Shown: piece by piece, positions 1 through 64,000 of the stretch
Layout of the letters: every line of letters begins with the position of its first letter
How positions within the stretch are numbered: position 1 is the first letter of the stretch
Source: a virus
Virus record (IMG/VR): IMGVR_UViG_3300032073_000007
Span: 47,273-111,272 of that record
Strand: one strand, 5' to 3'
DNA: 64,000 nt
The notes under the pieces: model-generated
What the model was told of the DNA's origin: nothing
What the model saw: only the letters and a program-made list of their open reading frames with translations
The model's database searches: none
Program-made: the position numbers and the translations under genes

Positions 1-416
1 GTCTGCGTTGATGCAAATGCAACCTTTGCATCCTCAAGCTGTTTCTTTTGCTCTTCGCTAAGTTCTTTTGCTTCTCCAAAAAACTCGATTACCCTAGCAG
101 CATCAGTATTTTCCACAACTAATTCTCCAATAATATCCTCTGTTCTTTTTGAGGTCATCCCTCCAAGATCCCCCATCTTTTTTGCCAGCATAGCTTTTGT
201 TAAAAAACCAGCATTAATAAATTCGTTGTATTTCTGACCATAGAAAAACTCGGCATCTTCTACGTCTGCAACACTAGGTTTGGCCACAACAACCCTAGTT
301 TTAATAGAACTTTTAACTTTTTTAGTTGTTTCAACAGGCCCGTTTTTAGTCTTCCTTACATGAGGGACTTCTTTCTCAACCTCTCTTTTTACATCAAATG
401 AATATAGCTCTTTCAT
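1..416 (-). CDS. Partial ORF (runs off window start), possible tail assembly chaperone
   Basis: ATG at 416 opens MKELYSFDVKREVEKEVPHV...; open to the window edge; lies downstream of the tail tube genes. Function inferred from position only. Confidence 0.5.
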   Translation of the reverse strand, partial: MKELYSFDVKREVEKEVPHVRKTKNGPVETTKKVKSSIKTRVVVAKPSVADVEDAEFFYGQKYNEFINAGFLTKAMLAKKMGDLGGMTSKRTEDIIGELVVENTDAARVIEFFGEAKELSEEQKKQLEDAKVAFASTQ

Positions 417-447
417 TAGTAATATTATATGAAATATTAAGGCAAAA

Positions 448-1704
448 TCAAAATTTAAAAAATGAAAATGAGTCAATATCGAATATTTTTAGTTTAAATC
501 CCGTGTTAATACTCGCCGCGCTATCAGAAGCAGCTATTAGTGTGTTTATATCCGAAGCAAAGTGAACGTAAGATGGCCCACCAGTAGTAGTAAAGTAACT
601 AGTTAAAAGAACAGCCTCTCCTCCAATTATCAAAAATATTGGATTCCCAGAATCTCCAGTGGTAAGAAGTTCGGCTAAATTATCATAAGGATCTGGCACA
701 TTCGTGGGATTAGAATCAAAAGTAGTTGATTTAAATGAAAAGCTATTCACAGCAGTCAATACGTTTAAAGTTAATTTTTTTTCAAAATCAAAACCTGCTA
801 CTATAGGCTTGTAATATTCTTCAATTATATCTACGGTTGTTGTTTTTAAATAATCATTAATATTTGAAGGTAAAACCTTTGAAAAAGAAATATTATCTGG
901 AAGTTCTTCGTTTAAAACTCCCACAGAGATATCTTGACTAGCATGATCTGCTGTAGCAGAAATTGTTCGTGAAACCCAAGTTCCATCAGGATCAACAAAA
1001 TAAACAACATCAGAAGCTTGCAATTTAAAATGCTTCGCCATTATAATATGTCTTTTTGTAATTGCTGTTGCTCCTCTTTGTCTAAAATCTAATGGAACAC
1101 CATGCCCACGATTGTTCCAAACAACAACTGAGGTGAAATCAATATCTTTACCCCAAAAATCAGTTGAACGAGCAGCATTAAATCCTCCACCGTTTAATGT
1201 TCCATTCGGGTTTGTAAAAGATTCTAACATACTAGCATTAGCAGCTATACTCATTGTGTTGGTGATATTATCGTTAATTTGTGAGGTAGAATGTTTTGCT
1301 AAAGAGTTTTTTGGTCGGCCTGTTACAGAAAGTGACAGTTCTGAAGTGCCATTTTTATGAAAAGATAAAGAATTTATACTTTTATCAGTGGCTCCATTGG
1401 ATTTTCCTGTTATATCTAACCCATTCGCGATTAAAGTCTGATCTTTGTAATAAAAAAATGTGCTGTTCGCATAATCATAATGGACTTCTAAATCAAAAGG
1501 AACTCCACTTTGATAACCTGCAAAAAAGTTTCCGCTTTGATCAAACAAATAACCGTCTGCCCCAGAAAATGTTATTAAATTAGAAGAGTAAAATTTTCCA
1601 CTCTCAAATAAAGATAACTCAAAACCACTATCAGGACTATCTATAATCAAAGATATGTCATATATAGCATTTTGATAATTGGAGAAACTTTCATTTATAA
1701 TCAT
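448..1704 (-). CDS. Tail-module protein with C-terminal trypsin-like serine protease domain
   Basis: Triad-like motifs in order: GATAITKRHIIMAKHF (His), QDISVGVL (Asp), GDSGNP (Ser); beta-rich N-terminal half. Confidence 0.7.
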   Translation of the reverse strand: MIINESFSNYQNAIYDISLIIDSPDSGFELSLFESGKFYSSNLITFSGADGYLFDQSGNFFAGYQSGVPFDLEVHYDYANSTFFYYKDQTLIANGLDITGKSNGATDKSINSLSFHKNGTSELSLSVTGRPKNSLAKHSTSQINDNITNTMSIAANASMLESFTNPNGTLNGGGFNAARSTDFWGKDIDFTSVVVWNNRGHGVPLDFRQRGATAITKRHIIMAKHFKLQASDVVYFVDPDGTWVSRTISATADHASQDISVGVLNEELPDNISFSKVLPSNINDYLKTTTVDIIEEYYKPIVAGFDFEKKLTLNVLTAVNSFSFKSTTFDSNPTNVPDPYDNLAELLTTGDSGNPIFLIIGGEAVLLTSYFTTTGGPSYVHFASDINTLIAASDSAASINTGFKLKIFDIDSFSFFKF

Positions 1705-2594
1705 TGTATTATGGGGAAGTAGTAAGAAAAGGTGACGCTAGTATTATCATCCAAAGAAGTTGATTCATCCACTGTCTCTAGACAACATCCACTAATGGAA
1801 AAATCCATAACAGAAGTATCATCTTCTCCTTTTAAATCAATTTTAATTACACCACTTTGGCAAACTAAACTAGATAGATTAACCCCTGTAACTTCTGTCT
1901 TTAAAACAGTAAAGCTTAAATCACCTGCGGCTGGTAACTCAGGATATCTAAACCTTGGGGTTCTTGTCCCTAATCTTGTCTTAGGGATTCTTGGCGTATT
2001 TACGCTTAATGAAAAATCTTGTATATTCAAACTTGCCGTATCAATACCCTCGTCCCCATTTGTTATTGTTGTTATCTCAATATCCTCTGGCCTAAAAAAA
2101 CCTCCAAAACTATCATTTGTTTGGTCTTTTCTTTCTAAAGCTCCAACGGGACTAAAAATAGCAGCATCTCCCTCGTATGTTGCAGAACCTCTTACTAAAT
2201 CTCCTACAGAGCCATTCAAAGAATAATCAACAATAGAGCTATCTAATATATCGGTTTGACCAGCGAGATCTTTTATTGTAAAATCAATTTTACCTGTGTT
2301 TAGAAACCCGAAATGTATTGCTTGATTGCCTTTACTGTAAGGTTTATTTAGGAAGAAACTATAAAAAGGGTCTATACCAGTAGCTCCAGTTGTAAGCATT
2401 ATGTCCATGCTCAAAGTAGTAGTCTGATTAGAGCCTAGTATTCTCTCAGAAGCATTCAAGTCTCCTAGCCTCCTTATTTCAGATACCTGCTTATTTGTAG
2501 AAATACTTAATGAATTAATAGCTGGTAGCCGCCCATCAGGTATTGTATTTACAAATACTTGGACATCACTAGAATTAATTCTTTCTATAGACAT
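1701..2594 (-). CDS. Tail tube-like protein (paralogue of 2666-4012)
   Basis: Shares motifs with the upstream gene (EIRRLG/DIREFG, YSLNGSVGD/YTVNFAVGE, RPEDI/RPEDV, SLDDN/GLDDN). Confidence 0.6.
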   Translation of the reverse strand: MSIERINSSDVQVFVNTIPDGRLPAINSLSISTNKQVSEIRRLGDLNASERILGSNQTTTLSMDIMLTTGATGIDPFYSFFLNKPYSKGNQAIHFGFLNTGKIDFTIKDLAGQTDILDSSIVDYSLNGSVGDLVRGSATYEGDAAIFSPVGALERKDQTNDSFGGFFRPEDIEITTITNGDEGIDTASLNIQDFSLSVNTPRIPKTRLGTRTPRFRYPELPAAGDLSFTVLKTEVTGVNLSSLVCQSGVIKIDLKGEDDTSVMDFSISGCCLETVDESTSLDDNTSVTFSYYFPIIQ

Positions 2595-2610
2595 ATACTT
2601 AGTTTACACA

Positions 2611-2640
2611 AAAAAGCCCCGCATTTCTGCGAGGCTTTTT
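2611..2640 (-). terminator. Intrinsic terminator after the major tail tube gene
   Basis: AAAAAGCCCCGCA-TTTC-TGCGAGGCTTTTT hairpin with T tracts. Confidence 0.75.
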
Positions 2641-2665
2641 GTGTTTAAGATTTTTGGACTTAATA

Positions 2666-4012
2666 CTAAGTTCCGTCAGCAGCAGAGTATGGTCCCTTAA
2701 CTTGGTTTTTCTTATAGAAGTATCCACGGGGGAAATTCCTACCTCCAAAGCTTGTTCCATAGTGATCAGGAAGATTCGTCTCACCTCCATTGGTGCAAGC
2801 CCCTGAATAAAAGAAGCCTTGATCAATTTGGTTATCTCCACCAATTTGAGTAGAGAATGTTAAATCAATAGTCTCATTATCATCAAGTCCTTGAGAGAAT
2901 CCTTGTGAATCCATAACAGCTTTTTGCATGATATATCTATGCTTATCTGTTCCATCTTCTCCTTTAACATTCAACGTAATGTTAGTGGTTTCGTTCCCAG
3001 CAGCACCAGTCAAAATCTTATCAACTTGACCTGCACTGAAGTTCTTAAGAAGCGCACTAACAGACATTGTTACGTTAATTGGGAAGTCTAAAGGTTTGGC
3101 TACCGCTTTCGCAGAACCAAGAGCCTCAATTGGAGTTCTTGAAAGAGGCACTTCGATTGAAGCGCTCTGAACATGCATGTCAGTCAAATCCGTTCCACCA
3201 AATGTGAAATCACCATCACTAAATGTAAGAGTTACATCCTCTGGACGAAGGACTAAAACACTCATGTTACCAGTGCTAGGAACACCAAGCATAAGCTGAC
3301 CCGTATCCGCTCTTGCTCCTGCTTTATTTAAAGAAGGGTTATAGATTCCAGAGTTACCAGTATCAAATGTAATGTTTTCTGCCGTTCCATCAATATCGAC
3401 TCTTGGGATTTCTCCGACAGCAAAATTAACGGTGTAACTTTCGAAGTTGCAGTTTCCTAAAGATACAACATCCTGAGAATCTAATTCTGCGGTCGTATAG
3501 GTTCCAGTTGGATCTGTAAGGAAGGAGCCTTGGTTAATGCCTTCTTTTCCTTTTACATCACTTGCGCTTGTCCCAACAGTTGAAAAAGCGTCTGACCCCT
3601 CCTTAGTTGTTAAAACAAAAAGGTTCTTTTCTCTCTTGTCTGGATCTTCAGCAAGAATGCCAGATATAAACTGACTTTTTAATACGTTACCGTCGGTAAT
3701 TCCATTTGTTTGAAAGCCTAAATTATATTCATTTTCTCCGTCACCTAAGAAATAACCAAGGGAGAAAGAAGGGTTTAAATCACCAAGTGTGATTGTTCCG
3801 ATTCGTGCTAACTGACCAAATTCTCTAATATCTTGCCGTCCACCAGCAATATCAATATCAAAAGAGAAAGTGTCAACACGATGAAGTTGAGGTGGTTTTA
3901 CGCCAGAGTGAGACTGTATTGAAGCGCCTAAATCGCCAATTAAGCCAGTGTTTGAAACGTAAACCGCTTTACTTTGAGAGATTACTCTCGTTCTAGATTG
4001 ATTAGAAGCCAT
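2666..4012 (-). CDS. Major tail tube protein (putative)
   Basis: 448 aa, beta-rich G/S/T/D composition, follows the neck genes, has its own terminator. Confidence 0.65.
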   Translation of the reverse strand: MASNQSRTRVISQSKAVYVSNTGLIGDLGASIQSHSGVKPPQLHRVDTFSFDIDIAGGRQDIREFGQLARIGTITLGDLNPSFSLGYFLGDGENEYNLGFQTNGITDGNVLKSQFISGILAEDPDKREKNLFVLTTKEGSDAFSTVGTSASDVKGKEGINQGSFLTDPTGTYTTAELDSQDVVSLGNCNFESYTVNFAVGEIPRVDIDGTAENITFDTGNSGIYNPSLNKAGARADTGQLMLGVPSTGNMSVLVLRPEDVTLTFSDGDFTFGGTDLTDMHVQSASIEVPLSRTPIEALGSAKAVAKPLDFPINVTMSVSALLKNFSAGQVDKILTGAAGNETTNITLNVKGEDGTDKHRYIMQKAVMDSQGFSQGLDDNETIDLTFSTQIGGDNQIDQGFFYSGACTNGGETNLPDHYGTSFGGRNFPRGYFYKKNQVKGPYSAADGT

Positions 4013-4057
4013 GTTAATTTAAATTAAAGTGAATTGTTTACACTTTCTTACACGGAT

Positions 4058-4942
4058 TTATAATCTAGGGAAACGATAAGTGCATAATTCAAAGTCAATA
4101 TATCCTACAGAGATGTTTTTATTCAGATTCTCCCTAATTCTCTCTGAGACTATTTTAGACACAGAAACCTCTTGTATATGGGACTTTGTTGGATTTGATT
4201 GAGATGCTACCAAATTATCGTAACTATAAGGAAAATCTTTCAAAGAGAAAGAGAAACCATATGGGAAATCTTCATATGGAATATGCGTAATATCTCTTCT
4301 GACAGTATCTCTAAATAGAGAAAGAACAGAATCTAATGTGTAATTATCAAAAGATAACACCATTACTCGCATTCTTGTCCTAGTATCTTCCTCCCCTCCA
4401 AAAGAGAATTCAGTGTTATCTGAAGAGGCTACAGAAATAAAACAAGCAGGTAAGAAATATGTGGTTTCGTCATATTCTGCTGTTTTACCATATTGATACG
4501 GAAGCTCTGTAGCACTGTCTTTAAAATCTGAGTGAAGAATTATTTGGGCATCCGTATCATTTGTAATATAAGTATTAACTTCTTTTACAGTAGAATTTGC
4601 TGTCAGCGCCGTGCTTCCTATCTCAGCGCCAGATGCTTGAGGAAATATTAATCTTCCATTCTCATAATCTGTGAAAACACCTCCGTTCTTGTCGTAGTTG
4701 CCAGTAATAAAATCATTCCCTAAAAAGAACCCAGAATTTGGGTTATCTACATTATACTCCCCGACTAAAGATCTATACTTTCCTTGAAAAGCGATATGAG
4801 TATCAGGAACATCTGAGAAAGATCCAGAAGTAAAAGCATTATCTAAGTTGATTTGATATGCTTTAGCAGAACTACCTAACAAGCGGTTCTCAAACCATAG
4901 GTAGAAACTTGACAAAACATTCTGATCAAACTGCGCCTTCAT
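4058..4942 (-). CDS. Tail completion/terminator-like protein
   Basis: Position directly before the tail tube; LPACFISV...FSFGG motif. Confidence 0.45.
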   Translation of the reverse strand: MKAQFDQNVLSSFYLWFENRLLGSSAKAYQINLDNAFTSGSFSDVPDTHIAFQGKYRSLVGEYNVDNPNSGFFLGNDFITGNYDKNGGVFTDYENGRLIFPQASGAEIGSTALTANSTVKEVNTYITNDTDAQIILHSDFKDSATELPYQYGKTAEYDETTYFLPACFISVASSDNTEFSFGGEEDTRTRMRVMVLSFDNYTLDSVLSLFRDTVRRDITHIPYEDFPYGFSFSLKDFPYSYDNLVASQSNPTKSHIQEVSVSKIVSERIRENLNKNISVGYIDFELCTYRFPRL

Positions 4943-5580
4943 TTATCTAATCTTAATAATTTCTGTTTAAAATCTTTTGTTAATTTACCAACATATGGCA
5001 TTCTTTTAAAACTTACACCAGAAGACCTATTTTTGGCTTGTATACCTGTTCCAGAAGTAGAACTATCAAACCCTGTAGAACTAAATAAATATTGTCCCAA
5101 GTTAGTCAATCCCCCCTCTTCTATACTTCTAGCCCAGCTTTTGCCAGCCATCCAAGGTATTGGAGTTAATCCATATATTTCTTCAATGCTTGGAATAAAG
5201 AAGGTGATTTGATATTTTCCTGAATTATTTTTCCTTCTTACCTTAAATTTTATTTTTTCACTAAATATTTTAGATATAATCTGAGTTGGATTATCTCCTG
5301 AAGAAAAACCTATAAAGGAAAATAGGTTACCGTATCCCCCTAAAGTTCCACTGGTGTTAGATGCTCTAGGCCCAGCGTCAAGCTCTATTGTTATTGGATG
5401 AGCTTCAAATTCCTTAATTAACTCAGATTGTCTTTCTTGAATTTTGGGATCAATCAAGCCTCTGATGGCCATCGCCATGCTTTTATTATTAGGTGAATCT
5501 ACCGTTAGCTCTCTAAGTAATTCTTTTGCGTTGACGGTTACTACTGGGGTAGAGACCGACATAAAATCTCTTCCAGCCAT
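4939..5580 (-). CDS. Neck protein (putative)
   Basis: Position in head-tail module; translationally coupled overlaps. Confidence 0.4.
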   Translation of the reverse strand: MAGRDFMSVSTPVVTVNAKELLRELTVDSPNNKSMAMAIRGLIDPKIQERQSELIKEFEAHPITIELDAGPRASNTSGTLGGYGNLFSFIGFSSGDNPTQIISKIFSEKIKFKVRRKNNSGKYQITFFIPSIEEIYGLTPIPWMAGKSWARSIEEGGLTNLGQYLFSSTGFDSSTSGTGIQAKNRSSGVSFKRMPYVGKLTKDFKQKLLRLDK

Positions 5581-6026
5581 TAGTTTTCACGTTTTAAAAA
5601 TATTGAATAAAATTGAGTATCAAATGGGCCAATAACCTTTGCGTCTCCATCTACAACATATAGTTCATTATCAACCTCTATCTTTGAACAAATTTTAATT
5701 TTTTCATAAGCTGCTGCTTTTACTTTGATTCTAATTTGTCCCTCAGATCCAACTAGATTCATTTGCCCATTACCATCAATGATATCTTCTTTTTGCTCGT
5801 TTTTATAATATACTCTAGCACTGTAAGTATATCTTTCGAGAGTTTCTTCTGAAGATATTTTCGCTACATCTTTCCTCCTACCATATAGAGGATTATAATT
5901 TAATTCTACAGGAACACTTGAGACTTCTTTTACATAAACATGAATATCTCTAGCAAAAGTATCGTGAACGTCACTTAATGCTGAATTAATAGCTGTTTTT
6001 TCTGCGTCTGTAAGAAGTGAGGCCAT
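5580..6026 (-). CDS. Head-tail joining/stopper protein (putative)
   Basis: NPLYG motif, beta-rich C-terminus (KIEVDNELYVV), position. Confidence 0.5.
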   Translation of the reverse strand: MASLLTDAEKTAINSALSDVHDTFARDIHVYVKEVSSVPVELNYNPLYGRRKDVAKISSEETLERYTYSARVYYKNEQKEDIIDGNGQMNLVGSEGQIRIKVKAAAYEKIKICSKIEVDNELYVVDGDAKVIGPFDTQFYSIFLKREN

Positions 6027-6030
6027 AGTG

Positions 6031-6519
6031 TCATGTTAATGTCCCAGATAGGGTGTAAGTGCCATCGGTTCCTGCGACTTGAATAGGTGAAGATTTTTGG
6101 TAATTGTATTGATATAAAAGATCATTTAATCTTTCGCTCGTCTCAACAGACAAATCTCTATATGTTTTAGCAACAGAGTTTTTATTTTGTCTTTGTATAG
6201 TTGTATCACCCTCTTTTATAGTAACCCAATCAACAGAATCAGAATAAGTAAATGATCTTAGAGATTCTCTAGCAGATTTTTGATAATACCAAAGTTCATA
6301 AAGAGTCCCAAAGATACTCTTCTCCACATCTGCTAAACCTGTGCCATTCATTCTGATAGCACCAGTTGAGTTCACTTCGAACTCTTCATGGATGAGACCA
6401 TTAAGCTCTCCAATGTTAGTTTCTAGCCACCCAGAAACAAAACCAACATTATATGACCCTGTATCATTAGGGAAATCATATGTTACGATGTCAGTAGCTA
6501 AAACTCCAAGATCATTCAT
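6031..6519 (-). CDS. Head-tail adaptor (putative)
   Basis: Helical protein with TIKEGDTTI hairpin motif, downstream of the capsid gene. Confidence 0.5.
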   Translation of the reverse strand: MNDLGVLATDIVTYDFPNDTGSYNVGFVSGWLETNIGELNGLIHEEFEVNSTGAIRMNGTGLADVEKSIFGTLYELWYYQKSARESLRSFTYSDSVDWVTIKEGDTTIQRQNKNSVAKTYRDLSVETSERLNDLLYQYNYQKSSPIQVAGTDGTYTLSGTLT

Positions 6520-6522
6520 TAT

Positions 6523-6960
6523 TTAAAAGCCGTCCTTAAATAACCTTACAGTAGAATCATAGTCTGGGGAACTTGGATCTAAAATTGGTTTAGCAGAACC
6601 TTGAACAGTAACGTTATGTTTTTGCACATAAAAATCAAACGACTTCATCAAAGACTTCCTAAGTAGATTCATATTCCTTTCTCTAGGAACCCCTACCCTA
6701 GCAGCTAAATCAGTTAATTCTGAAGCCGAGGATGCCTCTACGCGCTGTTTGAATATGTCTCGGTGCAAAGTTCCATATGGATTCATTTGAGGCATTCCTA
6801 GGAGTTCCTCAAGCTCTTTGACTTTTTCGATTTGCTCTTCTTTTTTACTTCGATCTTTGCCATCTGTTACATCGAATTCCTCCAAGTGTTTTTTCTCAAT
6901 TCCTTTAGAAACTGGCATAGCCTCAAGACTCTTGTTTTTAGCACTCTTCTTTTTACTCAT
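6523..6960 (-). CDS. Hypothetical protein
   Basis: 145-aa ORF in the head-tail module. Confidence 0.6.
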   Translation of the reverse strand: MSKKKSAKNKSLEAMPVSKGIEKKHLEEFDVTDGKDRSKKEEQIEKVKELEELLGMPQMNPYGTLHRDIFKQRVEASSASELTDLAARVGVPRERNMNLLRKSLMKSFDFYVQKHNVTVQGSAKPILDPSSPDYDSTVRLFKDGF

Positions 6961-6994
6961 AATATATAATACCTAAATTTTGATATAAATCAAT

Positions 6995-7029
6995 AAAAAA
7001 GAGCCGCCCCTTTCGAGGCGACTCTCTTT
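6995..7029 (-). terminator. Intrinsic terminator after the major capsid gene
   Basis: GAGCCGCC-CCTTTCGA-GGCGACTC hairpin with A6 (U tract on minus strand). Confidence 0.75.
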
Positions 7030-7048
7030 ATAAGTGTTATGGTCTTGC

Positions 7049-8188
7049 TTATACGCAAAGTCCGATAAGAGCAGTATTGTCGATGCAAATACGACCCTCT
7101 TCAACTTTACCGTAGTAACCAATCTTGTTCTGACGAACAGAGAACTGGTCATCAACAAGAACTTGAAGCTCAGATGGAGATCCTTCACCAACAACAACAG
7201 GGCGAATAAGGGAATCCTTACTCCTGTCGATACCGATAACAATCTCGTCATCACCTGTTACCCAAGTTCCAGAACCACCACCACCGATAACAGTAGCACC
7301 TTCAGATGCAACGATAGCACCAAAGAGCTTGTTAAACAGTTGGCCGTTACCCATCTGGTTGATTTCCATGATGTTAATACCATAGAAGGAAGGAAGACCA
7401 GCAGCGCTGTAAAGCTCTTGACGAAGGGCTTCTGGAGCCATTTGTCCGTCAGCGGGAGTTCCACCAACAGGAGCAGCAGCAGTGCTTACAGGGTTGTAAG
7501 CCATTGCGCGGAGTTCCTCAACCATTTCTGGAGAAACCAGAAGGTCGGTGATACCAGACTTAACGCCACCAACAGGAGTTCCTCCACTGAAGGAACTGTT
7601 GATACGCTTACTCTTGGTGATCAAGTTATTGAAGTCAGCAAGAACAAAACGATCTGCTGCTGCGGAACCAATGATGCTTCCACCAGCGGAACCACTTGTT
7701 CCAGTAGCTTTAACCAGAGCGGTTGCAAGCACGTTGAAAGCAGTTTTCGTTTGTTTCATTAAAACTTCTTGAGCCATCCGAGTGAAGGTCTTGCTAACAA
7801 CATCAAGACGCGCCTTACGGACATACTTGCGATCAAATGCAAGCGCACTGTCCAAGGTGTAAGTCGAGAACTTGAGTTCGTTGTGAGCAGGGAATACCTG
7901 ACTATAAGGAAGGCCACCAGCGACCTGTTGAGAATACACCTCGATGTAATCCTCACCAGTGATATCGTGGAAAAGGTCTAAGGGCAAAGAAGGATTGTCA
8001 TCTTCTCCATAGGAAAGGCTGGTATACAGATTTCCAATGGTAGGAGCGTTATTAATAACTTCCGAAACGACTGGTCCAAGCAAGTCTGCGACTGCTGCCT
8101 GTGCCTCATAAGCCTCTTCACGATTATTAGATCCCATTGCTCGGATAAGAGCTAACTGATCTTCAGTTCTTTTAATTGTGATTTTCAT
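7049..8188 (-). CDS. Major capsid protein
   Basis: 379 aa, follows scaffold and decoration genes, strong codon bias, HK97-like C-terminal pattern (LLVSPE; FYGINIME; IGYYGKVEEG), followed by a terminator. Confidence 0.8.
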   Translation of the reverse strand: MKITIKRTEDQLALIRAMGSNNREEAYEAQAAVADLLGPVVSEVINNAPTIGNLYTSLSYGEDDNPSLPLDLFHDITGEDYIEVYSQQVAGGLPYSQVFPAHNELKFSTYTLDSALAFDRKYVRKARLDVVSKTFTRMAQEVLMKQTKTAFNVLATALVKATGTSGSAGGSIIGSAAADRFVLADFNNLITKSKRINSSFSGGTPVGGVKSGITDLLVSPEMVEELRAMAYNPVSTAAAPVGGTPADGQMAPEALRQELYSAAGLPSFYGINIMEINQMGNGQLFNKLFGAIVASEGATVIGGGGSGTWVTGDDEIVIGIDRSKDSLIRPVVVGEGSPSELQVLVDDQFSVRQNKIGYYGKVEEGRICIDNTALIGLCV

Positions 8189-8200
8189 GATCGTAAAATA

Positions 8201-8830
8201 TTAGCAGCTAAGTTTAAGAATTGCGTATGCACCAGCGAAAGCATCGGTAGTGCTACCTTGAGATTCCCTATTACCAGTAGCGATAAAGGTTCCGATAGAG
8301 TGAACGTGATGCTGACCGTGGGTAGCAGCAGTGCTGGTCACTCCAGTGATGGTTCCATTTAAAGAAGGAACAGCATATTGGTTGACTGTAGGTGAAACAC
8401 CGTTAGTCAAACCCCTTGTGTTAATAGTGAAGATCCCTTTCGTAGCGATAGGAACAGCTTCACCAGAAACAACACACTGAAGTTCTTCTTTTTTCTGTGG
8501 ATAATAAAGTAAATTCTCTCCATTTTCATCCTTATTACGAACATCTCGTAAAAGAATTCCCAAAGCCTTTTCGTTGCCTCCAGTTGATTCCATTTTAGTT
8601 ACCTTATAAGGAACCTCTGGATAGAGCGAAAGACCCTTGCCTAAAGTATTGAGGAACGAGTCAGAATCGCCTCGCTCAACATACTGGACAGGCTCATTAT
8701 CTAAGTTAGCAGCGCTAACTTTGACAACGGAACCTGCTTCACCTGTTTCGGCATCGAGAGAATAGAAGTTAATAACATCATTCTCGTCATATTGACGAAA
8801 CGGCAATAAACGTGTAATTTCGTTAGCCAT
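8201..8830 (-). CDS. Capsid decoration/cement protein (putative)
   Basis: Between scaffold and capsid genes; ALGILL, GEAVPIATKG motifs. Confidence 0.6.
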   Translation of the reverse strand: MANEITRLLPFRQYDENDVINFYSLDAETGEAGSVVKVSAANLDNEPVQYVERGDSDSFLNTLGKGLSLYPEVPYKVTKMESTGGNEKALGILLRDVRNKDENGENLLYYPQKKEELQCVVSGEAVPIATKGIFTINTRGLTNGVSPTVNQYAVPSLNGTITGVTSTAATHGQHHVHSIGTFIATGNRESQGSTTDAFAGAYAILKLSC

Positions 8831-8855
8831 AATTGATTAGTTTGTTTTGTTTTTT

Positions 8856-10358
8856 TTAGTTAGAAACTTCTACTGAGAAGTTCTTCTTCAGCCTCTCGAC
8901 GAAAGAAATTTGTTCGCTAGCTTCTGCGTTATTATTAGGGATGGAAGCCTCGGCCTCATCTCCTTCAACTTCAAGCGCCTCTTCAGGCTCTTCTTCAGTT
9001 GCTTCCACTTCCTCTTCAATGTCATCTCCCTCTTCACGGCTAGCTACAGCTTCGTCAATGCGAGCTTTAATTTCAGCTTCCTGAGTTTCGATGTTCTTTT
9101 TGAGTTTGTGGGCAAAAATAACTTCAAGCTTATCTTTGTAATTGTTAAAGTCTTCATCGGAAGAACCAAGCTCCTTGACTTCTGCGGTAACTAAGGCAAG
9201 CTCTTTTTCATTAAGCTCGTAGTCGCTGTCAATAAAGTTCATACGGTCATTAAAAAGATCCACAGCGGCTTTGGCCTCTACTTCGTTTTTAAGAGTATTG
9301 AGTTCTTCTTTAGTATGCTTGAAAGAGTCTTGTAACTCTGCAAGCTCCGCTTCGGCTTTAGCCTTGGCTTCCTTTTCAACTTCCATCTTGGATGTCCAAG
9401 ACTCGTTGTGTTCTACGAGAGTATCACGGATAGTCTCGCTAACAGTTTTAGCCTCTGAGCCTTCCTTCACTGCGGAAGCAACGCTCTTGGACAACTGAGT
9501 AATAAGTTGGTCGAATTGTTCTTTATCCATATTAAAAATGTTTTTTAATTTGTTTGACTTTACATTAATATTAGTGTTTCGGGAAATTTTTTCTAATTTT
9601 TTATCACTTGAGTCATCTTTAGTTGTATAAACTCCTGTGACAGCAGCGGCTGGGTTTTTAGTTAAAGCCGCTCCTAATGGATACGTTTGACCAACAATCA
9701 ATCTATTAACAGGCTCGCCTTCTGGATTTTCTCCTTTGCCACCTAAACCCTTGACATATTGTTTTAGGTCTTCTTTTTCTGCACCTGTCACAACAGTTGA
9801 ATCTTGTAAAAATTTAGATCCAACAGCTACTTCAAATTCTTTAAATGCTAATTCCCAGCTAGTAGAAATACTTTGATAGGTTTCGTTATCTTCATTTGAA
9901 GCTTCTTCAATTGCCTCTGCTAATTTTGGGTAAACTGACTTATAAATTAAACCAGCAGCATTCATGTAGAATGGCTCCTTTTTGTCGGCGTAAGATTCAA
10001 TATCGTTATTTTTAAAGTCAAACTCTCGTTCTGAGAAGGACGCATTAATCATGTGGCCGACGATTTTATCTTTTTTATGTTCGATATTAATCGGTTTATT
10101 GATAAATCTTTTTATAGCAGCTATGGCAGTCTTAGCGTCGATGCCATCGCCATTTTTGTTGAACTCATTAACTTTTGCTAAGTTAAAGACAACAGGTAAA
10201 ACATCAATATTTTGATCTGGGTCAAATCCCTCTGGCAGCAGTGATTCTGCGGCTTCTTGAATATTTGCCTGAGAGAGTCCGAATGCTTCGAACTCTTCAT
10301 CTTTTATCTCTCTTACCTTGCCTTCAAATAAACAAATATTAAAATCATCCAATGACAT
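8856..10358 (-). CDS. Prohead protease-scaffold fusion
   Basis: N-terminal FNKNGDG, KPINIEH, ISTSWE, GAALTKNPAA motifs; C-terminal acidic coiled coil. Confidence 0.7.
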   Translation of the reverse strand: MSLDDFNICLFEGKVREIKDEEFEAFGLSQANIQEAAESLLPEGFDPDQNIDVLPVVFNLAKVNEFNKNGDGIDAKTAIAAIKRFINKPINIEHKKDKIVGHMINASFSEREFDFKNNDIESYADKKEPFYMNAAGLIYKSVYPKLAEAIEEASNEDNETYQSISTSWELAFKEFEVAVGSKFLQDSTVVTGAEKEDLKQYVKGLGGKGENPEGEPVNRLIVGQTYPLGAALTKNPAAAVTGVYTTKDDSSDKKLEKISRNTNINVKSNKLKNIFNMDKEQFDQLITQLSKSVASAVKEGSEAKTVSETIRDTLVEHNESWTSKMEVEKEAKAKAEAELAELQDSFKHTKEELNTLKNEVEAKAAVDLFNDRMNFIDSDYELNEKELALVTAEVKELGSSDEDFNNYKDKLEVIFAHKLKKNIETQEAEIKARIDEAVASREEGDDIEEEVEATEEEPEEALEVEGDEAEASIPNNNAEASEQISFVERLKKNFSVEVSN

Positions 10359-10366
10359 ACTTCTTC

Positions 10367-12328
10367 TTACACAGAAATTTGAGTTGAATGATATAAAATT
10401 GCAGAAGACAAGTCATCTAACTGATGTTGAGAACCCAATTCAAGAACCTTGGCATTGACATTTAATAAACTTATTTTGTCTAAATCTTCTACTATTTCAG
10501 TTAAAGTAGGCTCCCATTCACTTGCGTCTTTTGCTATAACAATAGATTCACAAACTTGAGTAACCATTTCTTTTTTTTGCTTAGACATCCGTTTCAAACC
10601 GAATTTAGAAGCAAATTCTTTAAAGGCTAATAGTTCAAATTCATTTAATCTTTTAGTTGCCTCGACAATATTCTTTTTTGAATAATTTGAGTTTGATACT
10701 CCTACTGGTCTACCACCAGAAGGCGAGACAGGTTTCTCTTCTTTTTTTTCTGGCTCTGATGAAGTTTCACCATCATCATACAAATTTATTGTATTAACTA
10801 AGGGCATGTAGTGTCCCTTTTCTCTATCGTCTACAAATTTCGTTTGAGCCGCTTCCATATCTTTCCCTTGAGGGAAAACTCCAGTATGAACAACTTGCAT
10901 CCCTTGTTCTGGGGTAAGAACACCAAGCTCCATAAGTCTCGTTGCTAGCTTGGACAAGTTATTATCATCCATCGTATCTGTCTTTGCAAACTTCGCTTCT
11001 GGGAAGCTACGCAAGCCAGCAGCCTTACAGATTCTTCTAATTTCTGGATTAATAAAGTCATGCAAGAAAGATCTCCTAGACTCTTCAAGCCTTTGGAAGA
11101 AAACCTTCATTTTCATTGTGGCATCAGAATACTTTGAATCGCCAATCAAAACATTTTGCAAACCATCTTCAATGTCTTTGTTAATAACTGCATATTTTTC
11201 TGGCCCAACAACTTTTCTAATATCAGGAATGATAAAATCTGCTTTAGTAGTATAATCAGAAACAAGCACACGACCTACGCTTTGATTTTTAAATATCTGC
11301 TGCATAGCTGCTAGATTTCTATGATTTACTCCTCCCTTGTCTGGCTCATTACCCATCGTGACAAGTAACACAACATTCTCAATAGATCTACTAATTGCCT
11401 GATCAATGTTTTTTAATTCTATTTTTCTATTGATATCGTCTAGAACAGAATAACCGACTGGAACAGCCATCGGCTCATAGTCTTGTTTTTTAGAAAAGAC
11501 TACATGTAATAACTTAGGATCTAATTTAATTTGAATCCTTGTCATTGCATATTGATTCTTCCCGTTGGTAAGTGCTTCTTGCACATCTTTTGGTAAAGAT
11601 TTAAACATCTCTAACTCATGATCTGTCTCTGGTTTTTGGAGCCTAGAGATCTCAAAAGGAGTTAAGACTTTGAAATATTCATAACCACTAAAAGAAACCG
11701 AACCTTTGGTCGCTATATCTGTAGGGTTAATCAGTAAATATTTTATAGGAATTTCTTTTCTCGCGCTTGCCCCATATGCCTCCAACATTTTTTGAGAGTT
11801 TTTGAGTGGTATTTTTCCATCCACTCTATAAAAGAAGACATTTCCCGATCTGTAATATTCTCTAAAATATTGTTCTTTTAAGTTGTGCATCCTGATTCTC
11901 TTGAACCAAGCATCAATAAATTTTCTTGATTTATCATTACCCCCCTCTAAATAAATATCAGAGTCTGCAAACTCAGACAATAGATCTACAGTCCCCCTAA
12001 ATGACGAAATATTAAAGTAAGCTTTCTGACAAAGTTCTACCGCCTCCCTAGTGTCTGCCCCTCCTTTTTCATAATTAAAGGGTAAAATACCATTTTTAAT
12101 ATTTTCAAATTTGTTATCTAACCCCAAAGTCGCTACTGCGTTGGTTCGCGCCTTTGTTCTGGCTGTTGGAGAAGTCAAACGTGAAGCCTCGCTTGAACTA
12201 AAAATAGGTTCGCCAATTAGCTCTGGGCTAAAACCATCTTCTTGTGGGTTTAATAAATTTTCTATGGGAGTATCCGTCTTGTTGAATTTTTCCCAATACT
12301 CTGATCTTTTGGTATATTTACGAGGCAT
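10367..12328 (-). CDS. Portal protein
   Basis: Directly after terminase; REYYRSGNVFFY portal-like motif; start placed at ATG 12328 (MPRKY) behind a GTGTAA motif. Confidence 0.75.
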   Translation of the reverse strand: MPRKYTKRSEYWEKFNKTDTPIENLLNPQEDGFSPELIGEPIFSSSEASRLTSPTARTKARTNAVATLGLDNKFENIKNGILPFNYEKGGADTREAVELCQKAYFNISSFRGTVDLLSEFADSDIYLEGGNDKSRKFIDAWFKRIRMHNLKEQYFREYYRSGNVFFYRVDGKIPLKNSQKMLEAYGASARKEIPIKYLLINPTDIATKGSVSFSGYEYFKVLTPFEISRLQKPETDHELEMFKSLPKDVQEALTNGKNQYAMTRIQIKLDPKLLHVVFSKKQDYEPMAVPVGYSVLDDINRKIELKNIDQAISRSIENVVLLVTMGNEPDKGGVNHRNLAAMQQIFKNQSVGRVLVSDYTTKADFIIPDIRKVVGPEKYAVINKDIEDGLQNVLIGDSKYSDATMKMKVFFQRLEESRRSFLHDFINPEIRRICKAAGLRSFPEAKFAKTDTMDDNNLSKLATRLMELGVLTPEQGMQVVHTGVFPQGKDMEAAQTKFVDDREKGHYMPLVNTINLYDDGETSSEPEKKEEKPVSPSGGRPVGVSNSNYSKKNIVEATKRLNEFELLAFKEFASKFGLKRMSKQKKEMVTQVCESIVIAKDASEWEPTLTEIVEDLDKISLLNVNAKVLELGSQHQLDDLSSAILYHSTQISV

Positions 12329-12371
12329 ATGAAAGTTTACACTAAAGTTATAAAAGTTACTTTGAAACTTT

Positions 12372-14267
12372 TCAAATCGCAAAGGGAATAAATGTTCCTT
12401 CTGGTTTCTGCTCTAAAGATGCATTCTCAGCATCAAAGAATACTTTTGCAAACCAATTCCCTAGAACTAAAGAAGAATAAGAGTCTTTTCTAGCTCTATT
12501 CGGGCCTTTCTGTCTTCTTAAATTTTGAGGTAAGTTAAATGATTGAGAGCCTTGGGGGTTAGCAATAACCTCAATGTTAGCGCATTCCGACTTTGTAAGT
12601 TCAACCACATACTTTTGGTGGTCTATGAAATCAATCATCATAGCTCCCTTAGAAGCCTTGGGGGATTTTATGTCCCAGTTTAATTTATCTATAGGCAAAT
12701 TCTTTTTTCTTTGCTCATCAAAGTGAGAGTCGATTGCTCTAGAAGCAAATAAAATTCTTTTATGGTCTATCGCTGCTTGCAACATCTCATTGGCATTTCT
12801 AATCCAGTTTGATGTAGGTTTTCTTAAGATGCAGTAATTCCTTTCTCTTAAGTTATATTGATTTTTAAAACTTGTTATATCTGTATTCCAGTTCTCTGGC
12901 TTCTCTAAATCAACATCAATCACACCTATGTTTATATTCTCGTTTTTAAACAAAGCACTTTCGTTACAAGAATTTATAAACTGAACTCCTCCATTATAGT
13001 CACCACATATACCTACAATATTAAAATGTTTCAGCAAGTATAGCATATATTCCATATGCTGTTTTAAAGAAACCCCTGCTATGGCATAACCATGAACTAA
13101 ACAAACTTTTTGTGCTTCTCTGTCTATCTTGAAGACATGCATAGCAAAATGGTCAGCACTTGTGTTCCCAGCCCAGTTTGGGTCAAAAGATAATAAGTAT
13201 TCATGACTGGGGTTACCAACTACTTCGACAGCGGGTAATTCTCCGTCTGGTATCGTGCAAGCGGCCATCTTTGATAATCTGTAATATCCATCACTCTCAT
13301 CTATGAATTGTGCGCCAAACTCTCTTTTAAACTGCATTTCACTCATGGTGGCTTTAGCTTGTTTAAGCAGATTCTGATCGTATAGCATTGATGGGGCGCA
13401 GTCGTAACTAAGCTGCATTATTAGCCTATAAGCATCATCTTTAAGGGTATCCTCTTCCTCATCTTCTTGCCCATCCCCTTGTCCTTGTATTAACTCTTCA
13501 TATTTTTTATAGAGTTTATACATATACTCAAATTTAAATGATGGAGATGAAAGAATAATAAGTTTGTTATTAGGCCATATATATCTATCCTTTTCTCTCA
13601 TCTCGCCTTTGTCGATTAGACGGGATTCTAAATTGTATAGTTCCTCCCTCTCGATAGGATTCTCTACCACCCCCAAAAATGGTATAATAACTTCATTAAA
13701 TATTTTTTCAGGTATCGTTAAGAACTCATCCAACACAATCCTATTAAATCGAAATCCACGAAGTCTCTCACCATTAGCTAACGGAAGGGCTATCGCCCTA
13801 GCCTTACCTAAAGTCATTGTCCATTGGTCAGTTCCTTTTGTTATTTTAAATCCACATTCTTTAATTAGACTTGCTTCGGGTTTGCTAATTATATCCTCCA
13901 TCTTTTGGAAGATTTGTTTAGATTGCCTAAATGTCCCAGCAATAACCCCTATGTTTGAATTTGGGTTGAGTAGGCACTCCAGTAATACGTAGATCGCAGT
14001 AGAGAATGTCTTCGACATACCTCGCGAGAATACGAACATGGAATAGTCAGAAACCATCATCCCCTTAATAGCCATAGCCTGAAAGGGGAATAACTTAACA
14101 CCTAAAAATAACTCAGAAGTAAATGCTATATTGTTCCGCAAGAACTTATACAGCAAATACTTCGCTTCTTCTTCTTTGATACTGCCATCAATTCCCTTTA
14201 GGAACTCGTTGAGTTCCTGAGAGGAATGCTCAAACCGATATCCTTGTTCTCCCTTTGTCCAAGACAT
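12372..14267 (-). CDS. terL: Terminase large subunit
   Basis: LFPFQ adenine motif, SRGMSKT Walker A variant, LRGFRFNRIVLDE Walker B, RNase H-like LSFDP...ADHFAM...KDSYSSL. Confidence 0.9.
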   Translation of the reverse strand: MSWTKGEQGYRFEHSSQELNEFLKGIDGSIKEEEAKYLLYKFLRNNIAFTSELFLGVKLFPFQAMAIKGMMVSDYSMFVFSRGMSKTFSTAIYVLLECLLNPNSNIGVIAGTFRQSKQIFQKMEDIISKPEASLIKECGFKITKGTDQWTMTLGKARAIALPLANGERLRGFRFNRIVLDEFLTIPEKIFNEVIIPFLGVVENPIEREELYNLESRLIDKGEMREKDRYIWPNNKLIILSSPSFKFEYMYKLYKKYEELIQGQGDGQEDEEEDTLKDDAYRLIMQLSYDCAPSMLYDQNLLKQAKATMSEMQFKREFGAQFIDESDGYYRLSKMAACTIPDGELPAVEVVGNPSHEYLLSFDPNWAGNTSADHFAMHVFKIDREAQKVCLVHGYAIAGVSLKQHMEYMLYLLKHFNIVGICGDYNGGVQFINSCNESALFKNENINIGVIDVDLEKPENWNTDITSFKNQYNLRERNYCILRKPTSNWIRNANEMLQAAIDHKRILFASRAIDSHFDEQRKKNLPIDKLNWDIKSPKASKGAMMIDFIDHQKYVVELTKSECANIEVIANPQGSQSFNLPQNLRRQKGPNRARKDSYSSLVLGNWFAKVFFDAENASLEQKPEGTFIPFAI

Positions 14268-15183
14268 TTACTCGTTCGTCTATAAAATATTGTAAGTCAA
14301 CATTCCACATAGCTTCTCCGTGATAAAGAATAAGTGGAATTAGCTTTTTAGCTCCTGCTCTGTTGTGTGCAAAAATGATTTGTATGTTTTTGGGGTAGTC
14401 TATAATTAAGTTTCTTATATTGTGCCATAGGTAACCAAGATTAGACTTAAACTTAGAAGTCTTGTTGTCTTCTTCTAATTTGTCTATTGTTGTTTCTGCT
14501 ACAACAAACATGTAAGAGTTAAACTCTACGCACCTGTCCATCTCGCGTCGAAACCTGTCAATGTCCTTACCGAAGGTTTGCCTAAAGTCATCTTGTGATT
14601 TGCGATCAACAAATGTCTTTGTATATAGGTCTCCTCTTGCAGTATAGTCTCCGAAGTCTAATTTATTTGTTACAGAGTCTTGAAACTTAAGTGGGGCTTT
14701 TTCTCTAGTGTCAGTAAAGATAGGTATAGTCTGATAGTCATGCTCCCAGAAATCTTTGGGTAGATTTGTATTGAAGTAATTTTCTACCTCAAGTTCTTCT
14801 AAGAAGGCAGAATAAGAACCCCAGAACTTTTTATAGTAAAATATGCTTGCCATCTGCGACAAGTCATAAAAAAGGTTTGGCGGTGATATAGAAATTTCTT
14901 TTGATGTAAATTTATCTACTACCTTTTCTTTGATATATGTTTTGACCTCCTCCTCTGGAGCCGAGTCCATCCATAACTTAAAATTATCATAACAGTTAAA
15001 GCTATCCCTAAAATATTGATCATAAGATCGAAAAGCCAGTTTTTCACCCGTGTATAGGTCTCTTCGGTCGTAGTGTTTGACATAATAATCTCCTATAGTT
15101 AGAGAATGAGCTTTCAAGTGAGCATGGAAGCTCCTCTTTTTGTCAAACTCTTTACCACATTCTTTACAGACAAAATTGCTCAT
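14230..15183 (-). CDS. C2H2 zinc finger plus ERCC4/XPF-type nuclease
   Basis: CKECGKEF...HAHLKAH; DTRE, GDY, VDRKSQDDF motifs. Confidence 0.7.
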   Translation of the reverse strand: MSNFVCKECGKEFDKKRSFHAHLKAHSLTIGDYYVKHYDRRDLYTGEKLAFRSYDQYFRDSFNCYDNFKLWMDSAPEEEVKTYIKEKVVDKFTSKEISISPPNLFYDLSQMASIFYYKKFWGSYSAFLEELEVENYFNTNLPKDFWEHDYQTIPIFTDTREKAPLKFQDSVTNKLDFGDYTARGDLYTKTFVDRKSQDDFRQTFGKDIDRFRREMDRCVEFNSYMFVVAETTIDKLEEDNKTSKFKSNLGYLWHNIRNLIIDYPKNIQIIFAHNRAGAKKLIPLILYHGEAMWNVDLQYFIDERVNVLDKGRTRISV

Positions 15184-16241
15184 AAGATCTCTTTTTTAGA
15201 TATTCCTAGAATCCGAGCTTTGTAGTCATCCATAGACTCAAGTCGGTCAGCTTCTTCTTCGATTAGTTTGTTTTGCATTTCTGCCATCATAATCATCCTA
15301 TCACGCTCCTCTTTCTCTTGAAATGCCTCCACTAGCGCAGCAATGCTACCGTTTTGCTCTCCTCTTGCCTTTAAACGCGCCTGACGGCTTCCGTTGAGGT
15401 CTTTGGTCAAAGATTCGATTCTTTTCTCACATTGATTTAGCTCGTCGCTGGTGGCCTTTATAAGCTCAGTAAGACGCAAGGTTATATCTCGCTCATTTTC
15501 TGTGTCATTGAGCATATTGTTCAATCTGTCGATTCTTTGCTGAATATGCTTCTGACGAACATAGTTCGTGCAAACAGTAATATACAAGTTTAGCTCATCA
15601 TTTGTTAAATCGGGCTTGTCCCACACCGTCCGAACAAACTCACTCTCAAATAAGTCTCTATCTGCTATTGTTGAGTATTGATTAATGAAATGAACGAAAC
15701 GAGGACTCTTCAGGTAGAAGAGAAGCCTTTCGCACATTTTCTTTTGTTTTGTTTGTATTGATATTTCGTCAAATGTCTGACCAGCCCAATCGTTAACCTT
15801 CTTAATGGCCCTAGATAGCGATTTAGGAGGAGTCCACTTGTCACTAGTGATCATATCATTGTCATCGACAATCTCTGGCCTGTAACTACGGAGAAACTCC
15901 ATAACCATCCTATGCTGCTGACTAAGTGGCTGTATCTCTCTATCCCGAAAAGCTAATCTAGTAGCCTCTAAAGCATTCATACCTCTCTCGATGTTATCAC
16001 TCATCAAGAATTCTCTTTGTTCAGTTGTTAAATCTATTTCTTCAACTCTTTGTGGTGTGGTGGTATTAAATTCTAAATTATTATTAATTAAAAATGCTCT
16101 GACAGCCCGACCCTCCTTAGAACGACCATCCAAACTATCGTTTTCAAACACTATTTGTGTGATATGCCTCAAATCTGGATTTTTAACGAACTCTTCTTGT
16201 ATTTGAGTCTTTTGTTTCTCTGTTAATGCTAAATTGTTCAT
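15180..16241 (-). CDS. Coiled-coil protein, possible terminase small subunit
   Basis: Helical/coiled-coil 353 aa upstream of terL; function by position only. Confidence 0.35.
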   Translation of the reverse strand: MNNLALTEKQKTQIQEEFVKNPDLRHITQIVFENDSLDGRSKEGRAVRAFLINNNLEFNTTTPQRVEEIDLTTEQREFLMSDNIERGMNALEATRLAFRDREIQPLSQQHRMVMEFLRSYRPEIVDDNDMITSDKWTPPKSLSRAIKKVNDWAGQTFDEISIQTKQKKMCERLLFYLKSPRFVHFINQYSTIADRDLFESEFVRTVWDKPDLTNDELNLYITVCTNYVRQKHIQQRIDRLNNMLNDTENERDITLRLTELIKATSDELNQCEKRIESLTKDLNGSRQARLKARGEQNGSIAALVEAFQEKEERDRMIMMAEMQNKLIEEEADRLESMDDYKARILGISKKEIL

Positions 16242-16915
16242 AAAATGTCATTGTTCTTTATAATCTTAAGAGCAATTAAATAAAATTTCTTTTTTAAATT
16301 TGCCATCTGTTTGTATCTCGGTTTTTTCCGCTTGGCAGAGTCGGCTTTGAACCCAAATTTCTTCGCAACATCATTTTCTTCAATGTTCTCGACGTAAAGC
16401 ATGTAATAAATCTTTTTATGCTTCTCGCTTAACTGATCCATTACAAGTTTATGCAATTTCTCAGCCGAACCATCATAATCAACAAAATCTTTTATTGTCG
16501 CGGTTCCTGTCGAAACACCTTCTTCCAAAGCTAATGGAAGCTTTATGTTATACGCTCTTTCTTTTTTCTTTTTCCATTTAGCAAAATCAGGGCAAGATTC
16601 ATCTTGCTCTTGGCTTTTTGTAAATTCACAAGAGTTTGCCCCCATATTATGAGGGCAGCGCAAACATGGCTTTGCAAAACTTGAATAATTATTACGAATC
16701 AGGTTTTTAATCTGATTTGATATAATCATCGAAGCCCAAGGCTTGAATGGGCGAGACTGATCCCAAAGATGCCACTTATTATGTATATGTATTCGGATTA
16801 TTTGACAAACATCATCATAATCCATCCAAGCTAAAGCGCTTAGTTGCCATTTTGGTCTATATTTTTTAAGAAGCTCTTCTAAATAATCTCGCTGACTATC
16901 AAAATCATTATTCAT
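16238..16915 (-). CDS. Phage-encoded ECF/sigma70-family sigma factor
   Basis: Region 2-like DDVCQ...WDQSRPFKPWASMIISNQIKNLIR; region 4-like LSEKHKKIYYMLYVENIEENDVAKKFG; Cys-rich linker. Confidence 0.75.
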   Translation of the reverse strand: MNNDFDSQRDYLEELLKKYRPKWQLSALAWMDYDDVCQIIRIHIHNKWHLWDQSRPFKPWASMIISNQIKNLIRNNYSSFAKPCLRCPHNMGANSCEFTKSQEQDESCPDFAKWKKKKERAYNIKLPLALEEGVSTGTATIKDFVDYDGSAEKLHKLVMDQLSEKHKKIYYMLYVENIEENDVAKKFGFKADSAKRKKPRYKQMANLKKKFYLIALKIIKNNDIL

Positions 16916-17270
16916 CTACATCTCTCATCCGAGATGAGGAACAATCTTTAATAGTTTGATCTAAAAGTTCTTTTCCATCAGGATCTTTCGAAGCTGGCCT
17001 AGAAAAACTATCTCTTTCCATTCCTGCTTCGGCAGCAGTAACAGAACCCCAAATTTGTTCAACTGTAGTCTTTTGATTAGAAGACTCTACAACAATGTCT
17101 CTTTTTAATTTATCTAAATCAACATCTAACTCAGGCTGCTCGTCCACATCTTGTTCTCTTGAAGCCTTGGATAAGCCATCGAGACTCTGCCCACATTCTG
17201 GGCAAAACTTAGGCTTCTTTACCTCATACAAGATCTTATGTCCACACGATACACAAAAAAGTTTATTCAT
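16908..17270 (-). CDS. Zinc-ribbon protein
   Basis: CVSCG...FCPECG. Confidence 0.7.
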   Translation of the reverse strand: MNKLFCVSCGHKILYEVKKPKFCPECGQSLDGLSKASREQDVDEQPELDVDLDKLKRDIVVESSNQKTTVEQIWGSVTAAEAGMERDSFSRPASKDPDGKELLDQTIKDCSSSRMRDVDE

Positions 17271-17281
17271 GGCTAATTTTA

Positions 17282-17959
17282 TTAATTTAATTGGTTTTTT
17301 TCAATTTTATCTACTAAATAGCTGATAATCTTATCTCTCATAACATCATCCTTCGTAAAATGTAGATGATGTATCCCATGACTTCTACTTTCTTCATCAT
17401 CGAAGACCTTACAAAATTGTTGAAAGCCAGTAGACCTAATATCACTCTGCATAGTATCTCCACATATAAATAATGTAGAGTTCGCACTTATCCTAGTAAT
17501 GACAGTTGTAAGTTCTTTTATCGTCATGTTTTGCGCTTCGTCAACGATAACGACCTTATTCCTCCATGTAGACCCACGAATAAAGTTAATCGGGGCCGCA
17601 TCTATCGCATTCCTTTGTTGTAATTGTTGTTTTTCATGTGGACTTAAAAGTTCATCCAGTTTATCATCTAGGGGTCCAATATATGGATTGAATTTATCAT
17701 CCATACTTCCTTTCAGAAAACCCATCCCCTTATCCGCACTCTCTGCCAAACTCCTCAAATAAAGAATATTAAGCAGATTGTCCTGATTGTGTTTGTATAT
17801 AGCCGTATACACTGACAAAAATGTCTTTGCCGTCCCTGCTGGCCCACTTATAAATACTACCCTCGTATTGGGGTTCCTCATGATCTTATGAAATTGACTT
17901 TGTTTTTCTGTAAGTTCTATATGCCCCAACAAAAAAGAGTTTTTATATTTATATGACAT
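17282..17959 (-). CDS. phoH: PhoH-family ATPase
   Basis: GPAGTAKT, GFLKG, FIRGST, IVDEAQN, GDTMQSD. Confidence 0.92.
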   Translation of the reverse strand: MSYKYKNSFLLGHIELTEKQSQFHKIMRNPNTRVVFISGPAGTAKTFLSVYTAIYKHNQDNLLNILYLRSLAESADKGMGFLKGSMDDKFNPYIGPLDDKLDELLSPHEKQQLQQRNAIDAAPINFIRGSTWRNKVVIVDEAQNMTIKELTTVITRISANSTLFICGDTMQSDIRSTGFQQFCKVFDDEESRSHGIHHLHFTKDDVMRDKIISYLVDKIEKNQLN

Positions 17960-18117
17960 GTATGTTCTTTTTTACACGAATAACTGAATGGTTGGTTACT
18001 TGTTTATAGAATTCACCACCCCCCCGCGCTGTGAGCGTCAAGTCATTTCTCAAAAATTCTCAAAAAACCCACCCCTACCTACCCGCCAAAAAAAAGAAAA
18101 TAAAAGCATCTTTTCTC

Positions 18118-18146
18118 TTGCTTTCTATCTGGATCTGTGCTATACT
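18118..18146 (+). promoter_or_regulatory. Sigma70-type early promoter (first of a series, see findings)
   Basis: TTGCTT-17-TATACT, ATG 6 nt downstream. Confidence 0.75.
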
Positions 18147-18152
18147 ATGCCC

Positions 18153-18350
18153 ATGAAAGAAATTAAAACTTCCTTAGTCTCCGATCTTACATTCATTGAA
18201 ATTGCTGATACTCTTCGGCCTGACCAATGGGCTGATTGGTATGTAGAGTTTTCTTACAAGGGCAAAGACTACGAAGGGTCTTTACAGGCTGGAGTTCACA
18301 ACGCAGAAGATTTTCATCACGATCTAATCGAATACGTCGAAGAAAAATAA
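18153..18350 (+). CDS. Small acidic early protein
   Basis: Start reassigned to leaderless ATG 18153 (MKEIKTSL...). Confidence 0.7.
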   Translation: MKEIKTSLVSDLTFIEIADTLRPDQWADWYVEFSYKGKDYEGSLQAGVHNAEDFHHDLIEYVEEK

Positions 18351-18408
18351 TTCAAAATAATAGCAGAAAAAGCTTTTTTAAAATCAATTTTTAATGTATA
18401 ATTCCCAC

Positions 18409-18669
18409 ATGACAGAAAACAAAGAATACTACCGCAGCGTAACTTGGGACGATGGTCGCACAGTTAAATTCAACGACGACTTCGAGGTCGAGGGCTTCAC
18501 CAAGGTTACCGACATCTGGCCTTCCGAGAGTTCTGTAGCTAGGAACCTTGAACAGCGCAAGGCTTTGGGCGGTGGTAAGTCCTATGGCTACCGCTACAAG
18601 TCTATGCAAAGACAAGATTGGTATGTAGACTTCGATGCAAAAGCTTTCTGGGCCGTTGATAATGTCTAA
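18409..18669 (+). CDS. Small early protein
   Basis: TATAAT-6 nt-ATG (MTENKEYY...). Confidence 0.7.
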   Translation: MTENKEYYRSVTWDDGRTVKFNDDFEVEGFTKVTDIWPSESSVARNLEQRKALGGGKSYGYRYKSMQRQDWYVDFDAKAFWAVDNV

Positions 18670-18723
18670 AAAAAAGAATAAAAAACCCTTGCACAGAATC
18701 AAAATCTAAGCTATACTAAACCC

Positions 18724-18906
18724 ATGACAGAGACAACCACTACCAAGACTGACCAAGATAAATTCTTTCAAGAGCGCAACGCAGCAACCGAAATGCGTGA
18801 TGATCTTTTCTTCGTTGTAGGATGGCTTAAAGCTGACAATCCAGAGATCTCGAAAAGACTTGAAGACATTCTCAAAAACCACGACAGAAACAGAGTCGGC
18901 TGGTAA
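18724..18906 (+). CDS. Small early protein
   Basis: TTGCAC-17-TATACT-6 nt-ATG. Confidence 0.7.
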   Translation: MTETTTTKTDQDKFFQERNAATEMRDDLFFVVGWLKADNPEISKRLEDILKNHDRNRVGW

Positions 18907-18947
18907 TTCACCCAAACCCAAAACCAAACACTAACAAAAACAAAATC

Positions 18948-19283
18948 ATGAACCATCGTTTAAACTACCTCAAGAACTTCGTCACTATCGTAATGATCAC
19001 CCACCTTGCCGTGCTTGCCGTCTTCGGCTTGTTGGCTTACTTCGTTGGCTTACCTCAAGCCATTGATAACATAGGAGGATGGTATGAGACCAAAGCAAAC
19101 GGAGAGGTCTACTATCATGCCTATAACTTCCTGCACTTCATGGCTCTCACTTACCTTCCTGCTATGGTGCTAGCTCCTTGCATTACTGCCATCGACTGGA
19201 TCAATGACGCACCCGCAAGACGCAAGCTCAAGCGCACACCTAACACAATCACAGGAAAAGAATTAGTTGATATAAAACTCTAA
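18948..19283 (+). CDS. Two-TM membrane protein
   Basis: Two hydrophobic segments. Confidence 0.65.
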   Translation: MNHRLNYLKNFVTIVMITHLAVLAVFGLLAYFVGLPQAIDNIGGWYETKANGEVYYHAYNFLHFMALTYLPAMVLAPCITAIDWINDAPARRKLKRTPNTITGKELVDIKL

Positions 19284-19325
19284 AATAATCCTTGCAATAA
19301 TCTCAAACTAAACTATACTAACATC

Positions 19326-19667
19326 ATGACCGTTAAAAAACCCGCATTCATCTATTCCGTAATCGTTAAAGCCCTCAAGGATTGTCGCTTGAGGGAAGAC
19401 CACGCTCAAGTAGAAGAGCCATCCATTGATAACTATACTGGAGCTGTAATCATTGACATGTGCAGGGCAGCAGTTAATCATAACCGCGACCTCCGTGACT
19501 TTCGCACAGTGTGCGAGGAAACACTGAAGGTAATCCTCCGCTTGCGTAGGGATTCAATACCAATGATCGGCCCGACTTGTCACAATGATCTCGTCAAGGA
19601 AGGTCTTATGGTTGAGGGCGAAGATCTGGCCACGAATAACATGAATGAAAAACTCTCGGTAGGGTAA
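19326..19667 (+). CDS. Early hypothetical protein
   Basis: TTGCAA-16-TATACT-6 nt-ATG; followed by a terminator. Confidence 0.7.
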   Translation: MTVKKPAFIYSVIVKALKDCRLREDHAQVEEPSIDNYTGAVIIDMCRAAVNHNRDLRDFRTVCEETLKVILRLRRDSIPMIGPTCHNDLVKEGLMVEGEDLATNNMNEKLSVG

Positions 19668-19682
19668 CCTGCCACTGTCATG

Positions 19683-19720
19683 GAGCCTCGTCACCCCAAC
19701 GGGTGGCGAGGTTTTTTCTT
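19683..19720 (+). terminator. Intrinsic terminator
   Basis: GCCTCGTCACCC-CAAC-GGGTGGCGAGGT plus T tract. Confidence 0.8.
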
Positions 19721-19748
19721 GTAAAAAAACAAATAAAAAGCTTGACAG

Positions 19749-19827
19749 CGTAACTCACTGATACTCAACGAGTTACGCGCGGCGGCCCGCCCCCGCCCCG
19801 TAACTCCTTGATAACCAACGACTTACG
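19749..19827 (+). repeat. 79-bp bipartite palindromic element, copy 1 (forward)
   Basis: CGTAACTCACTGATACTCAACGAGTTACG + CGCGGCGGCCCGCCCCCGCCC + CGTAACTCCTTGATAACCAACGACTTACG. Confidence 0.95.
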
Positions 19828-19975
19828 AAGATTCCTCATGTATCATACTTTCAGATCAACGCAAGCATTTAAATGAAAAAAATTAACCTGTCTGACAACT
19901 TAAAAAAAAATCATTTTAAAGGTAAAAAAAGCTTTTAATTCATACGGATCTGTGCTATACTTCTCCCAGCAAGAA

Positions 19976-20089
19976 AGCTCTATAGTTTAAAAAGTAAAAC
20001 ATTCTCCGCGACCGCTTCAACAATAAGTCACCGCAACCCCAATGGTTCGGGCGAGAAAGATAAAGGTGCAAGTCCTTTTAGAGCGACCA
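19976..20089 (+). ncRNA. tRNA-Pro(CGG)-like RNA with 39-nt insertion in the anticodon arm
   Basis: Acceptor GCTCTA/TAGAGC with GACCA end, D stem GTTT/AAAC, anticodon stem TTCTC/GAGAA, T arm AAAGG-TGCAAGT-CCTTT; own promoter (TATACT 19956-19961). Confidence 0.7.
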
Positions 20090-20151
20090 ATTTCCCTAAA
20101 AAAACAAAATAAAAGTTTGCACTATCTCAAAAACTAAAGTAGATTCTACTC

Positions 20152-20340
20152 ATGACAGAAAAAGAACAAATCGAACACCTCAAAGATCAAATCTTCAAAC
20201 TTCAAATGGTAATGAAGGGAGTTTCAGGCATCGCAGCAGCAAGGTCTTCATTCAAAGAGACTTCTGCCTTTAACAAGGAGACCTTCAAAAGAATCGAGAG
20301 CCAACTTGATGAAGCAGTCAAGGAAGTTCAGTTAGGGTAG
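20152..20340 (+). CDS. 62-aa helical early protein whose last codon and stop overlap the mini-tmRNA
   Basis: TTGCAC-17-TAGATT-6 nt-ATG. Confidence 0.75.
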   Translation: MTEKEQIEHLKDQIFKLQMVMKGVSGIAAARSSFKETSAFNKETFKRIESQLDEAVKEVQLG

Positions 20341-20399
20341 CAAGGGTTTCGACGGGACGCAAGTCGCGGATGGGGGTTCGACTCCCCCGCTATCCACCA
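20335..20399 (+). ncRNA. Mini-tmRNA: tRNA-like domain only, no tag reading frame
   Basis: GGGTAGC/GCTATCC acceptor with G3-U70, A discriminator, encoded CCA; stemless D loop AAGGGTTTCGAC; short helix capped by GCAA; GGAT; GGGGG-TTCGACT-CCCCC T arm. Confidence 0.85.
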
Positions 20400-20467
20400 A
20401 AAAAAAATCAAAATAAATACAAAAAAAGCTTTTTACTCACTCAAATCTCTGTTATAATTCTCTCGTT

Positions 20468-20803
20468 ATGAAAAACACCACTACCACTACCACCACCCGC
20501 TTCGATCACTCTCTCTATGGACTCAGTGATCAAGACCTCAAGAAAAAGCTCACCAATCGCGTTGTTATCTACTGGAACAGCGAAGAATCCTCCGTCAAGA
20601 ATGATGGTGTCCGTCAGTTCGTGGTCAAGTCAATCGACTACACTGGTCACGCCAAGGGTTCGGGTCGCCGTTACATCCAAGGGGAGTTCCAAGACCTCGA
20701 CGATGGAGGCAAGACCAAGTTCCGCACTCTCCACGTTGCGGGAATCGAAAAGGTGAAGGGTCGCGTGGCGACCGCTTACAAGCTAGCCAAATCAGTTTTT
20801 TAA
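20468..20803 (+). CDS. Stand-alone WYL-like domain protein (paralogue A)
   Basis: RQFVVKSI...GRRYI...DGGKTKFRTLHVAGIEKV; paralogue of 21930-22208. Confidence 0.5.
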   Translation: MKNTTTTTTTRFDHSLYGLSDQDLKKKLTNRVVIYWNSEESSVKNDGVRQFVVKSIDYTGHAKGSGRRYIQGEFQDLDDGGKTKFRTLHVAGIEKVKGRVATAYKLAKSVF

Positions 20804-20817
20804 GTGCATAGCGTGTT

Positions 20818-20854
20818 GCCCGTCAGTCTCTTCGGAGGCTGGCGGGTTTTTTTT
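20818..20854 (+). terminator. Intrinsic terminator
   Basis: GCCCGTCAGTCTC-TTCG-GAGGCTGGCGGGT plus T tract. Confidence 0.85.
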
Positions 20855-20883
20855 GCATTAAATTGTTTTTTGGCCTTGACAGC

Positions 20884-20962
20884 CGTAACTCCTTCATACT
20901 CAGTGAGTTACGCGCTGCGGCCAGCCCGCCCTGCGTAACTCCTTGATACTCAACGAGTTACG
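20884..20962 (+). repeat. 79-bp element, copy 2 (forward)
   Basis: 29+21+29 bp; core CGCTGCGGCCAGCCCGCCCTG. Confidence 0.95.
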
Positions 20963-21103
20963 TCACCTTACAAAATATGCAGTGTGATGCCCTGTCAAGT
21001 AAATATTTAGCTATTTGTTATTTGTTGTTCTAACCTGTAACCTAAGACAAAAAAAAGATAAAAAAACATTTGCACTCCTGCGATCTTCTGGTAGGTTACT
21101 CGC

Positions 21104-21340
21104 ATGACAGTTCAAAACCCTATTGGCCAACTCGCCCCGATGACAGAATCTGACCTGCGCGATATGCTCAGTGATGGGCCTCGCTGCGGGAACTGGAACC
21201 CTACGCCCGATGAGGTGCAGGAGGTTCTCGCTGAGATCCACTCTGATCTCGGTGATCGCGATCCTCAGTGGTCTACTGATCAGGACGGATTGGACCCCTC
21301 AGACGCTCAAGCCCTCCAGTCTTACCTCGACGCTGAATAA
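21104..21340 (+). CDS. Small acidic early protein
   Basis: TTGCAC-16-TAGGTT-6 nt-ATG; terminator at 21365-21391. Confidence 0.7.
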   Translation: MTVQNPIGQLAPMTESDLRDMLSDGPRCGNWNPTPDEVQEVLAEIHSDLGDRDPQWSTDQDGLDPSDAQALQSYLDAE

Positions 21341-21447
21341 TCAAAAGAGACAAGACTCTCTTCAAGGCTCCCGAAAGGGAGCTTTTTTTTTGTGCTTTTA
21401 TGTAAAAAAAAGATTGCCAAAAGCAAATTATCTGTTACACTACTCTC

Positions 21448-21666
21448 ATGTATACGTTCAGCTACTACATCGTCGCCAGCACAGGAGTTTACACAGGAGT
21501 CGCGATGTCGCGTTCTCCCAAGAAGGCTTCTGAAGAAGCCTCGCGGATCGCTTGGGAAAATCTCTACGAGGGGGATGCCAAAGCTGAATACTGTTCGGGC
21601 ATCTCCGTGGAGGGGTGGACAGCGTGGCGAGGTCATAAAAAAATCGCGGAATACATGGACATCTAA
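21448..21666 (+). CDS. Small early protein; stop codon lies inside element copy 3
   Basis: TTGCCA-16-TACACT-6 nt-ATG. Confidence 0.65.
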   Translation: MYTFSYYIVASTGVYTGVAMSRSPKKASEEASRIAWENLYEGDAKAEYCSGISVEGWTAWRGHKKIAEYMDI

Positions 21667-21740
21667 CTCCTTGATAATCAGGGAGTTACGGGGCGGGGGT
21701 AGGCCGCAGCGCGTAACTCATTGATATACAACGAGTTACG
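21662..21740 (-). repeat. 79-bp element, copy 3 (reverse core)
   Basis: Core GGGCGGGGGTAGGCCGCAGCG is the reverse complement of the consensus core. Confidence 0.95.
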
Positions 21741-21929
21741 ACTGAAAAAAAATGAATTTAAATGCAGAAATCGCTTGCATATCTGGTGATATTTGGTAAA
21801 CTATTTGCATCGAAGCTATTTAACCTATGCTTCTCTAACCTACAACAAAAACAGACCATGCTCAGAAAAAAATTAAAATTCAGCAAAAAACCTCTTGCAC
21901 TCACTCAAAATCCTGTTATACTTATCCCA

Positions 21930-22208
21930 ATGCAAACAAACACCATTACTGCCAACCTCACCCTTCCTACTAACCCTGTGCAACTTGCTTCTGCTCTTAC
22001 TGGCAAGACAGTTCACTATACAACTAAAAAAGATTCTTCTGTTACCTTCGACAGAGAAAGGGTCTTCAAGGTTGAATCCGTAGAGGACGTTTCAATCTCT
22101 CAATCAACGGGAGATCAATATGTAAATGTCAAGATCATTGACCCTCAAGATGGTGGTAAGGAGAAATACAGAAACCTCATTGTAGATAGAATTTCGACTG
22201 TTGTGTAG
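21930..22208 (+). CDS. Stand-alone WYL-like domain protein (paralogue B)
   Basis: Start reassigned to ATG 21930 after TTGCAC-16-TATACT; RVFKVESV...GDQYV...DGGKEKYRNLIVDRISTVV. Confidence 0.55.
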   Translation: MQTNTITANLTLPTNPVQLASALTGKTVHYTTKKDSSVTFDRERVFKVESVEDVSISQSTGDQYVNVKIIDPQDGGKEKYRNLIVDRISTVV

Positions 22209-22316
22209 GTGTGTAAACGCATAAGGGGTGGTAGGTGTGTGTGTGTCTTAAGTCCTGCCACCCCTTTCTACAACAAAAAATTTGACAAACAACAAACAAT
22301 AGAATAAATTAGCATC

Positions 22317-22538
22317 ATGCCTAAATCATCAGAAACACTTCGTATCGAAGTCAAAACACAGGAACAAGCCGCCATTCTTAACTATGCTCTTGGCTTGGTT
22401 CATCAGCACCTCGCAAGTCGTCTTGAGGAGGTAGAAGATAATAAACTTGATACCTTCTTAGATAATGTTAAGTGGACTCGCAAACACGCAAAGTCTCTTA
22501 ATGACAAGTTTTCTCTTAGTGAGTTACAGAATTCCTAG
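22317..22538 (+). CDS. Small early protein
   Basis: TTGACA-17-TAAATT-6 nt-ATG. Confidence 0.7.
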   Translation: MPKSSETLRIEVKTQEQAAILNYALGLVHQHLASRLEEVEDNKLDTFLDNVKWTRKHAKSLNDKFSLSELQNS

Positions 22539-22548
22539 GAGTTGAATT

Positions 22549-22696
22549 GGACCACAGAGAAATCATGGTTCATCTAGAAACTCCGAAGAACAGGTGGTAA
22601 CAGTGACCAACTCTTAATTGACTGGCACTCGTCAACAAGCCGACCCTCTCTCACTCTTCTAGACAGTGAGGGAGGGAACCACTTTCTTGCTAGATG
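22549..22696 (+). ncRNA. Candidate structured RNA
   Basis: Several nested helices, including the 12-bp CCCTCTCTCACT/AGTGAGGGAGGG and closing CATCTAG/CTAGATG. Confidence 0.45.
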
Positions 22697-22700
22697 GGGT

Positions 22701-22743
22701 AAGTCCCGTCCTCCTTCGTCACTGGGGGGCGGGGCTTTTCTTT
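22701..22743 (+). terminator. Intrinsic terminator immediately before the tRNA
   Basis: AAGTCCCGTCCTCC...GGGGGCGGGGCTT-TTCTTT. Confidence 0.7.
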
Positions 22744-22816
<73 letters not shown>

Positions 22817-22895
22817 CCTAACTCCTTAATACTCAGGGACTTACGCGCTGCGGGCGGCCCCCGCCCCGTAAGTCGTTGATACTCAACGACTTACG
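22817..22895 (+). repeat. 79-bp element, copy 4 (forward), abutting the tRNA 3' end
   Basis: Core CGCTGCGGGCGGCCCCCGCCC. Confidence 0.95.
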
Positions 22896-22998
22896 CAGGA
22901 AAAAGAAACACATGTTTTTAAGTCTGTCAAGCAGAAAAAAATAAAAGAAAAAGCTAAAAAAGGGTTGCATCAAATCAATTATGTGGTAAACTTCTTGC

Positions 22999-23757
22999 AT
23001 GTTGATACTAGCTAAAAACAAAGTCGATTCCGAGCAACTTGCAGAAGTCATCACTCCTGCCGCTACGGATACCCACACTCCAATCGGTCACGCACTCCTT
23101 GCGGAGCGCACTCGCAATGTCATCGCGAAGGCTGGTCTTGAGATCACTCAAGAAGAACACGCCATCGCGCGTGGCGGTCTCCGCTACTTCGGCGGCTTCG
23201 CCCTCAAGGGCGAGGCAATCGACGGGGATGATCGCAAGCTTGTGCTTGGTCTCCGCAACGCGCACGACAAGTCCTTTGCGGCTTCCGTGTGCATCGGCAA
23301 CCAGATGATGGTCTGCGAAAATCTTTGCTTCTCTTCTGATGTGAAGCTCGCTCGCCGTCACACCGTCAACATCCTTCGGGATCTGAACACGGTCCTTTCG
23401 TCTGCCGTCAGTCGCGTTACCTCGCACTGGGCTGACATGGGCAATCGGATTGCCTCCTACAAGGAGAGTGAAATCTCTAAGGAGGCGGCTTCCGACTTGG
23501 TTGTCGATCTTGCCGAGATGGGTGCGTTTCCTGCGCGTTCCGTCTACAAGGCGATTCAGGAGTTCCGCAACCCTCGCCATGAGGAGTTCAAAGGTGGGAC
23601 GCTCTGGACGCTCTACAACGGCGTGACTGAGCATCTCAAGGGTGGCGACCTTACCAAGTTGCCACAGCGCACGATGACCACGCAGTCTGTCTTTGACAGG
23701 CTCGCGGGCCACAAGCCCAAGATCGTCGAGGCCGAAGAGATTGCCTTGCCCGCATAG
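22999..23757 (+). CDS. DUF932-like protein
   Basis: THTPIGH, RNAHDKS, VCENL, ARRHT, TLWTLYNGVTE motifs; leaderless promoter; terminator at 23777-23807. Confidence 0.75.
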   Translation: MLILAKNKVDSEQLAEVITPAATDTHTPIGHALLAERTRNVIAKAGLEITQEEHAIARGGLRYFGGFALKGEAIDGDDRKLVLGLRNAHDKSFAASVCIGNQMMVCENLCFSSDVKLARRHTVNILRDLNTVLSSAVSRVTSHWADMGNRIASYKESEISKEAASDLVVDLAEMGAFPARSVYKAIQEFRNPRHEEFKGGTLWTLYNGVTEHLKGGDLTKLPQRTMTTQSVFDRLAGHKPKIVEAEEIALPA

Positions 23758-23854
23758 CCCTGCCGCTACCATCACAGGCCCGCATTCCGAAAGGGGTGCG
23801 GGCTTTTGCTTGCAAAAATAAAATGTTTTTTTAGTTGACACGGTATTCAAGCCT

Positions 23855-23933
23855 CATAACTCGTTGAATATCAACGAGTTACGGGGCGGGGGCCGCCCGC
23901 GCAGCGTAACTGCTTGATACTCAAGGACTTACG
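23855..23933 (-). repeat. 79-bp element, copy 5 (reverse core)
   Basis: Core GGGCGGGGGCCGCCCGCGCAG; its reverse complement matches the copy 4 core at 18/21. Confidence 0.95.
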
Positions 23934-23992
23934 ACTGAATTTTAATTCTTTTTTAATTTGACAGTTTTTTTTCTTTGGGGTATATTTTTGCC

Positions 23993-24199
23993 ATGACTAA
24001 GACATATAATATTTCTCGACGAGGATCGCGCACAAACCCACATGACCTACCTTTTGATTTTGTATTTGAGTGGTTTAATGGGACAGAAGAAATAGGTATT
24101 TTCTGCTCATTACACGCAGCGATCACGCTTGCAGAAGAATTTGAAAAGTTCGGTTATAAAGAGTTGGAGGGCAGCATTCAATTTACCTCTGCAATTTAA
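23993..24199 (+). CDS. Small early protein
   Basis: TTGACA-17-TATATT-6 nt-ATG (MTKTYN...). Confidence 0.65.
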   Translation: MTKTYNISRRGSRTNPHDLPFDFVFEWFNGTEEIGIFCSLHAAITLAEEFEKFGYKELEGSIQFTSAI

Positions 24200-24244
24200 A
24201 TTAATTTTAATTGACAAACTAGAAAACTCTGTTACATTACCCAC

Positions 24245-24931
24245 ATGGCAAAACTACTTAACGATGGAAATTCCAAAACAAGCAAGGGAGAAAAGTATGG
24301 TTGGAAAACCTATGGAATACACCTTGCCCCATATAACCTATCAGGAAAAAATGTTTGTGCTTCTGCTTCTGCTGGTTGCGCTGCTGCTTGTCTCAATACT
24401 GCTGGTCGTGGATCAATGAATTCAGTTCAAAATGCCCGAGTTAAAAAAACACAGAGGTTTCATGAGGATCGGGATGGATTCCTATCGCAGTTATTCAAAG
24501 AAATTAAAAGCTCGATTAAAAGCGCTACGAGAAAAGAACTAAAGAGTTGCTTCCGTTTAAATCTTACAAGTGACATCCTTTGGGAGCGATTTGTTGTTGG
24601 ACATTTTCCAGATACTCAATTTTACGACTATACTAAACACCTAAATAGATTCGTTCGTTTCTTGGAGGGCAAACTACCAAGCAATTATCATCTCACTTTT
24701 TCAAGGAAAGAGAATACTCCTGACACTTTGGTAAAGAGCTTGTGTGCAAGTGGTGGCAATGTTTCAGTTGTGTTTAGGAAAAAGTTACCTAAAACGTGGC
24801 TTGGAATAGAAGTAATTGATGGCGACGATTCCGATCTGCGTTTTGAAGATGGCAATGGCAAGATTGTCGGTCTAGTAGCAAAAGGCAAAGGAAAGAAAGA
24901 CGAAACAGGTTTTGTTGTGGAGCCAGAATAA
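24245..24931 (+). CDS. Gp88-like Cys-cluster phage protein
   Basis: NSKTSKG, CxxxxxxCxxxC-LNTAGRG, RLNLTSD, FYDYTK, DGDDSDLRF motifs. Confidence 0.7.
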   Translation: MAKLLNDGNSKTSKGEKYGWKTYGIHLAPYNLSGKNVCASASAGCAAACLNTAGRGSMNSVQNARVKKTQRFHEDRDGFLSQLFKEIKSSIKSATRKELKSCFRLNLTSDILWERFVVGHFPDTQFYDYTKHLNRFVRFLEGKLPSNYHLTFSRKENTPDTLVKSLCASGGNVSVVFRKKLPKTWLGIEVIDGDDSDLRFEDGNGKIVGLVAKGKGKKDETGFVVEPE

Positions 24932-25011
24932 AGATCCCCTGCAAAAAAAATGCAGGAAAATCAAATAATTTTTATAGTAATAGTAACAGCAATAATAACA
25001 ATATACTTTTC

Positions 25012-25194
25012 ATGACAATAGAAGTAACACAAAAGGAAGTTTATGGAAACACCCTAACCTATGTGGCAGATGAATCTGTCAGGAATTCCATAAAGAAACT
25101 AACGGGAAGAAAAACTTTGACCGACTACGACATTGAAGCTCTCAAGGAACTGGGCTTCGTCTTAGTCCTCAAGCAAATGACCGTCAACATCTAG
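25012..25194 (+). CDS. Small phage protein
   Basis: KEVYGN...LTGRKTLT...LKELGF pattern. Confidence 0.7.
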   Translation: MTIEVTQKEVYGNTLTYVADESVRNSIKKLTGRKTLTDYDIEALKELGFVLVLKQMTVNI

Positions 25195-25202
25195 CCCATC
25201 TC

Positions 25203-25281
25203 CGTAACTCCTTCATAATGAGGGAGTTACGCGCGGCGGCCCGCCCGCTCGGCGTAACTCGTTGATAATCAGTGACTTACG
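25203..25281 (+). repeat. 79-bp element, copy 6 (forward)
   Basis: Core CGCGGCGGCCCGCCCGCTCGG; marks the end of the plus-strand island. Confidence 0.95.
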
Positions 25282-25363
25282 ACAGATCAATGTATAAAAA
25301 AAACCGCACAAACGTGCGGTTCTGTGGTATGCTTATTTGCTTATTAAGGCTTTAACCTATAAC

Positions 25364-25888
25364 CTAAGACTGAATTTTATATGGACTGCTATCAGAATTA
25401 TTAAGTTCATTTGCTACAACCTGAAGCTTGCCATATGTTTCTTGCTTTCTGCCTCTCATCCACATACAATCCCAACGCTGTCTTCGAGGTTTGCGGTGGT
25501 AGTATCGGTATATTTCTCCTGTGTCTTTATTAATCAGTTTCCATTTACCTTTAATGGTTTTTACTGTGCCTCCTTTCTCTTCAGGGGTATAGCATCTCTC
25601 AGGTCGTGCGCCCACCTTGATACACATCCGCTTCCACTCAGCGTCGTGACCATGCCCGCTGCCCGCAAGAGCGTGGGCAATCTCATGGAGAACAACGTCT
25701 TTAGATTCTTCTATTGTATTAATCAGAACCAGCTTCTTTGTAATACCAATTTCTTTTTTGTAGTATCTGCATTGCCCGTATCTGCTGGTGGCCTTATTGT
25801 CCCAGACCATTTTCCAGCCTATTCCTGCTAAACACCATTCTTCAAGCTTCTCTTGCGCGAACTTCTGTATTTCTATTAGCTTGTTCAT
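25364..25888 (-). CDS. SprT-like zinc metalloprotease
   Basis: YGQC, LHEIAHAL, HGHDAEWK; start placed at MNKLIE. Confidence 0.8.
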   Translation of the reverse strand: MNKLIEIQKFAQEKLEEWCLAGIGWKMVWDNKATSRYGQCRYYKKEIGITKKLVLINTIEESKDVVLHEIAHALAGSGHGHDAEWKRMCIKVGARPERCYTPEEKGGTVKTIKGKWKLINKDTGEIYRYYHRKPRRQRWDCMWMRGRKQETYGKLQVVANELNNSDSSPYKIQS

Positions 25889-25952
25889 TGATTTAAAGTA
25901 ACTATTATTGTTATTATTACTAGGAATATAATCCACCACTGATATAGTGTCA

Positions 25953-26246
25953 TTACTGGTTGATTAGGTGTTCGATGTGCTGCTCGATATACTGCTCGAA
26001 ATCACCAATATTATTTAGGTGTTTAGCCCGCTCTTTGGTGGCCTTTTCATACGCCCCGCCAGCCACAGGAGGGTAGTAGTTATTGTCCTGCACATAGTAG
26101 TCCCTGCCGTGGAATTCACAAGAACTAATAGCTTCCTTTAATTCACTAATAGCAGATAGGATTTTAACATTCCCCTGCAATAACATTTCTTTTGATGTTC
26201 CATTAAGGTGAACTGTCGGTAGTGGATAGTTTACTGTTTCAGTCAT
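25953..26246 (-). CDS. Hypothetical phage protein
   Basis: TTGACC-17-TATAGT-6 nt-ATG; PTVHLNGT, HGRDYY motifs. Confidence 0.7.
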   Translation of the reverse strand: MTETVNYPLPTVHLNGTSKEMLLQGNVKILSAISELKEAISSCEFHGRDYYVQDNNYYPPVAGGAYEKATKERAKHLNNIGDFEQYIEQHIEHLINQ

Positions 26247-26826
26247 GAGCAAACTATACTCCCCACCTACGGTGGGGTCAAGAATAAAAATGAATAAAAA
26301 TCACTAAAAATTAAGAAAGTAATCACTTAAAAGATAAAATGCGGTTGCTAAAAAAACTAAATATAAAGTTGCTTCTATTCTGCTCATGTTTATTAAGGTT
26401 TTATTCTATAAACTGGGGTTCTTTATTTGTCGATTAAATGTGCAATTATCGACACGTTTTGTCTATATGTATTCTATATACACATATACTTATTAAGACA
26501 AACGAAAATAAACTGGCGATTAAATAACAGTAAATTATTATTAATTAGACTGAATCACCGAGAAAGCCCTTTTATTTGGTTGAATTAGGTTAAATTGAGG
26601 TGGGCTAGGGGAACCGAAAGAACTTATTTATTTATTTAGCGCGTAGGCGACTATCCTAAATTTCTTTCTTATTTGTTCTATTGATGCTAAAACCCTTATT
26701 TTATCTTGTTTTCTTTTATATTTACCCCTATGTATTTCTTATATAGATCTATTCTATTTTATTCTTTTAAAGAGTCTTTTAATTAATTATAAATGGAGAA
26801 GTAATTTAAATTGATTTTATTGTAAT

Positions 26827-27447
26827 TTATAATAACTGAACCCTTTCAAACTGCTTTTCTTCTACTATTCCCAGCTTATCTTTTATTAGCTTAATTAGTA
26901 TTGATATGGGTCTGCCTCCTGTCTTCTCTTCTTCATATAGCCATATGTTATTTGCACAGGTTCTACGGTTTGGATTCTCTGGAGTAGGGCAAAGGTCATT
27001 AGGTTTAAGCACTCTTGTTTTAAGCTTATCAAAATCATGTATATCATTCCACCCAAGAAGTTTTGCTGTAGCTGTTTTTATATTGCCCCGATATAAAACA
27101 TCATACCACACAACAACAGCATTGTTTCTTTTGTATTTCTCCTTATGGGATGGTGCTAGAGAATGCCAAGCATTTGCTTTTATCTCAAATATCTGATCTT
27201 CTATCTGTATATCACTCCCCTTATTGGTAAAGTGCCTTGCCTCAAATTTAATTTTATCCTCTGGTATACCTTCTTTAATCAAAAGATTATAAAAACTATA
27301 TTCCGCAATAGCTCCTCTAATAGCAGAAGATTGATTGTTGTGTTTATAGGCGTTTCTACCAGTCTGCTGTCGTTTTTTATTTAATTCAACAGCTTTTTTA
27401 GCTCCTATTTGTATTTCTTCGGTTTGTTTATCTGTAAGGGTGTTCAT
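26827..27447 (-). CDS. PD-(D/E)XK-like nuclease
   Basis: GAIAE...SDIQI...FEIKA. Confidence 0.5.
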   Translation of the reverse strand: MNTLTDKQTEEIQIGAKKAVELNKKRQQTGRNAYKHNNQSSAIRGAIAEYSFYNLLIKEGIPEDKIKFEARHFTNKGSDIQIEDQIFEIKANAWHSLAPSHKEKYKRNNAVVVWYDVLYRGNIKTATAKLLGWNDIHDFDKLKTRVLKPNDLCPTPENPNRRTCANNIWLYEEEKTGGRPISILIKLIKDKLGIVEEKQFERVQLL

Positions 27448-28040
27448 AAAAATGATTTCTTTCTCTTTCTTTTAAGCTTTTCTAAAACACGACGAAAAAG
27501 GAAGGCTCTAGTAGAGTAGTTGGGACCAGATTGTCCCCAATGAACGCTTGATTCTTCTAAATTTTTCTTATATTCATCTTCAAAAACCAATTTAAAAGAT
27601 TGTATTTGGCCATAAGAGAACCCTCCAAGTTTTTTTACGCAAGCTTTTATTAAATCTTCGTGAAAGCAAGACCCAAAAATTTCTTTATAATCTCTATTAG
27701 TCCTAATTTCAAGCCAAGTATTATAATAAGGAACGCTTGTTTTTTTTATCCAAAGCCACATAGCGTCTTTACAATTTATGTTGGGAGCTTCTTTATGGCA
27801 GTGTTTGCATAATAAAACAAGATTACACGGTTTGTCTGAGCCTTTTAATGAATGGGGTATGATATGACATCTTTCGATCCTGTTTGTGGTTTTTGACTCG
27901 CATAAGTCGGCGCATCTCCAGCATCTACGTTCTGGCGAATCTGCCCAATCTATCCCCATATCGCCTTCATAAACTCTCGATTGCCAATAATCTACAATTT
28001 CTGAATGAGAAGGTAATCGTCTTTTTGTTTCCTTTTTCAT
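27444..28040 (-). CDS. HNH endonuclease
   Basis: CWRC...CHIIPHSLKGSD...NLVLLCKHCH. Confidence 0.85.
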   Translation of the reverse strand: MKKETKRRLPSHSEIVDYWQSRVYEGDMGIDWADSPERRCWRCADLCESKTTNRIERCHIIPHSLKGSDKPCNLVLLCKHCHKEAPNINCKDAMWLWIKKTSVPYYNTWLEIRTNRDYKEIFGSCFHEDLIKACVKKLGGFSYGQIQSFKLVFEDEYKKNLEESSVHWGQSGPNYSTRAFLFRRVLEKLKRKRKKSFL

Positions 28041-28052
28041 TACTTAATTGTT

Positions 28053-28128
28053 TGGTAGCGGGAGTGGGATTCGAACCCACACTTTAGCGATTTTAAGTCG
28101 CTTGCCTCTGCCGTTGGGCTACCCCGCC
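28053..28128 (-). tRNA. tRNA-Leu(UAA), short variable loop
   Basis: GGCGGGG...AGCGA-CTTAAAA-TCGCT-AAAGT-GTGGG-TTCGAAT-CCCAC-TCCCGCT-ACCA. Confidence 0.9.
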
Positions 28129-28213
28129 AAAGGTTACCTTGATGCCGATTTGAAAAATAACAAAATCAAAGCGACAACAAATAACCAGAGTATAAATCCT
28201 ATAGCATATGGTG

Positions 28214-28606
28214 TCATTGTTCTATGATTTTTTCTCCAGTGTATCGAGATAATTGAGTAGAGGATATCTCATATTCATTACTTGCCCCTCTTGCTACTGA
28301 TCTGAACGTCATGTAGTCCTCTGGTAAAGCATGTATGTATAACCCCTTCTGTTCATTATAATACCCATTCTTCTCTTCAAGCAATTGAAGCATCTTTTCT
28401 AACTGGAATTTAGTTAATTTTACCCGAACATCAAATCTTTTGTATTTAGTAGGTTGTTTATCTACTGAAATAGATTCTTCGGGTAAGTTAAATATCTCTG
28501 TTACCTCAGATTCTTCCTCAATGAAGTGAGTAGCGACCAAGAATGCCAAGGCAAAGGTGACCGCAAATGATACTATTCCAATTTCAAGCCTTCTGTCTTT
28601 CTTCAT
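28214..28606 (-). CDS. Membrane-anchored hypothetical protein
   Basis: N-terminal TM helix. Confidence 0.6.
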   Translation of the reverse strand: MKKDRRLEIGIVSFAVTFALAFLVATHFIEEESEVTEIFNLPEESISVDKQPTKYKRFDVRVKLTKFQLEKMLQLLEEKNGYYNEQKGLYIHALPEDYMTFRSVARGASNEYEISSTQLSRYTGEKIIEQ

Positions 28607-28746
28607 TTAACTGTTTAATCTCAAATGCTCTTATATCTCCGTCATTGATATCTATCCACTCCTTTAGTATGTTGCAAGCTTCTTCGTATGTTTCAGCCTC
28701 TATATGGTCTAAAAATGTAATTTCAAATGTTTTTTTGCTCATCTTG

Positions 28747-28983
28747 TTATCGGATTTCTTCTGAATGTATGTTAAAATATCTTTTTAAAGCTTCGATCTT
28801 ATCGTCAGCCGAAGCTAATGCTTCCAAAGCTTCGTTTGCGTTGTTGTAAAAATCACTGGTTGAATGATCTCCAATCCCCGCTGGATGGTTTGAAAGCAAA
28901 TCAAGTGTTAGAAATGCTTTATTTTTTTCTGCCTCTGCTTGTGATAGTAGCATATCATACAGAGGTAATTTCATCTGTCTCAT
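28747..28983 (-). CDS. Hypothetical phage protein
   Basis: PAGIGDHS motif; start placed at MRQMKLP to avoid overlap. Confidence 0.6.
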   Translation of the reverse strand: MRQMKLPLYDMLLSQAEAEKNKAFLTLDLLSNHPAGIGDHSTSDFYNNANEALEALASADDKIEALKRYFNIHSEEIR

Positions 28984-28991
28984 TTTTTCTT

Positions 28992-29465
28992 CTATTTTGT
29001 TGTTTCTTTGAACCATGCAGGTGTTTTTCTTGTTTTCCAAGTAGCGAATCCTGCTTTCTCGCCATTGTAGTAAGCTCGATATGCTGTAACAGCACAATCG
29101 TTTTTGTATTCTTCTGGCATTGCTTGAGCAAATGGTGTCAGACCAGTGCGCGGAAGAGATAGCTTGTGATAGTTTTTACCACACCACTCGATAGTGTCAA
29201 GAGACTTATGAACTTTACCATAACGTCTGGTATATTCCTGACACATAGCATAGGCGTGATCGAGAAGCCACTCATAGTTTTGCTCTGTCTCTCTAGCCCA
29301 TATGGTGCATGGGTGATTGTAAAAAGCTCTTTTGTATGGTGCGGTTCCCTTGTCATAGACTGCACAAAGCATTTGTGCTGATTCTAAAATCATCTTGACA
29401 ACGTGCTTGTCACACAACTGTTGAGCGGATACTTTTGGGTCTCGATCTACTGCAAATATATTCAT
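28992..29465 (-). CDS. Pyrimidine-dimer DNA glycosylase-like protein
   Basis: MNIF...DKHVVKMILESAQML...NHPCTIW...AYRAYY; leaderless promoter. Confidence 0.75.
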   Translation of the reverse strand: MNIFAVDRDPKVSAQQLCDKHVVKMILESAQMLCAVYDKGTAPYKRAFYNHPCTIWARETEQNYEWLLDHAYAMCQEYTRRYGKVHKSLDTIEWCGKNYHKLSLPRTGLTPFAQAMPEEYKNDCAVTAYRAYYNGEKAGFATWKTRKTPAWFKETTK

Positions 29466-29507
29466 AAAGGCAATTTAAATTAATTTTAATTCAGGGTCAA
29501 GGACAAA

Positions 29508-29654
29508 TTACCAGTTTTTTATAATGTTTGCGATAATAAACAAATTACAAACAATAGCTTGGAGAATAATTAAGGTTCGAATTAAAGCCACACAATCAGC
29601 TTCATTATCTTTTCCTTGTTTCTCTCCTAGTGCTTTTGCCCATAATCTCCACAT
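29508..29654 (-). CDS. Small membrane protein (not in ORF track)
   Basis: MWRLWAKALGEK...IIANIIKNW, 48 aa. Confidence 0.6.
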   Translation of the reverse strand: MWRLWAKALGEKQGKDNEADCVALIRTLIILQAIVCNLFIIANIIKNW

Positions 29655-29857
29655 TACTTCTTTGGGTGAACTAATTTTTGATCACCGTCTTCGTATACTT
29701 CGTATACTTTGCCATTAGAATGTTCTGCATTCATAATAGCCATAACGATGGCAGGAGTTGAATGAGATAATGGAGGGCCAGAAAGCTTTGTGGAATATCC
29801 TCCCATCCAACGATTCTTATTGTCAAATACAACGTAACTAGTTACTTTTTTCTTCAT
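29654..29857 (-). CDS. Hypothetical protein
   Basis: Coupled ORF in operon. Confidence 0.55.
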   Translation of the reverse strand: MKKKVTSYVVFDNKNRWMGGYSTKLSGPPLSHSTPAIVMAIMNAEHSNGKVYEVYEDGDQKLVHPKK

Positions 29858-30032
29858 TTGTGAAAAGTTTATAAACTTCTTTTATTTCTGCTTCTCCCTC
29901 TGCTCCTCCAAGATCAACGTCACCATTCTCATTGCTTACAAGAATAGTCATATCACCTGTTTCTTCATCAACTTCTGCTTTGATTCTCCATCCATTTAGG
30001 AGAACAAAATTAATCCATTTATCTTCTATCAT
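29838..30032 (-). CDS. Hypothetical protein
   Basis: Coupled ORF in operon. Confidence 0.55.
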   Translation of the reverse strand: MIEDKWINFVLLNGWRIKAEVDEETGDMTILVSNENGDVDLGGAEGEAEIKEVYKLFTNEEKSN

Positions 30033-30250
30033 TATTCAGTGATTTTAAATTCTACTGCTCCTGCCTCTGCTGTTGGCTTAACAGAAGCATTGATTTGATT
30101 AGCTTCCTGCTCGACAATCAGGATGTTCATTTTCTCTAGCCATACCCTGCTGACAGGGATGTGCTGCTTTGAGCCAAAGTATTCGTTCAGTGTCTCCATG
30201 TCAATGTTGACAAACGACTTTGCTCCTTTTGGTCTTCCTCTTGTAGCCAT
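30032..30250 (-). CDS. Small protein with AT-hook-like RGRPKG motif
   Basis: MATRGRPKGAKS. Confidence 0.6.
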   Translation of the reverse strand: MATRGRPKGAKSFVNIDMETLNEYFGSKQHIPVSRVWLEKMNILIVEQEANQINASVKPTAEAGAVEFKITE

Positions 30251-30264
30251 ATCTTTTTGTTTTT

Positions 30265-30429
30265 TTAGTTTGATAGATTTAGTATTGCAGACTCTTCTGC
30301 ACTTGTTGCAGTCAAAAAGAGATCATCTTCCATCTCTCCTGCTTCGATAAGTATGTTAGTAAGAGCATCCAGTATATCCCCTGCTTCAGAGGAGAAACTG
30401 TCGCCATCAATATCTAATGTGATCTTCAT
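30265..30429 (-). CDS. Small acidic protein (not in ORF track)
   Basis: TTGACC-16-TATACT-6 nt-ATG; MKITLDIDG..., 54 aa. Confidence 0.6.
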   Translation of the reverse strand: MKITLDIDGDSFSSEAGDILDALTNILIEAGEMEDDLFLTATSAEESAILNLSN

Positions 30430-30483
30430 GGTTTTAGTATACAGTAATTTGAATTTGGGTCAAGAGTTTTTTTGAATAAAAAT

Positions 30484-30792
30484 TCATTTTTTATAGAATG
30501 CTCTATATTGTTCTTTTATAAATGGTCCCATGATATTCTCATATGCTCTGACCAGTGCTTCTTCTAGCTCCTCTTGGACATCCTCTAGGATGTAGCCTAG
30601 ACCAGAGAGAGAAAGCATGGCATGGAAGCCTTCATGAATAATTGTATCTAATAAAACTTCATCTTTTATTTTATTAGACACATAGATTTTCTTACCATCA
30701 GAATCTAACTCTCCATAATCTTTCATTTGTTTGTAAACTATGGTGAACTGGTGACCTGCTATAGTCACCTCTTTTGGTTTGTATGCTTTCAT
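30484..30792 (-). CDS. Small HExxH metallopeptidase-like protein
   Basis: DTIIHEGFHA...EEALV. Confidence 0.6.
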   Translation of the reverse strand: MKAYKPKEVTIAGHQFTIVYKQMKDYGELDSDGKKIYVSNKIKDEVLLDTIIHEGFHAMLSLSGLGYILEDVQEELEEALVRAYENIMGPFIKEQYRAFYKK

Positions 30793-30800
30793 GTTAAATA

Positions 30801-31739
30801 CTATGCGATCTCTCTCGCAAGGTCTAAACCTTTTTTAGTTAATTCTCGTTTAGTGTCAATCTTTAAAAGGCGTTTCTTGATCAGCATGGTCTCGTAGTCC
30901 TTCTGGATTGCTCCTCTCTGGAAGCCTGTAACGGAGGCAAGACCATTCAAGGTCATGGCTCCCCGCTCTCCCAGCGCCTTCACTATAGCCATCTCTGATG
31001 CAGTCAAGCCAAATTTCTTGACTCCCATTGTGTCGGAAAACTCTTCCCAGATTTTTTTGGTTACCTTTTTGACGTTTCTGGCAGAAACGTAGATTTTTAA
31101 ATCTTCCGCTTTGACAACGGCATCTCTTGGGTTTCCCCTAAAAGATGAAACGATATCTTCTTTTGCGGAATCATCAATATCGGCACTCCACTCTAAATTG
31201 TCGTGGAAGATATCATAGAGTTCTTTATTTTTATATTCTTCAAATGCAATATCTCTAAGGCGATCTCTAAGAGGCTCTGCCAACTTCTGCTGATCGGTAG
31301 TCGCCATGCAGAAAGTCAGTTTAGTAAAATCAAAATCATAAGGGATTCCCTCATGCTCGACTGTTCTCTTAGGATTCTTGTCTACATTAAGAACAGAAAG
31401 AAAAATTTGCTGAAGGTCATTAGGAAGATTGTGTCCTTCGTCAATAAAAAGAAACGCATTGTGCTGAATCCAAACTGGGTAAATCTGCTCGAAAAAGCTC
31501 CCTGCATTTTTTATGGTTTTACCATTGACTTCTAGCATCGGTGGTTTAGCTCCATCACTCCTCCGAAGCGCCTCTCTGAACTTTCGAGCGAAAAATGTTT
31601 TTCCCCCTCCTTTGCCAGTAGTAAGATTAATAAATGGCAAGCGGTCAGTTTTCTTGTAAGCATCAATGTAGATACTCAAGGTCTTCTTGACTGACTCTTG
31701 CCCGATTGCGTCATCGAATATGCTGTTTATCGTTGGCAT
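30801..31739 (-). CDS. ruvB: RuvB-like AAA+ ATPase
   Basis: FDDAIGQESVK, GKGGGKT, LFIDEGH, ATT...LAEPLRDR, RGNPRDA, C-terminal wHTH. Confidence 0.8.
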   Translation of the reverse strand: MPTINSIFDDAIGQESVKKTLSIYIDAYKKTDRLPFINLTTGKGGGKTFFARKFREALRRSDGAKPPMLEVNGKTIKNAGSFFEQIYPVWIQHNAFLFIDEGHNLPNDLQQIFLSVLNVDKNPKRTVEHEGIPYDFDFTKLTFCMATTDQQKLAEPLRDRLRDIAFEEYKNKELYDIFHDNLEWSADIDDSAKEDIVSSFRGNPRDAVVKAEDLKIYVSARNVKKVTKKIWEEFSDTMGVKKFGLTASEMAIVKALGERGAMTLNGLASVTGFQRGAIQKDYETMLIKKRLLKIDTKRELTKKGLDLAREIA

Positions 31740-31835
31740 GTGAGGAAATTACCACAAATATGAACCCGTGCAAGCATTTTTTATGAAAAAAAATAACCCC
31801 TTGACGCATAGGGTTTTCTGGCTATAATAGAGTGC

Positions 31836-32072
31836 ATGAGTAAATACCAACATTTTGCAGGGAGATTCATAATTTTAATTGCTTCAATATTAGTCGGGAT
31901 ACCACTCGGGATTGTCATTGGCCTGATTTACTTCTTAAGAATATCTTTGACCTACCCAATTACCATGTATAATTTAGCTGTTGACAAATGGGAGCATAAA
32001 GTAAGAATACAGCAAGCAGATATCTGGGCTAGACATCTGGAAAGAATGGAAAGAAACAAAAACTTAAACTAA
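31836..32072 (+). CDS. Small membrane protein
   Basis: TTGACG-16-TATAAT promoter; TM helix. Confidence 0.65.
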   Translation: MSKYQHFAGRFIILIASILVGIPLGIVIGLIYFLRISLTYPITMYNLAVDKWEHKVRIQQADIWARHLERMERNKNLN

Positions 32073-32410
32073 TGAAAAACTTTGGAGAATTAAGTAGCAG
32101 TGTCCTAATTTGGGCAAATGAAAGAGGGATTTTTGATAACTACTTCACGGATAAATCCCTCGCCAACTGGGAGCATAGAGCTTTAGCTCAATTAGATAAA
32201 ACTCAAGAAGAACTAAACGAGACAATCGAAGCTGTAAAACGAAAAGACGAAGCGGAGATTAGAGATGGTATAGGAGATATGCTAGTCACTATTATAATCG
32301 CATCAAAAATGCTTGGCGAAGATCCAGAAAGATGTTTGGAGCTAGCTTATAATGAAATAAAAAATAGAACAGGCAAAATGGTTGATGGAAAATTTGTTAA
32401 AGACCAATAA
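32072..32410 (+). CDS. MazG-like NTP pyrophosphohydrolase
   Basis: KTQEELNE...DGIGDMLVT...AYNEIKNRTGKMVDGKFVK. Confidence 0.85.
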   Translation: MKNFGELSSSVLIWANERGIFDNYFTDKSLANWEHRALAQLDKTQEELNETIEAVKRKDEAEIRDGIGDMLVTIIIASKMLGEDPERCLELAYNEIKNRTGKMVDGKFVKDQ

Positions 32411-32432
32411 AACATAATAAAAAATAATAAAA

Positions 32433-32807
32433 ATGAATACTGAACAGTTATTAAATCTACATGATGAAACTTGCGGTAAGTGCAAGGAGATAATGAAACA
32501 AAAAAATAGCGATTATACTGGAGGAAAAAATGCCACTGACGTATTCGCTAATTTTAATTCTTCTATTATCCTAGATATTCACCCAGTCCAAGGTCTTTTA
32601 CTGCGGTTAATCGACAAAATTCAAAGAATCCGTTCTTTTACTAATGATAAACAATTACAAGTTTCAAATGAGTCGGTTGAAGACGCTTGTGAGGATATTG
32701 TAAATTATGCGATTCTAGCAAAAGCAATGTTAATCGAAGAAAGAAAAAAGATCGAACAGAATTTAGAGAACAAAAAGAAAGAAAAAAGTTATTCATTTGT
32801 TGACTAA
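32433..32807 (+). CDS. DUF1599-like nucleotide-modification-associated protein
   Basis: KNSDY...FANF...RLIDKIQR...ESVED...DIVNYA. Confidence 0.7.
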   Translation: MNTEQLLNLHDETCGKCKEIMKQKNSDYTGGKNATDVFANFNSSIILDIHPVQGLLLRLIDKIQRIRSFTNDKQLQVSNESVEDACEDIVNYAILAKAMLIEERKKIEQNLENKKKEKSYSFVD

Positions 32808-32885
32808 CCTATTATTTGGCATTCTTTTGTTCATCCTAGCCTCTTTATATATTTGGCTCTTTTGTGTTCATCCTAGGTTAAATTT

Positions 32886-33686
32886 ATGATTAAAATCATC
32901 ACAACCTGTTATAATTGTGAAAACTTTATAGAAGAGTGTATTTTTAGTGTCTTACTCCAAGAATATGATGACTGGGAGATGTATATCTTTGATGACGCTA
33001 GCACTGACAATTCTGTAAAGGTGGCAGAAAATATAATTAATGGCGATTCTAGAATAAAAATTATTAAAAATTCAAAGAATATGGGTGCGGTATACAACAA
33101 AACATTTAGTTTTGTTAAGCATTGTTCTCCAGAGGATGAAGATATTATAGTTACTCTTGATGGGGATGATTTTTTAATTCATAAACAAGCACTTAGTTAT
33201 TTGAATAGTCTTTACCTAAATGGTTGGTGGATGACTTATGGAGGAGCTTCTCACAGCAATTATGTAAGATTTGCAGATGATTTTTATACAGAAGTTGATT
33301 GGTCGAGATCTTTAAGAAATCAAAACTTCTGTCTGGGCCATCTTAGATCACATAAATTCTTTTTAATGAAGAATATTAAAGATGTAGATCTAAGATATAA
33401 GAATGGCACTCTATTTAAGGTTCCAGAAGATGTTATTTTGTTTATTCCAATGGCAGAGATGTGTGGAAAAAAGAAAGCTCATCACTTTAGACAATCTCTT
33501 TATTTCTATCGTTGGCATGATAATTGTGATGGGTTAATACCAGAAATAGACTCTCACAGAAATGATATCATGAAACTTGATTTAAGTTTTAGAAAACCAT
33601 ACCCGCAAAAAACAAAAGAAGAATTAATTAATTGGAAATGTGATTGGACTTATAAACTTAAAAACGAAAACTATTTATCTAAATGA
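32886..33686 (+). CDS. GT2-family glycosyltransferase
   Basis: YNCENFIEECI, DDASTD, LDGDD. Confidence 0.85.
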   Translation: MIKIITTCYNCENFIEECIFSVLLQEYDDWEMYIFDDASTDNSVKVAENIINGDSRIKIIKNSKNMGAVYNKTFSFVKHCSPEDEDIIVTLDGDDFLIHKQALSYLNSLYLNGWWMTYGGASHSNYVRFADDFYTEVDWSRSLRNQNFCLGHLRSHKFFLMKNIKDVDLRYKNGTLFKVPEDVILFIPMAEMCGKKKAHHFRQSLYFYRWHDNCDGLIPEIDSHRNDIMKLDLSFRKPYPQKTKEELINWKCDWTYKLKNENYLSK

Positions 33687-33844
33687 ACCCCGACCTAATA
33701 ACTAAATATGTTCCTCTTATTGCAGGAATCATGTATGCCATTGTTGCTATAGCTTATTTTATGAAACGTGACGTTGGATGGGCTATTATTTGGCTATCTT
33801 ACGCTACAGCTAACTTTGGATTAATGGTAGTAGGAAACCAATGA
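33683..33844 (+). CDS. Small membrane protein (not in ORF track)
   Basis: MNPDLITKYVPLIAGIMYAIVAIAYF..., ATGA-coupled on both sides. Confidence 0.6.
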   Translation: MNPDLITKYVPLIAGIMYAIVAIAYFMKRDVGWAIIWLSYATANFGLMVVGNQ

Positions 33845-34170
33845 AATATAACATTAAGGATATCAAAGGAGAGGTTGTTAAAAACAACGATACTTATTTG
33901 CTTAAAGATAATAAGATGTTAAATAATCTTATACTAAGTAGCACTCGATTAAAACCCAAAAAAGAAACAAGAGGTCATAGCCATGAAGGAAAGGAAGAAA
34001 TCTATTACTTTGTTGAGGGAAAGGGTATTATGATGCTTGGAGACGAGACCCTTCACGTTAAAGAAGGAGATGTCGTATTAATTCCTGACGGCGTATTTCA
34101 TAAAGTAGATAACCCAACAAACAAAGACTTATATTTCGTCTGTGTATTTGATGGGAGTAGAGATCACTAA
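33841..34170 (+). CDS. Cupin protein
   Basis: HSH...EEIYYFVEGKG...IPDGVFH. Confidence 0.85.
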   Translation: MKYNIKDIKGEVVKNNDTYLLKDNKMLNNLILSSTRLKPKKETRGHSHEGKEEIYYFVEGKGIMMLGDETLHVKEGDVVLIPDGVFHKVDNPTNKDLYFVCVFDGSRDH

Positions 34171-34173
34171 AAT

Positions 34174-34932
34174 ATGAAAATAGCTATTTGTATGTGGTAT
34201 GATGGTAATGTCTATGAGTATGGAGATGTTTGTCGGGAAATAAATAGACTCTACTGCGCGAAGTATGGGTATACCCTTATAAAGTCGAGTCGCAGGGCAT
34301 ACAAAAATAGACCGTCAACTTGGGAGAGATTTCCTCTTTTGTTAAAGCACATAGAAGACTACGATTATGTAGTGTGGATAGATGCAGATGCCTTCTTTTA
34401 TAATTCGGCTCCCCCCTTAGAGGACATTATAAACCATTATGAAAAAGATATACTATTAAGCGCAGATCCCGATAGATATCTTAAATCTGATAGCGTTAAT
34501 GCGGGATTTTTTATATTAAAAAATACAAAGCAAGTAATCAATATCTTAACCAAATGGGCTGGAGATATGGAATTGGCGCAGAGATTTCAACAGGAGTTGG
34601 GCGTAGAGCTTGAGCATTGGCAAGAGGATCAAGCAATGATAAGAGGATTTATCAGGTATAATATTGATGATATACGAGACTTTGCGAAAGTATTGCCTTA
34701 TATGGAACTACAGCATTTCCAATTGCATGAATACGCAATCTTGAAAAGAAATGGTATACTACCTTATGTTTTTCACGCCGCTGGGAGATCCTCTCAATTT
34801 AGATACCATGTATGTAAATCATATCTCCAACAAATAATAGGGAATCCCTTAAACCCGTTTATGGTGGACAACTTTCAAGATCGGCCTCACCCCCTTGGTC
34901 CCCTTCATCTAGGAGATCAGGATCAGACTTGA
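34174..34932 (+). CDS. GT34/MNN10-like glycosyltransferase
   Basis: YCAKYGY, YDYVVWIDADA, NAGFFIL, EDQA. Confidence 0.75.
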   Translation: MKIAICMWYDGNVYEYGDVCREINRLYCAKYGYTLIKSSRRAYKNRPSTWERFPLLLKHIEDYDYVVWIDADAFFYNSAPPLEDIINHYEKDILLSADPDRYLKSDSVNAGFFILKNTKQVINILTKWAGDMELAQRFQQELGVELEHWQEDQAMIRGFIRYNIDDIRDFAKVLPYMELQHFQLHEYAILKRNGILPYVFHAAGRSSQFRYHVCKSYLQQIIGNPLNPFMVDNFQDRPHPLGPLHLGDQDQT

Positions 34933-34939
34933 AATAAAA

Positions 34940-34960
34940 TAGCCCCCTAAGTGGGGGCTA
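34940..34960. terminator. Hairpin between convergent genes
   Basis: TAGCCCCC-TAAGT-GGGGGCTA. Confidence 0.65.
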
Positions 34961-34965
34961 TTAAT

Positions 34966-35457
34966 TTAAACTTCGTCATCGTCCTCTTCAACGGGATCTG
35001 GCTCTGGCTCTGGCTCTGGCTCTGGTTCAGGCTCTGGTTCAGGCTCTGGTTCAGGCTCTGGTTCAGGCTCTGGATCTACTGGTGGATCTGGCTCTGGTGG
35101 AGCGGTATCAGCCCACTCTCTAATCGCAGGGATCGCTGCAATGATCGCGTCCATAGCTTCAGCAGCTTCTGGAACTTCAGCCATCATCTGCCAAAATGGT
35201 TTGCGACCGTTAATGCGACTAGGGACATTAATATACTCAACTCCCTCATTGTCAGCGGTAACAAGAACTTTTTCACTGTCACCATCATACGGAAGCATTT
35301 CAATACTTACAGAGCCTTCAGTCGGCGCTTCCTCCGCTGTATTTGGCACATAAATATTAATACTACGAAGCCAAACAGAATCAAATGTTTGTTCTGGCTT
35401 GGCTGGAACCACAAATGGTTCGTCTCTTGGGATTGGTTCTCCTAAATTGTCTGGCAT
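34966..35457 (-). CDS. Acidic protein with (PE)n tail, downstream of the fibre genes
   Basis: PEPEPE repeat encoded by GGCTCT/GGTTCA hexamers at ~34997-35072. Confidence 0.7.
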   Translation of the reverse strand: MPDNLGEPIPRDEPFVVPAKPEQTFDSVWLRSINIYVPNTAEEAPTEGSVSIEMLPYDGDSEKVLVTADNEGVEYINVPSRINGRKPFWQMMAEVPEAAEAMDAIIAAIPAIREWADTAPPEPDPPVDPEPEPEPEPEPEPEPEPEPEPEPEPDPVEEDDDEV

Positions 35458-35498
35458 AGCTAATTATAGATTGTATTGTTAATAATAACTACACTAAA

Positions 35499-36191
35499 TT
35501 ACACAAAAAAGGATTTTAAATGACCAACTCTTAATTTAGGCACAACCAGAGGCTTAATTTCTAGCTTTTCATAGACATTTTTACAAAAACTAACGTCTTC
35601 AAAGCTTAAATCATTAACTGTCATTTTTTCCTCTTTTTTACTTGGGTGGTTGCAATCTGGAATATGAGCTTTATTTAAGGGGTAATATGGGTAATCCATC
35701 TGTTCATAAATAGATCTATGGACTTTGGTAAATCCAAATCCGCACCAATCTACTTCAACTAACTTATTTGGTTCTTCTTCGCCTAATTTATCAAGCCATT
35801 TTACTGACGTAAAAGGCATATGGAGATTCTCTCTAAAATAATCCTCATCCCAATTGCCCACCATTGCTTTATCTCCGTAATCAGACCTATACCATCCAGT
35901 AACAAACTTTTTATCTGGGGATATACTAAGCATATGTTCTATCTGCTCAATATTAAATTTTACGTCAGAATCAATCCAAAAGAGCCACTCCGCTTCTGGC
36001 GGGGAGGTATCTGCAAATCCACCACCTCCTGTTGCCAAGAAGTTTCGAGCGAAATTTAAAAACAACCCATTACAGGAAAAAATAGCAGAGTTATTTTTAT
36101 GACACCAAGTTTGCAACTCTAAATATTGCTCGAAACACTGTCCTTGAATTCCCCTATGATCAATAGGGATTAAAAATACACAATTTAACAT
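35499..36191 (-). CDS. Glycosyltransferase-like (GT-A) protein
   Basis: ARNFLA, FWIDSD, GFGFTKV, EDVSFC, VGHLK; TTGATT-17-TATAAT-6 nt-ATG. Confidence 0.7.
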   Translation of the reverse strand: MLNCVFLIPIDHRGIQGQCFEQYLELQTWCHKNNSAIFSCNGLFLNFARNFLATGGGGFADTSPPEAEWLFWIDSDVKFNIEQIEHMLSISPDKKFVTGWYRSDYGDKAMVGNWDEDYFRENLHMPFTSVKWLDKLGEEEPNKLVEVDWCGFGFTKVHRSIYEQMDYPYYPLNKAHIPDCNHPSKKEEKMTVNDLSFEDVSFCKNVYEKLEIKPLVVPKLRVGHLKSFFV

Positions 36192-36234
36192 CAACACATT
36201 ATAAGTTATGATGGTAGCAAAATCAACTGCTTTG

Positions 36235-39200
36235 TTAGCCTGAGTATTCTATATCGTCAATTTCTATCTCAAGTTTTCCTATGTCCTTGCGTTCTGCATA
36301 AACAACATAGAAATAATTAAGAGGAGTTTCTGTATTTGAACCTATAGTTACTTCTCCATCATCCGCGATTGATTCAACATAAAGATCTTGATTTGGACCT
36401 ATGGCTGTAATATCTACTGTCATCGAATCAATATGGACTAGACCAATCCAGTAATCAGGCATCTCAAGTATATTTGAGGTGCTTTTCCCTCGGAAATATA
36501 CACCATTTTCTGGACCCTCGATACACGCATGGAGTAACTGCTTACCCTCTTTTGTCGGGTGTTTTATTAAGAAGCTTTTTGATGAGCCTACAATAGAACC
36601 GCCAACTTGAAGTGCATAAGAAGCGCTTGTTACTCCTATGCCAACGTTACCTTGAATAATAGCTCCGTTAGATGGGGCAGTGTTCCCAACATAGCTAGCT
36701 CCAACAGCTATGCCTCCAGATACGTCTAGTTTGTTAGCTGGATTATTTGTTCCTATACCAACATTACCGTCTTGCTCTATAGAAAATCTTTCTCCACCAG
36801 TGGCACTATTGATATGTTCATAAATCCTAAAGGAACCCCTGCCACTACCACTTCTATTAACTCCTATACTCCATCCATAGTTAGTAACTGTGCTTGAAGC
36901 GAAGGAGATACCTTGCCATCCAGTATTATCAACTGTATTAGTAGATTCTAGTCGTATTTGACTAGAAGCCCATTGTGCAGCCACACCCATCGGTGCTATT
37001 GTGTTAATGCTACCTCCGACGGTCAGCTTTTGAGATGGACTTGCTGTCCCTATACCAACTTTATTATTTATAACCGTCCCACCTGAATTAACACCAAGTA
37101 AGATATCATAACCTGTTCCTCCATCATTACGTATTCTTAAATCATTACCAGCGTGGTTGAATTTCCACAAGTTACTATTATCACTGCGACCAAGCTCTAA
37201 TGATTCGTCGTTACCATTTGTTGATTCAAATTTAGCAGTTCCTTGGTATACATGAAGTTCCTGTTCTGGACTCGTTGTTCCTATACCAACATTACCTGAT
37301 AAAGTTGCCCCACCTGTTATAGAAACGCCTGTGCTTGTTGTCTCAAACCTTTTAGTATTATTATAGTAAAGTTCTACAGCATCGTTCTCACTTGCATTTA
37401 TAATTAATTCGTCTGTAGAAGCATTATAAACTCTAAACTGATTTGTGGATAAACGTAATCCACCAGACCCTGTATCATTTATATAACTATTAGAGCCATC
37501 GTGGTAGATTTGGAGATCGTTACCATGACCGAAAGTTATTCTTCCGAAACTAGTGCTAGACGAATCAAGTAGTTGAATATTACCACCAACATAAATACCT
37601 GTAGAAGTTGTCTCTAATTTTGCAGAATTATTATGGTATAAGTTTACCGCACCGCCTTGGTGAGCAATCAACATAGAAGAACTATCTGCCCCCAGTAACC
37701 TTAAGCTGTTGCTTTGTAAATTGAAATTACCTGTCCCAGTATCTTGAATATAACTATGGTTACCATCATGGAATATCTGGAGATCCAAGCCAGTTCCAAA
37801 GATGGCCTTCCCGTTATCTACAGCAGTTAAAGCAGTAGAGGAAGTTGTTATTACGCTTCCAGCGGTTAAATTATTAGCTTGTGCAATATTTACGTTACCT
37901 GCAAAGGTTGCATTAGTTGATGTATCTAAAGTTAAAGCAGTAGTATTACCTAGTATAAATCTTAATTCTCGAAGGTTATTTGAAGCGTTTACATAAGTTG
38001 ATTGAATATAACTATAAGCAGAATCATTTGTGCCTATTTGTATTGCTGTTCCACCCGATCCATTATGTATTGTTAAACCAGTAGACGCTACATTGCCAGA
38101 GGTTGTAGGCGCACCATTGGAATTAATTGATAATTTACTAAACGGGCTAGTTGTTCCTATACCAACGTTACCTCCGTTAAACCAGCTATTTCCTGCGGTA
38201 TCAATCCTTACGTCTTCTGTTCCTGCATCAAATAACGATAGCAAACCTTTATCAAGATTACTTCCTGTTCCTCTTGGGATTATTCTTGCGACACTATAAT
38301 CCGCTGACTTCAAGTATATCTCCGCGCCATCACCTTTAATGTCTAATGTTGCTGTCGGACTCGTTGTTCCTATACCAACATTGCCTGTGTTTGTTATACT
38401 TAATCGGGCATTAGTTCCTAAAGTAGTATTGTCTGCTATTTCAAAGGTGCTGCCATTAACACCTAACGCAAAAGTATTGGATGAAGCGGCTAATTTAATT
38501 TGAGGGCGTGAATCTCTTGAGCTTATTTCTACTGACCCACTACCGCCAACGTCACGGGTAAATTTAGCTAATGGCCCACCAACACCTCCTCCAGTTACCA
38601 AAAGACCTGTCCCAGCAGTAGCGTTATCGTCGATGTGAAATTTAGTTGTCGGACTCGCTATTCCTATACCAACATAGCCGTCAGATTGCTTCATAGAGAT
38701 AAGACCTGTCAGTGATCCACCTGTATTATATCCTTGAATTTCAAAACCTGTTGTATCGTTGTTTTGTATTTGGAAAGCCCCGAAAGTGTTATTGTAGATA
38801 GCTCCCGTGCTTGTATTTCTGTTAAGTCCTATTCTACCACCGTTGGCGTTTTGTATTTTTACATTACCGACTCTAACGCTACCATTTACTTCAAGCTTTT
38901 CATTAGGAGTAATTGTTCCTATACCAACGTTGCCTGTAGGTTGAAAAATTGTGTCGGCTACTGAATTTATCCTTAAATCAATGCCATCTGTGGTTATAGT
39001 GCCTACAGTTGATTCACTCCCGACTGAACCATATTTAAAGTGCATGAAGCCAGCACCAGATGTATTAATTGTAATATCACCGCCAGTTACATCTAACCTA
39101 GAGTCAGGAGTCGCTGTTCCGATACCAACGTTGCCGTTTGTTTTGAACCTAGCAATTTCAGATGATTCGATTTCAAAAGCTAAGTCACTATTGTTAATGA

Positions 39201-42200
39201 TTTCCCAATCAGATCCACCTCTTCTCAAATGAAGTCTTGCTTCGTGGGTTCCAGCATCTTCATGAACTGCAATCGTTGTATTAGCGCCATTACCGTAAAC
39301 TTCTAGCTTCCCAAAAGTCGGACTAGTTGTTCCGATACCGACCTTGCCAGCGTTAAACCAACTGTCTCCGTGAGCGCTTAACCTAATATCCTCGTTATTA
39401 GAAGCGTCTAAGATAGATATCTTTCCTGAACCTACCCCATCTAAAGAATGATTAATTTTGACAACGCCATTTGAGTTTGAAAAATGAGCTATATCTACAC
39501 TTGTAGTTGCAGTCGCAGCCACTTCTAACTTAGTGCTAGGACTAGTCGTTCCTATACCAACATTGCCGTCACCTTTGAGCCGCATGACTTCAGCGCCAGT
39601 GGTATTATTTCCATTAGAAACACCTAGAGCCATGTAGTTGTCTGCTACAGTAGAGAATTCCTTGGTTCTTATGTAAGAGACATAATTGGTTCCATCAAAT
39701 GTAAATTTGATACCACCTTCACCAGTCCCTTTATTTAGATTTAGCACATCAGTGCCTCCACCTGATCCCTTGATCTCCAGCTTGTTAGTCGGACCAGTTG
39801 TTCCTATACCAACGTTACCCGCCCCTTCATTTAGCACTAAAATACCGCCACCACCATTACCACTGTTAATGTAAGATCTAGTTTCGTCTACCCAAATTCT
39901 TATAGATCTACCAGCAGAAGCAGATAAAACACCTATACCCGCTTCATCAACATTAGTAGCTTGATTAACTTGTAAAGCTCCAAATGCATTAGGATTATTA
40001 GAGTTGCCTACTTGAACATCCCCGTCTACATGTAAATTTGCGATAGGATTCGTTGTTCCTATGCCAACGTTACCGTTAGTATCAATACGCATTCTTTCAT
40101 TACCAGCATTTGTAGTGAAAGTCAAAAACCCTCCTGTGGAACTACCTCCTCTGTAGAATGTTACAGCAGCGTTCTCTGTGGTATTATAATATAATCCATG
40201 TTTAAAAGCGTAAGCGTTACTCCCGTTACTTGTGCCGTTGTTATAAGTAGTTAGCCTAAATGCAGTTTCACTACCATTTATTAAGCTCATCCAAGCAGCG
40301 CCAGATGTAACAGAAACATCTAACTTAGCACTTGGACTAGTTGTTCCTATTCCAACACTATTAGTCGTAGTATTACCATTGTCAGTTACTTCTTGGAGAG
40401 TTGCGCTTCCAACTTGAGAATCTACATAACCTTTTGATGCTGCATCTGTAGAGTCTGTTACAGTGTCTATACCTTGGATACGTCCTGTTCCACCTAATGA
40501 TATATTCCCACTGTTTACGGTAAGCCCAGTGCTTGTAATGGAACCCATAGCTGTAGCAGCAGAACCATTCCAGTATTCAAAAATATACCCAGCACCTGTG
40601 TTTGTGCTAGTAAACCTATGATGTTGGCCACTAACGGCTGGAACTATATCTAAATGTCTAGATCCGCTAGCTTCTTCTAAACGCAAAGCCGCTCCTTTTA
40701 CATGAAGCTCCTGCTGTGGATCTTCTGTTGCTATACCGACAAAACCAGCATTAAAAGTCATGTGTGGATTAGATCCATCTCCATCTGCGAAAAGGTGTGT
40801 TTTTGATGAATCATCATAGAGAGCGAATCTGAATCCACCCCCTCCTGTATACTTATAAAAACCTCCAGCGTTAGAGTCTAACCTAATTCTAGTGCCTACC
40901 ACATGTAGTTGATTCGCTGGATTAGTTGTTCCTATGCCAACATTGCCAGAAGAGTCGATACGCATACGTTCTGAACCATCATCTAACCAACGTAGTCCCT
41001 GATTTGAACCATCAACTTGCATTTCCCAGTAACCAGAACCATTAGTCGCACGGTAACCAACATAAGCGGAAGTATTGGTGCTCTCTGTTATTACTCTCTC
41101 TGTTGTTCTCGCTGATGATATATGTAATCTACTTGATGGACCAGTTGTTCCTATGCCAACGTCACCATCGCTTTTAATAAGCATGGTTGTGGTGTTCGCC
41201 GAGTTGTGGGAACTACCAAACTTAAAATGAGTTTCTGAAAAAGAGTGGATATGAGCTATGTCAGCAGTTGAAGCTTGGAAACCAACATTCCTACTGGCAT
41301 TAAAATGCATTAACCCGTTATAATGATTGTTATCTATCTTTTGTGCGGTCCCAGAATTTGTATATAAAAGATCTGCTGAAAAAGTATTACCATTATCAGT
41401 TACTTCCTGCAAAGTATCTGCGCTACCAACTTGAGCATCGACATACGCTTTGTTTGCTGCGTCTGTAGAATCTGTTACAGTATCTATACCTTGGATACGT
41501 CCTGTTCCACCTAATGTTATGTTACCCCCGTCTACGGTAACAGTGCCTAAAACTTGTAAGGTGTTAGTCAAGCTTCTTTTTATATGGACTAGATCGGTCA
41601 GTGTAGAACCAATTCTTCCTCTAAACTCTAGTCGATCATCGGCTCCATTATAGTTAATATCAAAATTAGTCGTATTAGATACTTCTGAAAATATAATTGT
41701 GCCGTTAGGATCAGTGTTCGCTCCAGAATTATCGTATAATGTAATAGTCGGGTCCGTCTTAGCGATTGTTAAGTTGCCTGTAAGAGTTCCACCTGCTAGT
41801 GGCAAGTAACTTCCAAGACCAGACGTAATAGCATTATCAACGTAAGTTTTACTCGTAGCGTCAGTCCCTGATGAAACAGTATCAATACCTTGTATTCTAC
41901 CTGTCCCACCTAATGTCAAACTACCCCCAAGAGTTAAATCTCCTGCTTGAGTTAAAGTCATAGCGGTTTGCATACTAGCTCCACTGCCATTGCCGACCCT
42001 CCACAGCCATGAACCGTTGTTGTCGGATGTATTACTATCCCATTGATCAAATCTAGTAGTCATATTACCACTAGTTTCATCTTGTCTATGCACTAAATGT
42101 GCATTCCTGTCATCCACATATGCTCCCCAATATTGATTACTACTTCTACCAATTTTTATTTGAGGTTGAGTCGTTTGGACTTGTGCATTAGTAAATACCT

Positions 42201-45200
42201 GAAGACCTGCGCTCTCATCTGTATGAAGAATATTTAAACGCGCATTACTTGCGTCCCATTCCATGTATTCTCCCGAATCATTACCATAGAATTTGACATC
42301 ATATCCCGTATCATCTACGCCAACTTGGACGGTTCCGTCTACATGTAATTTAGATGCTGGGCCAGTTGTTCCTATTCCAACGTTGCCGCTATCGAACATT
42401 AAGGTCAGAAGGTTACTAGAGTCTGTATCATTATTAATTACAAATCTGTTACTTCCTTCTAATGCTAATTCTATAGTATCATGTCCACTTCTACCGAATT
42501 TCATTCCCGTAGAAGAAGGTTGATATAAATGCAGTGGCGCTGTCGGACTCGTTGTTCCTATACCAACTTTGCCAGAAGAGTCAATTCGTAATCTTTCGGA
42601 GTTATCTGTAGTAAAAGCTAGAAAATCACTTGACTCATTTCCAACTATTCTGACTCTGCCTATGTTTGCGTCTGCTGTTGACCAAGTTATTCTCTGACCG
42701 TCATCTAATCTTATGTTGCCACCCGAAATATCTAGTTTTTCTTGTGGACTAGTTGCTCCTATACCGACCTTATCTGAAGTTAATATTATATCTCCTGATG
42801 CACCAGATTGTAAGTATAAATTTTGGCTACTAGAGAAGTAGCTAGATCTAATTTTTTTTGTTGCTATACCTTCATTAGCATCTACCCTAACTTCTCCGTT
42901 AACATGGAGTTTTTCTGCTGGGCTATTTGTTCCTATACCAACGTTACCAGAAGAGTTAATACGTAACCTCTCTGTCGGATTATTTGAGTTAGTTCCATGA
43001 CCAATAATGAAGTTACCAGATCCATCGTTGTAAATTCTGCTATCTAAACCTCCAGAAGGAACGACAAACAACATATTAGGAGCTGCCGCAGTTATAGATA
43101 ATGTGCTATTAGCAACGTTAAGATTATCATCAAATTGAGATGTTCCCGCAACCTGCAACTTGGTGGACGGATTAGTTGTTCCTATACCAACGTTATTATT
43201 AAGTCTATTTATAACTAAAGCGTCTGAACCTAATTGTGTGTTCCTAATGCGGAACATGTCGTTAGTAGCTCCTCCAGTATATTGGTTTTCTAATTCCCAA
43301 GTAGTGTATGTCCCTTCTAATCGAAGGTGTGGACCAGAACTAGCTGACACTCCAGAGATACCGAATTCACCAAAAACGGTATTTGAAGTTAGATATTTAG
43401 AAACAAATGGAAGCTCTAACTGTGTCGTCCACCTGTCTGATAAATAATTTATAGCTGCTACTTTTACTAAATTTGCGTCTGTTGTTATTGAAATCTCAAT
43501 ATCAGTTAAGTAGTTATTCGTCGATATTGGAAACTTTATTACCTTGTAACCGCTATTGGTAGATACGTCTGTTCCTGTAGAAGAATAATAAACACCACCA
43601 CTTTTATGCCTTAAACTTATAGCCGTGTATGCATGGTTCGTATAATAGAAAGATATATAAACATTGCCTTGCGGGTAGGTGATACCATTAGACGGGACTC
43701 CTTGTTGACCAGCTACGTTTACATTTATGACATTAGTAGTGTTAGTAGGTAAGTTACCTGCCTGATCAAAGCCCCCATTAAAGAAACTTGGGCTACCTCC
43801 AGTCACTGTGAAGCGTAGATCTGCTTTATAAAAGACATCAGACAATTCATTTAGCTTAATTCTGCTCTGTCCAAATACCGAAACAACAGAGCTGTATTCT
43901 AACGTATCAATGCTAGCAGTGCCAGCTACGTGTAATTTAGAAGACGGATTAGTTGTTCCTATACCAACGTTGCCTGCACTATCAATAACGAAATCTGCTG
44001 TCTGACCATTGCCATTTACAACCTCTAAAAGATTAGCAGAGGTGTGGACATTTCTCGCTAGTAATTGTATAGCTGTTACTCCATTTGCGGCGCTAGAAGC
44101 TACTTGAGCAGGACCGTTTGTTTTTTGGAAATGAAGTTGTTGTATTGTAGATCCAAATTGTATTTCAGCAGAGTTACCTCTTACATAACGCGAAGTATCA
44201 GTTCCAAATTGAAGTGTTCCGAAAGATGTGCTACTCGCATCTTCAATTATCCCGATACCTTTAACATGAAGAGTTTGAGATGGATTAGTTGTTCCTATCC
44301 CTACTTTACCGCCGTCATCTATAACAAGTGGCGAACTTGAATAATCTCCACCTATGTTAAATATAGCTTTATTATTAGCATTATCATAATTTATAGCTAA
44401 ACATTTATTAGTGCTAGCTTCGGAGCCAACATAAATAGATGAAACTCCACTAGTTCTATCTTGACCAAAAATTGCTTGGTTTTGGCTGCTTCCTGCAACC
44501 GAAAGAGATAGATCTGGACTATCTGTTCCTATACCGACATTACCATCAGAATCAATCCGCATGGTTTCAGCAGAAATGCCTGTGCCATTAGTAGAAAAAA
44601 TTAAATCATTATCTGTATTAGATATAATAGAACCCCTACCGCCAGCAGGATCTCTAAACAACAAACCTGCATTATAAGAGTTGGAGACTAAGAAATCTAT
44701 GTTGTTATCTTTTGCTTCGGCAGCGGTGCTGATAGACAATGCCTCGGCTGGGGCGTTATTACCTATTCCTACATTACCGCCAGCGGCTGGCATCAAAGAT
44801 ATATCAGGGTCACCAGCCCCAGCATTTGTTACTATTTCAAACCTATTAAATCTTGAGCTTATCCTAGCAATGTTTGCACTAGCTACACTACCATCAACTT
44901 CTATGTAATTAGACCCAGCATTTTGGAATCGAGCAATACCGCTTCCTAAATGGAATTTAGTTGAAGGACTATCTGTTCCTATACCGACATTACCAGCAGT
45001 TTCGTTTAGTAATAAATCGGCAGTTGGGTCGATGCTTAGATCTCCAGCGTTTGTTGTAATCTTTCTATTGCCAAGACCACCACCAAAAAATGTAAGGTCA
45101 TCTGCTACAATATCAACACCATGAGCGTTGTTAGGGTTGGTGAGCGTGAATCCATCCGCTGCATCCATTTCGATTTTGGAGTTAGCTGCCCCTTTAATAT

Positions 45201-46056
45201 CGTTAGTCCCTATATCAATACTGCCTCCACGAACCTCAAGAGCGGAGCTTGGAGAGGTTGTTCCGATTCCCAAGTTGCCAGTAATGAAAGAATTGCTACC
45301 ATCTCCAGCTAATCTAACCGTTTCATTAGAACCTGTATCATACAGTCTTAGTTGACCACCCCCAGCAGAGAATTGAACTATTCTAGCAGCTAAATTATTA
45401 TCGGCTTTTCTTATAGAGAAATCTGCTGATGTCCCCACAATTGTCAAAGCATCATCAGGAGTCGATGTCCCTATTCCCACATTGCCAACTTGTGTAATTC
45501 TTACTTTTTCTGTGCCGTTGGTATAGAGCTGCATGAAGTCGCCGTGGTCGTTGCCATCAATACCCATATTTCTACCACCAGCGCTCCTAGCCCAAATTCC
45601 GAATTCAGCTCTTATGTGTTTACTGTTAGCTATTAAGTCATTTGCTTGAAAATCAAGTATCTCACCATTAGAATCAATAATGTTGTCTTGACTTAATGAG
45701 AGCTTGGAGCCTGATATATGTGCAACTTTTATGTCAGTTGTTGTCGTATTACCTCTACTAGTAACAGTTTGTAAAGTATCTGCTTCTGGTGATGCTCCTG
45801 TCATCACAGGGTTGCCACCAACAGTGATTGCTGTTGAGAAATTTCCGCTTGTGCCATGAATAGCGCCCTCTACATCTAGTGTAAATTGAGGGTCTGTCGT
45901 TCCTATACCCACATTGCTGCCCGTAAACCAAATGTTTCCCCCTGTAGCGTCTAACCTTATAGGCGCGGTAGAAGTATGAAAAGAATCATCACAACCTGCG
46001 ACTCCAGTATTGAATTCGATTACTCCTGATTGTGGGCTGATAATAATATTAGACAT
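36235..46056 (-). CDS. Giant modular tail fibre/adhesin (3273 aa)
   Basis: About 30 GNVGIGTT junctions; C-terminal KSFLIKHP...LHACIEGPE...PDYW chaperone-like domain. Confidence 0.8.
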   Translation of the reverse strand: MSNIIISPQSGVIEFNTGVAGCDDSFHTSTAPIRLDATGGNIWFTGSNVGIGTTDPQFTLDVEGAIHGTSGNFSTAITVGGNPVMTGASPEADTLQTVTSRGNTTTTDIKVAHISGSKLSLSQDNIIDSNGEILDFQANDLIANSKHIRAEFGIWARSAGGRNMGIDGNDHGDFMQLYTNGTEKVRITQVGNVGIGTSTPDDALTIVGTSADFSIRKADNNLAARIVQFSAGGGQLRLYDTGSNETVRLAGDGSNSFITGNLGIGTTSPSSALEVRGGSIDIGTNDIKGAANSKIEMDAADGFTLTNPNNAHGVDIVADDLTFFGGGLGNRKITTNAGDLSIDPTADLLLNETAGNVGIGTDSPSTKFHLGSGIARFQNAGSNYIEVDGSVASANIARISSRFNRFEIVTNAGAGDPDISLMPAAGGNVGIGNNAPAEALSISTAAEAKDNNIDFLVSNSYNAGLLFRDPAGGRGSIISNTDNDLIFSTNGTGISAETMRIDSDGNVGIGTDSPDLSLSVAGSSQNQAIFGQDRTSGVSSIYVGSEASTNKCLAINYDNANNKAIFNIGGDYSSSPLVIDDGGKVGIGTTNPSQTLHVKGIGIIEDASSTSFGTLQFGTDTSRYVRGNSAEIQFGSTIQQLHFQKTNGPAQVASSAANGVTAIQLLARNVHTSANLLEVVNGNGQTADFVIDSAGNVGIGTTNPSSKLHVAGTASIDTLEYSSVVSVFGQSRIKLNELSDVFYKADLRFTVTGGSPSFFNGGFDQAGNLPTNTTNVINVNVAGQQGVPSNGITYPQGNVYISFYYTNHAYTAISLRHKSGGVYYSSTGTDVSTNSGYKVIKFPISTNNYLTDIEISITTDANLVKVAAINYLSDRWTTQLELPFVSKYLTSNTVFGEFGISGVSASSGPHLRLEGTYTTWELENQYTGGATNDMFRIRNTQLGSDALVINRLNNNVGIGTTNPSTKLQVAGTSQFDDNLNVANSTLSITAAAPNMLFVVPSGGLDSRIYNDGSGNFIIGHGTNSNNPTERLRINSSGNVGIGTNSPAEKLHVNGEVRVDANEGIATKKIRSSYFSSSQNLYLQSGASGDIILTSDKVGIGATSPQEKLDISGGNIRLDDGQRITWSTADANIGRVRIVGNESSDFLAFTTDNSERLRIDSSGKVGIGTTSPTAPLHLYQPSSTGMKFGRSGHDTIELALEGSNRFVINNDTDSSNLLTLMFDSGNVGIGTTGPASKLHVDGTVQVGVDDTGYDVKFYGNDSGEYMEWDASNARLNILHTDESAGLQVFTNAQVQTTQPQIKIGRSSNQYWGAYVDDRNAHLVHRQDETSGNMTTRFDQWDSNTSDNNGSWLWRVGNGSGASMQTAMTLTQAGDLTLGGSLTLGGTGRIQGIDTVSSGTDATSKTYVDNAITSGLGSYLPLAGGTLTGNLTIAKTDPTITLYDNSGANTDPNGTIIFSEVSNTTNFDINYNGADDRLEFRGRIGSTLTDLVHIKRSLTNTLQVLGTVTVDGGNITLGGTGRIQGIDTVTDSTDAANKAYVDAQVGSADTLQEVTDNGNTFSADLLYTNSGTAQKIDNNHYNGLMHFNASRNVGFQASTADIAHIHSFSETHFKFGSSHNSANTTTMLIKSDGDVGIGTTGPSSRLHISSARTTERVITESTNTSAYVGYRATNGSGYWEMQVDGSNQGLRWLDDGSERMRIDSSGNVGIGTTNPANQLHVVGTRIRLDSNAGGFYKYTGGGGFRFALYDDSSKTHLFADGDGSNPHMTFNAGFVGIATEDPQQELHVKGAALRLEEASGSRHLDIVPAVSGQHHRFTSTNTGAGYIFEYWNGSAATAMGSITSTGLTVNSGNISLGGTGRIQGIDTVTDSTDAASKGYVDSQVGSATLQEVTDNGNTTTNSVGIGTTSPSAKLDVSVTSGAAWMSLINGSETAFRLTTYNNGTSNGSNAYAFKHGLYYNTTENAAVTFYRGGSSTGGFLTFTTNAGNERMRIDTNGNVGIGTTNPIANLHVDGDVQVGNSNNPNAFGALQVNQATNVDEAGIGVLSASAGRSIRIWVDETRSYINSGNGGGGILVLNEGAGNVGIGTTGPTNKLEIKGSGGGTDVLNLNKGTGEGGIKFTFDGTNYVSYIRTKEFSTVADNYMALGVSNGNNTTGAEVMRLKGDGNVGIGTTSPSTKLEVAATATTSVDIAHFSNSNGVVKINHSLDGVGSGKISILDASNNEDIRLSAHGDSWFNAGKVGIGTTSPTFGKLEVYGNGANTTIAVHEDAGTHEARLHLRRGGSDWEIINNSDLAFEIESSEIARFKTNGNVGIGTATPDSRLDVTGGDITINTSGAGFMHFKYGSVGSESTVGTITTDGIDLRINSVADTIFQPTGNVGIGTITPNEKLEVNGSVRVGNVKIQNANGGRIGLNRNTSTGAIYNNTFGAFQIQNNDTTGFEIQGYNTGGSLTGLISMKQSDGYVGIGIASPTTKFHIDDNATAGTGLLVTGGGVGGPLAKFTRDVGGSGSVEISSRDSRPQIKLAASSNTFALGVNGSTFEIADNTTLGTNARLSITNTGNVGIGTTSPTATLDIKGDGAEIYLKSADYSVARIIPRGTGSNLDKGLLSLFDAGTEDVRIDTAGNSWFNGGNVGIGTTSPFSKLSINSNGAPTTSGNVASTGLTIHNGSGGTAIQIGTNDSAYSYIQSTYVNASNNLRELRFILGNTTALTLDTSTNATFAGNVNIAQANNLTAGSVITTSSTALTAVDNGKAIFGTGLDLQIFHDGNHSYIQDTGTGNFNLQSNSLRLLGADSSSMLIAHQGGAVNLYHNNSAKLETTSTGIYVGGNIQLLDSSSTSFGRITFGHGNDLQIYHDGSNSYINDTGSGGLRLSTNQFRVYNASTDELIINASENDAVELYYNNTKRFETTSTGVSITGGATLSGNVGIGTTSPEQELHVYQGTAKFESTNGNDESLELGRSDNSNLWKFNHAGNDLRIRNDGGTGYDILLGVNSGGTVINNKVGIGTASPSQKLTVGGSINTIAPMGVAAQWASSQIRLESTNTVDNTGWQGISFASSTVTNYGWSIGVNRSGSGRGSFRIYEHINSATGGERFSIEQDGNVGIGTNNPANKLDVSGGIAVGASYVGNTAPSNGAIIQGNVGIGVTSASYALQVGGSIVGSSKSFLIKHPTKEGKQLLHACIEGPENGVYFRGKSTSNILEMPDYWIGLVHIDSMTVDITAIGPNQDLYVESIADDGEVTIGSNTETPLNYFYVVYAERKDIGKLEIEIDDIEYSG

Positions 46057-46065
46057 CGTATTTTA

Positions 46066-49000
46066 TTACACTTTTAATGGTTCTATCTCTAGTTTATCTA
46101 TATCTTTACGCTCTCCATAAACTACATAATCAAAAGAACCTTCTGCTCCTCCAATTTTTATTAATTTATTTGATTTTTCTTTAATAAATAAATCTTGTTT
46201 CTTACCAATTGGGGTAAGAACGACAGTTATAGAGTCCTCATGCACAAGTTCTGACCAGTATTCTGGGAGATCTATTGTTTCTTTGTCTGTTGTCCCTCTG
46301 ACATAGACTCCGTTTTCTGGACCCTCTAAAGATGCGTATTGTAGTTTTTTGTCTTTTTGGGTCGGGTGGTCAATGATGAATGACTTGCTTGTTGCTGCAA
46401 AGTGGCCATTTACTTCCAGTTTAGAGCAAGGGTTTGTTGTTCCTATACCAACATAGCCACCACTCTTAATTTCCAGTAATGAATCCTCTGAAGTTCCTAC
46501 TGAAAACCTCATTCCATTATCTAAACTTGCGATCTGTCCAATTTGAGCAGTATCTGATCTAAACCTTATGCTTGGTCTGTGGGAACCTGCTGTAGGATCA
46601 TTATCTTGAATTGTTAAAAAATCAGTATCATCATCTGTGTTCCCAACAATATCTAACTTACCTCTTGGACTAGTTGTTCCTATACCAACGTTTTGATTAG
46701 TATCAATCGTTATGGCTGTTGTATCAGCAGTCTCAAAAGATAAATTTTTACTAGCTATTGTGCCAACCTTTAAACCGTTAGTGTTATCGTATCTGATAAG
46801 AGAGCTATTGCTTGCTTGACTTAATCTTATAGCAGCACCGTTAGTGTCGCTGTTAATATGTAATGTAGTTTTAGATCCGTTTGCAGACGGGCTGTTTGTT
46901 CCTATTCCAACGTTGCCAGATCCATCAATACGAACTCTCTCAAGTCTATCTGTTATTATACCTATATTGTTTGTCGCTGGTAGATATAACCCCGACTCAT
47001 CCCCAGTGGTATCGTCAAGTTGAATCGAAGGAGACGTTAATGCGCCCCCGTTTAATGCTTTAAATCTATCACCAGAGACAACACCATCTAAATGAATATT
47101 AGCACCTCCAATAGTAAAGTTGCCACTATTGTCAACATAGATTGCCGCCTTATCGGTTCCAGTGTAGGTTTGGAAAACCATTGCTGTGCCTGCTGTAGAA
47201 CTAACAAAAGGAGCATTACCATCTGGTTGTCTAAATCTTATTGTGCCAGCAAAAGATGATGCTTTGATTTCTAATTTACCAGATGGATTAGTTGTTCCTA
47301 TACCAACGTTACCGCTTGCATCAATATTTAAATTATTAGCGTGTGTGCCAACTTGAAACCCAAATGATCCTTTGCTGTCTGCAGCGGATAAATAAATTTG
47401 TGTATCATCATCATAAATCCCTATAGCCGCTTTATTATCTAAAGAATTAAAAGAAGCTACTATATCATCTGTTGCTGTTTCTACATCTAATGTGTGGTTA
47501 GGTGAAGTAGTTCCTATACCAACTTTGCCGTCATTTTTAATGACCATTCTGTCGTTAACTCCTCCAGTAACGAAAACGTAATCATTAGCACTAAAATTTA
47601 ATTGTTTGTATGCGGAGGCTGATCTTTTGTAACTGAATATAACATTTCTGTTATTAGCATCTTGCGGTATAAATTCTAAACCTGTTCCTCCTGAGTCTAC
47701 TACGCTTAGTAAATTGGCTGGATTTGTTGTTCCTATACCAACGTTACCGTCAGTTCTTTTTATTACTAAAGCTTGAGAAACTTCTGCTGTTCCTATTTCT
47801 AATCTATTAGCAGAACCATCATACTTCATCCACGCTTGATGAGCACCACCATCCGTTTCCGCGAAAGCAAGTTTACCACTATTTGCGGAGTTTCCTGTCA
47901 CAGCGTTTATTAAAATTGTTGGATCAGAATCTCCTTGGACATTTAATAAAGCGTTTGGACCCGTTGTTCCTATACCAACATTTCCTGTGTTTGTTATACT
48001 TAATCGTGGATTAGTTCCTAATTTATCATTATCTGCTATTTCAAACGTGCTGCCATTAACGCCTAACGCAAAAGTATTAGATGAAGCCGCTAATTTAATT
48101 TGAGGGCGTGAATCACTAGAATTTATAGCTATCGTCCCACTACCACCAACATCACGGGTAAATGTAGCTAGTGCTTGTCCAAGGCCACCTCCAGTTAGCA
48201 GAAGACCTGTCCCAGTAGAAGCATCATCGTCGATGTGGAATATAGTGGATGGATTTGTTGTTCCTATACCAACGCTTCCTTCAAAATAGTTCTTATCACC
48301 TCCTACATATATACCATATGCATTTGCACCTTTAGTTCCTTCGTAAGCACCTTTAAATAAATATTGATTACCAAAGTTAGGCACAGATCCTTCATTATTA
48401 TCTATAATTGACGACACACCAATCATTGTGCCATAATTTATAGTGGAAGCTTTATCTATTGTAACTTCTCCTTCAACGCCTTTCGTGACACCAACATCAG
48501 CATCACCCCTACCAGAGGAAATAAGAACTAAAAATTTTCCTCCAAAACTATTATCTACATCGCCTAAATCTTGGACATTGCTATATCCATAAACTCCATA
48601 CATATTTGATACTCCTCCAGAGGTAGAGGCTGCATCATGTATTGCTTGTCCGTAAACTCCTATTAATTGACTTGTTTTTGCTCCTGTATAGTTTGATTCA
48701 GCGAGAAAATACCCACCACGAACTATATCTGAAAAACCAGTAAATCTAACATCAGAATGAACACCGTAAATTTTGTGTTCATTAGAAGCATCTCCATTAG
48801 CAGAGGAATCTATGTCTAATATCAAGCCTGAATTTAGTCTATCATCCGTGGTGTTGTCAGCACCACTTAAATTCATGTCGATTCTTACTGCTTGTGTAGC
48901 AACATCTGGATCATTTCTTGTATGACTGATATTTACAGTTCGCATTTCTGAACTGGTTGCGTCAGTAAGAACAGTTAGTTTAGCAGAAGCAGAATTTGAT

Positions 49001-52000
49001 CCTATAGAGACATTACCATCAGAATGAATACGCATTCTTTCCTCGTCATTAGCGTATAAACTTAATACATTACCATTAGCGCCATAACCATGCGTTGTAG
49101 CGGTGGTGTTCTGATCTGCAATTTGTATAAATGCGGTTGAATCAGTGCTTGTAAAAGTAGCTACTTTATTGATCGTAGAAGAGTTTACATCTAACCTTGT
49201 CTGTGGACTCGTTGTTCCTATACCAACATCTCCTCCGCTGATATATGAATAACCATTATTAAGTAATCTAATATTACCCCCAACATCTAATCTCGCCGCT
49301 GTAGATCCTGCATCTCCAATTTGTAATATCGGAGCATCACTGGTGCTAGGAGTAATCTTGACCATCTCTGACTCATCAGTTGGCACACCGCTGTTATATG
49401 TCCCAAAGTAAGTGCTAGCGTTTTTAGCTAATAGATAGTTTGCTGTTCCGTTGTTTTGATTCCTGTAAAGAATCAGTGGGTTAATATCAGTAGAAGCTCC
49501 TGTAGGACGCAGTTGTAACATAGGTGAACCAGCAGTAGTTTGGATTTCCAACTTTGCACCTGCGACAGATGTCGTTCCTATACCAACACTATTAGTCGTA
49601 GTGTTTCCATTGTCTGTTACTTCTTGGAGAGTATCTGCGCTTCCAACTTGAGAATCTACATAACCTTTTGATGCTGCATCTGTCGAGGCTGAAGGGGTTG
49701 CAGGTATTGTAACTTGACCTGTAAACTTTCCAGCTCCTGCGACATCGAGTTTTGCTGATGGAGCATTACTACCTATACCAACACTTCCTCCCCCATTAAC
49801 CATAGAGATATGGCCAGAACTTACGTAATTTAAATATAGGCTATCTGTGGCATCAGATGAATGTAGCTTTCCATCTATGTGCCTCACCAACATGCGTCCA
49901 TTTCCAGTGCCTCCTACATTTAATAAAGTTGTGCTTGAACCACCACCATCTTTACTTAATTCTAATAAAGCATTTGGACTAACTGTTCCTATACCAACGT
50001 TACCAGATGAATTTATAACCATTCTTGTGGTTCCTGTAGAACTACCGATAGTAGAACCAGTCTGGAACCTCATGTTTGAGCCAGAATTGTATATTGAAAC
50101 ACCTTGACCAGCAGTTGCATTACTAAAGAACAAACGACTTGAAATAGTTGAGGCCGCAGTATCTTGAGATAAATTAATACCATCCGCTCCAGTAGTTGAA
50201 ACATCTAATCTGGCAACTGGAATCGTTGTTCCTATACCAACGTTGCCGTTTGTTTTGAACCTAGCAATTTCAGATCCTTCTATCTCAAATGCTAAGTCAC
50301 TATTGTTAATGATTTCCCAATCATTTCCACCTCTTCTCAAATGAAGTTTTGCTTCGTGAGTCCCAGCATCTTCGTGAATTCTGATTGCAACATCGCTACC
50401 ATTTTTATAAACCTCAAGTTCGTCAGATGGATTAGTTGTTCCTATACCAACGTTGCCAGAGGTGTTGATTATCATAGACGGCGAACCTATCGCATTTCCA
50501 TTAACCGTGAACCTTAAATCCCCTCCCGTTGCGTTAGCCCATAAATAGTTTGCCGATGCTCTTGTAAAGCCTATAAAATGACCATCTAATTTTGTGTTTC
50601 CATACGTTCCCGCCAATTCTAATTTAGCACTTGGACTTGTTGTTCCTATACCAACGTTACCCCTTCCTGAAGACCCATCGTGAGCCAGAATAACATCTCC
50701 CTGATTTGTTGATGTTGTGTTGTCCCCACCGTGTATATAAACACTCACCCCTTTTGTTGACCCGCCTCCATAAGCTCCGTCTTCACCTCTAATATAAAGA
50801 TTTGTAGGTATATGATTAGCTTGCGGCACTGCAAAAATAGCATGAGAGTAGTGAGAGCTTTGTGACCCCTCTAACTCCATTCCTAAAAGTTCAGTATTAT
50901 TGGTTAGCCCACCCGCATTATGTAACCCAAATTTAGTATTAACTCTGACTTCGGCTGCGTTGACACGTAAGCCTGTTGTAGTCCCTGATTTAAAAGATAA
51001 ATCATTAGCCCCCCAAGTAATACTCCTATTACCAGACGAGTTTATAACCATATCATTAGTAATGGTCAAAGTCCCAGATAACTTACCGTTACCTATGACC
51101 TCTAATTTCTCGCTTGGACCAGTTGTTCCTATACCAACGTTGCCAGAAGAGTCAAATATCACCTGATTTGCTGCTGTGCCTGTGGCTGCTGGTCTAAAAT
51201 ATAATTTCCCTCCAGAAGAGTTGATCCAATATTTATCAGCAGTGTTTTCGGAGAATCTTATATATTGACCTTTACCAGAATGACTCTCAATGTATAATGA
51301 AGAATGACTATCTGTTGATTCTATTCTCGTTCCAGAATCACCACTGAATAAAACATGCAGAGGTCTACTTGGACTCGTTGTTCCTATGCCAACGTTACCG
51401 CCGTTTGTAGCAAACGATAAGTCTATAGCAGCATTAGAACTGTTGGATCTATTGATGTTACCGTCACCCGCCCCTATTTGGAGCCTATTCCCATTACTTT
51501 GGTATAACCTAAAGTAAGGGGTATTCCCCATCAGGGCATCAATATATCCACTACCCAAAAAAGAATTTAATCTAAAGGTTGAATCGTTAGCTGACCCTTT
51601 AATAGTAAGAGCCGCAGATGGATTAGTTGTTCCTATGCCTACGTGACCAGAAGAAGTTAGACGCATCACTTCACTCAACGTAGAACCAGTATGCACTTTA
51701 AATTGCATATATGGACCGAAGGAGGGCCTACCAAATCCAATTATTTGCGCCGCTGTAGTATTGGTATTTGATAACACATAATCAAAAGAAAGAATTTTGG
51801 GGCTTTCTCCAAAAGCACTCGTAATTTTTAATTCAGTGCCATTAGCACTAGAAGGAGCTTCTATTTCTAATGTGCTGGCTGGACTCGTTGTTCCTATACC
51901 TACGTGACCAGAAGAACTAATACGCATTCTTTCTTCAGCGACAGTTTCGTCAGTAAAAACTAATGAAAAATTATTAGAACGAACTGAATAATATCTTTGA

Positions 52001-55000
52001 CTATTTTGTAGACCAATTCCAGTGGGGTTTGTAGTAGAACTAAAAACGTGGAGTAATTGCGAAGGATTATTTGTTCCTATGCCAACGTTACCCGTTGTAT
52101 TTATGCGTATTCTTTCTTCGCTATCACCATCATCATAAATTGAAAAAGTCCCACCATCATTAATAAGTCTGAATGAGCCTTCAGTATTTAATAAATCTAA
52201 ACTTGATTGGCTACCGTCAGTAGCTGAAACCTTTATAGCAACTGTCGCACCTGAATCGCTAACCTCAAGTTGTCTACTCGGAACAGTTGTTCCTATGCCT
52301 ACGTCGCCACTAGAATTAATGGTAACTCTTTCATCAGAATTAACATCAAAAGATAATTTATTATTGTTGTTATCATATCGTATTGCTCCAACCGCTGAAG
52401 TGCCTGACTTATCAAATATAATTGAAGATTTATTCAGATTCGGTGCTTTTAATCTTAATCTAGCATCTGCGGAAGTGCTTTCTAGCTTTGCTACGTTATT
52501 GTTAGAAACTACATGTAGTCTAGTATCTGGGGTAGTTGTTCCTATACCCACAAGACCTGCCGTGTAGTGGAGCTTGTCAACTTCCATTTTTAATGAGCCA
52601 TTACCTGCTGCATCGTTGCCGAGTTTCATCTCGATGCTGCCAGCACTAGCTGCTCCTATTATAGTTGTTGTAGCGGTTCCCCAAAGGGCGGCATTCGCCG
52701 TAGTTAACGAAGCCGCGAAACCAATACCACCATAACTAGTTGTCGGAGAACCTATCCTTACTCGGCCACCATTCTCCTCTATGTGTAGCTTGGAAGTCGG
52801 ATTTGTTGTTCCTATTCCAACTTTATTATTACCTCTATTTATAACAAGAGCATCGTCGGCTAATGCTGTGTTCCTAATGCGGAACATGTCGTTACTAGCT
52901 CCTCCAGCATATTGGTTTTCTATCTCCCAAGTGGTATATGTCCCCGCTAATTTAAGGTGTGGACCAGCACTCCCAGCCCCAGTTACGAGAATGTTGCCCG
53001 AGACCTCAAGTTTCTCAGATGGATCAGTTGTTCCTATACCAACGTCACCATCAGCCTTGATTCGCATCCTTTCAGTGGAGCCATTATTAGGAGCAAATAT
53101 TATATCTTTATTTGTAGATGATAAAAGCTGAAGACCTAAAGTAGAAGTAGATTTCACTTTTCCTTCATTACCCACATTAAACTCATTAGCTGTTACAACA
53201 TTAGATACGCTAATTGCTTGATTACTAGTAGCACCTCTTTCCGTAACGGTTTGTAAAGTATCAATATCTAAATCACTAACTCCTGTCATGACAGGGTTGC
53301 CATTTATATAAATCCCACTATCAGTATCTATAAAAACACCGCTCTTAAAACTTAAGAGCATTGTGTTCGCACCACTAGACAATGCAGGAGAAGTTACAGA
53401 ATCACTAAATACAAAAGCACCATTATGACTGGGTTGAACTATCGAATAATTTCCTGCGGTTACAGCATCATTTGCACCAATGACTTGCTGAGTGCCACCA
53501 AGAGTTATAGATCTCGACCCTGATATAATGTTATTATTTCCTCCTACGATGGTGCTTTCAGAACCGCTGATTGTATTGGAGACACCCGCACCAATAAAGT
53601 TGTAGCCACCGCCTACTAATTTTTCTTTAATTGTGTTGCTCTCTCCACCAGCAATCGCAGATGCTTTGTTAGCAACTAAGTTTCCTTGTCCTCCTCCGAT
53701 AGAAGCGGCAAAAGCGTCTTTAATTTTGTTGGCCGATCCACCTGCTATAGAAGCCCTTTCAGAACCTGATATTAAATTATTAAATCCACCACCAATGACT
53801 GCAAAATTACTCCCACTAACATCATTATTTCTACCCCCAACACTTACAGAAAATTCACTACTATCTACGTTTATACCAGATCCACCACCAATAACATTTG
53901 TATTACCCCCAGAAATTTGGTTATTTATACCAGCGATAATAACATTATAGTTACCACTAATAGCATTACCAGAACCTCCTAATATAGCAGACCCTGTAGC
54001 TGGGGACTGATAATTGATTTCATATCCACCTAAATCAGTTTGGTGAGAAATTGAAGTTGCCCCTTGTGGATTTATGGATATTGATTGTGGATATGTAAAA
54101 TCAACTACTTGGATATCCGCGCCAAAAGTTACTTTTTCAGTCTCTTTCTTAATAGCGGGGCTTGTTGAATTCCCCATATAAAGGTCTCCTTGTGTATTAT
54201 CAGAGCCATCCTTGACTCTCATAGATCCACAAATAACAACCTTATCTGAATAAGAACTCATTTCAGTCGGGTTAACTCCAATCCCCATTTTGCCTTCTAC
54301 ATGAAGGTTGTTAGCAGCAGGAGTTAATGCGTAATAATTGCTACCAAACGTTGCTCCACCAGCTCCTAAAGTTCTAGGAGAACTAGAGCCTACAGATAAA
54401 GTATCATCTAAATCACAACAACCTGTATCAACACTGAGTGTAGTAACACATCCATCTGAAGAAGCATCTATACCATCACCAAAACTCAAACCTCTAAACT
54501 TAGCAGGGTTCTTCGTCCCATCGACATAAGCGAACCAATCTGCTGACCCTTCTGACGCACAATTCTGATCCTCAGACTTGATTTCTAGCATATTACCTTG
54601 ATCGGTAATTGTAATATTTTCTGCACCAGTTAGAGTTTTAAACTCAAATGGTCTAATGCTATCTTGATAATAAACTTGCGCTCCCGCCCCTATGTTATCA
54701 GCAATACCACCGCTAATAAGAATCATTTCATTATTGTCACCAATTTGGTTAACAGAAACGTTATTTTTATTACTGGGAAGTTGGTATTGTAAACTTCTAA
54801 ATATAAAAGGATTGCTACTCCCTTCTACATAAACATCTATTCCATCTCCAGTATTAGCACAGCTTCCAGTAGCGGCTCCTGAAGCTGATATTGTGACATT
54901 TTGGGCATCCGAGCTTAAAGAAATCCCGTTTCCCTCTGCTAATCCTTTAAACAGAAATGGTTTATTCTCGTCTTCGACGTATATTGGGTGAGAAGCGGAT

Positions 55001-55848
55001 GGCATGTTTTCAGCAAGACCTCCACTAATCAAAATCTGACTGCCATTATTTGGATCAATTAATACATCAGTATTCCCCTCACCTGTAAGAGTCCTAAATT
55101 CAAAAGGGTTACTGGACTTTGGCGGCCCTTCGTTATAAACCTCTACTGCCGAACCAATATTTATACATGAACCAGTTCCCCCTGCTTCTCCAGTCCCAGT
55201 AGCGTTAATTATGATAGATGTAGCAGTTTCCTCAACAGTGACTCCTGTGCCAGCAACAATATTCCTAACCTTGACTGGGTTTGATTCGCTTGTGTGACCG
55301 TCTTCTACTAAAGGCCGAGCCGCAAGCCCCGCAACAGAACCTCCTAATTGTCTAAATTGCCTGTCTGAAAGCTGAATATTACTTCTTTGAGTATATTCTT
55401 CTAAAGATCCATCTTTTAATTTTAAAATTGGGAAATAGCCTGTAAATTCTGTTACATTATCTCCATCAAAAAGAATATGAGGGAATTGGGTTGTTATATC
55501 ACTTCCATCGTCCCCGCTAACTCCAGTAAAGGTTGCGCTAGTTACTAAAAAGTTTTCGGCATTTACGATTACCTCTACATAATACTCAATATCATGTTTA
55601 ACTGGAAGATCAAAAGGATCTCCCATGTTAGAAATTTTTTGATCATCTCTAGTCTGGACCTGAGTCTCTGAAGTCCTATTAAAATAATAACCTTGGTTAA
55701 ATTTAACCTCGTAACCGTCTAGCTCTCCTTCATCGGAAAACTTATAATCAACAGACGGGAGGAAGGGTGTTACGTCATCAACCGTAAAACCTTCCCTAGA
55801 TACTCTCGAAACGAAATCATCAATCTTTACTTCTTCTTCTTCAGCCAT
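46066..55848 (-). CDS. Giant modular tail fibre/adhesin (3260 aa)
   Basis: N-terminal PFEFRTL repeats, GGxxN autotransporter-head-like repeats, many GNVGIGTT junctions, KSFIIDHP...LEGPE C-terminus. Confidence 0.8.
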   Translation of the reverse strand: MAEEEEVKIDDFVSRVSREGFTVDDVTPFLPSVDYKFSDEGELDGYEVKFNQGYYFNRTSETQVQTRDDQKISNMGDPFDLPVKHDIEYYVEVIVNAENFLVTSATFTGVSGDDGSDITTQFPHILFDGDNVTEFTGYFPILKLKDGSLEEYTQRSNIQLSDRQFRQLGGSVAGLAARPLVEDGHTSESNPVKVRNIVAGTGVTVEETATSIIINATGTGEAGGTGSCINIGSAVEVYNEGPPKSSNPFEFRTLTGEGNTDVLIDPNNGSQILISGGLAENMPSASHPIYVEDENKPFLFKGLAEGNGISLSSDAQNVTISASGAATGSCANTGDGIDVYVEGSSNPFIFRSLQYQLPSNKNNVSVNQIGDNNEMILISGGIADNIGAGAQVYYQDSIRPFEFKTLTGAENITITDQGNMLEIKSEDQNCASEGSADWFAYVDGTKNPAKFRGLSFGDGIDASSDGCVTTLSVDTGCCDLDDTLSVGSSSPRTLGAGGATFGSNYYALTPAANNLHVEGKMGIGVNPTEMSSYSDKVVICGSMRVKDGSDNTQGDLYMGNSTSPAIKKETEKVTFGADIQVVDFTYPQSISINPQGATSISHQTDLGGYEINYQSPATGSAILGGSGNAISGNYNVIIAGINNQISGGNTNVIGGGSGINVDSSEFSVSVGGRNNDVSGSNFAVIGGGFNNLISGSERASIAGGSANKIKDAFAASIGGGQGNLVANKASAIAGGESNTIKEKLVGGGYNFIGAGVSNTISGSESTIVGGNNNIISGSRSITLGGTQQVIGANDAVTAGNYSIVQPSHNGAFVFSDSVTSPALSSGANTMLLSFKSGVFIDTDSGIYINGNPVMTGVSDLDIDTLQTVTERGATSNQAISVSNVVTANEFNVGNEGKVKSTSTLGLQLLSSTNKDIIFAPNNGSTERMRIKADGDVGIGTTDPSEKLEVSGNILVTGAGSAGPHLKLAGTYTTWEIENQYAGGASNDMFRIRNTALADDALVINRGNNKVGIGTTNPTSKLHIEENGGRVRIGSPTTSYGGIGFAASLTTANAALWGTATTTIIGAASAGSIEMKLGNDAAGNGSLKMEVDKLHYTAGLVGIGTTTPDTRLHVVSNNNVAKLESTSADARLRLKAPNLNKSSIIFDKSGTSAVGAIRYDNNNNKLSFDVNSDERVTINSSGDVGIGTTVPSRQLEVSDSGATVAIKVSATDGSQSSLDLLNTEGSFRLINDGGTFSIYDDGDSEERIRINTTGNVGIGTNNPSQLLHVFSSTTNPTGIGLQNSQRYYSVRSNNFSLVFTDETVAEERMRISSSGHVGIGTTSPASTLEIEAPSSANGTELKITSAFGESPKILSFDYVLSNTNTTAAQIIGFGRPSFGPYMQFKVHTGSTLSEVMRLTSSGHVGIGTTNPSAALTIKGSANDSTFRLNSFLGSGYIDALMGNTPYFRLYQSNGNRLQIGAGDGNINRSNSSNAAIDLSFATNGGNVGIGTTSPSRPLHVLFSGDSGTRIESTDSHSSLYIESHSGKGQYIRFSENTADKYWINSSGGKLYFRPAATGTAANQVIFDSSGNVGIGTTGPSEKLEVIGNGKLSGTLTITNDMVINSSGNRSITWGANDLSFKSGTTTGLRVNAAEVRVNTKFGLHNAGGLTNNTELLGMELEGSQSSHYSHAIFAVPQANHIPTNLYIRGEDGAYGGGSTKGVSVYIHGGDNTTSTNQGDVILAHDGSSGRGNVGIGTTSPSAKLELAGTYGNTKLDGHFIGFTRASANYLWANATGGDLRFTVNGNAIGSPSMIINTSGNVGIGTTNPSDELEVYKNGSDVAIRIHEDAGTHEAKLHLRRGGNDWEIINNSDLAFEIEGSEIARFKTNGNVGIGTTIPVARLDVSTTGADGINLSQDTAASTISSRLFFSNATAGQGVSIYNSGSNMRFQTGSTIGSSTGTTRMVINSSGNVGIGTVSPNALLELSKDGGGSSTTLLNVGGTGNGRMLVRHIDGKLHSSDATDSLYLNYVSSGHISMVNGGGSVGIGSNAPSAKLDVAGAGKFTGQVTIPATPSASTDAASKGYVDSQVGSADTLQEVTDNGNTTTNSVGIGTTSVAGAKLEIQTTAGSPMLQLRPTGASTDINPLILYRNQNNGTANYLLAKNASTYFGTYNSGVPTDESEMVKITPSTSDAPILQIGDAGSTAARLDVGGNIRLLNNGYSYISGGDVGIGTTSPQTRLDVNSSTINKVATFTSTDSTAFIQIADQNTTATTHGYGANGNVLSLYANDEERMRIHSDGNVSIGSNSASAKLTVLTDATSSEMRTVNISHTRNDPDVATQAVRIDMNLSGADNTTDDRLNSGLILDIDSSANGDASNEHKIYGVHSDVRFTGFSDIVRGGYFLAESNYTGAKTSQLIGVYGQAIHDAASTSGGVSNMYGVYGYSNVQDLGDVDNSFGGKFLVLISSGRGDADVGVTKGVEGEVTIDKASTINYGTMIGVSSIIDNNEGSVPNFGNQYLFKGAYEGTKGANAYGIYVGGDKNYFEGSVGIGTTNPSTIFHIDDDASTGTGLLLTGGGLGQALATFTRDVGGSGTIAINSSDSRPQIKLAASSNTFALGVNGSTFEIADNDKLGTNPRLSITNTGNVGIGTTGPNALLNVQGDSDPTILINAVTGNSANSGKLAFAETDGGAHQAWMKYDGSANRLEIGTAEVSQALVIKRTDGNVGIGTTNPANLLSVVDSGGTGLEFIPQDANNRNVIFSYKRSASAYKQLNFSANDYVFVTGGVNDRMVIKNDGKVGIGTTSPNHTLDVETATDDIVASFNSLDNKAAIGIYDDDTQIYLSAADSKGSFGFQVGTHANNLNIDASGNVGIGTTNPSGKLEIKASSFAGTIRFRQPDGNAPFVSSTAGTAMVFQTYTGTDKAAIYVDNSGNFTIGGANIHLDGVVSGDRFKALNGGALTSPSIQLDDTTGDESGLYLPATNNIGIITDRLERVRIDGSGNVGIGTNSPSANGSKTTLHINSDTNGAAIRLSQASNSSLIRYDNTNGLKVGTIASKNLSFETADTTAITIDTNQNVGIGTTSPRGKLDIVGNTDDDTDFLTIQDNDPTAGSHRPSIRFRSDTAQIGQIASLDNGMRFSVGTSEDSLLEIKSGGYVGIGTTNPCSKLEVNGHFAATSKSFIIDHPTQKDKKLQYASLEGPENGVYVRGTTDKETIDLPEYWSELVHEDSITVVLTPIGKKQDLFIKEKSNKLIKIGGAEGSFDYVVYGERKDIDKLEIEPLKV

Positions 55849-56179
55849 CTAAATCTTCCTTTTCAAAAAAAGATGGATTTTGATAATCTATTTGTAAAAT
55901 TTCACCATCTTCATTGAAGTAATACAATCTCTCAAAACAATTAAATTTATTATAATTTACTGTTTTTATGTCTTTCTCTATAAATCCCGTAGAATTGCGT
56001 GAATAAAAGTATTTAAGTCCACCTCTTTTTAGAGAACCGTCAGGCCAAAGATATTGTTTTTCGGCAAAATAACAATCTTTTAAAGTGTTGTTTCTCCAAA
56101 CTTCAATATACGCAAAATCATTATCAAAGTCGTGCCGCTTTGTTTCTAGTTTTATGGACTTCTTTACGATGGTTTTCAC
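55841..56179 (-). CDS. Hypothetical protein
   Basis: GTG start; overlaps the fibre gene start. Confidence 0.55.
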   Translation of the reverse strand: MKTIVKKSIKLETKRHDFDNDFAYIEVWRNNTLKDCYFAEKQYLWPDGSLKRGGLKYFYSRNSTGFIEKDIKTVNYNKFNCFERLYYFNEDGEILQIDYQNPSFFEKEDLDG

Positions 56180-56319
56180 TTTAATAATGATATAAAATAG
56201 TTACACCTATTTCAATTATTTGTGCGCTAGTCAAAAAAATACGGACCCTGAAAAGAGCCCGTATTTCCTTATTTAAATTGTTTTTTATTACCTACAACTG
56301 TAGATTATTTACAACTCCC

Positions 56320-58029
56320 TCACCCACCTTTAGGTTTAGGTTTAGGTTTAGGTTTTGACTCTGGGTCTGGATCTGAACCCTTTGCTCTTTCCATCTGATC
56401 TGGAGTAGGAGCGCCTTTATCACCCTTTTTTCTCATTTTTTCGCCAGAGCCTCTTTTAATTCTTTCTTTTTTCTTTCTTATGTTTTCCCAGAGGCTGCTA
56501 TCAGACTTTTTTTTTGCGTCTCCCTTCTCTTTCATTACCTCTTTATGACGTTTCATAAAAGCCTCATGATTTGGGCCAGCCATATATAGAGTTTTCCCAT
56601 CTTCTGTTTTGTGGGTATGTATGCCATCTAAGCCAAGTTTTTTGGCATCTTTCATAGCCTCATCCTTTGTTTCAAAGTAGTGCTTATTTACATCTGGAGC
56701 GCCATAAGAGTATTTTTTATTTTTACCCTCTGATTTTTTCTTTTTCTTATCTCCATAATGATGAGCAGCGTTGCTTTCCTCTTTTTCCTCTTCTTCAGTA
56801 ATTTTGCCCTCTTTCCTCATTTTTTCTAAGATTGCCTTTTTAAGAGCAGGAGGAAGTTTTTTCTGTTTTTCAGTAAGCTGTGCTTTGTTCTCCTCGTCTT
56901 TTTCCATCATCATGGCCCTATCTTTCTTATACTGCATAGCACAAGAAGACATACTTTTATCCATATCCATGTCTTTTGTGTCAACCATATCAGCATCGTT
57001 CATCATGCAGTGGCTCATATATGACTTAAATACAGTCTTTTCATCATCGCCCATGTCCATGCCGTAGACCTTCTTGCTCTTGTATGCTGCTTTAGCAATA
57101 TCTTGATCAGCTTTTCTGTAAGATTCTTTAACCTTACCACCCCTCATCATTTTAAGGAAAGTATTCACTCTAGCCATAGCCCATCCATGACGAGACATGT
57201 TAGGACGGTGAGAGGTGCTAAAAGCACCAGCACCTCGCCTGTAAACTCTCTTAAGTTGACCCAAGGTGACCTTTTTAGAATACTTGGCGTTATGAGTCTT
57301 AACTTTTTCTTTTAAAGTATTTGTGGTCTTTTCACTGAAGGTGATTTTCCCTCCACCCTTTTTAGCACTCCCTTTCTTATTTCTTTTAGAACCTCTTTTT
57401 CTTTCACTAGGCTCTGCTGGTGTTTGTGCGCCACTCTTCGGCCCCCTCCGTTTTGCTGCTTCAGATTCTTCTGTAATTTCATCAACGTATGCTAATGATG
57501 GGCAACATGCTAAAAGATCTTCTTCGTTATAAAGTGATTCACCATCCCACTGCTCTTCCATAGACCCTTTCGTCACATTTGTGACGCTTTTCTTACTCCA
57601 CATTCTACATGACCAGTATTTAGGAGTTGTTTTATCTTTCGCCATATCACAGTTATGCCTAGCCCTAAATGCCTTTCTCCTTTTTGGATCGTCCCTCTTA
57701 ATCTCCATGTTAGGATCTCCAAAGTTAACCTTAACCACATTTCCTTTTTTGTTTTTTACATAAACAGAGAACTTTTTTGGCCCCTTCGGAGTTCTGAATG
57801 GCTTATTTAAAGTCTTGTTTTCGTTAGCCGCTTCTGTGAAAAATAGAGATGTGTCATCCCCATCTTCAAAAACGACAGATGCTTTTGATTCTGCATCTTC
57901 AAAAATATTCATACAAACAGCGACTCTCTGCTTATTATCATTGAATTCATCCTTGTCAGTCAAATCTGAAACACAACGACCCATAAAGTCGCCCTTCTTC
58001 TCATTGTTTCTTGGAGTTGGTAATGGCAT
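56320..58029 (-). CDS. Lys-rich mosaic late protein
   Basis: Start placed at MPLPTP behind GTGTAA; string of short basic motifs; terminator-like hairpin at 56233-56266. Confidence 0.7.
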   Translation of the reverse strand: MPLPTPRNNEKKGDFMGRCVSDLTDKDEFNDNKQRVAVCMNIFEDAESKASVVFEDGDDTSLFFTEAANENKTLNKPFRTPKGPKKFSVYVKNKKGNVVKVNFGDPNMEIKRDDPKRRKAFRARHNCDMAKDKTTPKYWSCRMWSKKSVTNVTKGSMEEQWDGESLYNEEDLLACCPSLAYVDEITEESEAAKRRGPKSGAQTPAEPSERKRGSKRNKKGSAKKGGGKITFSEKTTNTLKEKVKTHNAKYSKKVTLGQLKRVYRRGAGAFSTSHRPNMSRHGWAMARVNTFLKMMRGGKVKESYRKADQDIAKAAYKSKKVYGMDMGDDEKTVFKSYMSHCMMNDADMVDTKDMDMDKSMSSCAMQYKKDRAMMMEKDEENKAQLTEKQKKLPPALKKAILEKMRKEGKITEEEEKEESNAAHHYGDKKKKKSEGKNKKYSYGAPDVNKHYFETKDEAMKDAKKLGLDGIHTHKTEDGKTLYMAGPNHEAFMKRHKEVMKEKGDAKKKSDSSLWENIRKKKERIKRGSGEKMRKKGDKGAPTPDQMERAKGSDPDPESKPKPKPKPKGG

Positions 58030-58042
58030 ATTGTTTTTTACA

Positions 58043-58585
58043 CTATAAAAGTTCCATAGGGGAACGATATTCTTCATATGGAAGAAACCAATGTTCACAG
58101 CATTCAAGGACGCTGGACATATAAATAATAGTCATTAGGTCTTGCCGACCCTTCCTGTTATACCCCTTGTGCAGAGCATCCTTAATAGAGGTTACTCGGT
58201 CTTGTAATTTGCAATATTCATTAGCATAATTAAACAAATCTTTGTTTTTAGCGCACAAAAAGAAGGCTCCAAAGTCAAAAGCTATCCATTCTGGCTTATT
58301 TAAGTCATTGCACCAGCCCATTTCTCCTTGAACATTCGTAATTTCTAAGAGAATTTTGCCCTCTTTTTGTGTTTGTTTTAAGCCTTTTACATCAAATCCT
58401 ACGCCATCTACCACAAAATCAGTGTGGTTTTTAATATCGTCATGCTGGCTTGTCTTCTTTATTTGCTGACCTGCTGCTCTACATGAGTCATAAAACCTTT
58501 GCTGCCCTTCATTGCCAACATTAATTGATTTGTTTATATGTCCTATCGAAGACATGCTTTTAGCTTTGTTAGATATATAACTCAT
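58043..58585 (-). CDS. PD-(D/E)XK-like nuclease
   Basis: HTDF...FDVKG...LLEITNVQG..GW. Confidence 0.55.
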   Translation of the reverse strand: MSYISNKAKSMSSIGHINKSINVGNEGQQRFYDSCRAAGQQIKKTSQHDDIKNHTDFVVDGVGFDVKGLKQTQKEGKILLEITNVQGEMGWCNDLNKPEWIAFDFGAFFLCAKNKDLFNYANEYCKLQDRVTSIKDALHKGYNRKGRQDLMTIIYMSSVLECCEHWFLPYEEYRSPMELL

Positions 58586-58877
58586 CAAAGAATCTATTAC
58601 CGTTATAAGCCTTATCGTCAATCCAAAAATCATACGAAGGCTTATTCATACGAAGTTCTGTGTAATTAACACCCCAATCTTCTAATTGTTTTTTGGTTAA
58701 GTCTGTCCAGTCTATTCCAGAATTACCTCCCCTAGCAGTCCAATAAATAACTTTATGACCCCTCTTGTGCAAGTCATTAAAATAATGAATTCGGCTATGC
58801 ATTGGTCTAGCCAACTCATAATTTCCTCTACTATCAGTGCAAATAGTGCCGTCAATGTCTACGATGAATGTTTTCAT
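58569..58877 (-). CDS. HAD-family phosphatase (capsule-biosynthesis type)
   Basis: DIDGTIC, WTARG, KPSYDFWIDDKA. Confidence 0.85.
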   Translation of the reverse strand: MKTFIVDIDGTICTDSRGNYELARPMHSRIHYFNDLHKRGHKVIYWTARGGNSGIDWTDLTKKQLEDWGVNYTELRMNKPSYDFWIDDKAYNGNRFFDELYI

Positions 58878-59600
58878 TTAATTTGTGGAATTGGTAATTG
58901 TAACAATCCTATCAACACAATCTTTGAAATGCATATTTTTACCAGATATATGATGAAGTCTTTCTAAATGTTTATATTTAAAACACATAGGATTTATCCA
59001 CCAATCCTCCCAAGGGTGAGGAATAAGACCAGTAATATGCTCATGAAATGACACGTTTTCAAATAACAAATTATATCCACAAGTTTTTAAAATCTCTTTG
59101 GAGTTAGACTTACAAACTTTAACTTCATCAATAGATCTTTCTCCACCATACCATGTGCCACATACTTCTTGTGTTCTAACATAATGGTAGTCGTGTTCAA
59201 AAGTCATAAATATAAATTTAAACCCATTTTCTAAAAGATTTTTAAGAGTTTGTAAATTTGCAGAATCAACATCAAGTGATATGTAATGTATTATCTTTTG
59301 AGGAAAATGTTTGTTTAAAAGTTCCATGAACTCATCACTCGTAGAATCCATTTGATAAAAGGGGCTTTGTCTTTTTTCTTTAAATTCTTCAGAATAATTC
59401 TCTATGTCAACACAAATACCTGACCAACCATTCTCTTCTAGGAGTAAGGTATTATTTTTTTCTACAGGATGACGGCATCCTATATCTAAAAAAGTAAGAG
59501 AATCCGTATTTTTAAATAAATTGAGAGCAGCTACATCCTGCATTTCATTGCTATAATACGTAATTTCTTTGTGATTTGATTCTAATTGTTCTTCAATCAT
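58878..59600 (-). CDS. FkbM-like SAM methyltransferase
   Basis: QD, FLDIG, NNTLLLE..GWSGICVD, YISLDVD, TFEHD. Confidence 0.75.
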   Translation of the reverse strand: MIEEQLESNHKEITYYSNEMQDVAALNLFKNTDSLTFLDIGCRHPVEKNNTLLLEENGWSGICVDIENYSEEFKEKRQSPFYQMDSTSDEFMELLNKHFPQKIIHYISLDVDSANLQTLKNLLENGFKFIFMTFEHDYHYVRTQEVCGTWYGGERSIDEVKVCKSNSKEILKTCGYNLLFENVSFHEHITGLIPHPWEDWWINPMCFKYKHLERLHHISGKNMHFKDCVDRIVTITNSTN

Positions 59601-60093
59601 TGGTTAGTCTATTTATTATTTGTGTTGTGCTGATATCTTCAACAAAAGGAATAACTTTTAATATGGCTGAACCTTTTGCTTTTACTTCCGATTTATTTAA
59701 AGAGCTTTCATCGTAATCTCCTCCCTTGCACCAAAAATCTGGCTGGAGTTCTTTTAAATGTTTCGCTACAGTTTTTGTATTAAAAATAAAAACATAATCA
59801 ACAGCTTCATGACAAGCGACAGTATATGCTCTTTGTTTAGCAGATAAAATCGGTCTACCTGCCCCCTTCAAGTTTTTAACACTTGCATCCCCATTAATTG
59901 CAACAACTAGTTTAGAATTTAAGCTACATGCACTCTTCATTGTATTTAGTAGACTTGCATGACCAGCATGAAACAAATCAAAACATCCATTTGTGAAAAT
60001 AAAAAACTTTTTAATTCCGCACTTTTCTAGCTCTCTAGAAAATTCTCTTTCTCTTTTTATTTCTTCAAAAGAAATTATCTTTTTATGCTTCAT
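59593..60093 (-). CDS. rfaE2: HldE/RfaE domain II heptose-1-phosphate nucleotidyltransferase
   Basis: FTNGCFDLFHAGH, NGDASVKNLKGAGRP, KGGDY, STTQII. Confidence 0.85.
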   Translation of the reverse strand: MKHKKIISFEEIKREREFSRELEKCGIKKFFIFTNGCFDLFHAGHASLLNTMKSACSLNSKLVVAINGDASVKNLKGAGRPILSAKQRAYTVACHEAVDYVFIFNTKTVAKHLKELQPDFWCKGGDYDESSLNKSEVKAKGSAILKVIPFVEDISTTQIINRLTND

Positions 60094-60836
60094 ATCGTTG
60101 CCACTCCTTTTTTCCGTATCACTTTTTGACAACAATCTTGAGCCAAGAGAATGGCTGTTTCAATATTTTTTGTCGTTGCATAAGCGTAAGACAGAGCGGC
60201 TAAGAAAGTGTCGCCAGCCCCAGAAACATCTCTCACTTCAGAAGGAGACTTAATAGGATAATCTTTATTATTATACCAGCAACCCTTAGAGGCTTTTGTT
60301 ACAATTACGTTTTGGGCTAAATGTTTCCAACCGTTTTCCAAATATTCTTTTTCATTGATTTTGATAAAAGTAAAAGCATCTGCCCATTCTACATTAAATC
60401 TTTTTTTAGTATCTAAAAAAGAAAGTTTACTTCTATTTCCAATTTCTCTTAGATCAGATTCTTTTAAGAATCCCTTGTTGTAATCTGAGACAACTACAGC
60501 ATCATAATCTTCGATATTAGAGGGGAGTTCGCCACAGTAAGGATAAGAGTCTGTATCTACCCTTAGTAGCATTTGGTTCGACTGCGTGTCTACATATCTA
60601 GTTTTATGACCATCTGATTCATTCGTAAACAAATCAATTTGATTTTTATATGGGATATCTTTATGGGTATCTTCGTCAAGAGCTATTAAATTCCTATATA
60701 CATTTGTAGCCATGCCCAAATTATCTACTCCATTTTCTGGAACAAATACTGGAGCAGGAGCCTCTGGACAAAGCCTCTCTGATTTACCGTAACAAAACCT
60801 GTCGCTACAGGTTTCCCCTATAACAAGAAATTTCAT
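60090..60836 (-). CDS. rfaE1: HldE/RfaE domain I heptose-7-phosphate kinase (PfkB family)
   Basis: RLCPEAPAPV, VSDYNKG, DVSGAGDTF. Confidence 0.85.
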   Translation of the reverse strand: MKFLVIGETCSDRFCYGKSERLCPEAPAPVFVPENGVDNLGMATNVYRNLIALDEDTHKDIPYKNQIDLFTNESDGHKTRYVDTQSNQMLLRVDTDSYPYCGELPSNIEDYDAVVVSDYNKGFLKESDLREIGNRSKLSFLDTKKRFNVEWADAFTFIKINEKEYLENGWKHLAQNVIVTKASKGCWYNNKDYPIKSPSEVRDVSGAGDTFLAALSYAYATTKNIETAILLAQDCCQKVIRKKGVATI

Positions 60837-61207
60837 TTTTGAGAATCTCCCTTTTTTATTCTATAAGAATCTTCGTCAAAATGTTGAGTGCTAACTTCAA
60901 AAACACTGGAATCTTCTAATGCAGTTAATTTATGAGGGGTGCAGGGCTTCAAATGGACTACATCTCCTTCACCTAATGTCCTCTCTTTTTTTTCAGCCCT
61001 TTCTAAATCAAAAAATTCTATTTTCAGGCTCCCTTTAGTTACACACCAAGTTTCCTCTTTTAAAATATGGTAGTGCATAGAAAAAGAAGACCCCTCGTTA
61101 AAACGAAGAATCTTCCCACAATACTTTTCATTGTTAGTTATCCAAAGCTCATCACCCCAACCTTTTCGGTGCGCTTCTAGTCTAGAAAAAACAGGTTCAA
61201 TACTCAT
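60833..61207 (-). CDS. Cupin sugar-isomerase-like protein
   Basis: KGWG.E, YCGKIL, SMHYH..KEETW, FEVST. Confidence 0.8.
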   Translation of the reverse strand: MSIEPVFSRLEAHRKGWGDELWITNNEKYCGKILRFNEGSSFSMHYHILKEETWCVTKGSLKIEFFDLERAEKKERTLGEGDVVHLKPCTPHKLTALEDSSVFEVSTQHFDEDSYRIKKGDSQK

Positions 61208-61249
61208 TTAGAGTATTATATCCTGCTGAACAGATTATTCAAGCAGTAA

Positions 61250-61441
61250 TTAATCTTCTGCTTTGTCTTTCGCTTTACCGATATTTAACGCCGCCCAGTC
61301 AATTAGAGAATAGATCTTTGCCCAAATGCTACCCTTTTTGGGAGTAGGGGTTGCTGCGGTAATAGCAGAAGCAAACGCAATCGCGGCAGTTACTACGCCG
61401 AACCAAGGATTGTCTTCAAGTAATTTAATTAAAATGTCCAT
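61250..61441 (-). CDS. Small membrane protein
   Basis: TM helix; TPTP, ALNIGKAK motifs. Confidence 0.65.
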   Translation of the reverse strand: MDILIKLLEDNPWFGVVTAAIAFASAITAATPTPKKGSIWAKIYSLIDWAALNIGKAKDKAED

Positions 61442-61495
61442 AATATTTTTATGTGTTCTCTTTATATTACACAATGTGAAAAATAGCGGGAATAA

Positions 61496-62338
61496 TTATA
61501 TTTTATTATAAGAGTATGTGCAGCCTATATCGTATTCTGTAGCGTTATAATATTGCCAACCATAATCCACCCAACCCGCCCATTCTGTTCCCCCAAAAGA
61601 TTCTCCAACTAAAGGTGAGAATCGAGAAATATCCGATATCTCTTCTTCTTTTACTGTAGAGGTCACAATATATTTTTTACTTATATGTGGATAACAGTTT
61701 GCTATATGTATTGGGCCACTATTTATACCTATAAAGATAGCGCTTTGCGCTATAATTTTTACAGATTCCCACAACTCAACACCCCTCTTGTCTATAAATG
61801 GGGAAGAATTATCTTCAATGGACCCCACTTGGATAATATCGTAATTATGATATCTCTCTTTTATTGTTTTTAAAATACGATATGGTATATATCTACCAGC
61901 AGTGCCGCTTGGACCAACGTGAATTGATATTTGTGTAGGCTTTACCTTTTTGGGATCTTCATATCTATAAAGTCTCGGCCCTCTTGGGAAATCCATTTCC
62001 AACATTTCAAGAGAAGGTTTTATTCCCGCAGCAAGATAAAACCAATAAGACCTAGATAAATTGCTAATTTGAGTATCTTTTCTCCACAATTGACGAATAC
62101 CCTTAGAATCACCACTATAAATGGCGGGCAAATGAATACGTTCGCCATTTGGTTTTTTTAATTTTAATTCTGGAAAATCTACATCTCTAACGACATAAGG
62201 ATTATAATCAAAAATCCAACTTTTTTTTACATCAATTAATTTTTTACCATGCTTTTTATAAAAAGCTTCTGGTATTGAGCTTAATTGAATTTTATCTCCT
62301 ATAGCATAAGCTCCCTCAATGTCAATAGCAAATTCCAC
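61496..62338 (-). CDS. GT9/heptosyltransferase-like protein
   Basis: AIGD.I, IIQVG, FIGINSGPIHIA. Confidence 0.65.
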   Translation of the reverse strand: MEFAIDIEGAYAIGDKIQLSSIPEAFYKKHGKKLIDVKKSWIFDYNPYVVRDVDFPELKLKKPNGERIHLPAIYSGDSKGIRQLWRKDTQISNLSRSYWFYLAAGIKPSLEMLEMDFPRGPRLYRYEDPKKVKPTQISIHVGPSGTAGRYIPYRILKTIKERYHNYDIIQVGSIEDNSSPFIDKRGVELWESVKIIAQSAIFIGINSGPIHIANCYPHISKKYIVTSTVKEEEISDISRFSPLVGESFGGTEWAGWVDYGWQYYNATEYDIGCTYSYNKI

Positions 62339-62342
62339 TACT

Positions 62343-62633
62343 CTACAATGAAATAGATACTGGCGCTATTTCCTCTAGTTCTTCGCAAAGTCTATCTATT
62401 TCGTCTCTTTGCATTTTTCTAGCTCTTATCCTTAGTTTTGCAACCTGTTCCCCAAAATCTCGAAACTGTTCGTCTTGATCAATATTACACTTTGCCTTAT
62501 TATCAAAAATAAAAGTATCAAACACCTCATATCTAATTGGGTCGATACACTTTTCAATAGGGTCAAATGTGGAATTTCCTACGACATAATCAAAGATGTC
62601 ATACCTGCTAACCTTGATTTTAACTTTTTCCAT
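62343..62633 (-). CDS. Hypothetical protein
   Basis: TATAAT-6 nt-ATG (MEKVKI...). Confidence 0.6.
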   Translation of the reverse strand: MEKVKIKVSRYDIFDYVVGNSTFDPIEKCIDPIRYEVFDTFIFDNKAKCNIDQDEQFRDFGEQVAKLRIRARKMQRDEIDRLCEELEEIAPVSISL

Positions 62634-62673
62634 TTTCATATTATAAATAGAAAAATAGAGATTTCTACAAAAT

Positions 62674-62898
62674 TTATTTAGTTGGCAAATAAACTTCTTT
62701 TGACATTATATTATTTGTTTCTCTTCTAATAATAACAATTGGATCATCGTAAAAATTAGTATCAATAAGTTTATCCTTGTTATATTTCCAGTAATCTAAA
62801 GCTTCTTTTTCTTTATAAAATTCTGGGATGTCTGCAATGGGTTCATACTTAAACCCTCTATCTTTTGCTATAATGTAAACTTGGCTATATTTTTTCAT
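62674..62898 (-). CDS. Hypothetical protein
   Basis: ORF coupled to the upstream gene. Confidence 0.55.
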   Translation of the reverse strand: MKKYSQVYIIAKDRGFKYEPIADIPEFYKEKEALDYWKYNKDKLIDTNFYDDPIVIIRRETNNIMSKEVYLPTK

Positions 62899-62900
62899 TT

Positions 62901-64000
62901 TCAGAACTCAAGCTTTATCGCTTTTGAAGTGCCAGCTAAACCAAGGTAAACATTTTTACCTTTAACTGTAGCACAAGTAGAGTAGCCAGTCCCAAGGCTC
63001 ATTATACCAGAACCCTCTTTAACTGTGTCTTTATCATCCATAAAACTATACTCGTAATCTTCCCATTGGATCTCTTGAGTAAGCGGGTTTACCCTAAAAC
63101 ATTTGGTATCACCCCAGAATGCACTGTAAAGCCAACCATCAGGGGCTAGGTAACCATGAAAATTTTTATTTTTATTAGCTACCTTCAAATAGTCTGTTGG
63201 CAAATCAATCTCCTCATAACTATCATCAGCACAATCAATAATTAGAATCTTTTTCCCCGTCCTTGGTAGGCAGAATACCTTATTAACACTTGGAACATAA
63301 GTAGCTCCAACATACTTCACACTAAATCCAGAAACTCCAGAAGTGACAGGCTTACCTTCCAGCAAGAAAGAGTCACCATTCTGATCTATCTTGAGAATTT
63401 TGCTTCCTAAAGCTGGCGGCATATAAATGTTGCCATCTGAATCTGCTGCTGCTCCCCACACATGACCAAAGAATCCTGTTTGTGGAGGAGTGAATGACCC
63501 AACCTCACCAGTTTTAATATTTAAAGTATAAATTTTTAATGTCTTGGTATAAGAGGGCATATAAATAATGCCATTAGCCCCTTCTGCACCAGATCTAATT
63601 TGAGGGCAAGAAGTAAATTTCTTTTCTAAAGTAATCTCACCAGTTGACCTTTTCAACTTAGCTATAGAGCTAGAATATGCTGGCAAGAAATAAGTATAAC
63701 CATCAGAAGCTTCTACATTGCCAATAAAACCATGACTTCCGTCAGTATTTCTTTTGATAGAATCAGTAAGAGTGTCTGTCTCAATATACATATCGGACTT
63801 GTAACCCAAGGAATGAATGACTCCGCTATCATCAATTGCCATTGTGCGGGTTTTTGTAAGGTTGCCGACTATTTCGTTTTTTAAATATTTAAAATTCGGC
63901 CAAGGAGAAACAGCCGATTCGATACCCACGCTCGTTGAGCCGATACCCACGCTCGTTGAGCCGATACCCACGCTCGTTGAGCCGATACCCACGCTCGTTG
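62901..64000 (-). CDS. Partial beta-propeller protein (5' end outside window)
   Basis: Repeated DG.IY.PP blades; STSVGIG linker repeats. Confidence 0.65.
   Translation of the reverse strand, partial: TSVGIGSTSVGIGSTSVGIGSTSVGIESAVSPWPNFKYLKNEIVGNLTKTRTMAIDDSGVIHSLGYKSDMYIETDTLTDSIKRNTDGSHGFIGNVEASDGYTYFLPAYSSSIAKLKRSTGEITLEKKFTSCPQIRSGAEGANGIIYMPSYTKTLKIYTLNIKTGEVGSFTPPQTGFFGHVWGAAADSDGNIYMPPALGSKILKIDQNGDSFLLEGKPVTSGVSGFSVKYVGATYVPSVNKVFCLPRTGKKILIIDCADDSYEEIDLPTDYLKVANKNKNFHGYLAPDGWLYSAFWGDTKCFRVNPLTQEIQWEDYEYSFMDDKDTVKEGSGIMSLGTGYSTCATVKGKNVYLGLAGTSKAIKLEF
63920..64000. repeat. Perfect 21-bp tandem repeat (about 4 units, truncated by window end)
   Basis: (CGATACCCACGCTCGTTGAGC)n. Confidence 0.95.

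Follow-up and report, generated by a model that had tools for sequence, protein, structure and literature searches.

A short non-coding element occurs six times in the 64-kb stretch of viral DNA that we analysed (the window). Our preferred explanation, to which we assign a probability of only about 0.45, is that it serves as a protein-bound insulator and doubles as a homology patch for cassette shuffling. The element would be double-stranded DNA made for a symmetric protein complex: two 29-bp two-fold sites, each containing at least one IHF-type consensus, would be held 21-22 bp apart by a stiff GC spacer, and the whole would separate independently promoted gene cassettes. At ~40% of the copies, a sigma-70-type promoter on the downstream side would fire backward, with its start a few bases from the first arm. 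The bound complex, or a very stable transcribed structure, might then halt both this antisense transcription and read-through, so that each cassette would be expressed independently. Since unrelated cassettes have only the element in common, they could be swapped, deleted and reordered by ordinary homologous recombination; an exchange between the two arms of one copy would invert the spacer. That a protein binds, which protein this is, that the element insulates and by what route recombination proceeds are inferences.

The copies and the island that contains them are located as follows:

17988..25281, plus strand: accessory-gene island, between PhoH (17282-17959, minus strand) and an SprT-like gene (25364-25939, minus strand)
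19749..19827, no strand assigned: element 1; arm 19749-19777, core 19778-19798 (F), arm 19799-19827
20884..20962, no strand assigned: element 2; arm 20884-20912, core 20913-20933 (F), arm 20934-20962
21662..21740, no strand assigned: element 3; arm 21662-21690, core 21691-21711 (R), arm 21712-21740
21664-21666: TAA stop codon of ORF 21448-21666, inside element 3
22817..22895, no strand assigned: element 4; arm 22817-22845, core 22846-22866 (F), arm 22867-22895
23855..23933, no strand assigned: element 5; arm 23855-23883, core 23884-23904 (R), arm 23905-23933
25203..25281, no strand assigned: element 6; arm 25203-25231, core 25232-25252 (F), arm 25253-25281

The first-pass annotation had described these elements, and most of its description could be reproduced. 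Its starts (19749, 20884, 21662, 22817, 23855 and 25203) are exact for all six copies, the 79-bp build of near-palindrome, GC spacer and near-palindrome (29+21+29 bp) holds in 6/6, and the core orientation is F,F,R,F,R,F as claimed. A scan of the 64 kb with the arm consensus (≤3 mismatches) returned these 12 arms alone, in agreement with the claimed absence elsewhere in the window, and 100 dinucleotide shuffles gave 0 arms. The right arm of element 2 has 0 mismatches to the arm consensus, and both arms of element 1 carry a perfect IHF consensus on the bottom strand. The reported surroundings are also correct: terminators lie 5' of elements 1, 2 and 5 (the first two listed, the third read by eye), a stop codon falls within element 3, the tRNA-Met gene 22744-22818 adjoins element 4 with its 3' end, and the stop codon 8 bp ahead of element 6 belongs to ORF 25012-25194. 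Elements 4 and 5 bracket a DUF932 gene (22999-23757), while element 6, the last copy, marks where the plus-strand island ends. Genes in the element-bounded cassettes carry their own promoters, and the cassettes differ widely in GC content (39-57%). By module, the island has 38-53% GC, against 37.6% in the rest of the window. Small structured RNAs are plentiful in the island.

Across more than 100 viral metagenome contigs, we found 263 distinct copies with a 50-bp arm pitch, and a control pattern gave 0 matches. The fixed geometry is conserved in relatives: the pitch is exactly 50 bp in 264 arm pairs and 49 or 51 bp in 52 further pairs (777 arms, 117 viral loci). In three relatives, two of them complete and one 87% complete, the copies are restricted to accessory-gene islands, and a genome holds 6 to 17 or more, all within the non-essential island. 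The terminases (TerL) of the relatives are 35-74% identical, yet the arms are nearly invariant; an element that stays near-unchanged while the terminase diverges to 35% identity must be read by something specific. The TerL of this lineage, which is unrelated to T4, is at most 25% identical to that of any cultured phage, and neither a cultured phage nor a described element matches the lineage or the element. The lineage is highly abundant in seawater, with more than 1,700 TerL relatives, and sequencing runs from at least 14 studies contain the island almost in full. The element probably breaks assemblies at these islands. Family size and the inward-facing promoters described below are points absent from the first-pass annotation.

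The arms do not evolve as hairpins. Mirrored positions vary independently, with 138 Watson-Crick pairs against 137 expected at positions 6/24 and 134 against 154 expected by chance at positions 10/20. Cross pairing between left and right arms is no better than chance or worse (L6/R24: 93 against 132 expected), and the RNAalifold consensus energy of the family is -0.25 kcal/mol, i.e., there is no consensus RNA fold. Judged by these substitution patterns, the arms fit a two-fold protein site in double-stranded DNA. The invariant positions T3 A4 A5, T11, A19 and T25 T26 A27, together with position 20, which is A or G only, fit WATCARNNNNTTR. This IHF-consensus match, claimed before for many arms of the window, is perfect in 389/526 arms across the family (74%), and another 82 are one mismatch away. 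The central triplet nearly always leaves at least one strand perfect for the IHF consensus, and outer and inner half-sites differ mirror-symmetrically over the whole 79 bp. But positions beyond the IHF consensus are conserved too (G2, T7, C8, G22, A23), which counts against a plain IHF reading. No HU/IHF-family gene was found in the three relatives searched, and an A/T tract about one helical turn 5' of the IHF consensus is absent. The A-tracts that do flank the arms, ~19 bp from the consensus, are accounted for as -10/discriminator regions of the inward promoters. The binding protein may be a host IHF-like protein or a phage factor.

Two earlier claims about the core did not hold. Instead of a fixed asymmetric sequence, we found a spacer of 90% G+C and varying sequence; on either strand, G prevails in the first half of the spacer and C in the second. 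Its dyad symmetry is weak (pairing 53% against 41% expected; MFE barely below shuffles). Furthermore, its supposed direction is tied to no feature that we found, since in orthologous copies the 21-bp core alone can flip between unchanged arms; this inversion of the spacer explains the F/R pattern. From the earlier proposal of paired sites at a fixed pitch around a directional core, the pitch and the behaviour of a double-stranded protein site remain, but the directionality of the core does not. None of our results points to the suggested roles in first-injected DNA, replication or packaging.

Many elements are faced by a promoter. TTGAC lies 33-38 bp from the edge and points inward in 94/244 elements (39%), against a chance expectation of ~2 per side; 19 of the 244 have it on both sides. 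The inward promoters are of the sigma-70 type, TTGACA-N16-17-TA(t/a)(a/g)(a/g)(a/g) at a fixed distance with an upstream A/T tract; their -10 boxes are weak, and the predicted transcript starts 3-6 nt ahead of the first arm. They are almost always antisense to the neighbouring genes. Around DUF932, where each element offers two positions (firing with or against the genes), 23/46 possible inward positions have an antisense promoter and 1 has a sense promoter. In the window, inward promoters occur at elements 2 and 4 only. They are listed here together with three further TTGACA sites:

20963..20998, minus strand: antisense promoter-like site into element 2; TTGACA 20998-20993, 36 bp from the edge
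22896..22930, minus strand: antisense promoter-like site into element 4; TTGACA 22930-22925, A/T-rich tract behind it
19742..19747, plus strand: TTGACA 1 bp ahead of element 1; A-rich tract upstream, no properly spaced -10
20876-20881 and 23825-23830: similar TTGACA sites ahead of elements 2 and 5, respectively

The arrangement at element 1, with TTGACA ahead of the element (the -7 class), recurs in 10-16 family members. The share of copies with an inward promoter, only ~40%, speaks against the insulator. RNA contigs of two metatranscriptome runs neither cross nor clearly end at any element.

The same promoters could mean that the element acts as RNA, as a very stable 5'- or 3'-terminal hairpin set made from the abutting promoter or by read-through. 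It might then attenuate or terminate transcription, stabilise RNA, be cut by RNase III or, as an abundant RNA of ~90 nt, act as a decoy, and the dyad symmetry would render transcripts of both strands equivalent. The single strands indeed fold strongly, at -28 to -35 kcal/mol (z -4.7 to -6.8), the promoters are placed for a transcript that starts just ahead of the first arm, and a tRNA gene directly precedes element 4 in an island rich in small structured RNAs. Moreover, the polyG-then-polyC stem-loops of PeSL cassettes are proven attenuators (PMC2839356). We nevertheless consider this explanation unlikely. There is no covariation, and ~45% of the arms have a C-C or G-G mismatch at positions 6/24. 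There is no consensus structure either, and the six window copies are predicted in two different topologies. Invariant stems with varying "loops" are the opposite of typical RNA families. With E values of up to 1 allowed, no Rfam match overlaps any element. None of the window copies has a U-tract on its 3' side, and ~60% of the copies lack a promoter of their own. Hairpin promoters of the N4 type, read by a virion RNA polymerase, were also considered and rejected, as the hairpin is not kept by compensatory change. Two giant ORFs gave no polymerase domain in a Pfam search.

Homology breakpoints between relatives bear on the exchange of cassettes, which are also reordered from one relative to another. 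In the window check, 10/80 breakpoints lie at element edges (p 6e-6), and family-wide the count is 87/1168 against 17.4 expected (~5x). This enrichment is in line with the suggested exchange of early gene cassettes, but it is partly expected beside a conserved patch under any mechanism. As ~92% of the breakpoints fall elsewhere, at boundaries of genes, promoters or terminators, the elements are just one of several places of exchange. A dedicated recombinase, absent from the window according to the first-pass annotation, was likewise not found by domain search in the three relatives (G001-G003), which lack Phage_integrase (PF00589), Resolvase and Y1_Tnp (PF01797).

These absences, and the position of most breakpoints away from the elements, make it rather doubtful that a dedicated but so far unrecognised cassette-mobilising enzyme, perhaps the bracketed DUF932 protein, uses the elements as recombination sites, on the model of integron attC sites, pdif modules or REP-RAYT. 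The edge-enriched breakpoints and the reordering of cassettes would agree with such an enzyme. DUF932 is flanked by elements on both sides in 37/39 copies, far above other island genes, and the cores either side of one DUF932 gene are often nearly identical. Each arm also allows an 11-7-11 reading whose asymmetric centre recalls the core site of a tyrosine recombinase. However, DUF932 has no detectable nuclease or recombinase fold (best Z 8.6, within the noise range), the element pairs that flank it are inconsistent in orientation (11 direct, 4 inverted, 8 ambiguous), and DUF932 genes of other bacteria do not adjoin such sites. That element and DUF932 together form a new phage-borne cassette system, in which DUF932 would bind the 29-bp arms sequence-specifically or act as a recombination factor, is in our view a long shot. 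If true, one of the abundant phage groups of the ocean would encode in its islands a counterpart of integrons or REP-RAYT, with which counter-defence genes are captured and reshuffled.

We give little credence to the idea that the copies are selfish miniature mobile elements (MITE or REP-like), spreading by insertion and dependent on mobilisation in trans. The copies are short, terminally symmetric, multi-copy and intergenic, and look-alike palindromes occur, singly or severally, in unrelated bacterial genomes, with 9 in one Akkermansia genome. But no usable empty site was found: the gap between homologous flanks is 78-80 bp in 241/261 locus pairs and never ~0, except for one weak and dubious 15-bp overlap. 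No target-site duplication was seen, no transposase was found in the three relatives, and the copies keep to one island type instead of being scattered genome-wide. Transcription-primed starts of replication or recombination, at which the inward promoter would yield a G-rich transcript and an R-loop in the GC core, agree with the fixed promoter distance and with a core half that, when met first from either direction, is G-rich on the RNA-like strand, but are very improbable: a genome has 6 to 17 or more copies, and a non-essential island holds them all; no initiator gene is linked, ~60% of the copies have no promoter, and the GC skew shows no inflection within the island.

Identifying the reader of the element would give function to a conserved non-coding signal, could yield the first function for DUF932 and would explain the independent expression of fast-changing small early genes. 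For viral metagenomics, the element has practical use as well, as a marker by which accessory-gene islands can be found.

Several known systems share features with the element. Correia elements of Neisseria, which are MITEs, contain an IHF site and give rise to promoters and terminators. They resemble the phage elements as intergenic elements of ~100 bp with terminal symmetry, an IHF consensus and an interplay with transcription signals. However, we found no target duplication, empty site or sequence similarity, and the promoters here are external and inward-facing.

In enterobacteria, REP/BIME sequences include IHF-binding types (RIP and RIB), and RIP has its IHF site in the linker that joins two GC-rich REPs. 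The RAYT transposase is typically flanked by its REP repeats. Both REP/BIME and the phage elements are extragenic and lie 3' of genes; each is a pair of imperfect palindromes joined by a short linker, is associated with an IHF consensus and may affect transcript ends and DNA topology. In contrast to RIP, the IHF-like consensus here lies in the arms, the linker is GC-rich, and the setting is phage islands, not the host chromosome. RAYT (Y1 transposase, PF01797) is absent from the three relatives, and PF01797 is also absent from the Akkermansia and Fibrobacter genomes that bear look-alike palindromes.

The modules called pdif are XerCD sites that flank plasmid gene modules. Integrons of phages are a further point of comparison (PMC9892861). 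An attC site acts as a folded single strand with paired R''/R' and L''/L' boxes, in which structure is conserved and sequence is free, and the integron integrase is a tyrosine recombinase. Like attC and pdif sites, the elements are palindromic sites of similar size that split DNA into ~1-kb cassettes variable between relatives. Unlike with attC, there is no integrase (PF00589) in the three relatives and no attC-type covariation between left and right, and the element ends are CGTAAC/GTTACG, not RYYYAAC/GTTRRRY. No resemblance to dif was seen, and each cassette here has its own promoter.

Finally, T4-type phages contain PeSL (promoter-early stem-loop) cassettes (Arbiol et al. 2010, PMC2839356; Comeau et al. 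2014, PMC4122927). The PeSL promoter drives the next ORF, whereas the linked promoter here faces the element, antisense to the genes. The phage elements also differ in that a 29-bp near-palindrome stands on either side of the GC segment; these arms contain invariant bases, and their pitch is fixed at 50 bp. In common are short conserved intergenic motifs in hyperplastic regions beside ORFans and the combination of a sigma-70-type promoter with an A/T-rich upstream tract; the stem-loop of PeSL, often polyG and then polyC, may have a counterpart in the GC core. Both mark breakpoints of insertion, deletion and replacement between relatives.

The six copies were recovered where the first-pass annotation had placed them (elements 1 to 6, starting at 19749, 20884, 21662, 22817, 23855 and 25203), each consisting of a 29-bp arm, a 21-bp core and a second 29-bp arm. 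Its statement that none occur elsewhere in the window was borne out as well: with up to three mismatches, the arm consensus matched just the 12 arms in 64 kb, and did not match at all in 100 dinucleotide-preserving shuffles of the window. The contexts had also been described correctly. Terminators precede elements 1, 2 and 5, the stop codon of ORF 21448-21666 lies inside element 3, the tRNA-Met gene directly adjoins element 4, and a stop codon is located 8 bp ahead of element 6. The following regions of the window are relevant here.

Accessory-gene island and conserved block
17988-25281, plus strand: accessory-gene island, between PhoH and a SprT-like gene (both minus strand)
14230-17959, minus strand: conserved block of an ERCC4-type nuclease with N-terminal C2H2 zinc finger, a 353-355-aa unknown protein, a sigma-70 region-2 protein, a Zn-ribbon protein and PhoH; present in G001-G003

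The island contains DUF932, GP88, ORFans, a tRNA, a tRNA-like RNA and a 65-nt tmRNA-like RNA, and its small genes have their own promoters. GC content per cassette varies from 39 to 57%, compared to 37.6% in the remainder of the window, which points to a mosaic origin. The tmRNA-like RNA (20335-20399, plus strand; Rfam RF00023, 43.9 bits, E 5.6e-15, slightly below the gathering score) comprises the tRNA-like domain alone, with 4 nt in place of the 312-nt message and pseudoknot part, and overlaps the TAG stop of ORF 20152-20340. The tRNA-like RNA (19976-20086, plus strand; RF00005, 41.6 bits) carries a 45-nt insert in the anticodon loop and was not called by ARAGORN. Outside the island, two giant ORFs lie side by side on the minus strand (36235-46056 and 46066-55848; 3273 and 3260 aa), without any Pfam domain except a weak sub-threshold beta-roll match.

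The window is part of a phage lineage without a cultured relative. A nucleotide search of cultured phages with the window matched the tRNA and nothing else, and the identity of TerL to cultured phages does not exceed about 25%. The lineage is abundant in seawater, with upwards of 1,700 TerL relatives, and runs of 14 or more studies contain 86-99% of the island. Three whole genomes, which are true relatives, share with the window the structural module and a block of TerL, ERCC4/zinc-finger nuclease, 353-355-aa protein, sigma-like protein, Zn-ribbon protein and PhoH. This block adjoins an island in the window, G002 and G003, and is about 15 kb off in G001. Arms occur solely within islands in all three relatives, and the reversed pattern used as a control had no match.

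Positions of arms in the three relatives
G001 (170 kb): 0.3-15.7 kb and 169.7 kb
G002 (148 kb): 24.0-27.0 kb and 140.3-143.0 kb
G003 (112 kb): 97.0-107.6 kb

When IMG/VR was scanned for exact matches to a degenerate arm pattern, at least 117 loci were obtained; those listed hold 777 arms and, after removal of duplicates, at least 263 distinct 79-bp elements. The 29-21-29 geometry recurs across the family, and the postulated fixed pitch was confirmed: among the loci listed, 264 pairs of neighbouring arms are spaced by exactly 50 bp and 52 pairs by 49 or 51 bp. The arms are nearly constant although TerL identity drops to 35%. G003 also contains variants, with pitches of 51 bp, of 34-35 bp (extra arms) and of 60 bp (three arms). 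Its region 97047-98860 (L039/L090) carries arrays of 34-35-bp pairs, four-arm elements, and three identical arms at 60-bp pitch with a perfect GC hairpin between them. Searching the literature for the arm sequence brought up an unrelated primer and nothing else, and BLAST of one element and of a look-alike site from Pantoea against cultured phages gave nothing meaningful.

We favor the reading that the element is a protein-bound insulator and recombination patch, with a probability of about 0.45. The main rival, a hairpin functioning at the RNA level, is unlikely. As single strands the window copies do fold strongly (z -4.7 to -6.8), but the predicted folds fall into two topologies, one long hairpin in three copies and three separate hairpins in the other three, and RNAalifold on 70 promoter-oriented copies gave a consensus energy of only -0.25 kcal/mol. 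Furthermore, mirrored positions do not covary: 138 Watson-Crick pairs were counted at 6/24 (137 expected under independence) and 134 at 10/20 (154 expected), and cross pairs between left and right arm are at chance level or lower at each variable position, the largest excess being 8 (200 vs 192). On the basis of the pair tables and RNAalifold, a hairpin, be it RNA or cruciform, was rejected as the selected feature, even if the strands are able to fold. Among the 526 arms examined in the loci listed, positions T3, A4, A5, T11, A19, T25, T26 and A27 are invariant or nearly so, yet the search had allowed seven mismatches; position 20 is A or G only, and positions 6, 9, 10, 14-16, 21 and 24 vary. 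Such invariant 'stems' with free 'loops' are the signature of a double-stranded site for a symmetric protein and not of a selected hairpin. The outer half-sites more often read GTAAGTC, starting with C or T, and the inner ones mostly GTAACTC. This difference is mirror-symmetric over the entire 79 bp, which suggests a single complex spanning both arms. A six-frame stop signal is regarded as a by-product: TAA/TGA shut all six frames in 76% of the pitch-50 copies but in 0 of the 9 pitch-51 copies of G003.

With respect to the binding protein, the reported IHF consensus is indeed present. It is perfect (WATCARNNNNTTR) in 389 of the 526 arms, mostly on one strand, and has a single mismatch in 82 more. 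In most arms the central triplet reads TAC, its complement GTA, or T-A/T-A, which leaves at least one strand IHF-perfect far more often than a random triplet (about 22%). Nevertheless, several points count against IHF as the sole protein reading the arms: positions outside its consensus are also conserved, a well-placed A-tract is absent beside the consensus, and no HU/IHF gene (Bac_DNA_binding) was found in G001-G003. To our knowledge, none of CIRCE, FNR, Fur, NtcA, BirA, dif and C-boxes fits the arms.

Similar palindromes also occur in bacteria. A 27-bp pattern matched 56 times in 185,579 species genomes, with about one match expected in random sequence, an estimate that perfect palindromes push upwards. 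Some of these matches come from phage contigs that were binned into MAGs. Others are intergenic sites that occur singly and are conserved among Fibrobacter species, or prophage sites in Pantoea and Brucellaceae. An Akkermansia sp. genome (G007, L174-L182) has nine dispersed intergenic copies, each part of a unit of about 170 bp with TACAGCATT-N4-AATGCTGTA hairpins at its ends; three are at contig ends, and the neighbours are unrelated housekeeping genes. Alistipes (L185, 1517-1628) and Sutterella (L125), two unrelated gut bacteria, share an identical extended palindrome 10 nt past a tRNA gene. It reads GTGCC...GGCAC with a T-run behind it and looks like an intrinsic terminator. No neighbouring gene family common to the Fibrobacter, Akkermansia, Pantoea, Brucellaceae and Alistipes look-alikes was found.

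The core is 90% G+C, with G prevailing in the first half and C in the second on both strands. Its sequence is lineage-specific, its dyad symmetry is weak (53% paired vs 41% expected), and its folding energy is scarcely lower than that of shuffles. Between orthologues with identical arms and 93%-identical flanks (L009:201 vs L014:3086), the 21-bp core alone is inverted. Since the two arms form an inverted repeat, an exchange or a template switch from one to the other would flip only the core. Such a flip accounts for the core orientations F,F,R,F,R,F without any inversion of genes.

The proposed exchange of cassettes at the elements was supported in part. Close relatives differ by entire modules: L093 and L096 have 388 bp in place of module 19828-20884 (junctions 19827 and 20885), L089 and L094 lack 21265-21663 (junction 21664), and in other loci the tRNA-like RNA and the 20468 gene are in reverse order. 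Homology breakpoints are enriched at element edges, with 10 of 80 window ends within 5 bp (2.1% expected, p 6e-6) and 87 of 1168 ends family-wide (17.4 expected, p 1.5e-33), and are depleted inside elements (15 vs 52.9 expected family-wide). Most ends, however, are located at other gene, promoter or terminator boundaries. Phage_integrase, Resolvase and Y1_Tnp were not found in G001-G003, which extends the reported lack of a recombinase, and 261 pairs in which both flanks are homologous revealed no empty site. Given both results, homologous recombination at the conserved patch would be the simplest route of exchange, as has been proposed for PeSLs, the promoter-early stem-loop cassettes of T4-type phages (PMC2839356, PMC4122927). 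Contigs from RNA (two runs) and DNA (two runs) gave no joints of excised circles or inversions that were distinguishable from the elements of other relatives, and no RNA contig spanned an element; from contigs alone, neither result is evidence of absence.

Many elements are accompanied by promoters. Among the loci listed, 94 of 244 elements have a TTGACA after an A/T tract, 33-38 bp from the edge and aimed inwards, followed by a weak TA-rich -10 box at 16-17 bp and an A-tract; 19 have one on both sides (chance expectation about two per side). From this spacing, we infer a transcription start 3-6 nt ahead of the first arm. Because longest-ORF direction was too noisy, gene direction was taken from DUF932, using 46 elements that flank 23 distinct cassettes and offer one sense and one antisense position each. 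Inward promoters occupied 23 of 46 antisense but only 1 of 46 sense positions. The usual order is therefore gene, element, antisense promoter and next gene, with the antisense promoter and that of the next gene standing back to back; L025 is a clear case. Two such promoters lie in the window.

Inward antisense promoters in the window
20998-20993, minus strand: TTGACA at element 2
22930-22925, minus strand: TTGACA at element 4

Elements 1, 2 and 5 have a plus-strand TTGACA shortly ahead, without a usable -10 box. A separate promoter family (A-tract, GCTTTT/TTGCA, about 17 bp, TATAMT) is repeated at 19923-19965, 20420-20462, 21059-21101, 21884-21926 and 22954-22996. Its -10 box ends just 6-9 nt ahead of the ATG, suggesting leaderless or near-leaderless early mRNAs. 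The motif TAACCTRTAACCTAAGAC repeats at 21016-21048, 25338-25370 and 26387-26414, about 60-90 bp downstream of elements 2 and 6. Another sublineage (L029, L084, L108, L112, L101) has two CTAACAG direct repeats between the inward -35 box and the element.

In 37 of 39 copies, DUF932 (22999-23757 in the window) has an arm no more than 400 bp away on each side (median 217 bp upstream and 109 bp downstream), compared to 6/36 for GP88 and 1/30 and 2/25 for two paralogous small genes. The cores flanking one DUF932 are often nearly identical, yet neither consistently direct nor inverted. The literature gives no function for DUF932. Its AlphaFold model (pLDDT 75.7) had no significant Foldseek match and only noise-range matches in VIA-align (best an FP domain, Z 8.6, and the TnsE C-terminal domain, Z 7.2), and in the Atlas DUF3871 was the sole pointer. 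The link to the element may be functional, or DUF932 may merely be the oldest single-gene cassette in the islands. Contigs with close DUF932 homologues in the protein search were mostly just 1-2 kb long, which fits assembly breakage at flanking repeat elements.

In comparison with known systems, attC sites, REP-RAYT, MITEs and any Rfam family are dismissed, because the element fails their defining tests. It is also similar to an IHF-type BIME, and by analogy would work most like a PeSL, with which it has in common a conserved motif of promoter plus putative GC stem, a location in hyperplastic regions and a role as exchange-point marker. New are the paired 29-bp sites with their invariant bases and fixed 50-bp pitch, the antisense promoter that faces inwards, the spacer that can invert, and the phage lineage itself.

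Follow-up and report, generated by a model that had tools for sequence, protein, structure and literature searches.

A tRNA-shaped RNA family of uncultured marine phages in which the former anticodon is paired within a conserved hairpin

The locus and the architecture of the RNA

The stretch of DNA analyzed here (the window) comprises 64,000 nt of IMG/VR record IMGVR_UViG_3300032073_000007, positions 47,273 to 111,272, and all coordinates below are window positions. The window derives from an uncultured marine tailed phage and has a G+C content of 38%. It encodes a large terminase subunit, PhoH, and a sigma-70-like protein, together with two open reading frames (ORFs) of ~3,260 amino acids. 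Genomes of ~140 kb are implied for related contigs by CheckV completeness.

An earlier note, made from the letters of this DNA, had drawn attention to positions 19976 to 20089 of the plus strand as a tRNA-Pro(CGG)-like RNA with an inserted segment in the anticodon arm, a full set of cloverleaf arms, and an encoded CCA. Upon re-reading of the sequence, all of its statements on these positions were found to be correct, including A1 at 19976, the stems, the T loop TGCAAGT, and the 3' end G72-A73-CCA. The features of the locus are as follows.

19953-19961, plus strand: extended -10-like box TGcTATACT with a weak -35, read from the sequence; putative promoter.
19962-19975, plus strand: region between the -10 box and A1; its spacing would place the start near 19968 and leave a leader of 8-9 nt.
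19976-20089, plus strand: tRNA-shaped RNA gene of 114 nt; Rfam tRNA 41.6 bits, covariance model R1 137 bits.
19977-19982 with 20079-20084, plus strand: acceptor stem, GCTCTA (5' strand) with TAGAGC; six pairs, 100% paired.
19985-20000, plus strand: D arm, GTTT-AAAAAGTA-AAAC, from the Rfam alignment; its 12:23 pair covaries.
20002-20006 with 20053-20057, plus strand: anticodon stem, TTCTC with GAGAA, enclosing 46 nt; from folds and alignment.
20007-20030, plus strand: junction CGC, hairpin A, and junction A (20030); the variable part.
20031-20050, plus strand: hairpin B, CCG-c-AACC [CCAAT] GGTT-CGG; seven pairs, 99.6% paired.
20051-20052, plus strand: junction GC, former positions 37-38; GC in 31, GT in 2, and a single G in 2 distinct sequences.
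20058-20078, plus strand: variable loop AGAT and T arm AAAGG-TGCAAGT-CCTTT, from the sequence and the Rfam alignment.
20085-20089, plus strand: G72, A73, and encoded CCA; CCA in 34 of 35 distinct sequences, CAA in one.
20335-20399, plus strand: TLD-only mini-tmRNA of 65 nt; Rfam tmRNA 43.9 bits with 312 model positions deleted.
19682-19715 and 20818-20847: intrinsic terminator-like sites flanking the tRNA-shaped gene, from a terminator scan.

In searches of the window, the gene at 19976-20089 was called neither by default ARAGORN nor through the Rfam gathering filters. With permissive filters, the Rfam tRNA model (RF00005) aligned to 19976-20086 with an E value of 2.7e-7 and accommodated a 45-nt insertion in the anticodon loop. 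The score of 41.6 bits lies above the gathering cut-off of 29 bits; the ordinary tRNAs of the phage score 74.7 and 60.1 bits.

Folding yielded a shape common to all variants of the RNA, a cloverleaf frame whose anticodon stem opens into a three-way junction. A1 stands opposite G72 (20085), and 1:72 is never paired in the family, where every sequence has G, A, or C at position 72 and none has T; C3:G70 is invariant. In the D-arm region, the equivalents of U8, A14, G19, and A21 are kept and G18 is replaced by A in the Rfam alignment. The T loop keeps T54, C56, and A58 and carries G at position 55. The 27:43 pair of the anticodon stem is mismatched in some relatives. Hairpin A pairs GAC (20010-20012) with GTC (20027-20029) around a loop at 20013-20026 and differs among copies in both length and sequence, the insert as a whole measuring ~38-41 or 64 nt across the family. 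Hairpin B, which contains one bulged nucleotide and a 5-nt loop, is nearly invariant. Its 3' strand holds U33 and the former anticodon CGG (20048-20050), the heptamer TTCGGGC occupying 20046-20052. Four further motifs were considered by eye and did not hold: a hammerhead-like core, a T-loop motif in hairpin B, a pseudoknot of the hairpin B loop with other loops, and a resemblance to 5S rRNA loop C.

The assignment of a dedicated promoter to this gene, also made in the earlier note, stood in part. In homologues, a TTGnnn-17 nt-TATAAT/TATACT arrangement lies 14-15 nt upstream of the gene and moves with it into different contexts; the position of the box is kept in upstream DNA that is otherwise different. 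A two-hexamer scan of the window flagged no promoter for the tRNA-shaped gene, and the promoter function is read from resemblance to the consensus. The leader is similar in homologues (AGCAAGAA, AGCAACAAA, and CGTAAGAA), and its 8-9 nt would presumably be taken off by RNase P.

The surrounding island is of an early type, is divided by a repeated element of ~80 bp, and also carries DUF932 and GP88 genes. The Rfam tmRNA model matched the window at 20335-20399 only, which bears out the mini-tmRNA that the earlier note had placed in the same module. The two RNAs lie on the same strand, ~0.25-2.7 kb apart and in variable order, in 32 of 70 element-carrying loci; they are linked cassettes and not a fixed operon. 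A neighboring ORF of 111 amino acids returned ESM Atlas leads that were all sub-threshold, WYL at 0.80 among them. Elsewhere in the window, 11 10-mers complementary or identical to the RNA were found against ~12 estimated for chance, and no primer-binding or target site emerged.

Homologues, compensatory changes, and the former anticodon

Homologues were drawn from terminase-fetched loci, from IMG/VR using three DNA patterns, and from JGI metagenomes using one pattern. Covariance model R1 recognized 71 full-length copies with scores of 119-142 bits, which represent 35 distinct sequences; every copy comes from a viral or metagenome contig of marine origin. Two diverged copies, one of the CGG type and one of the CAG type, share contig L082. 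A scan of 185,579 bacterial species genomes with a pattern for the 5' half of the RNA did not recover the family and gave one chance match, in a Chitinophagaceae MAG, which was rejected as a member because its fold is not that of the tRNA-shaped RNA. No match was obtained by blastn of 19700-20500 against 50,697 GenBank phage records, nor by model R1 on three large relatives that are without the element (records of 85-109 kb).

Covariation in homologues had been put forward in the earlier note as a check on the RNA, and compensatory changes were indeed found in three helices (the D stem and both hairpins of the insert), and no sequence showed a change on one side of these pairs only. Across the alignment, 98.7% of cells were paired, compared to ~52-55% when partners were slid by one column. 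The alignment counts below come from sequences that are close kin and mosaic, and each covarying pair may represent a single event spread by recombination.

D stem, 12:23 pair: UA 25, CG 14.
Hairpin A, pair at its base: AU 27, GC 9 distinct sequences.
Hairpin B, middle pair of CCG/CGG: CG 23, UA 13.

Among the 35 full-length distinct copies, 23 combine CCG with CGG and 12 combine CUG with CAG, and mixed forms number zero. Variation in the insert is confined to hairpin A, and its 3' half is as invariant as the tRNA body.

The pairing of CGG within hairpin B bears directly on the proposal that the insert masks the anticodon. CGG (20048-20050) pairs with CCG at 20031-20033, and thermodynamic calculation gives the former anticodon a pairing probability of ~0.95. 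Masking is thus supported by both covariation and pairing probability; the partner, however, is not the start of the insert, as the earlier note had it. The helix proposed there, CGCGACC with TGGTTCG, is disrupted without compensating changes in 4 of 9 sequences, and we discarded it. The anticodon is locked in a covarying helix, and there is no anticodon loop: 46 nt separate the strands of the stem in place of a single-stranded 7-nt loop, and CGG is paired.

These data also bear on three alternatives to a functional RNA: a tRNA pseudogene in decay, a cloverleaf that arose by chance, and a site that matters only as DNA, for example as a target of recombination or integration. The gene is missed by default tRNA finders, its folding z-score is only -1.1, and one relative retains a truncated 5' fragment (L147:4314-4421). 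A modest folding z-score, however, is usual for tRNAs. Random decay, which the earlier note had named as the mark of a pseudogene, was not seen in homologues; instead, 35 distinct sequences keep every helix, changes are compensatory, and hairpin B is invariant. Two diverged copies persist in contig L082, and the putative promoter travels with the gene. We regard decay, chance, or a DNA-level site as barely credible. The tRNA-shaped gene is a real, conserved phage RNA gene.

Decoding, splicing, and processing

A working tRNA-Pro would be expected to hold on to its identity. In Escherichia coli, the ProRS identity elements are G35, G36, A73, and G72, and the earlier note had invoked them in favor of a proline tRNA. 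The set is present in the window copy but is not conserved across the family, where the argument fails: the anticodon is CGG (Pro) in 23 and CAG (Leu) in 12 distinct sequences on an unchanged body, so that those 12 carry A at position 35, and positions 72/73 read GA in 21, CG in 7, AG in 6, and AA in 1. Nor is the anticodon, besides being unconserved, matched to demand as that of an elongator tRNA would be. CCG accounts for 10% of proline codons and CUG for 5% of leucine codons in the phage, the rarest codons for each amino acid, and the ordinary tRNAs of the phage group serve common codons (UUA 41%, AUA 33%, AGA 49%).

G19, C56, T54, A58, U8, and A14 are kept, and the L-shape seems to be under selection; the finer features of an elongator tRNA seem not to be. 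Position 18 carries A and position 55 carries G, and A1 is unpaired in all 35 distinct sequences, departures from a canonical elbow and a paired 1:72. Two variants (five copies) are without one junction base, and excision of the insert would leave them a 6-nt loop. Judged from these features, the RNA probably does not decode, and the invariant 3' half of the insert would fit a functional surface better than a discarded spacer.

The insert could still be an intron. The locus would then be an intron-bearing tRNA-Pro(CGG) gene with tRNA-Leu-like CAG alleles, whose short structured intron, 5' of the anticodon (32/33), would be removed by some protein endonuclease and ligase, and the family would be a marine-phage counterpart of the 'enigmatic' introns of Lak phages. 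Several observations speak for this reading. As the earlier note had anticipated, deletion of 20007-20045 (39 nt) yields a 75-nt cloverleaf with a 5-bp anticodon stem and a 7-nt U33...G37 loop, which default ARAGORN calls as tRNA-Pro(CGG), and the Rfam tRNA score of the intact gene is above the cut-off. Because pairing between anticodon and intron is normal in spliced pre-tRNAs, covariation alone does not decide against an intron. Related phages furthermore carry a second interrupted tRNA-like gene, absent from the window (L120:100-227, L127, L093/L094/L097). This gene has canonical D and T loops and a two-hairpin insert, and with 54 nt removed it reads as a tRNA-Arg(UCU), for a heavily used codon. 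Short introns also have a precedent in phage tRNAs, as the tRNA genes of Lak megaphages contain short, unexplained ('enigmatic') introns (Devoto 2019, PMC6784885).

Other observations weigh against it, beginning with the insert itself. At ~38-64 nt it is too small for self-splicing, and no intron family in Rfam matched it at E <= 10; group I introns in tRNA genes have a self-splicing core of ~200 nt or more with P3-P8 elements. Protein-spliced tRNA introns of archaea and eukaryotes present a bulge-helix-bulge, usually at 37/38, to an endonuclease and a ligase. The RNA here forms a three-way junction, does not show two 3-nt bulges around a 4-bp helix, and has its insertion site at 31/32 or 32/33. 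To this are added the isotype switches on an unchanged body and the variation at 72/73, the two variants that would be left with a 6-nt loop, the rarity of the Pro and Leu codons that would be read, and the poor elongator features G55 and unpaired 1:72. An insert-free allele was found neither in the 71 copies nor in 80 related terminase loci.

Two further results count slightly against splicing. RNA-library contigs from three runs in two studies contained the unspliced form only, with zero differences and no joints; such contigs cannot show ends, abundance, or rare forms and may reflect DNA carry-over, and they favor the unspliced form weakly. In addition, the earlier note had suggested looking for an RNA ligase or endonuclease elsewhere in the genome. 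Pfam searches (PF01974, PF01139, and PF09414) detected no RtcB, RNA_ligase, or tRNA_int_endo in four element-carrying partial genomes (32-79% complete; phage records only), and RtcB was likewise absent from three relatives that are without the element. Comparison of 44 window ORFs with Pfam and PHROGs identified no RNA-processing enzyme, the small ORFs of the island being without a family. Taken together, we consider an intron-bearing tRNA gene unlikely.

A more specific form of the splicing argument makes the insert a new class of short tRNA intron in bacterial viruses, situated 5' of the anticodon and caging it in a hairpin until excision by protein machinery, with the tRNA-Arg(UCU)-like sister gene on the same route. 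If true, the product would be a switchable tRNA, invisible to anticodon-directed host nucleases while locked. We hold this proposal to be quite unlikely.

The RNA might instead serve in cis as a tRNA-shaped processing signal, at which RNase P and 3' trimming would make or stabilize the end of a downstream mRNA, with no function in trans. Plant mitochondrial t-elements and 'tRNA punctuation' are tRNA-shaped processing signals of this kind. A small ORF starts 14-138 nt past the CCA in almost all copies, and in about half of them a family of 47-66 amino acid proteins, absent from the window, is encoded at +20 to +74 nt. In the window, the terminator scan marked no site in the interval from the RNA to the following gene, and a contig from an RNA library (19928-20329) takes in the RNA together with the following ORF except for its final 11 nt. 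Against this, the downstream gene varies between copies, and in the window the DNA that separates the RNA from the following ORF includes a TTTGCA...TAGATT box arrangement. The RNA has its own putative promoter, which moves with it into new contexts. A mere cut site could do without the invariance of hairpin B, the covarying helix that locks the anticodon, and a complete D arm and elbow. We therefore view a processing signal as very unlikely.

A candidate non-decoding mimic and its place among phage RNAs

The earlier note had offered three readings of the locus: a short protein-spliced intron, an anticodon-shielded tRNA, and a tRNA decoy. With CGG held in a covarying helix and the insert under constraint, a shielded, non-decoding mimic is favored and a short spliced intron less so. 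On balance, we think it fairly likely that the locus is a true phage gene whose product is a stable tRNA mimic that takes no part in decoding. Descent from a tRNA-Pro-like gene is probable, because the RNA retains G72-A73 and G37, and its T arm resembles the one in phage tRNA-Pro. Overall, we conclude that the family is new within the old class of phage tRNA-like RNAs and is not a working tRNA-Pro.

In this proposed mimic, the anticodon loop would have been replaced by the three-way junction, with its variable hairpin A and conserved, bulged hairpin B, and the L-shaped body would have been retained. The gene would be transcribed from its own promoter within the early, cassette-structured island, in the company of the TLD-only mini-tmRNA, DUF932, and GP88. 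Host tRNA enzymes would trim the transcript, with RNase P acting on the 5' side and exonucleases shortening the 3' side as far as the encoded CCA, and the RNA would accumulate with the insert still in place. The tRNA body may confer stability, processing by RNase P, a CCA end, and access to tRNA-binding proteins, and hairpin B may provide the surface that determines specificity. By these means the RNA could, early in infection, titrate a factor of the host, or possibly of the phage, block its action, or redirect it; one possible target is a factor of tRNA-directed defense or of RNA processing. We infer that the unspliced form is the mature one, as well as the processing and the decoy action.

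To our knowledge, the tRNA-like stable RNAs of phages, although known since T4 and T5, have never been explained. The present family offers a clean case, as it is abundant in marine phages and combines a defined structure with a locked anticodon and one invariant hairpin, the evident candidate for its functional surface. Decoy action would indicate that some host factor that binds tRNA has to be neutralized by phages early in infection; if the RNA is spliced instead, it would reveal a tRNA splicing route new to bacteria and their viruses. Such genes escape default tRNA finders and go unannotated in viral metagenomes.

In architecture, the RNA shares the tRNA shape and enlarged anticodon arm of the RNAs annotated in T5 as 'tRNA-like stable RNA with unknown functions' (RNA1 and RNA2; AY543070, 30501-30644 and 32959-33083). 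The T5 RNAs are likewise phage encoded, resemble tRNA in the acceptor stem, D arm, and T arm, and have, according to folds, an anticodon arm extended by ~40-48 nt; for ARAGORN to call them tRNAs, an 'intron' beside the anticodon must be permitted. No sequence relation links them to the window RNA, as model R1 gave no match and Rfam tRNA none at E <= 0.01. Their enlarged arm folds as a long irregular hairpin, whereas that of the window RNA forms a three-way junction, and they have canonical T loops and belong to a large tRNA cluster with no neighboring mini-tmRNA. Applied to the tRNA regions of T5 and T4, model R1 found only ordinary tRNAs, and these weakly, the best being T5 tRNA-Pro at 23 bits. 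The species 1 and 2 RNAs of T4 (rnaC and rnaD) are also small stable phage RNAs located beside tRNA genes, and rnaC has a canonical T arm. Unlike the window RNA, however, they do not form a full cloverleaf, show no D arm or anticodon stem in folds, and have no sequence similarity to it.

A search of the literature for phage tRNAs that naturally carry short structured inserts yielded no relevant case. The Lak introns are short, non-self-splicing inserts of highly conserved sequence in the anticodon loops of phage tRNA genes (PMC6784885), a class that has no formal definition and against which the window family is set here as a comparison. Lak tRNAs occur with and without the intron and have ordinary bodies; in the window family, by contrast, there is no insert-free allele, position 55 is G, 1:72 is unpaired, and neither anticodon nor identity is conserved.

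Closer at hand is the mini-tmRNA, a phage-encoded, non-decoding tRNA mimic with a CCA end on the same strand of the same island. TLD-only tmRNA of the type found in mycobacteriophage DS6A has been proposed to titrate host SmpB (Hudson, Lau and Williams 2014, PMC4131195), and decoy action by the tRNA-shaped RNA would parallel that proposal. The two RNAs differ in structure. The mini-tmRNA has G3:U70, the alanine identity pair expected of a tmRNA TLD, and neither a D stem nor an anticodon arm, whereas the tRNA-shaped RNA has the pair C3:G70, its D arm is complete, and two hairpins extend from its anticodon stem.

Finally, engineered 'tRNA scaffold' RNAs, in which a structured RNA replaces the anticodon loop, undergo tRNA-like processing and show tRNA-like stability in bacteria (the approach of Ponchon and Dardel; PMC3753655). 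Being man-made, these scaffolds have no kinship with the window RNA and provide an analogy of mechanism only. Should the mimic act as a decoy, it would represent a natural version of this design.

Repeats and neighbors of the tRNA-like gene

Small gene or RNA cassettes in the window are bounded by an intergenic repeat of ~80 bp, built of a G+C-rich spacer flanked by two imperfect palindromes, and cassette order is shuffled across related phages. The repeat copies and three further features lie as follows.

Window 19749-19830, 20883-20962, 21664-21740, 22819-22895 and 23854-23934, both strands: five copies of the repeat
Window 20335-20399 (+): 65-nt mini-tmRNA consisting only of the tRNA-like domain, with G3:U70, T arm and CCA
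L001:4200-4396 (-): small-protein gene in a locus that carries the tRNA-like gene
L147:4314-4421 (+): truncated tRNA-like element in a relative

The mini-tmRNA scored 43.9 bits against the Rfam tmRNA model (cut-off 47), slightly too low to pass, and 312 positions of the model were deleted in the match. In 32 loci it accompanies the tRNA-like gene, with either of the two coming first. One contig from an oligo-dT marine RNA library matched window positions 19928-20329 exactly, terminating 5 nt short of the mini-tmRNA 5' end. As contig ends do not prove RNA ends, this match only hints that the stretch is co-transcribed and processed.

Directly 3' of the tRNA-like gene, 20-74 nt past the CCA, L001 and about half of the other loci encode a family of charged, probably helical proteins of 47-66 amino acids that begin with MNLSKESQEA... 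or MTATEEALAAM.... This family is missing from the window, where an unrelated 62-amino-acid open reading frame (20152-20340) takes its place. In the truncated element of L147, the first ~39 nt are nearly identical to the tRNA-like gene and are joined to unrelated sequence; it is probably a recombination scar, and the same locus additionally carries a full copy at 43-156.

Ordinary tRNAs and codon use

Ordinary tRNAs were located in the window and in one relative.

Window 22744-22818 (+) and 28053-28128 (-): ordinary tRNAs
L142:9188-9264 (-): ordinary tRNA of a relative

Those of the phage group are CAU (Met, or Ile2 if lysidine-modified) and Leu(UAA), with Arg(UCU) in one relative, and they match the codons most used by the phage, AUA, UUA and AGA. 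The CGG/CAG of the tRNA-like RNA contrasts with this fit.

Other interrupted tRNA-shaped genes

Interrupted tRNA-shaped genes of a second type were seen in related phages; the window has none.

L120:100-227 (-), L127:3821-3949 (-), L094:5246-5372 (+), L093:1118-1244 (-) and L097:6461-6587 (-): interrupted tRNA-shaped genes of the second type
L159 (phage T5, AY543070) 2502-2645 and 4960-5084 (-): T5 RNA1 and RNA2

In this second type, the D and T loops are canonical, the "anticodon" stem has 9 bp, and the ~54-nt insert forms two hairpins, whose stems were kept among three variants compared while their loops differed. At a relaxed threshold, ARAGORN placed an intron at position 34 and called the gene tRNA-Arg(UCU).

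The repeat-bounded cassettes recall a known system of T4-type phages, their mobile promoter stem-loop cassettes. Relaxed ARAGORN searches called T5 RNA1 as tRNA-Leu(UAA) with a 40-nt "intron" at position 33 and RNA2 as tRNA-Arg(CCG) with a 48-nt "intron" at position 34; the insert of the marine family to which the tRNA-like gene belongs lies on that side of the anticodon too.

Follow-up and report, generated by a model that had tools for sequence, protein, structure and literature searches.

Gene content and organization of the locus

The window analyzed here, a 64-kb stretch of a marine phage contig, carries terminase and PhoH genes and has a G+C content of 38.4%. Its DNA is present, at 90% or more, in 14 seawater runs from many studies. 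A TAnnnT box lies 4 to 8 nt 5' of the ATG in 28 of the 68 ORFs of the window, and a Shine-Dalgarno-like motif was found for only 5 of the 68. Leaderless genes are thus the rule in this phage, often with the motif cTTGAC 17 nt upstream of the TAnnnT box. The locus at 19700 to 20850 gave no match to INPHARED phages by blastn. A scan of genome contigs with the 3' half of the 65-nt RNA described below returned only two matches, both in a gut Pseudoflavonifractor, and gave no lead to the host.

At the locus, a leaderless 62-aa ORF runs into the gene for a 65-nt tmRNA-like RNA, and a 111-aa ORF follows (Table 1). The -10 box of the 62-aa ORF is separated from its ATG by 6 nt, and this geometry of promoter and 6-nt gap is kept in all eight related loci (8/8). 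No second promoter-like site scoring 7 or more of 12 was found by motif scan in 20090 to 20345, and the statement of the initial annotation that the RNA lacks a promoter of its own therefore holds as far as motifs show. Nor does an intrinsic terminator separate the RNA from the promoter of the next gene, the scan listing none on the plus strand in 19715 to 20818. The 3' end of the ORF reads CAG TTA GGG TAG (20329 to 20340). The ORF list, the covariance model match, and the predicted fold together confirm that GGG TAG is at once the last codon plus stop of the ORF and nt 1 to 6 of the RNA, as had been noticed earlier.

By its pattern of codon change, the 62-aa ORF is a real gene: pairwise dN/dS values against its relatives range from 0.07 to 0.25 over codons 1 to 56, and its protein family comprises 55 protein clusters in public data. 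An AlphaFold2 model places helices at residues 3 to 30 and 42 to 61 (mean pLDDT, 66), so that the product is predicted, with modest model confidence, to be a two-helix protein. Neither Pfam nor PHROGs gave a match for the ORF or its neighbors.

Table 1. Coordinates of features at the locus and of dispersed elements around it (window positions)
Feature	Position	Strand	Basis or detail
Promoter of the 62-aa ORF	20117-20145	+	-35 TTGCAC 20117-20122, 17-nt spacer, -10 TAGATT 20140-20145
Leaderless 62-aa ORF	20152-20340	+	Last sense codon GGG and stop TAG inside the RNA
Predicted RNase P site	20334-20335	+	Between A20334 and G20335, from the acceptor-stem boundary
65-nt TLD-only (tRNA-like domain only, tag-less) tmRNA mimic	20335-20399	+	RF00023 and fold
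Overlap GGG TAG	20335-20340	+	Codon 62 and stop = acceptor-stem nt 1-6
Acceptor 5' strand	20335-20341	+	7 bp with 20389-20395
D-loop-like GGUUUCGA region	20342-20352	+
P2a hairpin, GCAA loop	20353-20368	+	5-bp hairpin in the minimum-energy fold
T arm	20372-20388	+
Acceptor 3' strand	20389-20395	+
A73	20396	+
Encoded CCA	20397-20399	+
Run of 8 A	20400-20407	+	Directly 3' of CCA
Extended -10 box TGnTATAAT of the next gene	20450-20458	+	Read by eye, outside the scoring of the scan
Next gene, 111-aa ORF	20468-20803	+	ORF list
Copies of the ~80-bp dispersed element	19741-19830, 20875-20962, 21664-21770, 22819-22898, 23854-23939, 25202-25287

A tRNA-like-domain-only tmRNA

The Rfam tmRNA model RF00023 matches the RNA from end to end (43.9 bits; E = 5.9e-16), except that 4 nt stand in for 312 positions in the center of the model; the score lies 3 bits below the gathering score of 47 set for full-length tmRNAs. 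Mycobacteriophage DS6A encodes a tmRNA of the same reduced kind, consisting of the tRNA-like domain (TLD) only and lacking a CDS (Hudson, Lau and Williams 2014, PMC4131195; also PMC11915505), and this mini-tmRNA scores nearly the same, at 43.2 bits, likewise below 47. The features expected of such a molecule are present in the window RNA. Its acceptor stem, GGGUAGC/GCUAUCC, contains the G3:U70 pair of alanine identity and is followed by the discriminator A73 and CCA. In the RF00023 alignment, it has the tmRNA-type D-loop analogue GGnUUCGACGGG without a D stem, as well as a GGUUCGAnUCC T loop; a short loop closes P2a, and the anticodon arm, the tag reading frame, and the pseudoknots are all absent. 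Because of the DS6A-like score, the complete fold, and the T-stem pairing in 53 of 53 homologues (see below), we conclude that the 65-nt RNA is real and is a member of a known but sparsely described TLD-only kind. Of alanylation by AlaRS and binding to SmpB and EF-Tu, which are biochemical properties, the sequence shows the identity elements.

ARAGORN missed the RNA with default settings and yielded only spurious permuted calls with relaxed ones. Two other identities were ruled out from its structure. An attachment-site remnant does not fit, as the tRNA-like domain has its two halves, linked by the tetraloop; nor does a piece of a permuted tmRNA, as the acceptor strands occur in standard order within 65 nt. 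Two-piece (permuted) tmRNAs are common in marine phages (PMC9004378).

Mini-tmRNAs in other genomes and metagenomes

A pattern scan of metagenomes for mini-tmRNAs gave at least 119 matches (loci L015 to L133). Among the matches listed, 53 distinct mini-tmRNAs of 63 to 86 nt share the 7-bp acceptor stem and G3:U70, and the two outer T-stem pairs, which lay outside the search pattern, are canonical in 53 of 53, with 14 base-pair combinations. The D-loop analogue GGnUUCGACGGG and the T-loop motif are invariant in the alignment of these 53 sequences. TLD-only mini-tmRNAs of this size are thus widespread, and most of the contigs among the matches listed are marine.

The positions of these RNAs relative to upstream genes suggest how they are made. 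The DS6A RNA (28478 to 28560 in JN698994, a record in which it is without annotation) begins 10 nt past the stop codon of gp33 on the same strand and therefore probably matures from an mRNA precursor. In a groundwater contig (L080), an unrelated 65-nt mini-tmRNA (11528 to 11592, minus strand) follows a 163-aa ORF (11595 to 12083, minus strand) in such a way that the last base of the TAG is G1 of the RNA; that ORF has no relatives in IMG/VR. A cut by RNase P at this G1 would leave the message ending in ...UA. Counted from the stop of the upstream ORF, the RNA thus starts at +10 nt in DS6A, at +4 in L004 (a relative of the window phage), at -6 in the window, and at -1 in L080. These four independent cases lying directly behind an ORF argue for release of the RNA from mRNA by RNase P. 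In most of the approximately 50 other distinct mini-tmRNAs among the matches listed, the nearest upstream ORF ends 33 to 190 nt earlier. It hence looks common for mini-tmRNAs to be freed from mRNA precursors by RNase P, and loss of the stop codon looks like the exception.

Contigs assembled from RNA libraries cover parts of the window locus. Contig X20, from a metatranscriptome, spans 20225 to 20397, covering the 3' part of the ORF together with the RNA and ending 2 nt short of the CCA end, and contig X15, from an oligo-dT library, spans 19928 to 20329 and ends 5 nt before the RNA. As these are assembled Logan contigs, in which RNA ends and levels are not readable and DNA carry-over is possible, the contigs, their ends at 20329 and 20397, and the stretches left uncovered are weak hints, compatible with a joint precursor and with ends close to the predicted sites. 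The 31-mers at 20397 to 20428 are low-complexity matches to the A-run.

Junction variants among related phages

Comparison of the window junction with those of eight IMG/VR relatives and two metagenome contigs revealed three states. In five relatives (L005, L006-L008, L011, and L009) there is no RNA: the ORF has its own stop, and the next gene follows directly. A tmRNA-like RNA is absent throughout the 91-kb and 72-kb relatives. In L004, L003, and L108, the RNA is present behind a separate stop, the ORF ending in ATG CGC CCT TAG, with AATC between this stop and the RNA. The overlap state occurs in the window, in L010/L001, and in L114, with a nucleotide identity of 89 to 97% in the flanks. A single base distinguishes the L004 RNA from that of the window: where the window hairpin has a G-G mismatch, the L004 hairpin has a G-U pair. 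A second pattern scan of IMG/VR again recovered L001 and L003 only.

Alignment A3 matches the tail of L004 to those of the relatives lacking the RNA and shows the window-type junction to be 13 nt shorter. Judged from this alignment, the own-stop state is ancestral and the overlap is derived. The ORF family is older than the RNA.

Protein sequences extend this picture to many more contigs. The tail ..KEV[QK][LI]G, of proteins with 62 aa whose last residue is Gly because the codon GGG forces it, occurs in 13 clusters with approximately 124 contig sightings, and the proteins with this tail are 87 to 100% identical to the window protein. Tails ending in ..RP, which belong to the own-stop junction, account for approximately 44 contig sightings. 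Cluster P0008 (..KEVKLG; 36 contigs) has the same residues 1 to 56 as P0056 (..NEIKMRP; 19 contigs), which is the L004 protein. Since both tails thus sit on backgrounds identical over residues 1 to 56, the two junctions behave like alternative recombining variants, both of them common in seawater. At the DNA level, this comparison covers three overlap haplotypes (window, L010, and L114) and one own-stop type (L004/L108); the junctions of P0008, P0011 to P0013, P0015, P0016, and P0019 to P0021 were deduced from their protein tails.

The overlap is therefore conserved within the ..LG variant group only, and a cut placed before the stop codon, as expected of a programmed non-stop mRNA, is not conserved among the homologous loci. 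The initial annotation had made its interpretation depend on conservation of the overlap in relatives, and here the result is divided: the overlap is kept in L010/L001 and L114 and is missing from L004 and from the five RNA-less relatives. Given the own stop of L004, the five relatives without the RNA, and the occurrence of both tails on backgrounds that are identical over residues 1 to 56, the overlap is one variant of two and not a conserved design.

Proposed origin and possible consequences of the overlap

Messenger RNAs without a stop codon are substrates of trans-translation. At the window locus, the sequence of events that we envisage would start from a TLD-only mimic packed against the 3' end of a conserved leaderless gene in one marine-phage subclade. 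We regard it as quite likely that ORF and RNA are cotranscribed from the single promoter in Table 1. The 5' ends of tmRNAs are made by RNase P (PMC3985003), and host RNase P would release the RNA by cutting between 20334 and 20335, a position of cleavage that we consider likely. The ancestral junction would have kept its own stop, as in L004 with its TAG 4 nt ahead of the RNA. In the 13-nt-shorter junction, the old stop would be out of frame, and the UAG provided by acceptor nt 4 to 6 would end translation; compaction or recombination may have produced this arrangement. Because the predicted cut precedes the UAG, the upstream fragment of the overlap variant would end in ...CAG UUA without a stop, whereas the L004 variant would keep its stop. 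Non-stop mRNAs among the processed transcripts would then be a likely side effect, with roughly even prospects, or slightly better, that they make up a meaningful fraction. They may be tolerated, perhaps since the RNA from the same transcript acts on ribosome rescue.

Two activities of the RNA are conceivable. By analogy with a molecule of similar kind, a strong inhibitor of tmRNA that may act through titration of SmpB (Mao et al. 2009, as described in PMC4131195), the 65-nt RNA might inhibit tagging by titrating SmpB. Alternatively, it might rescue ribosomes without tagging and add a single Ala, so that the product would end in ..VQL-A in place of ..VQL-G.

On balance, we think it probable that the overlap is a derived junction variant resulting from tight 3' packing and not a conserved regulatory device. 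The reading frame bears on this point. Of the three frames in which an ORF could enter the RNA, the overlap frame stops after 1 codon, and the others run for 26 and 44 codons. As immediate termination occurs in this entry frame alone, the overlap is more than coincidence; it can also be explained without any function, because a joint that removes the old stop would be viable mainly in the frame that stops at once.

The earlier interpretation of the locus had been that one transcript gives rise to both a stop-less mRNA and a tag-less tmRNA mimic, serving as a feedback sensor of rescue capacity, a timer for the 62-aa protein, or a sink for ribosomes or SmpB. The first half of this is plausible as a mechanical inference, for which the single promoter, the position of the ORF against a tmRNA-like acceptor stem, and the production of tmRNA 5' ends by RNase P speak. 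What the relatives do not bear out is a conserved overlap, given L004 and the five RNA-less relatives, so that a conserved feedback device is not supported and the functions as sensor, timer, or sink are speculation. A selected device in which RNase P splits the transcript, and in which the yield of the 62-aa protein or the trapped ribosomes or SmpB report or modulate rescue capacity much as for arfA, seems to us quite unlikely. It would draw support from the wide distribution of the genotype in seawater, from the overlap tail being the commoner variant (approximately 124 versus 44 sightings) on several protein backgrounds, from the overlap of the unrelated L080 mini-tmRNA with an upstream TAG at G1, and from the precedents of arfA cleavage by RNase III (PMC3989581) and the proposal for selB/selC (PMC8124441). 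The frequency of the overlap tail is the main counterpoint to reading the overlap as a by-product, as its persistence would also fit a selected function. However, the nearest RNA-bearing relative, L004, is without the overlap, the own-stop tail on a background identical over residues 1 to 56 is also common, most of the ORF family is without the RNA, the overlap is the exception among the approximately 50 other distinct mini-tmRNAs among the matches listed, and the frame argument accounts for it without function. An elaborated form, which we consider improbable, would make the locus a self-contained pair: the RNase P split would give equal amounts of stop-less mRNA and alanine-charged mimic, the mimic together with host SmpB would resolve the stall on its sister mRNA, the protein ending in ...VQL-Ala would escape tagging, and its yield would be a read-out or sink of host rescue capacity.

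The overlap might, conversely, have no practical consequence if the short leaderless mRNA is translated while it is being transcribed, ahead of folding and cutting, or if the RNA comes from a minor separate start or only from untranslated transcripts, practically all translated mRNAs keeping their UAG. A terminating ribosome at 20338 to 20340 would indeed be expected to cover the acceptor 5' strand and block its folding, contig X20 crosses the junction uncut, and L004 has weak internal promoter-like sites (7 to 8 of 12). The window, however, is without an internal promoter motif, and such contigs cannot show the ends or levels of RNAs; moreover, because no tmRNA-like RNA can function unless its 5' end is matured to G1, the precursor has to be cleaved at that point, and each cleavage leaves a 5' product lacking a stop. 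We therefore hold this reading to be unlikely. That the 65-nt element is not a working RNA at all, being a decayed tmRNA fragment or an integration-site remnant at the end of the ORF, might be suspected from the failure of ARAGORN to call it and from an Rfam score 3 bits under the gathering score. This we judge extremely improbable, since acceptor strands, G3:U70, D-loop-like motif, T arm, and CCA are all joined by a neat hairpin capped with GCAA, an attachment-site copy would hold the 3' part only, the accepted TLD-only tmRNA of DS6A scores the same, and the 53 distinct homologues among the matches listed show full T-stem covariation. The single base by which the L004 RNA differs, replacing a mismatch with a pair, likewise speaks against decay. 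Tight packing with a derived junction remains the reading that we prefer.

Comparison with known systems

The 65-nt RNA joins the DS6A-type family, and the idea that maturation of a tRNA-shaped RNA creates a non-stop mRNA has already been proposed for selB/selC. As in DS6A, the RNA is phage encoded, consists of an alanine-type tRNA-like domain with the center replaced by a short hairpin, and follows a same-strand ORF so closely that a promoter would not fit between them. It differs in that the gp33 stop lies outside the DS6A RNA, whereas the window stop forms acceptor nt 4 to 6. The window RNA is also shorter (65 versus 83 nt), has an encoded CCA, and comes from a marine, AT-rich phage with leaderless genes.

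In mitochondrial tRNA punctuation, partial stop codons (U or UA) are completed by polyadenylation. At the window junction, by comparison, the cut would leave ...UUA, to which added A's cannot make a stop. Common to mitochondrial punctuation, to the mRNA-tRNA cotranscript secG-leuU of E. coli, which is separated by RNase P (PMC2241853), and to the window is that 5' maturation of a tRNA-shaped RNA sets the 3' end of an mRNA.

In Alpha- and Gammaproteobacteria, selC, the gene for tRNA-Sec, is nested in or overlaps selB, and maturation of the tRNA was proposed to create a non-stop mRNA (Mukai 2021, PMC8124441). There, too, a tRNA-shaped gene overlaps the 3' end of an ORF, and the proposal is bioinformatic only. 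The selB/selC overlap, however, is conserved across many genera, and SelB and tRNA-Sec are functionally coupled, whereas the window overlap is one junction variant in a phage species group, and its ORF is without a known link to the RNA. The non-stop mRNA of E. coli arfA arises by RNase III cleavage within the ORF, and tmRNA tags the protein made from it as long as rescue capacity suffices (PMC3989581). The shared logic is that a processed stop-less mRNA serves as a read-out of trans-translation capacity. The means differ, an RNase III hairpin in arfA and an acceptor stem for RNase P in the window, and the arfA arrangement was shown experimentally, whereas in the window the cut is predicted from sequence and the overlap is not conserved.

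Few studies have dealt with TLD-only tmRNAs, which phages direct at the ribosome rescue of bacteria. Wild marine phages carry the two junction variants on protein backgrounds identical over residues 1 to 56, one keeping the stop and the other expected to lose it on processing. With this pair, nature already provides an experiment on how tRNA-type processing, translation termination, and ribosome rescue affect one another in infected cells. Should the overlap prove functional, it would be a phage counterpart of the arfA logic; on present evidence, it is a modest, variant-level curiosity.

Other features of the phage genome

A tRNA-shaped gene (19976 to 20089, plus strand) sits just 5' of the promoter of the 62-aa ORF, with its own -10 box, TATACT (approximately 19956 to 19961). 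It has an encoded CCA and 39 to 45 extra nt replacing the anticodon loop, scores 41.6 bits with the Rfam tRNA model, and is called by ARAGORN only with relaxed settings, which assign it to Pro(CGG) and place a 39-nt insert in it. Copies of an intergenic element of approximately 80 bp are dispersed in both orientations, with 75 to 88% identity among them (Table 1); the element flanks small-gene cassettes and is also found by BLAST in the relatives L004, L005, L008, and L009. Two giant ORFs lie side by side on the minus strand, encoding 3273 aa (36235 to 46056) and 3260 aa (46066 to 55848). Another tightly packed tRNA-mRNA pair is formed by tRNA-Leu(UAA) (28053 to 28128, minus strand), which is followed after 12 nt by the ATG of a 198-aa ORF (27444 to 28040, minus strand); 3' processing of this tRNA would leave a nearly leaderless mRNA.

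Follow-up and report, generated by a model that had tools for sequence, protein, structure and literature searches.

The window, that is, the whole 64,000-nt stretch of viral DNA analyzed here, carries on its plus strand a 65-nt gene which, judged from its sequence and its relatives, adds a new and very compact marine member to the already known class of tmRNAs that consist of the tRNA-like domain only (TLD-only). Bacteria rescue ribosomes and tag proteins mainly through trans-translation, a pathway that is also targeted by antibiotics. A natural RNA of 65 nt, carried by many phages and probably shutting this pathway down or redirecting it, would be a minimal genetically encoded inhibitor and, if this reading is true, evidence that the manipulation of ribosome rescue is routine among phages. 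In print, phage TLD-only tmRNA is represented by a single mycobacteriophage example (DS6A), and our search of the literature on reduced or tag-less tmRNA by descriptive names returned nothing on phages. The statement of an earlier note on this DNA that tag-less ssrA is not known from phages nevertheless has to be withdrawn, as the TLD-only tmRNA of DS6A is published (PMC4131195, PMC11915505). The locus adds modestly to that record, with a very compact marine variant, 13 covarying variants of it, and a recurrent and testable overlap with the stop codon of the upstream gene. Going by the pattern searches described below, TLD-only tmRNAs appear to be common in environmental phages, where they are invisible to ARAGORN and to Rfam at its default threshold, and publications give too little account of how widely they appear to be distributed among uncultured phages.

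Structure of the element and match to the tmRNA model

The 65 nt (Table 1) read letter for letter as the earlier note had transcribed them, and the parts that it named, including the 7-bp acceptor stem, the G3-U70 wobble, the A discriminator and the encoded CCA, are all present in the sequence. The acceptor stem is paired at 7/7 positions, the wobble being G20337:T20393. Helix 2 exists as a stub, as had been described, but only four of its five positions form standard pairs; the remaining one is an internal G.G mismatch, which the earlier description missed. There are 14 nt between the D-loop analogue and the linker, and the tag reading frame, the resume codon and pseudoknots PK1-PK4 are absent. 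The minimum-free-energy fold is the expected structure (-27.4 kcal/mol, z = -1.5); the stability of this fold is by itself unremarkable and is not the evidence for a mini-tmRNA.

Table 1. Window coordinates of the mini-tmRNA, its structural parts and the neighboring gene and transcription features
Feature	Position	Strand	Basis or remark
TLD-only (tag-less) mini-tmRNA gene, 65 nt	20335-20399	+	sequence, RF00023, model R1, family covariation
Acceptor stem, 5' strand GGGTAGC	20335-20341	+	pairs with 20389-20395 (GCTATCC)
D-loop analogue AAGGGTTTCGAC	20342-20353	+	tmRNA signature GG.UUCGAC; RF00023 upper-case consensus GGaUUCGAC
Helix 2 stub GGGAC/GTCGC with GCAA loop	20354-20367	+	RF00023 alignment, fold, covariation in relatives
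Helix 2 pairing and loop	20354-20358 with 20363-20367; GCAA loop 20359-20362	+	
Linker GGAT	20368-20371	+	tmRNA consensus GGAC; RF00023 alignment
T arm, 5-bp stem GGGGG/CCCCC, loop TTCGACT	20372-20388	+	RF00023 alignment, fold
Acceptor stem, 3' strand GCTATCC	20389-20395	+	sequence
Discriminator A (20396), then encoded CCA (20397-20399)	20396-20399	+	sequence
ORF62, 62-aa ORF	20152-20340	+	TAG stop 20338-20340 inside acceptor stem (positions 4-6)
Putative promoter TTGCAC-17 nt-TAGATT	20117-20145	+	by eye; ends 6 nt before the ORF62 ATG
First terminator-like hairpin and T run downstream of the mini-tmRNA	20818-20857	+	terminator scan

In a sensitive Rfam scan of 231 nt, the kind of check that the earlier note had proposed, positions 1-374 of the tmRNA model (RF00023) align to 20335-20399 in a single global alignment, with the 312-nt core reduced to 4 nt and a match at almost every upper-case consensus position within the TLD. 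The score of 35.3 bits (E = 5.5e-13 in the 231-nt search, about 1e-10 when scaled to the whole window) is below the RF00023 gathering score of 47 bits. It is for this reason that neither ARAGORN nor Rfam at the gathering threshold makes a call at this position; their only calls in the window are tRNA-Met(CAT) at 22744 and tRNA-Leu(TAA) at 28053. Model R1, which was built from short-class relatives and has the window sequence as part of its seed, gives the element 80 bits, and a search of the window with it found no second copy.

The features that characterize the tRNA-like domain of tmRNA are all found here, namely the acceptor stem, G3:U70, the discriminator A, the GG.UUCGAC loop, a GGAC-type linker and the T arm. 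So are those of the TLD-only or CDS-less type: a single piece in standard order, a helix 2 that forms a short hairpin, a length within 60-85 nt and no tag frame. Furthermore, the element is encoded by a phage, and related phages have kept it, with changes that compensate one another. The end-to-end alignment to RF00023, the covarying family, and the DS6A RNA, which aligns to the model in the same manner, together support the reading of 20335-20399 as a tmRNA tRNA-like domain without a message region, as had originally been proposed.

Three other assignments were considered and rejected. An elongator tRNA-Ala would have no room for an anticodon arm, ARAGORN makes no such call, and tmRNA is the best-scoring model of the tRNA clan. 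For a two-piece (circularly permuted) tmRNA, represented by RF04321 and its relatives, only the T arm matches (10.4 bits) and the gene order is the standard one. As to an ssrA-derived attP or integration fragment, the 5' half is present and paired, and no integrase domain is among the Pfam families listed (25 of 33) for the window ORFs.

Covariation in the marine subfamily and the wider family

Scans of viral and metagenome contigs with a pattern that fixes the GGGTAGC/GCTATCC acceptor stem and leaves the T stem free identified 42 marine contigs carrying 13 distinct versions of the element, 63-67 nt in length. Eleven of the 13 versions have GGGGG/CCCCC as their T stem, all members encode CCA, and helix 2 is swapped wholesale with its pairing kept (GGGAC/GTCGC in the window; GCTT/AAGC, GCTTG/CAAGC, GTAA/TTAC and GTAT/ATGC elsewhere). 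The loop closing this helix varies among GCAA, GCAG, GTTA, TATA, GCAAA, GCACAA and TTAACG. The GNRA cap to which the earlier note had drawn attention is thus real in the window, where it is GCAA, but it is not conserved in relatives, which have GCAG, GTTA, TATA or loops of 5 or 6 nt, and it appears to be incidental.

No uncompensated stem change, which the earlier note had named as grounds for giving up its reading, was found in the 13 versions on 42 contigs. The window and contig L148 have a single stem difference, G to T, which turns the G.G mismatch of helix 2 into G.U; the element is 64/65 identical between them, and the sequence past the downstream A-run is unalignable. Because all 13 variants keep the three helices and the sole stem change improves pairing, the loss of the core is clean and under selection, the opposite of decay, in line with the original impression. 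The closest relatives (flanks 91-99.6% identical) all carry the mini form, as seen with a subfamily pattern that is blind to full-length ssrA.

These observations also bear on whether the element is a non-functional remnant, either a copy of ssrA that has decayed or an attachment site that derives from ssrA and belongs to a phage that integrates. A score under the Rfam cut-off is what such a remnant might give. However, both halves are present and paired, the stems covary across the 13 subfamily variants and across the 97 distinct members listed of the wider family, the element is nearly identical to that of L148 while the sequence downstream has diverged beyond alignment, and the Pfam families listed include no integrase domain; we regard a remnant as extremely improbable.

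The wider family was found in the viral contigs of IMG/VR with a looser pattern, in which TTCGAC, GGAY and the T loop alone are fixed and the gap may be 8-38 nt long; it matches at least 120 loci. Acceptor pairing, G3:U70 and the discriminator A were all left unspecified. Among the matches listed in the first scan (121 including the window copy), a perfect 7-bp acceptor stem is nevertheless present in 114, G3:U70 in 118 and the discriminator A in 120. When two scans are pooled, 129 of the 149 hits listed have both a perfect 7-bp acceptor stem and G3:U70, and these 129 represent 97 distinct sequences. The matches listed fall into a major size class of ~82 nt, the commonest in IMG/VR, and a minor one of 62-69 nt. 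Among the 97 distinct members listed, the three T-stem pairs that the pattern leaves free are formed in 97/97 (with four to five kinds of pair at each position), the consecutive outer pairs of helix 2 number 5.7 on average as compared to 0.62 in shuffles, the GGAT linker of the window occurs in 11, and CCA is encoded in only 33.

A MAFFT alignment of 19 short-class sequences was out of register in the acceptor stem, and an alignment of nine sequences and a register-exact script were used instead. In the nine-sequence alignment, whose members were picked for acceptor pairing, which makes the evidence partly circular for helix 1 and not for helices 2 and 3, 99.2% of the cells are paired and 10 of the 15 pairs are changed on both sides. 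Its covariation score was reached by 0 of 500 shuffles, slid controls were 48-61% paired, and the sole unpaired cell is the G.G of the window itself. The covarying homologues that the earlier note had suggested looking for in related phage contigs are therefore found, and selection acts on all helices of the mini-tmRNA as well as on its alanine identity elements.

Comparison with known tmRNA forms

The list of Hudson, Lau and Williams 2014 contains the entry "Mycobacterium phage DS6A (TLD only)" (PMC4131195). That paper, citing Mao et al. 2009, says that the DS6A TLD-only RNA or a similar molecule inhibits endogenous E. coli tmRNA strongly, reportedly independently of whether the RNA can be charged (a secondary account), and titration of SmpB is mentioned as a possible cause there and in PMC11915505. 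The latter, the 2025 tmRNA database paper, likewise describes the DS6A form as an inhibitor of the endogenous E. coli tmRNA (PMC11915505).

The DS6A element (tmID 11587 in the tmRNA Website; JN698994.1, about 28478-28560, corresponding to L149:979-1061) is aligned end to end by RF00023 with its core deleted, and its score of 34.7 bits is nearly equal to the 35.3 bits of the window. Model R1 gives it 28.4 bits (E = 2e-5), compared with 25.8 bits for an ordinary tRNA-Met. Direct sequence homology between the two elements appears to be weak, and the link is an architectural one, consisting of the shared layout and the parallel RF00023 alignments. Both RNAs are phage-encoded, have the standard non-permuted order, G3:U70 and A73, are without tag frame or pseudoknots, and are unannotated in their records. 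They differ in size and in the central part, the DS6A element having ~82 nt and a longer helix 2 with an inner CCGC-ACG-CGG hairpin, whereas the window RNA has 65 nt and a five-position helix 2 with a tetraloop. CCA is not encoded in DS6A (ACTA) and is encoded in the window, and the host of DS6A is actinobacterial, while the window phage is marine.

With full-length ssrA, as represented by RF00023, the window RNA shares the alanine identity elements, the GG.UUCGAC loop, the GGAY linker, the T arm and the ACCA end, but ~312 model positions comprising the resume codon, the tag frame and PK1-4 are missing, and it cannot template a tag. Closer in size are the organellar forms. The database paper describes CDS-less tmRNAs of ~65 bp in Mallomonadaceae plastids and a tag-less mitochondrial form (PMC11915505), and has the tag-less tmRNA of jakobid mitochondria (Jacob et al. 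2004) retained along with SmpB (PMC11915505). Like the window RNA, these organellar RNAs are reduced to the TLD, about 65 nt long and kept under selection. Unlike it, they are the only tmRNA of the cell and have a dedicated SmpB, whereas the phage form would coexist and compete with the full-length tmRNA of the host, so that of the two only the phage form could plausibly have a dominant-negative role.

In engineered TLD RNAs, which bind SmpB, the acceptor stem, the T arm and the D loop are retained, and helix 2 is short and capped. Such constructs were reportedly used in SmpB co-crystals by Gutmann et al. 2003 and Bessho et al. 2007, and for peptidyl transfer in vitro by Shimizu and Ueda 2006. 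Going by these features, their design essentially equals the natural 65-nt RNA, the difference being that they are artificial and derived from host tmRNA.

Phage setting and host

The setting is confirmed as that of a phage by gene content, the window ORFs including a terminase large subunit, PhoH, GP88, MazG and a sigma-factor region 2 by Pfam and PHROG matches. Relatives are present in IMG/VR; a megablast search with 5 kb found no close cultured relative, and the terminase is ~25% identical to those of Bacillus phages. The stretch or part of it occurs in 20 sequencing runs from 17 studies, of seawater, marine and viral metagenomes. From the related contig L090 (21 kb, 95% identical), whose completeness is estimated at 15%, we extrapolate a genome of ~140 kb. 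The mini-tmRNA sits in an early-region island together with another odd tRNA-like gene.

The exact 3' half of the element (T arm plus GCTATCCACCA) has 0 hits in 185,579 bacterial species representatives. A relaxed 3'-end pattern gives six hits in species genomes, none of them (0/6) with the tmRNA loop/linker signature, and two of the six have a GGATAGC...GCTATCC stem typical of ordinary tRNA. Host assignment from the TLD was abandoned, as no bacterial tmRNA 3' end among the 185,579 species representatives matches the acceptor stem. When the 65 nt were compared by blastn with 50,697 phage records, T-arm or 3'-half matches alone came up, and the matches that we inspected, in PA_L9, phiAbaA1 and Ea9-2, are without the TLD-only layout.

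SmpB (PF01668) was not found in the contigs of five relatives (fragments 6-15% complete), nor is it among the Pfam families listed (25 of 33) for the 61 window ORFs of 95-300 aa, the search having covered ~64 kb of a genome estimated at ~140 kb plus the relatives' fragments. This argues that the RNA should use the SmpB of the host.

Upstream gene, stop-codon overlap and transcription

The protein encoded by ORF62, directly upstream, is conserved in at least 12 related contigs, and neither it nor the neighboring ORFs have a PHROG match. Its homologues occur only in close relatives and none adjoins another TLD; on these grounds ORF62 was rejected as a protein partner of TLDs. Wherever the upstream sequence of a subfamily variant is long enough, an ORF stops between -7 and +3 relative to the RNA 5' end. 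The proteins encoded by these ORFs fall into five families without relation to one another, namely those of ORF62, of a P-loop protein with 306 aa, of a protein with 141 aa, of a membrane protein with 63-71 aa and of a second protein with 62 aa. The stop offset is +3 (GGG-TAG) in the window group, L186, L189 and L170; -2 (TA followed by G1, which is shared) in the L116 and L077 groups; -4 in L070; and -7 in the L148 group, where a 13-nt insertion supplies ORF62 with a stop codon of its own. The stop codon overlaps the predicted RNase P site or sits in the acceptor stem in most subfamily variants; since this overlap is frequent and not universal, excision of the RNA would often leave a non-stop upstream mRNA. 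Across the wider family, a stop codon lies within -7 to +6 in 23 of 104 contexts among the matches listed, with a peak of 9 at -2, compared with 18 of 247 for ordinary tRNAs of the same loci.

The overlap could reflect mere tight gene packing. It could also mean that the mini-tmRNA and the preceding gene form one functional unit, either as a cis-rescue cassette or by coupling RNA maturation to protein output, which we consider quite unlikely. If it were true, the alanyl-TLD would rescue ribosomes on the same message without adding a tag, or else the upstream protein would be made only from the unprocessed precursor.

Both hexamers of the putative promoter are largely conserved in L148, and by its position it would drive a co-transcript of ORF62 and the mini-tmRNA; 20117-20145 is not reported by a consensus promoter scan. 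The hairpin at 20818-20857 is the probable end of the transcription unit. As it is the first one downstream and there is no terminator between ORF62 and the mini-tmRNA, the RNA would have to be cut from a longer transcript. Weak support comes from RNA libraries, where the evidence consists of assembled contigs that are unable to show RNA ends or to exclude carry-over of DNA: a contig from a metatranscriptome (run X20) extends from 20225 to 20397 and so crosses the junction of ORF62 and TLD, and a contig from an oligo-dT library (run X15) covers 19928-20329 and ends 5 nt before the TLD. Pieces of 31 nt at 20397-20428 in these data are A-run matches and were disregarded, and the parts that are not covered are uninformative.

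This arrangement would suit a role in the punctuation of RNA processing, in which a tRNA-shaped site for RNase P and 3' processing cuts an early polycistronic transcript and thereby gives the upstream mRNA its 3' end or stabilizes that end, and in which the RNA that is cut out has no job of its own. All that RNase P and RNase Z require is the stack of acceptor and T arms. The direct succession of ORF and element in the subfamily, regardless of which of the five unrelated families the ORF belongs to, the excess of ORF ends close to the listed family copies over those close to ordinary tRNAs of the same loci, and the missing terminator after ORF62 all agree with it. What it leaves unexplained are the near-invariant G3:U70 and A73, the GG.UUCGAC loop, the GGAY linker and the covarying helix 2, and we hold punctuation to be very unlikely as the function of the element.

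Proposed function

The reading to which we give somewhat better than even chances is that the RNA is a dominant-negative competitor of the host tmRNA-SmpB system that prevents tagging during infection. The mini-tmRNA would be transcribed jointly with ORF62, cut by RNase P at 20334/20335 and presumably trimmed at its 3' side back to the encoded CCA. Host AlaRS would then charge it with alanine via G3:U70 and A73, and it would bind host SmpB, plus EF-Tu when charged. By competing with the full-length host tmRNA for SmpB and stalled ribosomes, it would leave proteins without degradation tags. G3:U70, A73 and the 12-bp acceptor/T-arm stack are established determinants for AlaRS and EF-Tu, and the loop, the linker and the helix-2 junction form the SmpB surface. 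All of these biochemical steps, and the benefit to the phage, are inferred.

The two mechanisms put forward in the earlier note, SmpB titration and tag-less entry into the ribosome, have been discussed in the literature for DS6A and jakobid mitochondria (PMC4131195, PMC11915505). If charging is unneeded for inhibition, pure titration of SmpB would leave the near-invariant G3:U70 and A73 unexplained. Because phages conserve the alanine identity elements although the published inhibition is reportedly independent of charging, the natural function is likely to include a step on the ribosome, and productive rescue without a tag remains for this reason the main rival. According to it, the alanyl-TLD with host SmpB would enter ribosomes that have stalled on phage mRNAs after breakage or processing and would accept the peptide. 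The ribosome would then be freed either through drop-off of the peptidyl-tRNA and its hydrolysis or with the help of an ArfB-like factor, so that ribosomes would be recycled and phage proteins would escape the tag. Such a role has been proposed for the tag-less tmRNA of jakobid mitochondria, which is kept there with SmpB, and CDS-less forms of ~65 bp are reported in some plastids (PMC11915505). An in vitro assay has been reported in which a TLD-only tmRNA serves as the acceptor in peptidyl transfer, a reaction that kirromycin blocks (PMC3895274, citing Shimizu and Ueda 2006); this implies that a TLD-only RNA can enter the ribosome and accept a peptide. The sole phage example assayed, DS6A, reportedly acted as an inhibitor, however (PMC4131195, PMC11915505). 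The conservation of the alanine identity elements and the A-CCA end goes far beyond what SmpB titration needs, and excision of the RNA would strip the upstream mRNA of its stop codon in most subfamily variants, thereby creating such a substrate. On the other hand, the stop overlap is not universal, with offsets of -4 and -7 in close relatives, and we know of no release mechanism for peptidyl-Ala-TLD. On balance, we consider tag-free rescue unlikely, and the dominant-negative competitor remains the reading that we prefer.

A role in counter-defense was also weighed, in which the RNA is a decoy that soaks up a host factor recognizing tmRNA-like or tRNA-like shapes, such as nucleases cleaving tmRNA or tRNA, or defense proteins with SmpB-like domains, and does not act on trans-translation as such. 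CoCoNuT type II and III-A systems are predicted to have SmpB-like OB folds and may bind tmRNA (PMC11090510), a phage anti-CRISPR protein acts together with tRNA and tmRNA fragments (PMC11662646), and the location in an early-region island beside another odd tRNA-like gene would fit. The decoy is nonetheless a conjecture only, with no defense gene or partner protein linked to the element and the upstream ORF62 restricted to close relatives, and its probability is very low in our estimation.

As to the dominant-negative competitor, one detail of the window copy was counted against it, namely that the G.G mismatch of helix 2 adjoins the region contacted by SmpB.

Placement of the upstream stop codon

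In the marine variants of the tag-less tmRNA gene (mini-tmRNA) that share the GGGTAGC/GCTATCC acceptor stem, the stop codon of the upstream ORF lies without exception at −7 to +3, counted from the 5′ end of the mini-tmRNA, wherever the available sequence reaches far enough upstream; this covers the window stop codon (20338-20340) and the 5′ ends of the tRNA-like domain (TLD) in the related-contig loci L070, L077, L116, L148, L170 and L186 and in other loci. This placement recurs despite the fact that the proteins encoded upstream belong to five unrelated families. From the positions of these codons, RNase P cleavage would deprive the upstream ORF of its stop at offsets −2 and +3. For the wider family of TLD-only elements, 23 of 104 contexts among the matches listed have a stop within −7 to +6, compared with 18 of 247 for ordinary tRNAs.

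Neighboring tRNA gene and cassette layout

The mini-tmRNA lies 250 nt downstream of an odd tRNA gene in which ~45 nt occupy the place of the anticodon loop. The match to the Rfam model is above the cut-off and was seen only with a sensitive scan; ARAGORN made no call for this gene in the window. The gene is kept in related contigs at 84-98% identity, including L077, where it and the TLD are 1.8 kb apart. A blastn comparison of L090, another related-contig locus, with the window gave cross-matches that reveal an 80-bp repeat in about six copies. These are 75-87% similar, match each other in direct as well as inverted orientation and divide the plus-strand early region into ~1 kb cassettes; the first and second copies bound that of the mini-tmRNA. 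The G+C content of the small-RNA island within the early region (20001-24000) is 47% vs 36-40% elsewhere in the window.

Features in the window
Feature	Position	Strand	Basis or size
tRNA gene with enlarged loop	19976-20086	+	Rfam tRNA model, 41.6 bits
80-bp repeat copy	about 19749-19830		blastn cross-match
80-bp repeat copy	about 20883-20965		blastn cross-match
80-bp repeat copy	about 21664-21746		blastn cross-match
80-bp repeat copy	about 22819-22895		blastn cross-match
80-bp repeat copy	about 23854-23939		blastn cross-match
80-bp repeat copy	about 25202-25286		blastn cross-match
Giant ORF	36235-46056	-	3273 aa
Giant ORF	46066-55848	-	3260 aa

A bacterial element and other window ORFs

An 82-nt TLD-only tmRNA-like element (L152:5554-5635) scored 59.8 bits with R1, the covariance model built from short-class relatives. 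It is located in a bacterial genome, on contig NZ_JBHUBB010000004.1 of Streptomyces sp. NPDC056835. Several T-arm-like matches occur nearby, and the element may lie within a prophage or a tRNA island.

Among window ORFs of 95-300 aa, one matched the Pfam PNKP-type phosphatase domain (E = 4e-6), a match that hints at RNA-end repair functions. SprT-like, sigma-70 region 2 and DUF1599, a nucleotide-modification associated family, are also among the Pfam matches listed. The two giant ORFs adjoin each other on the same strand.
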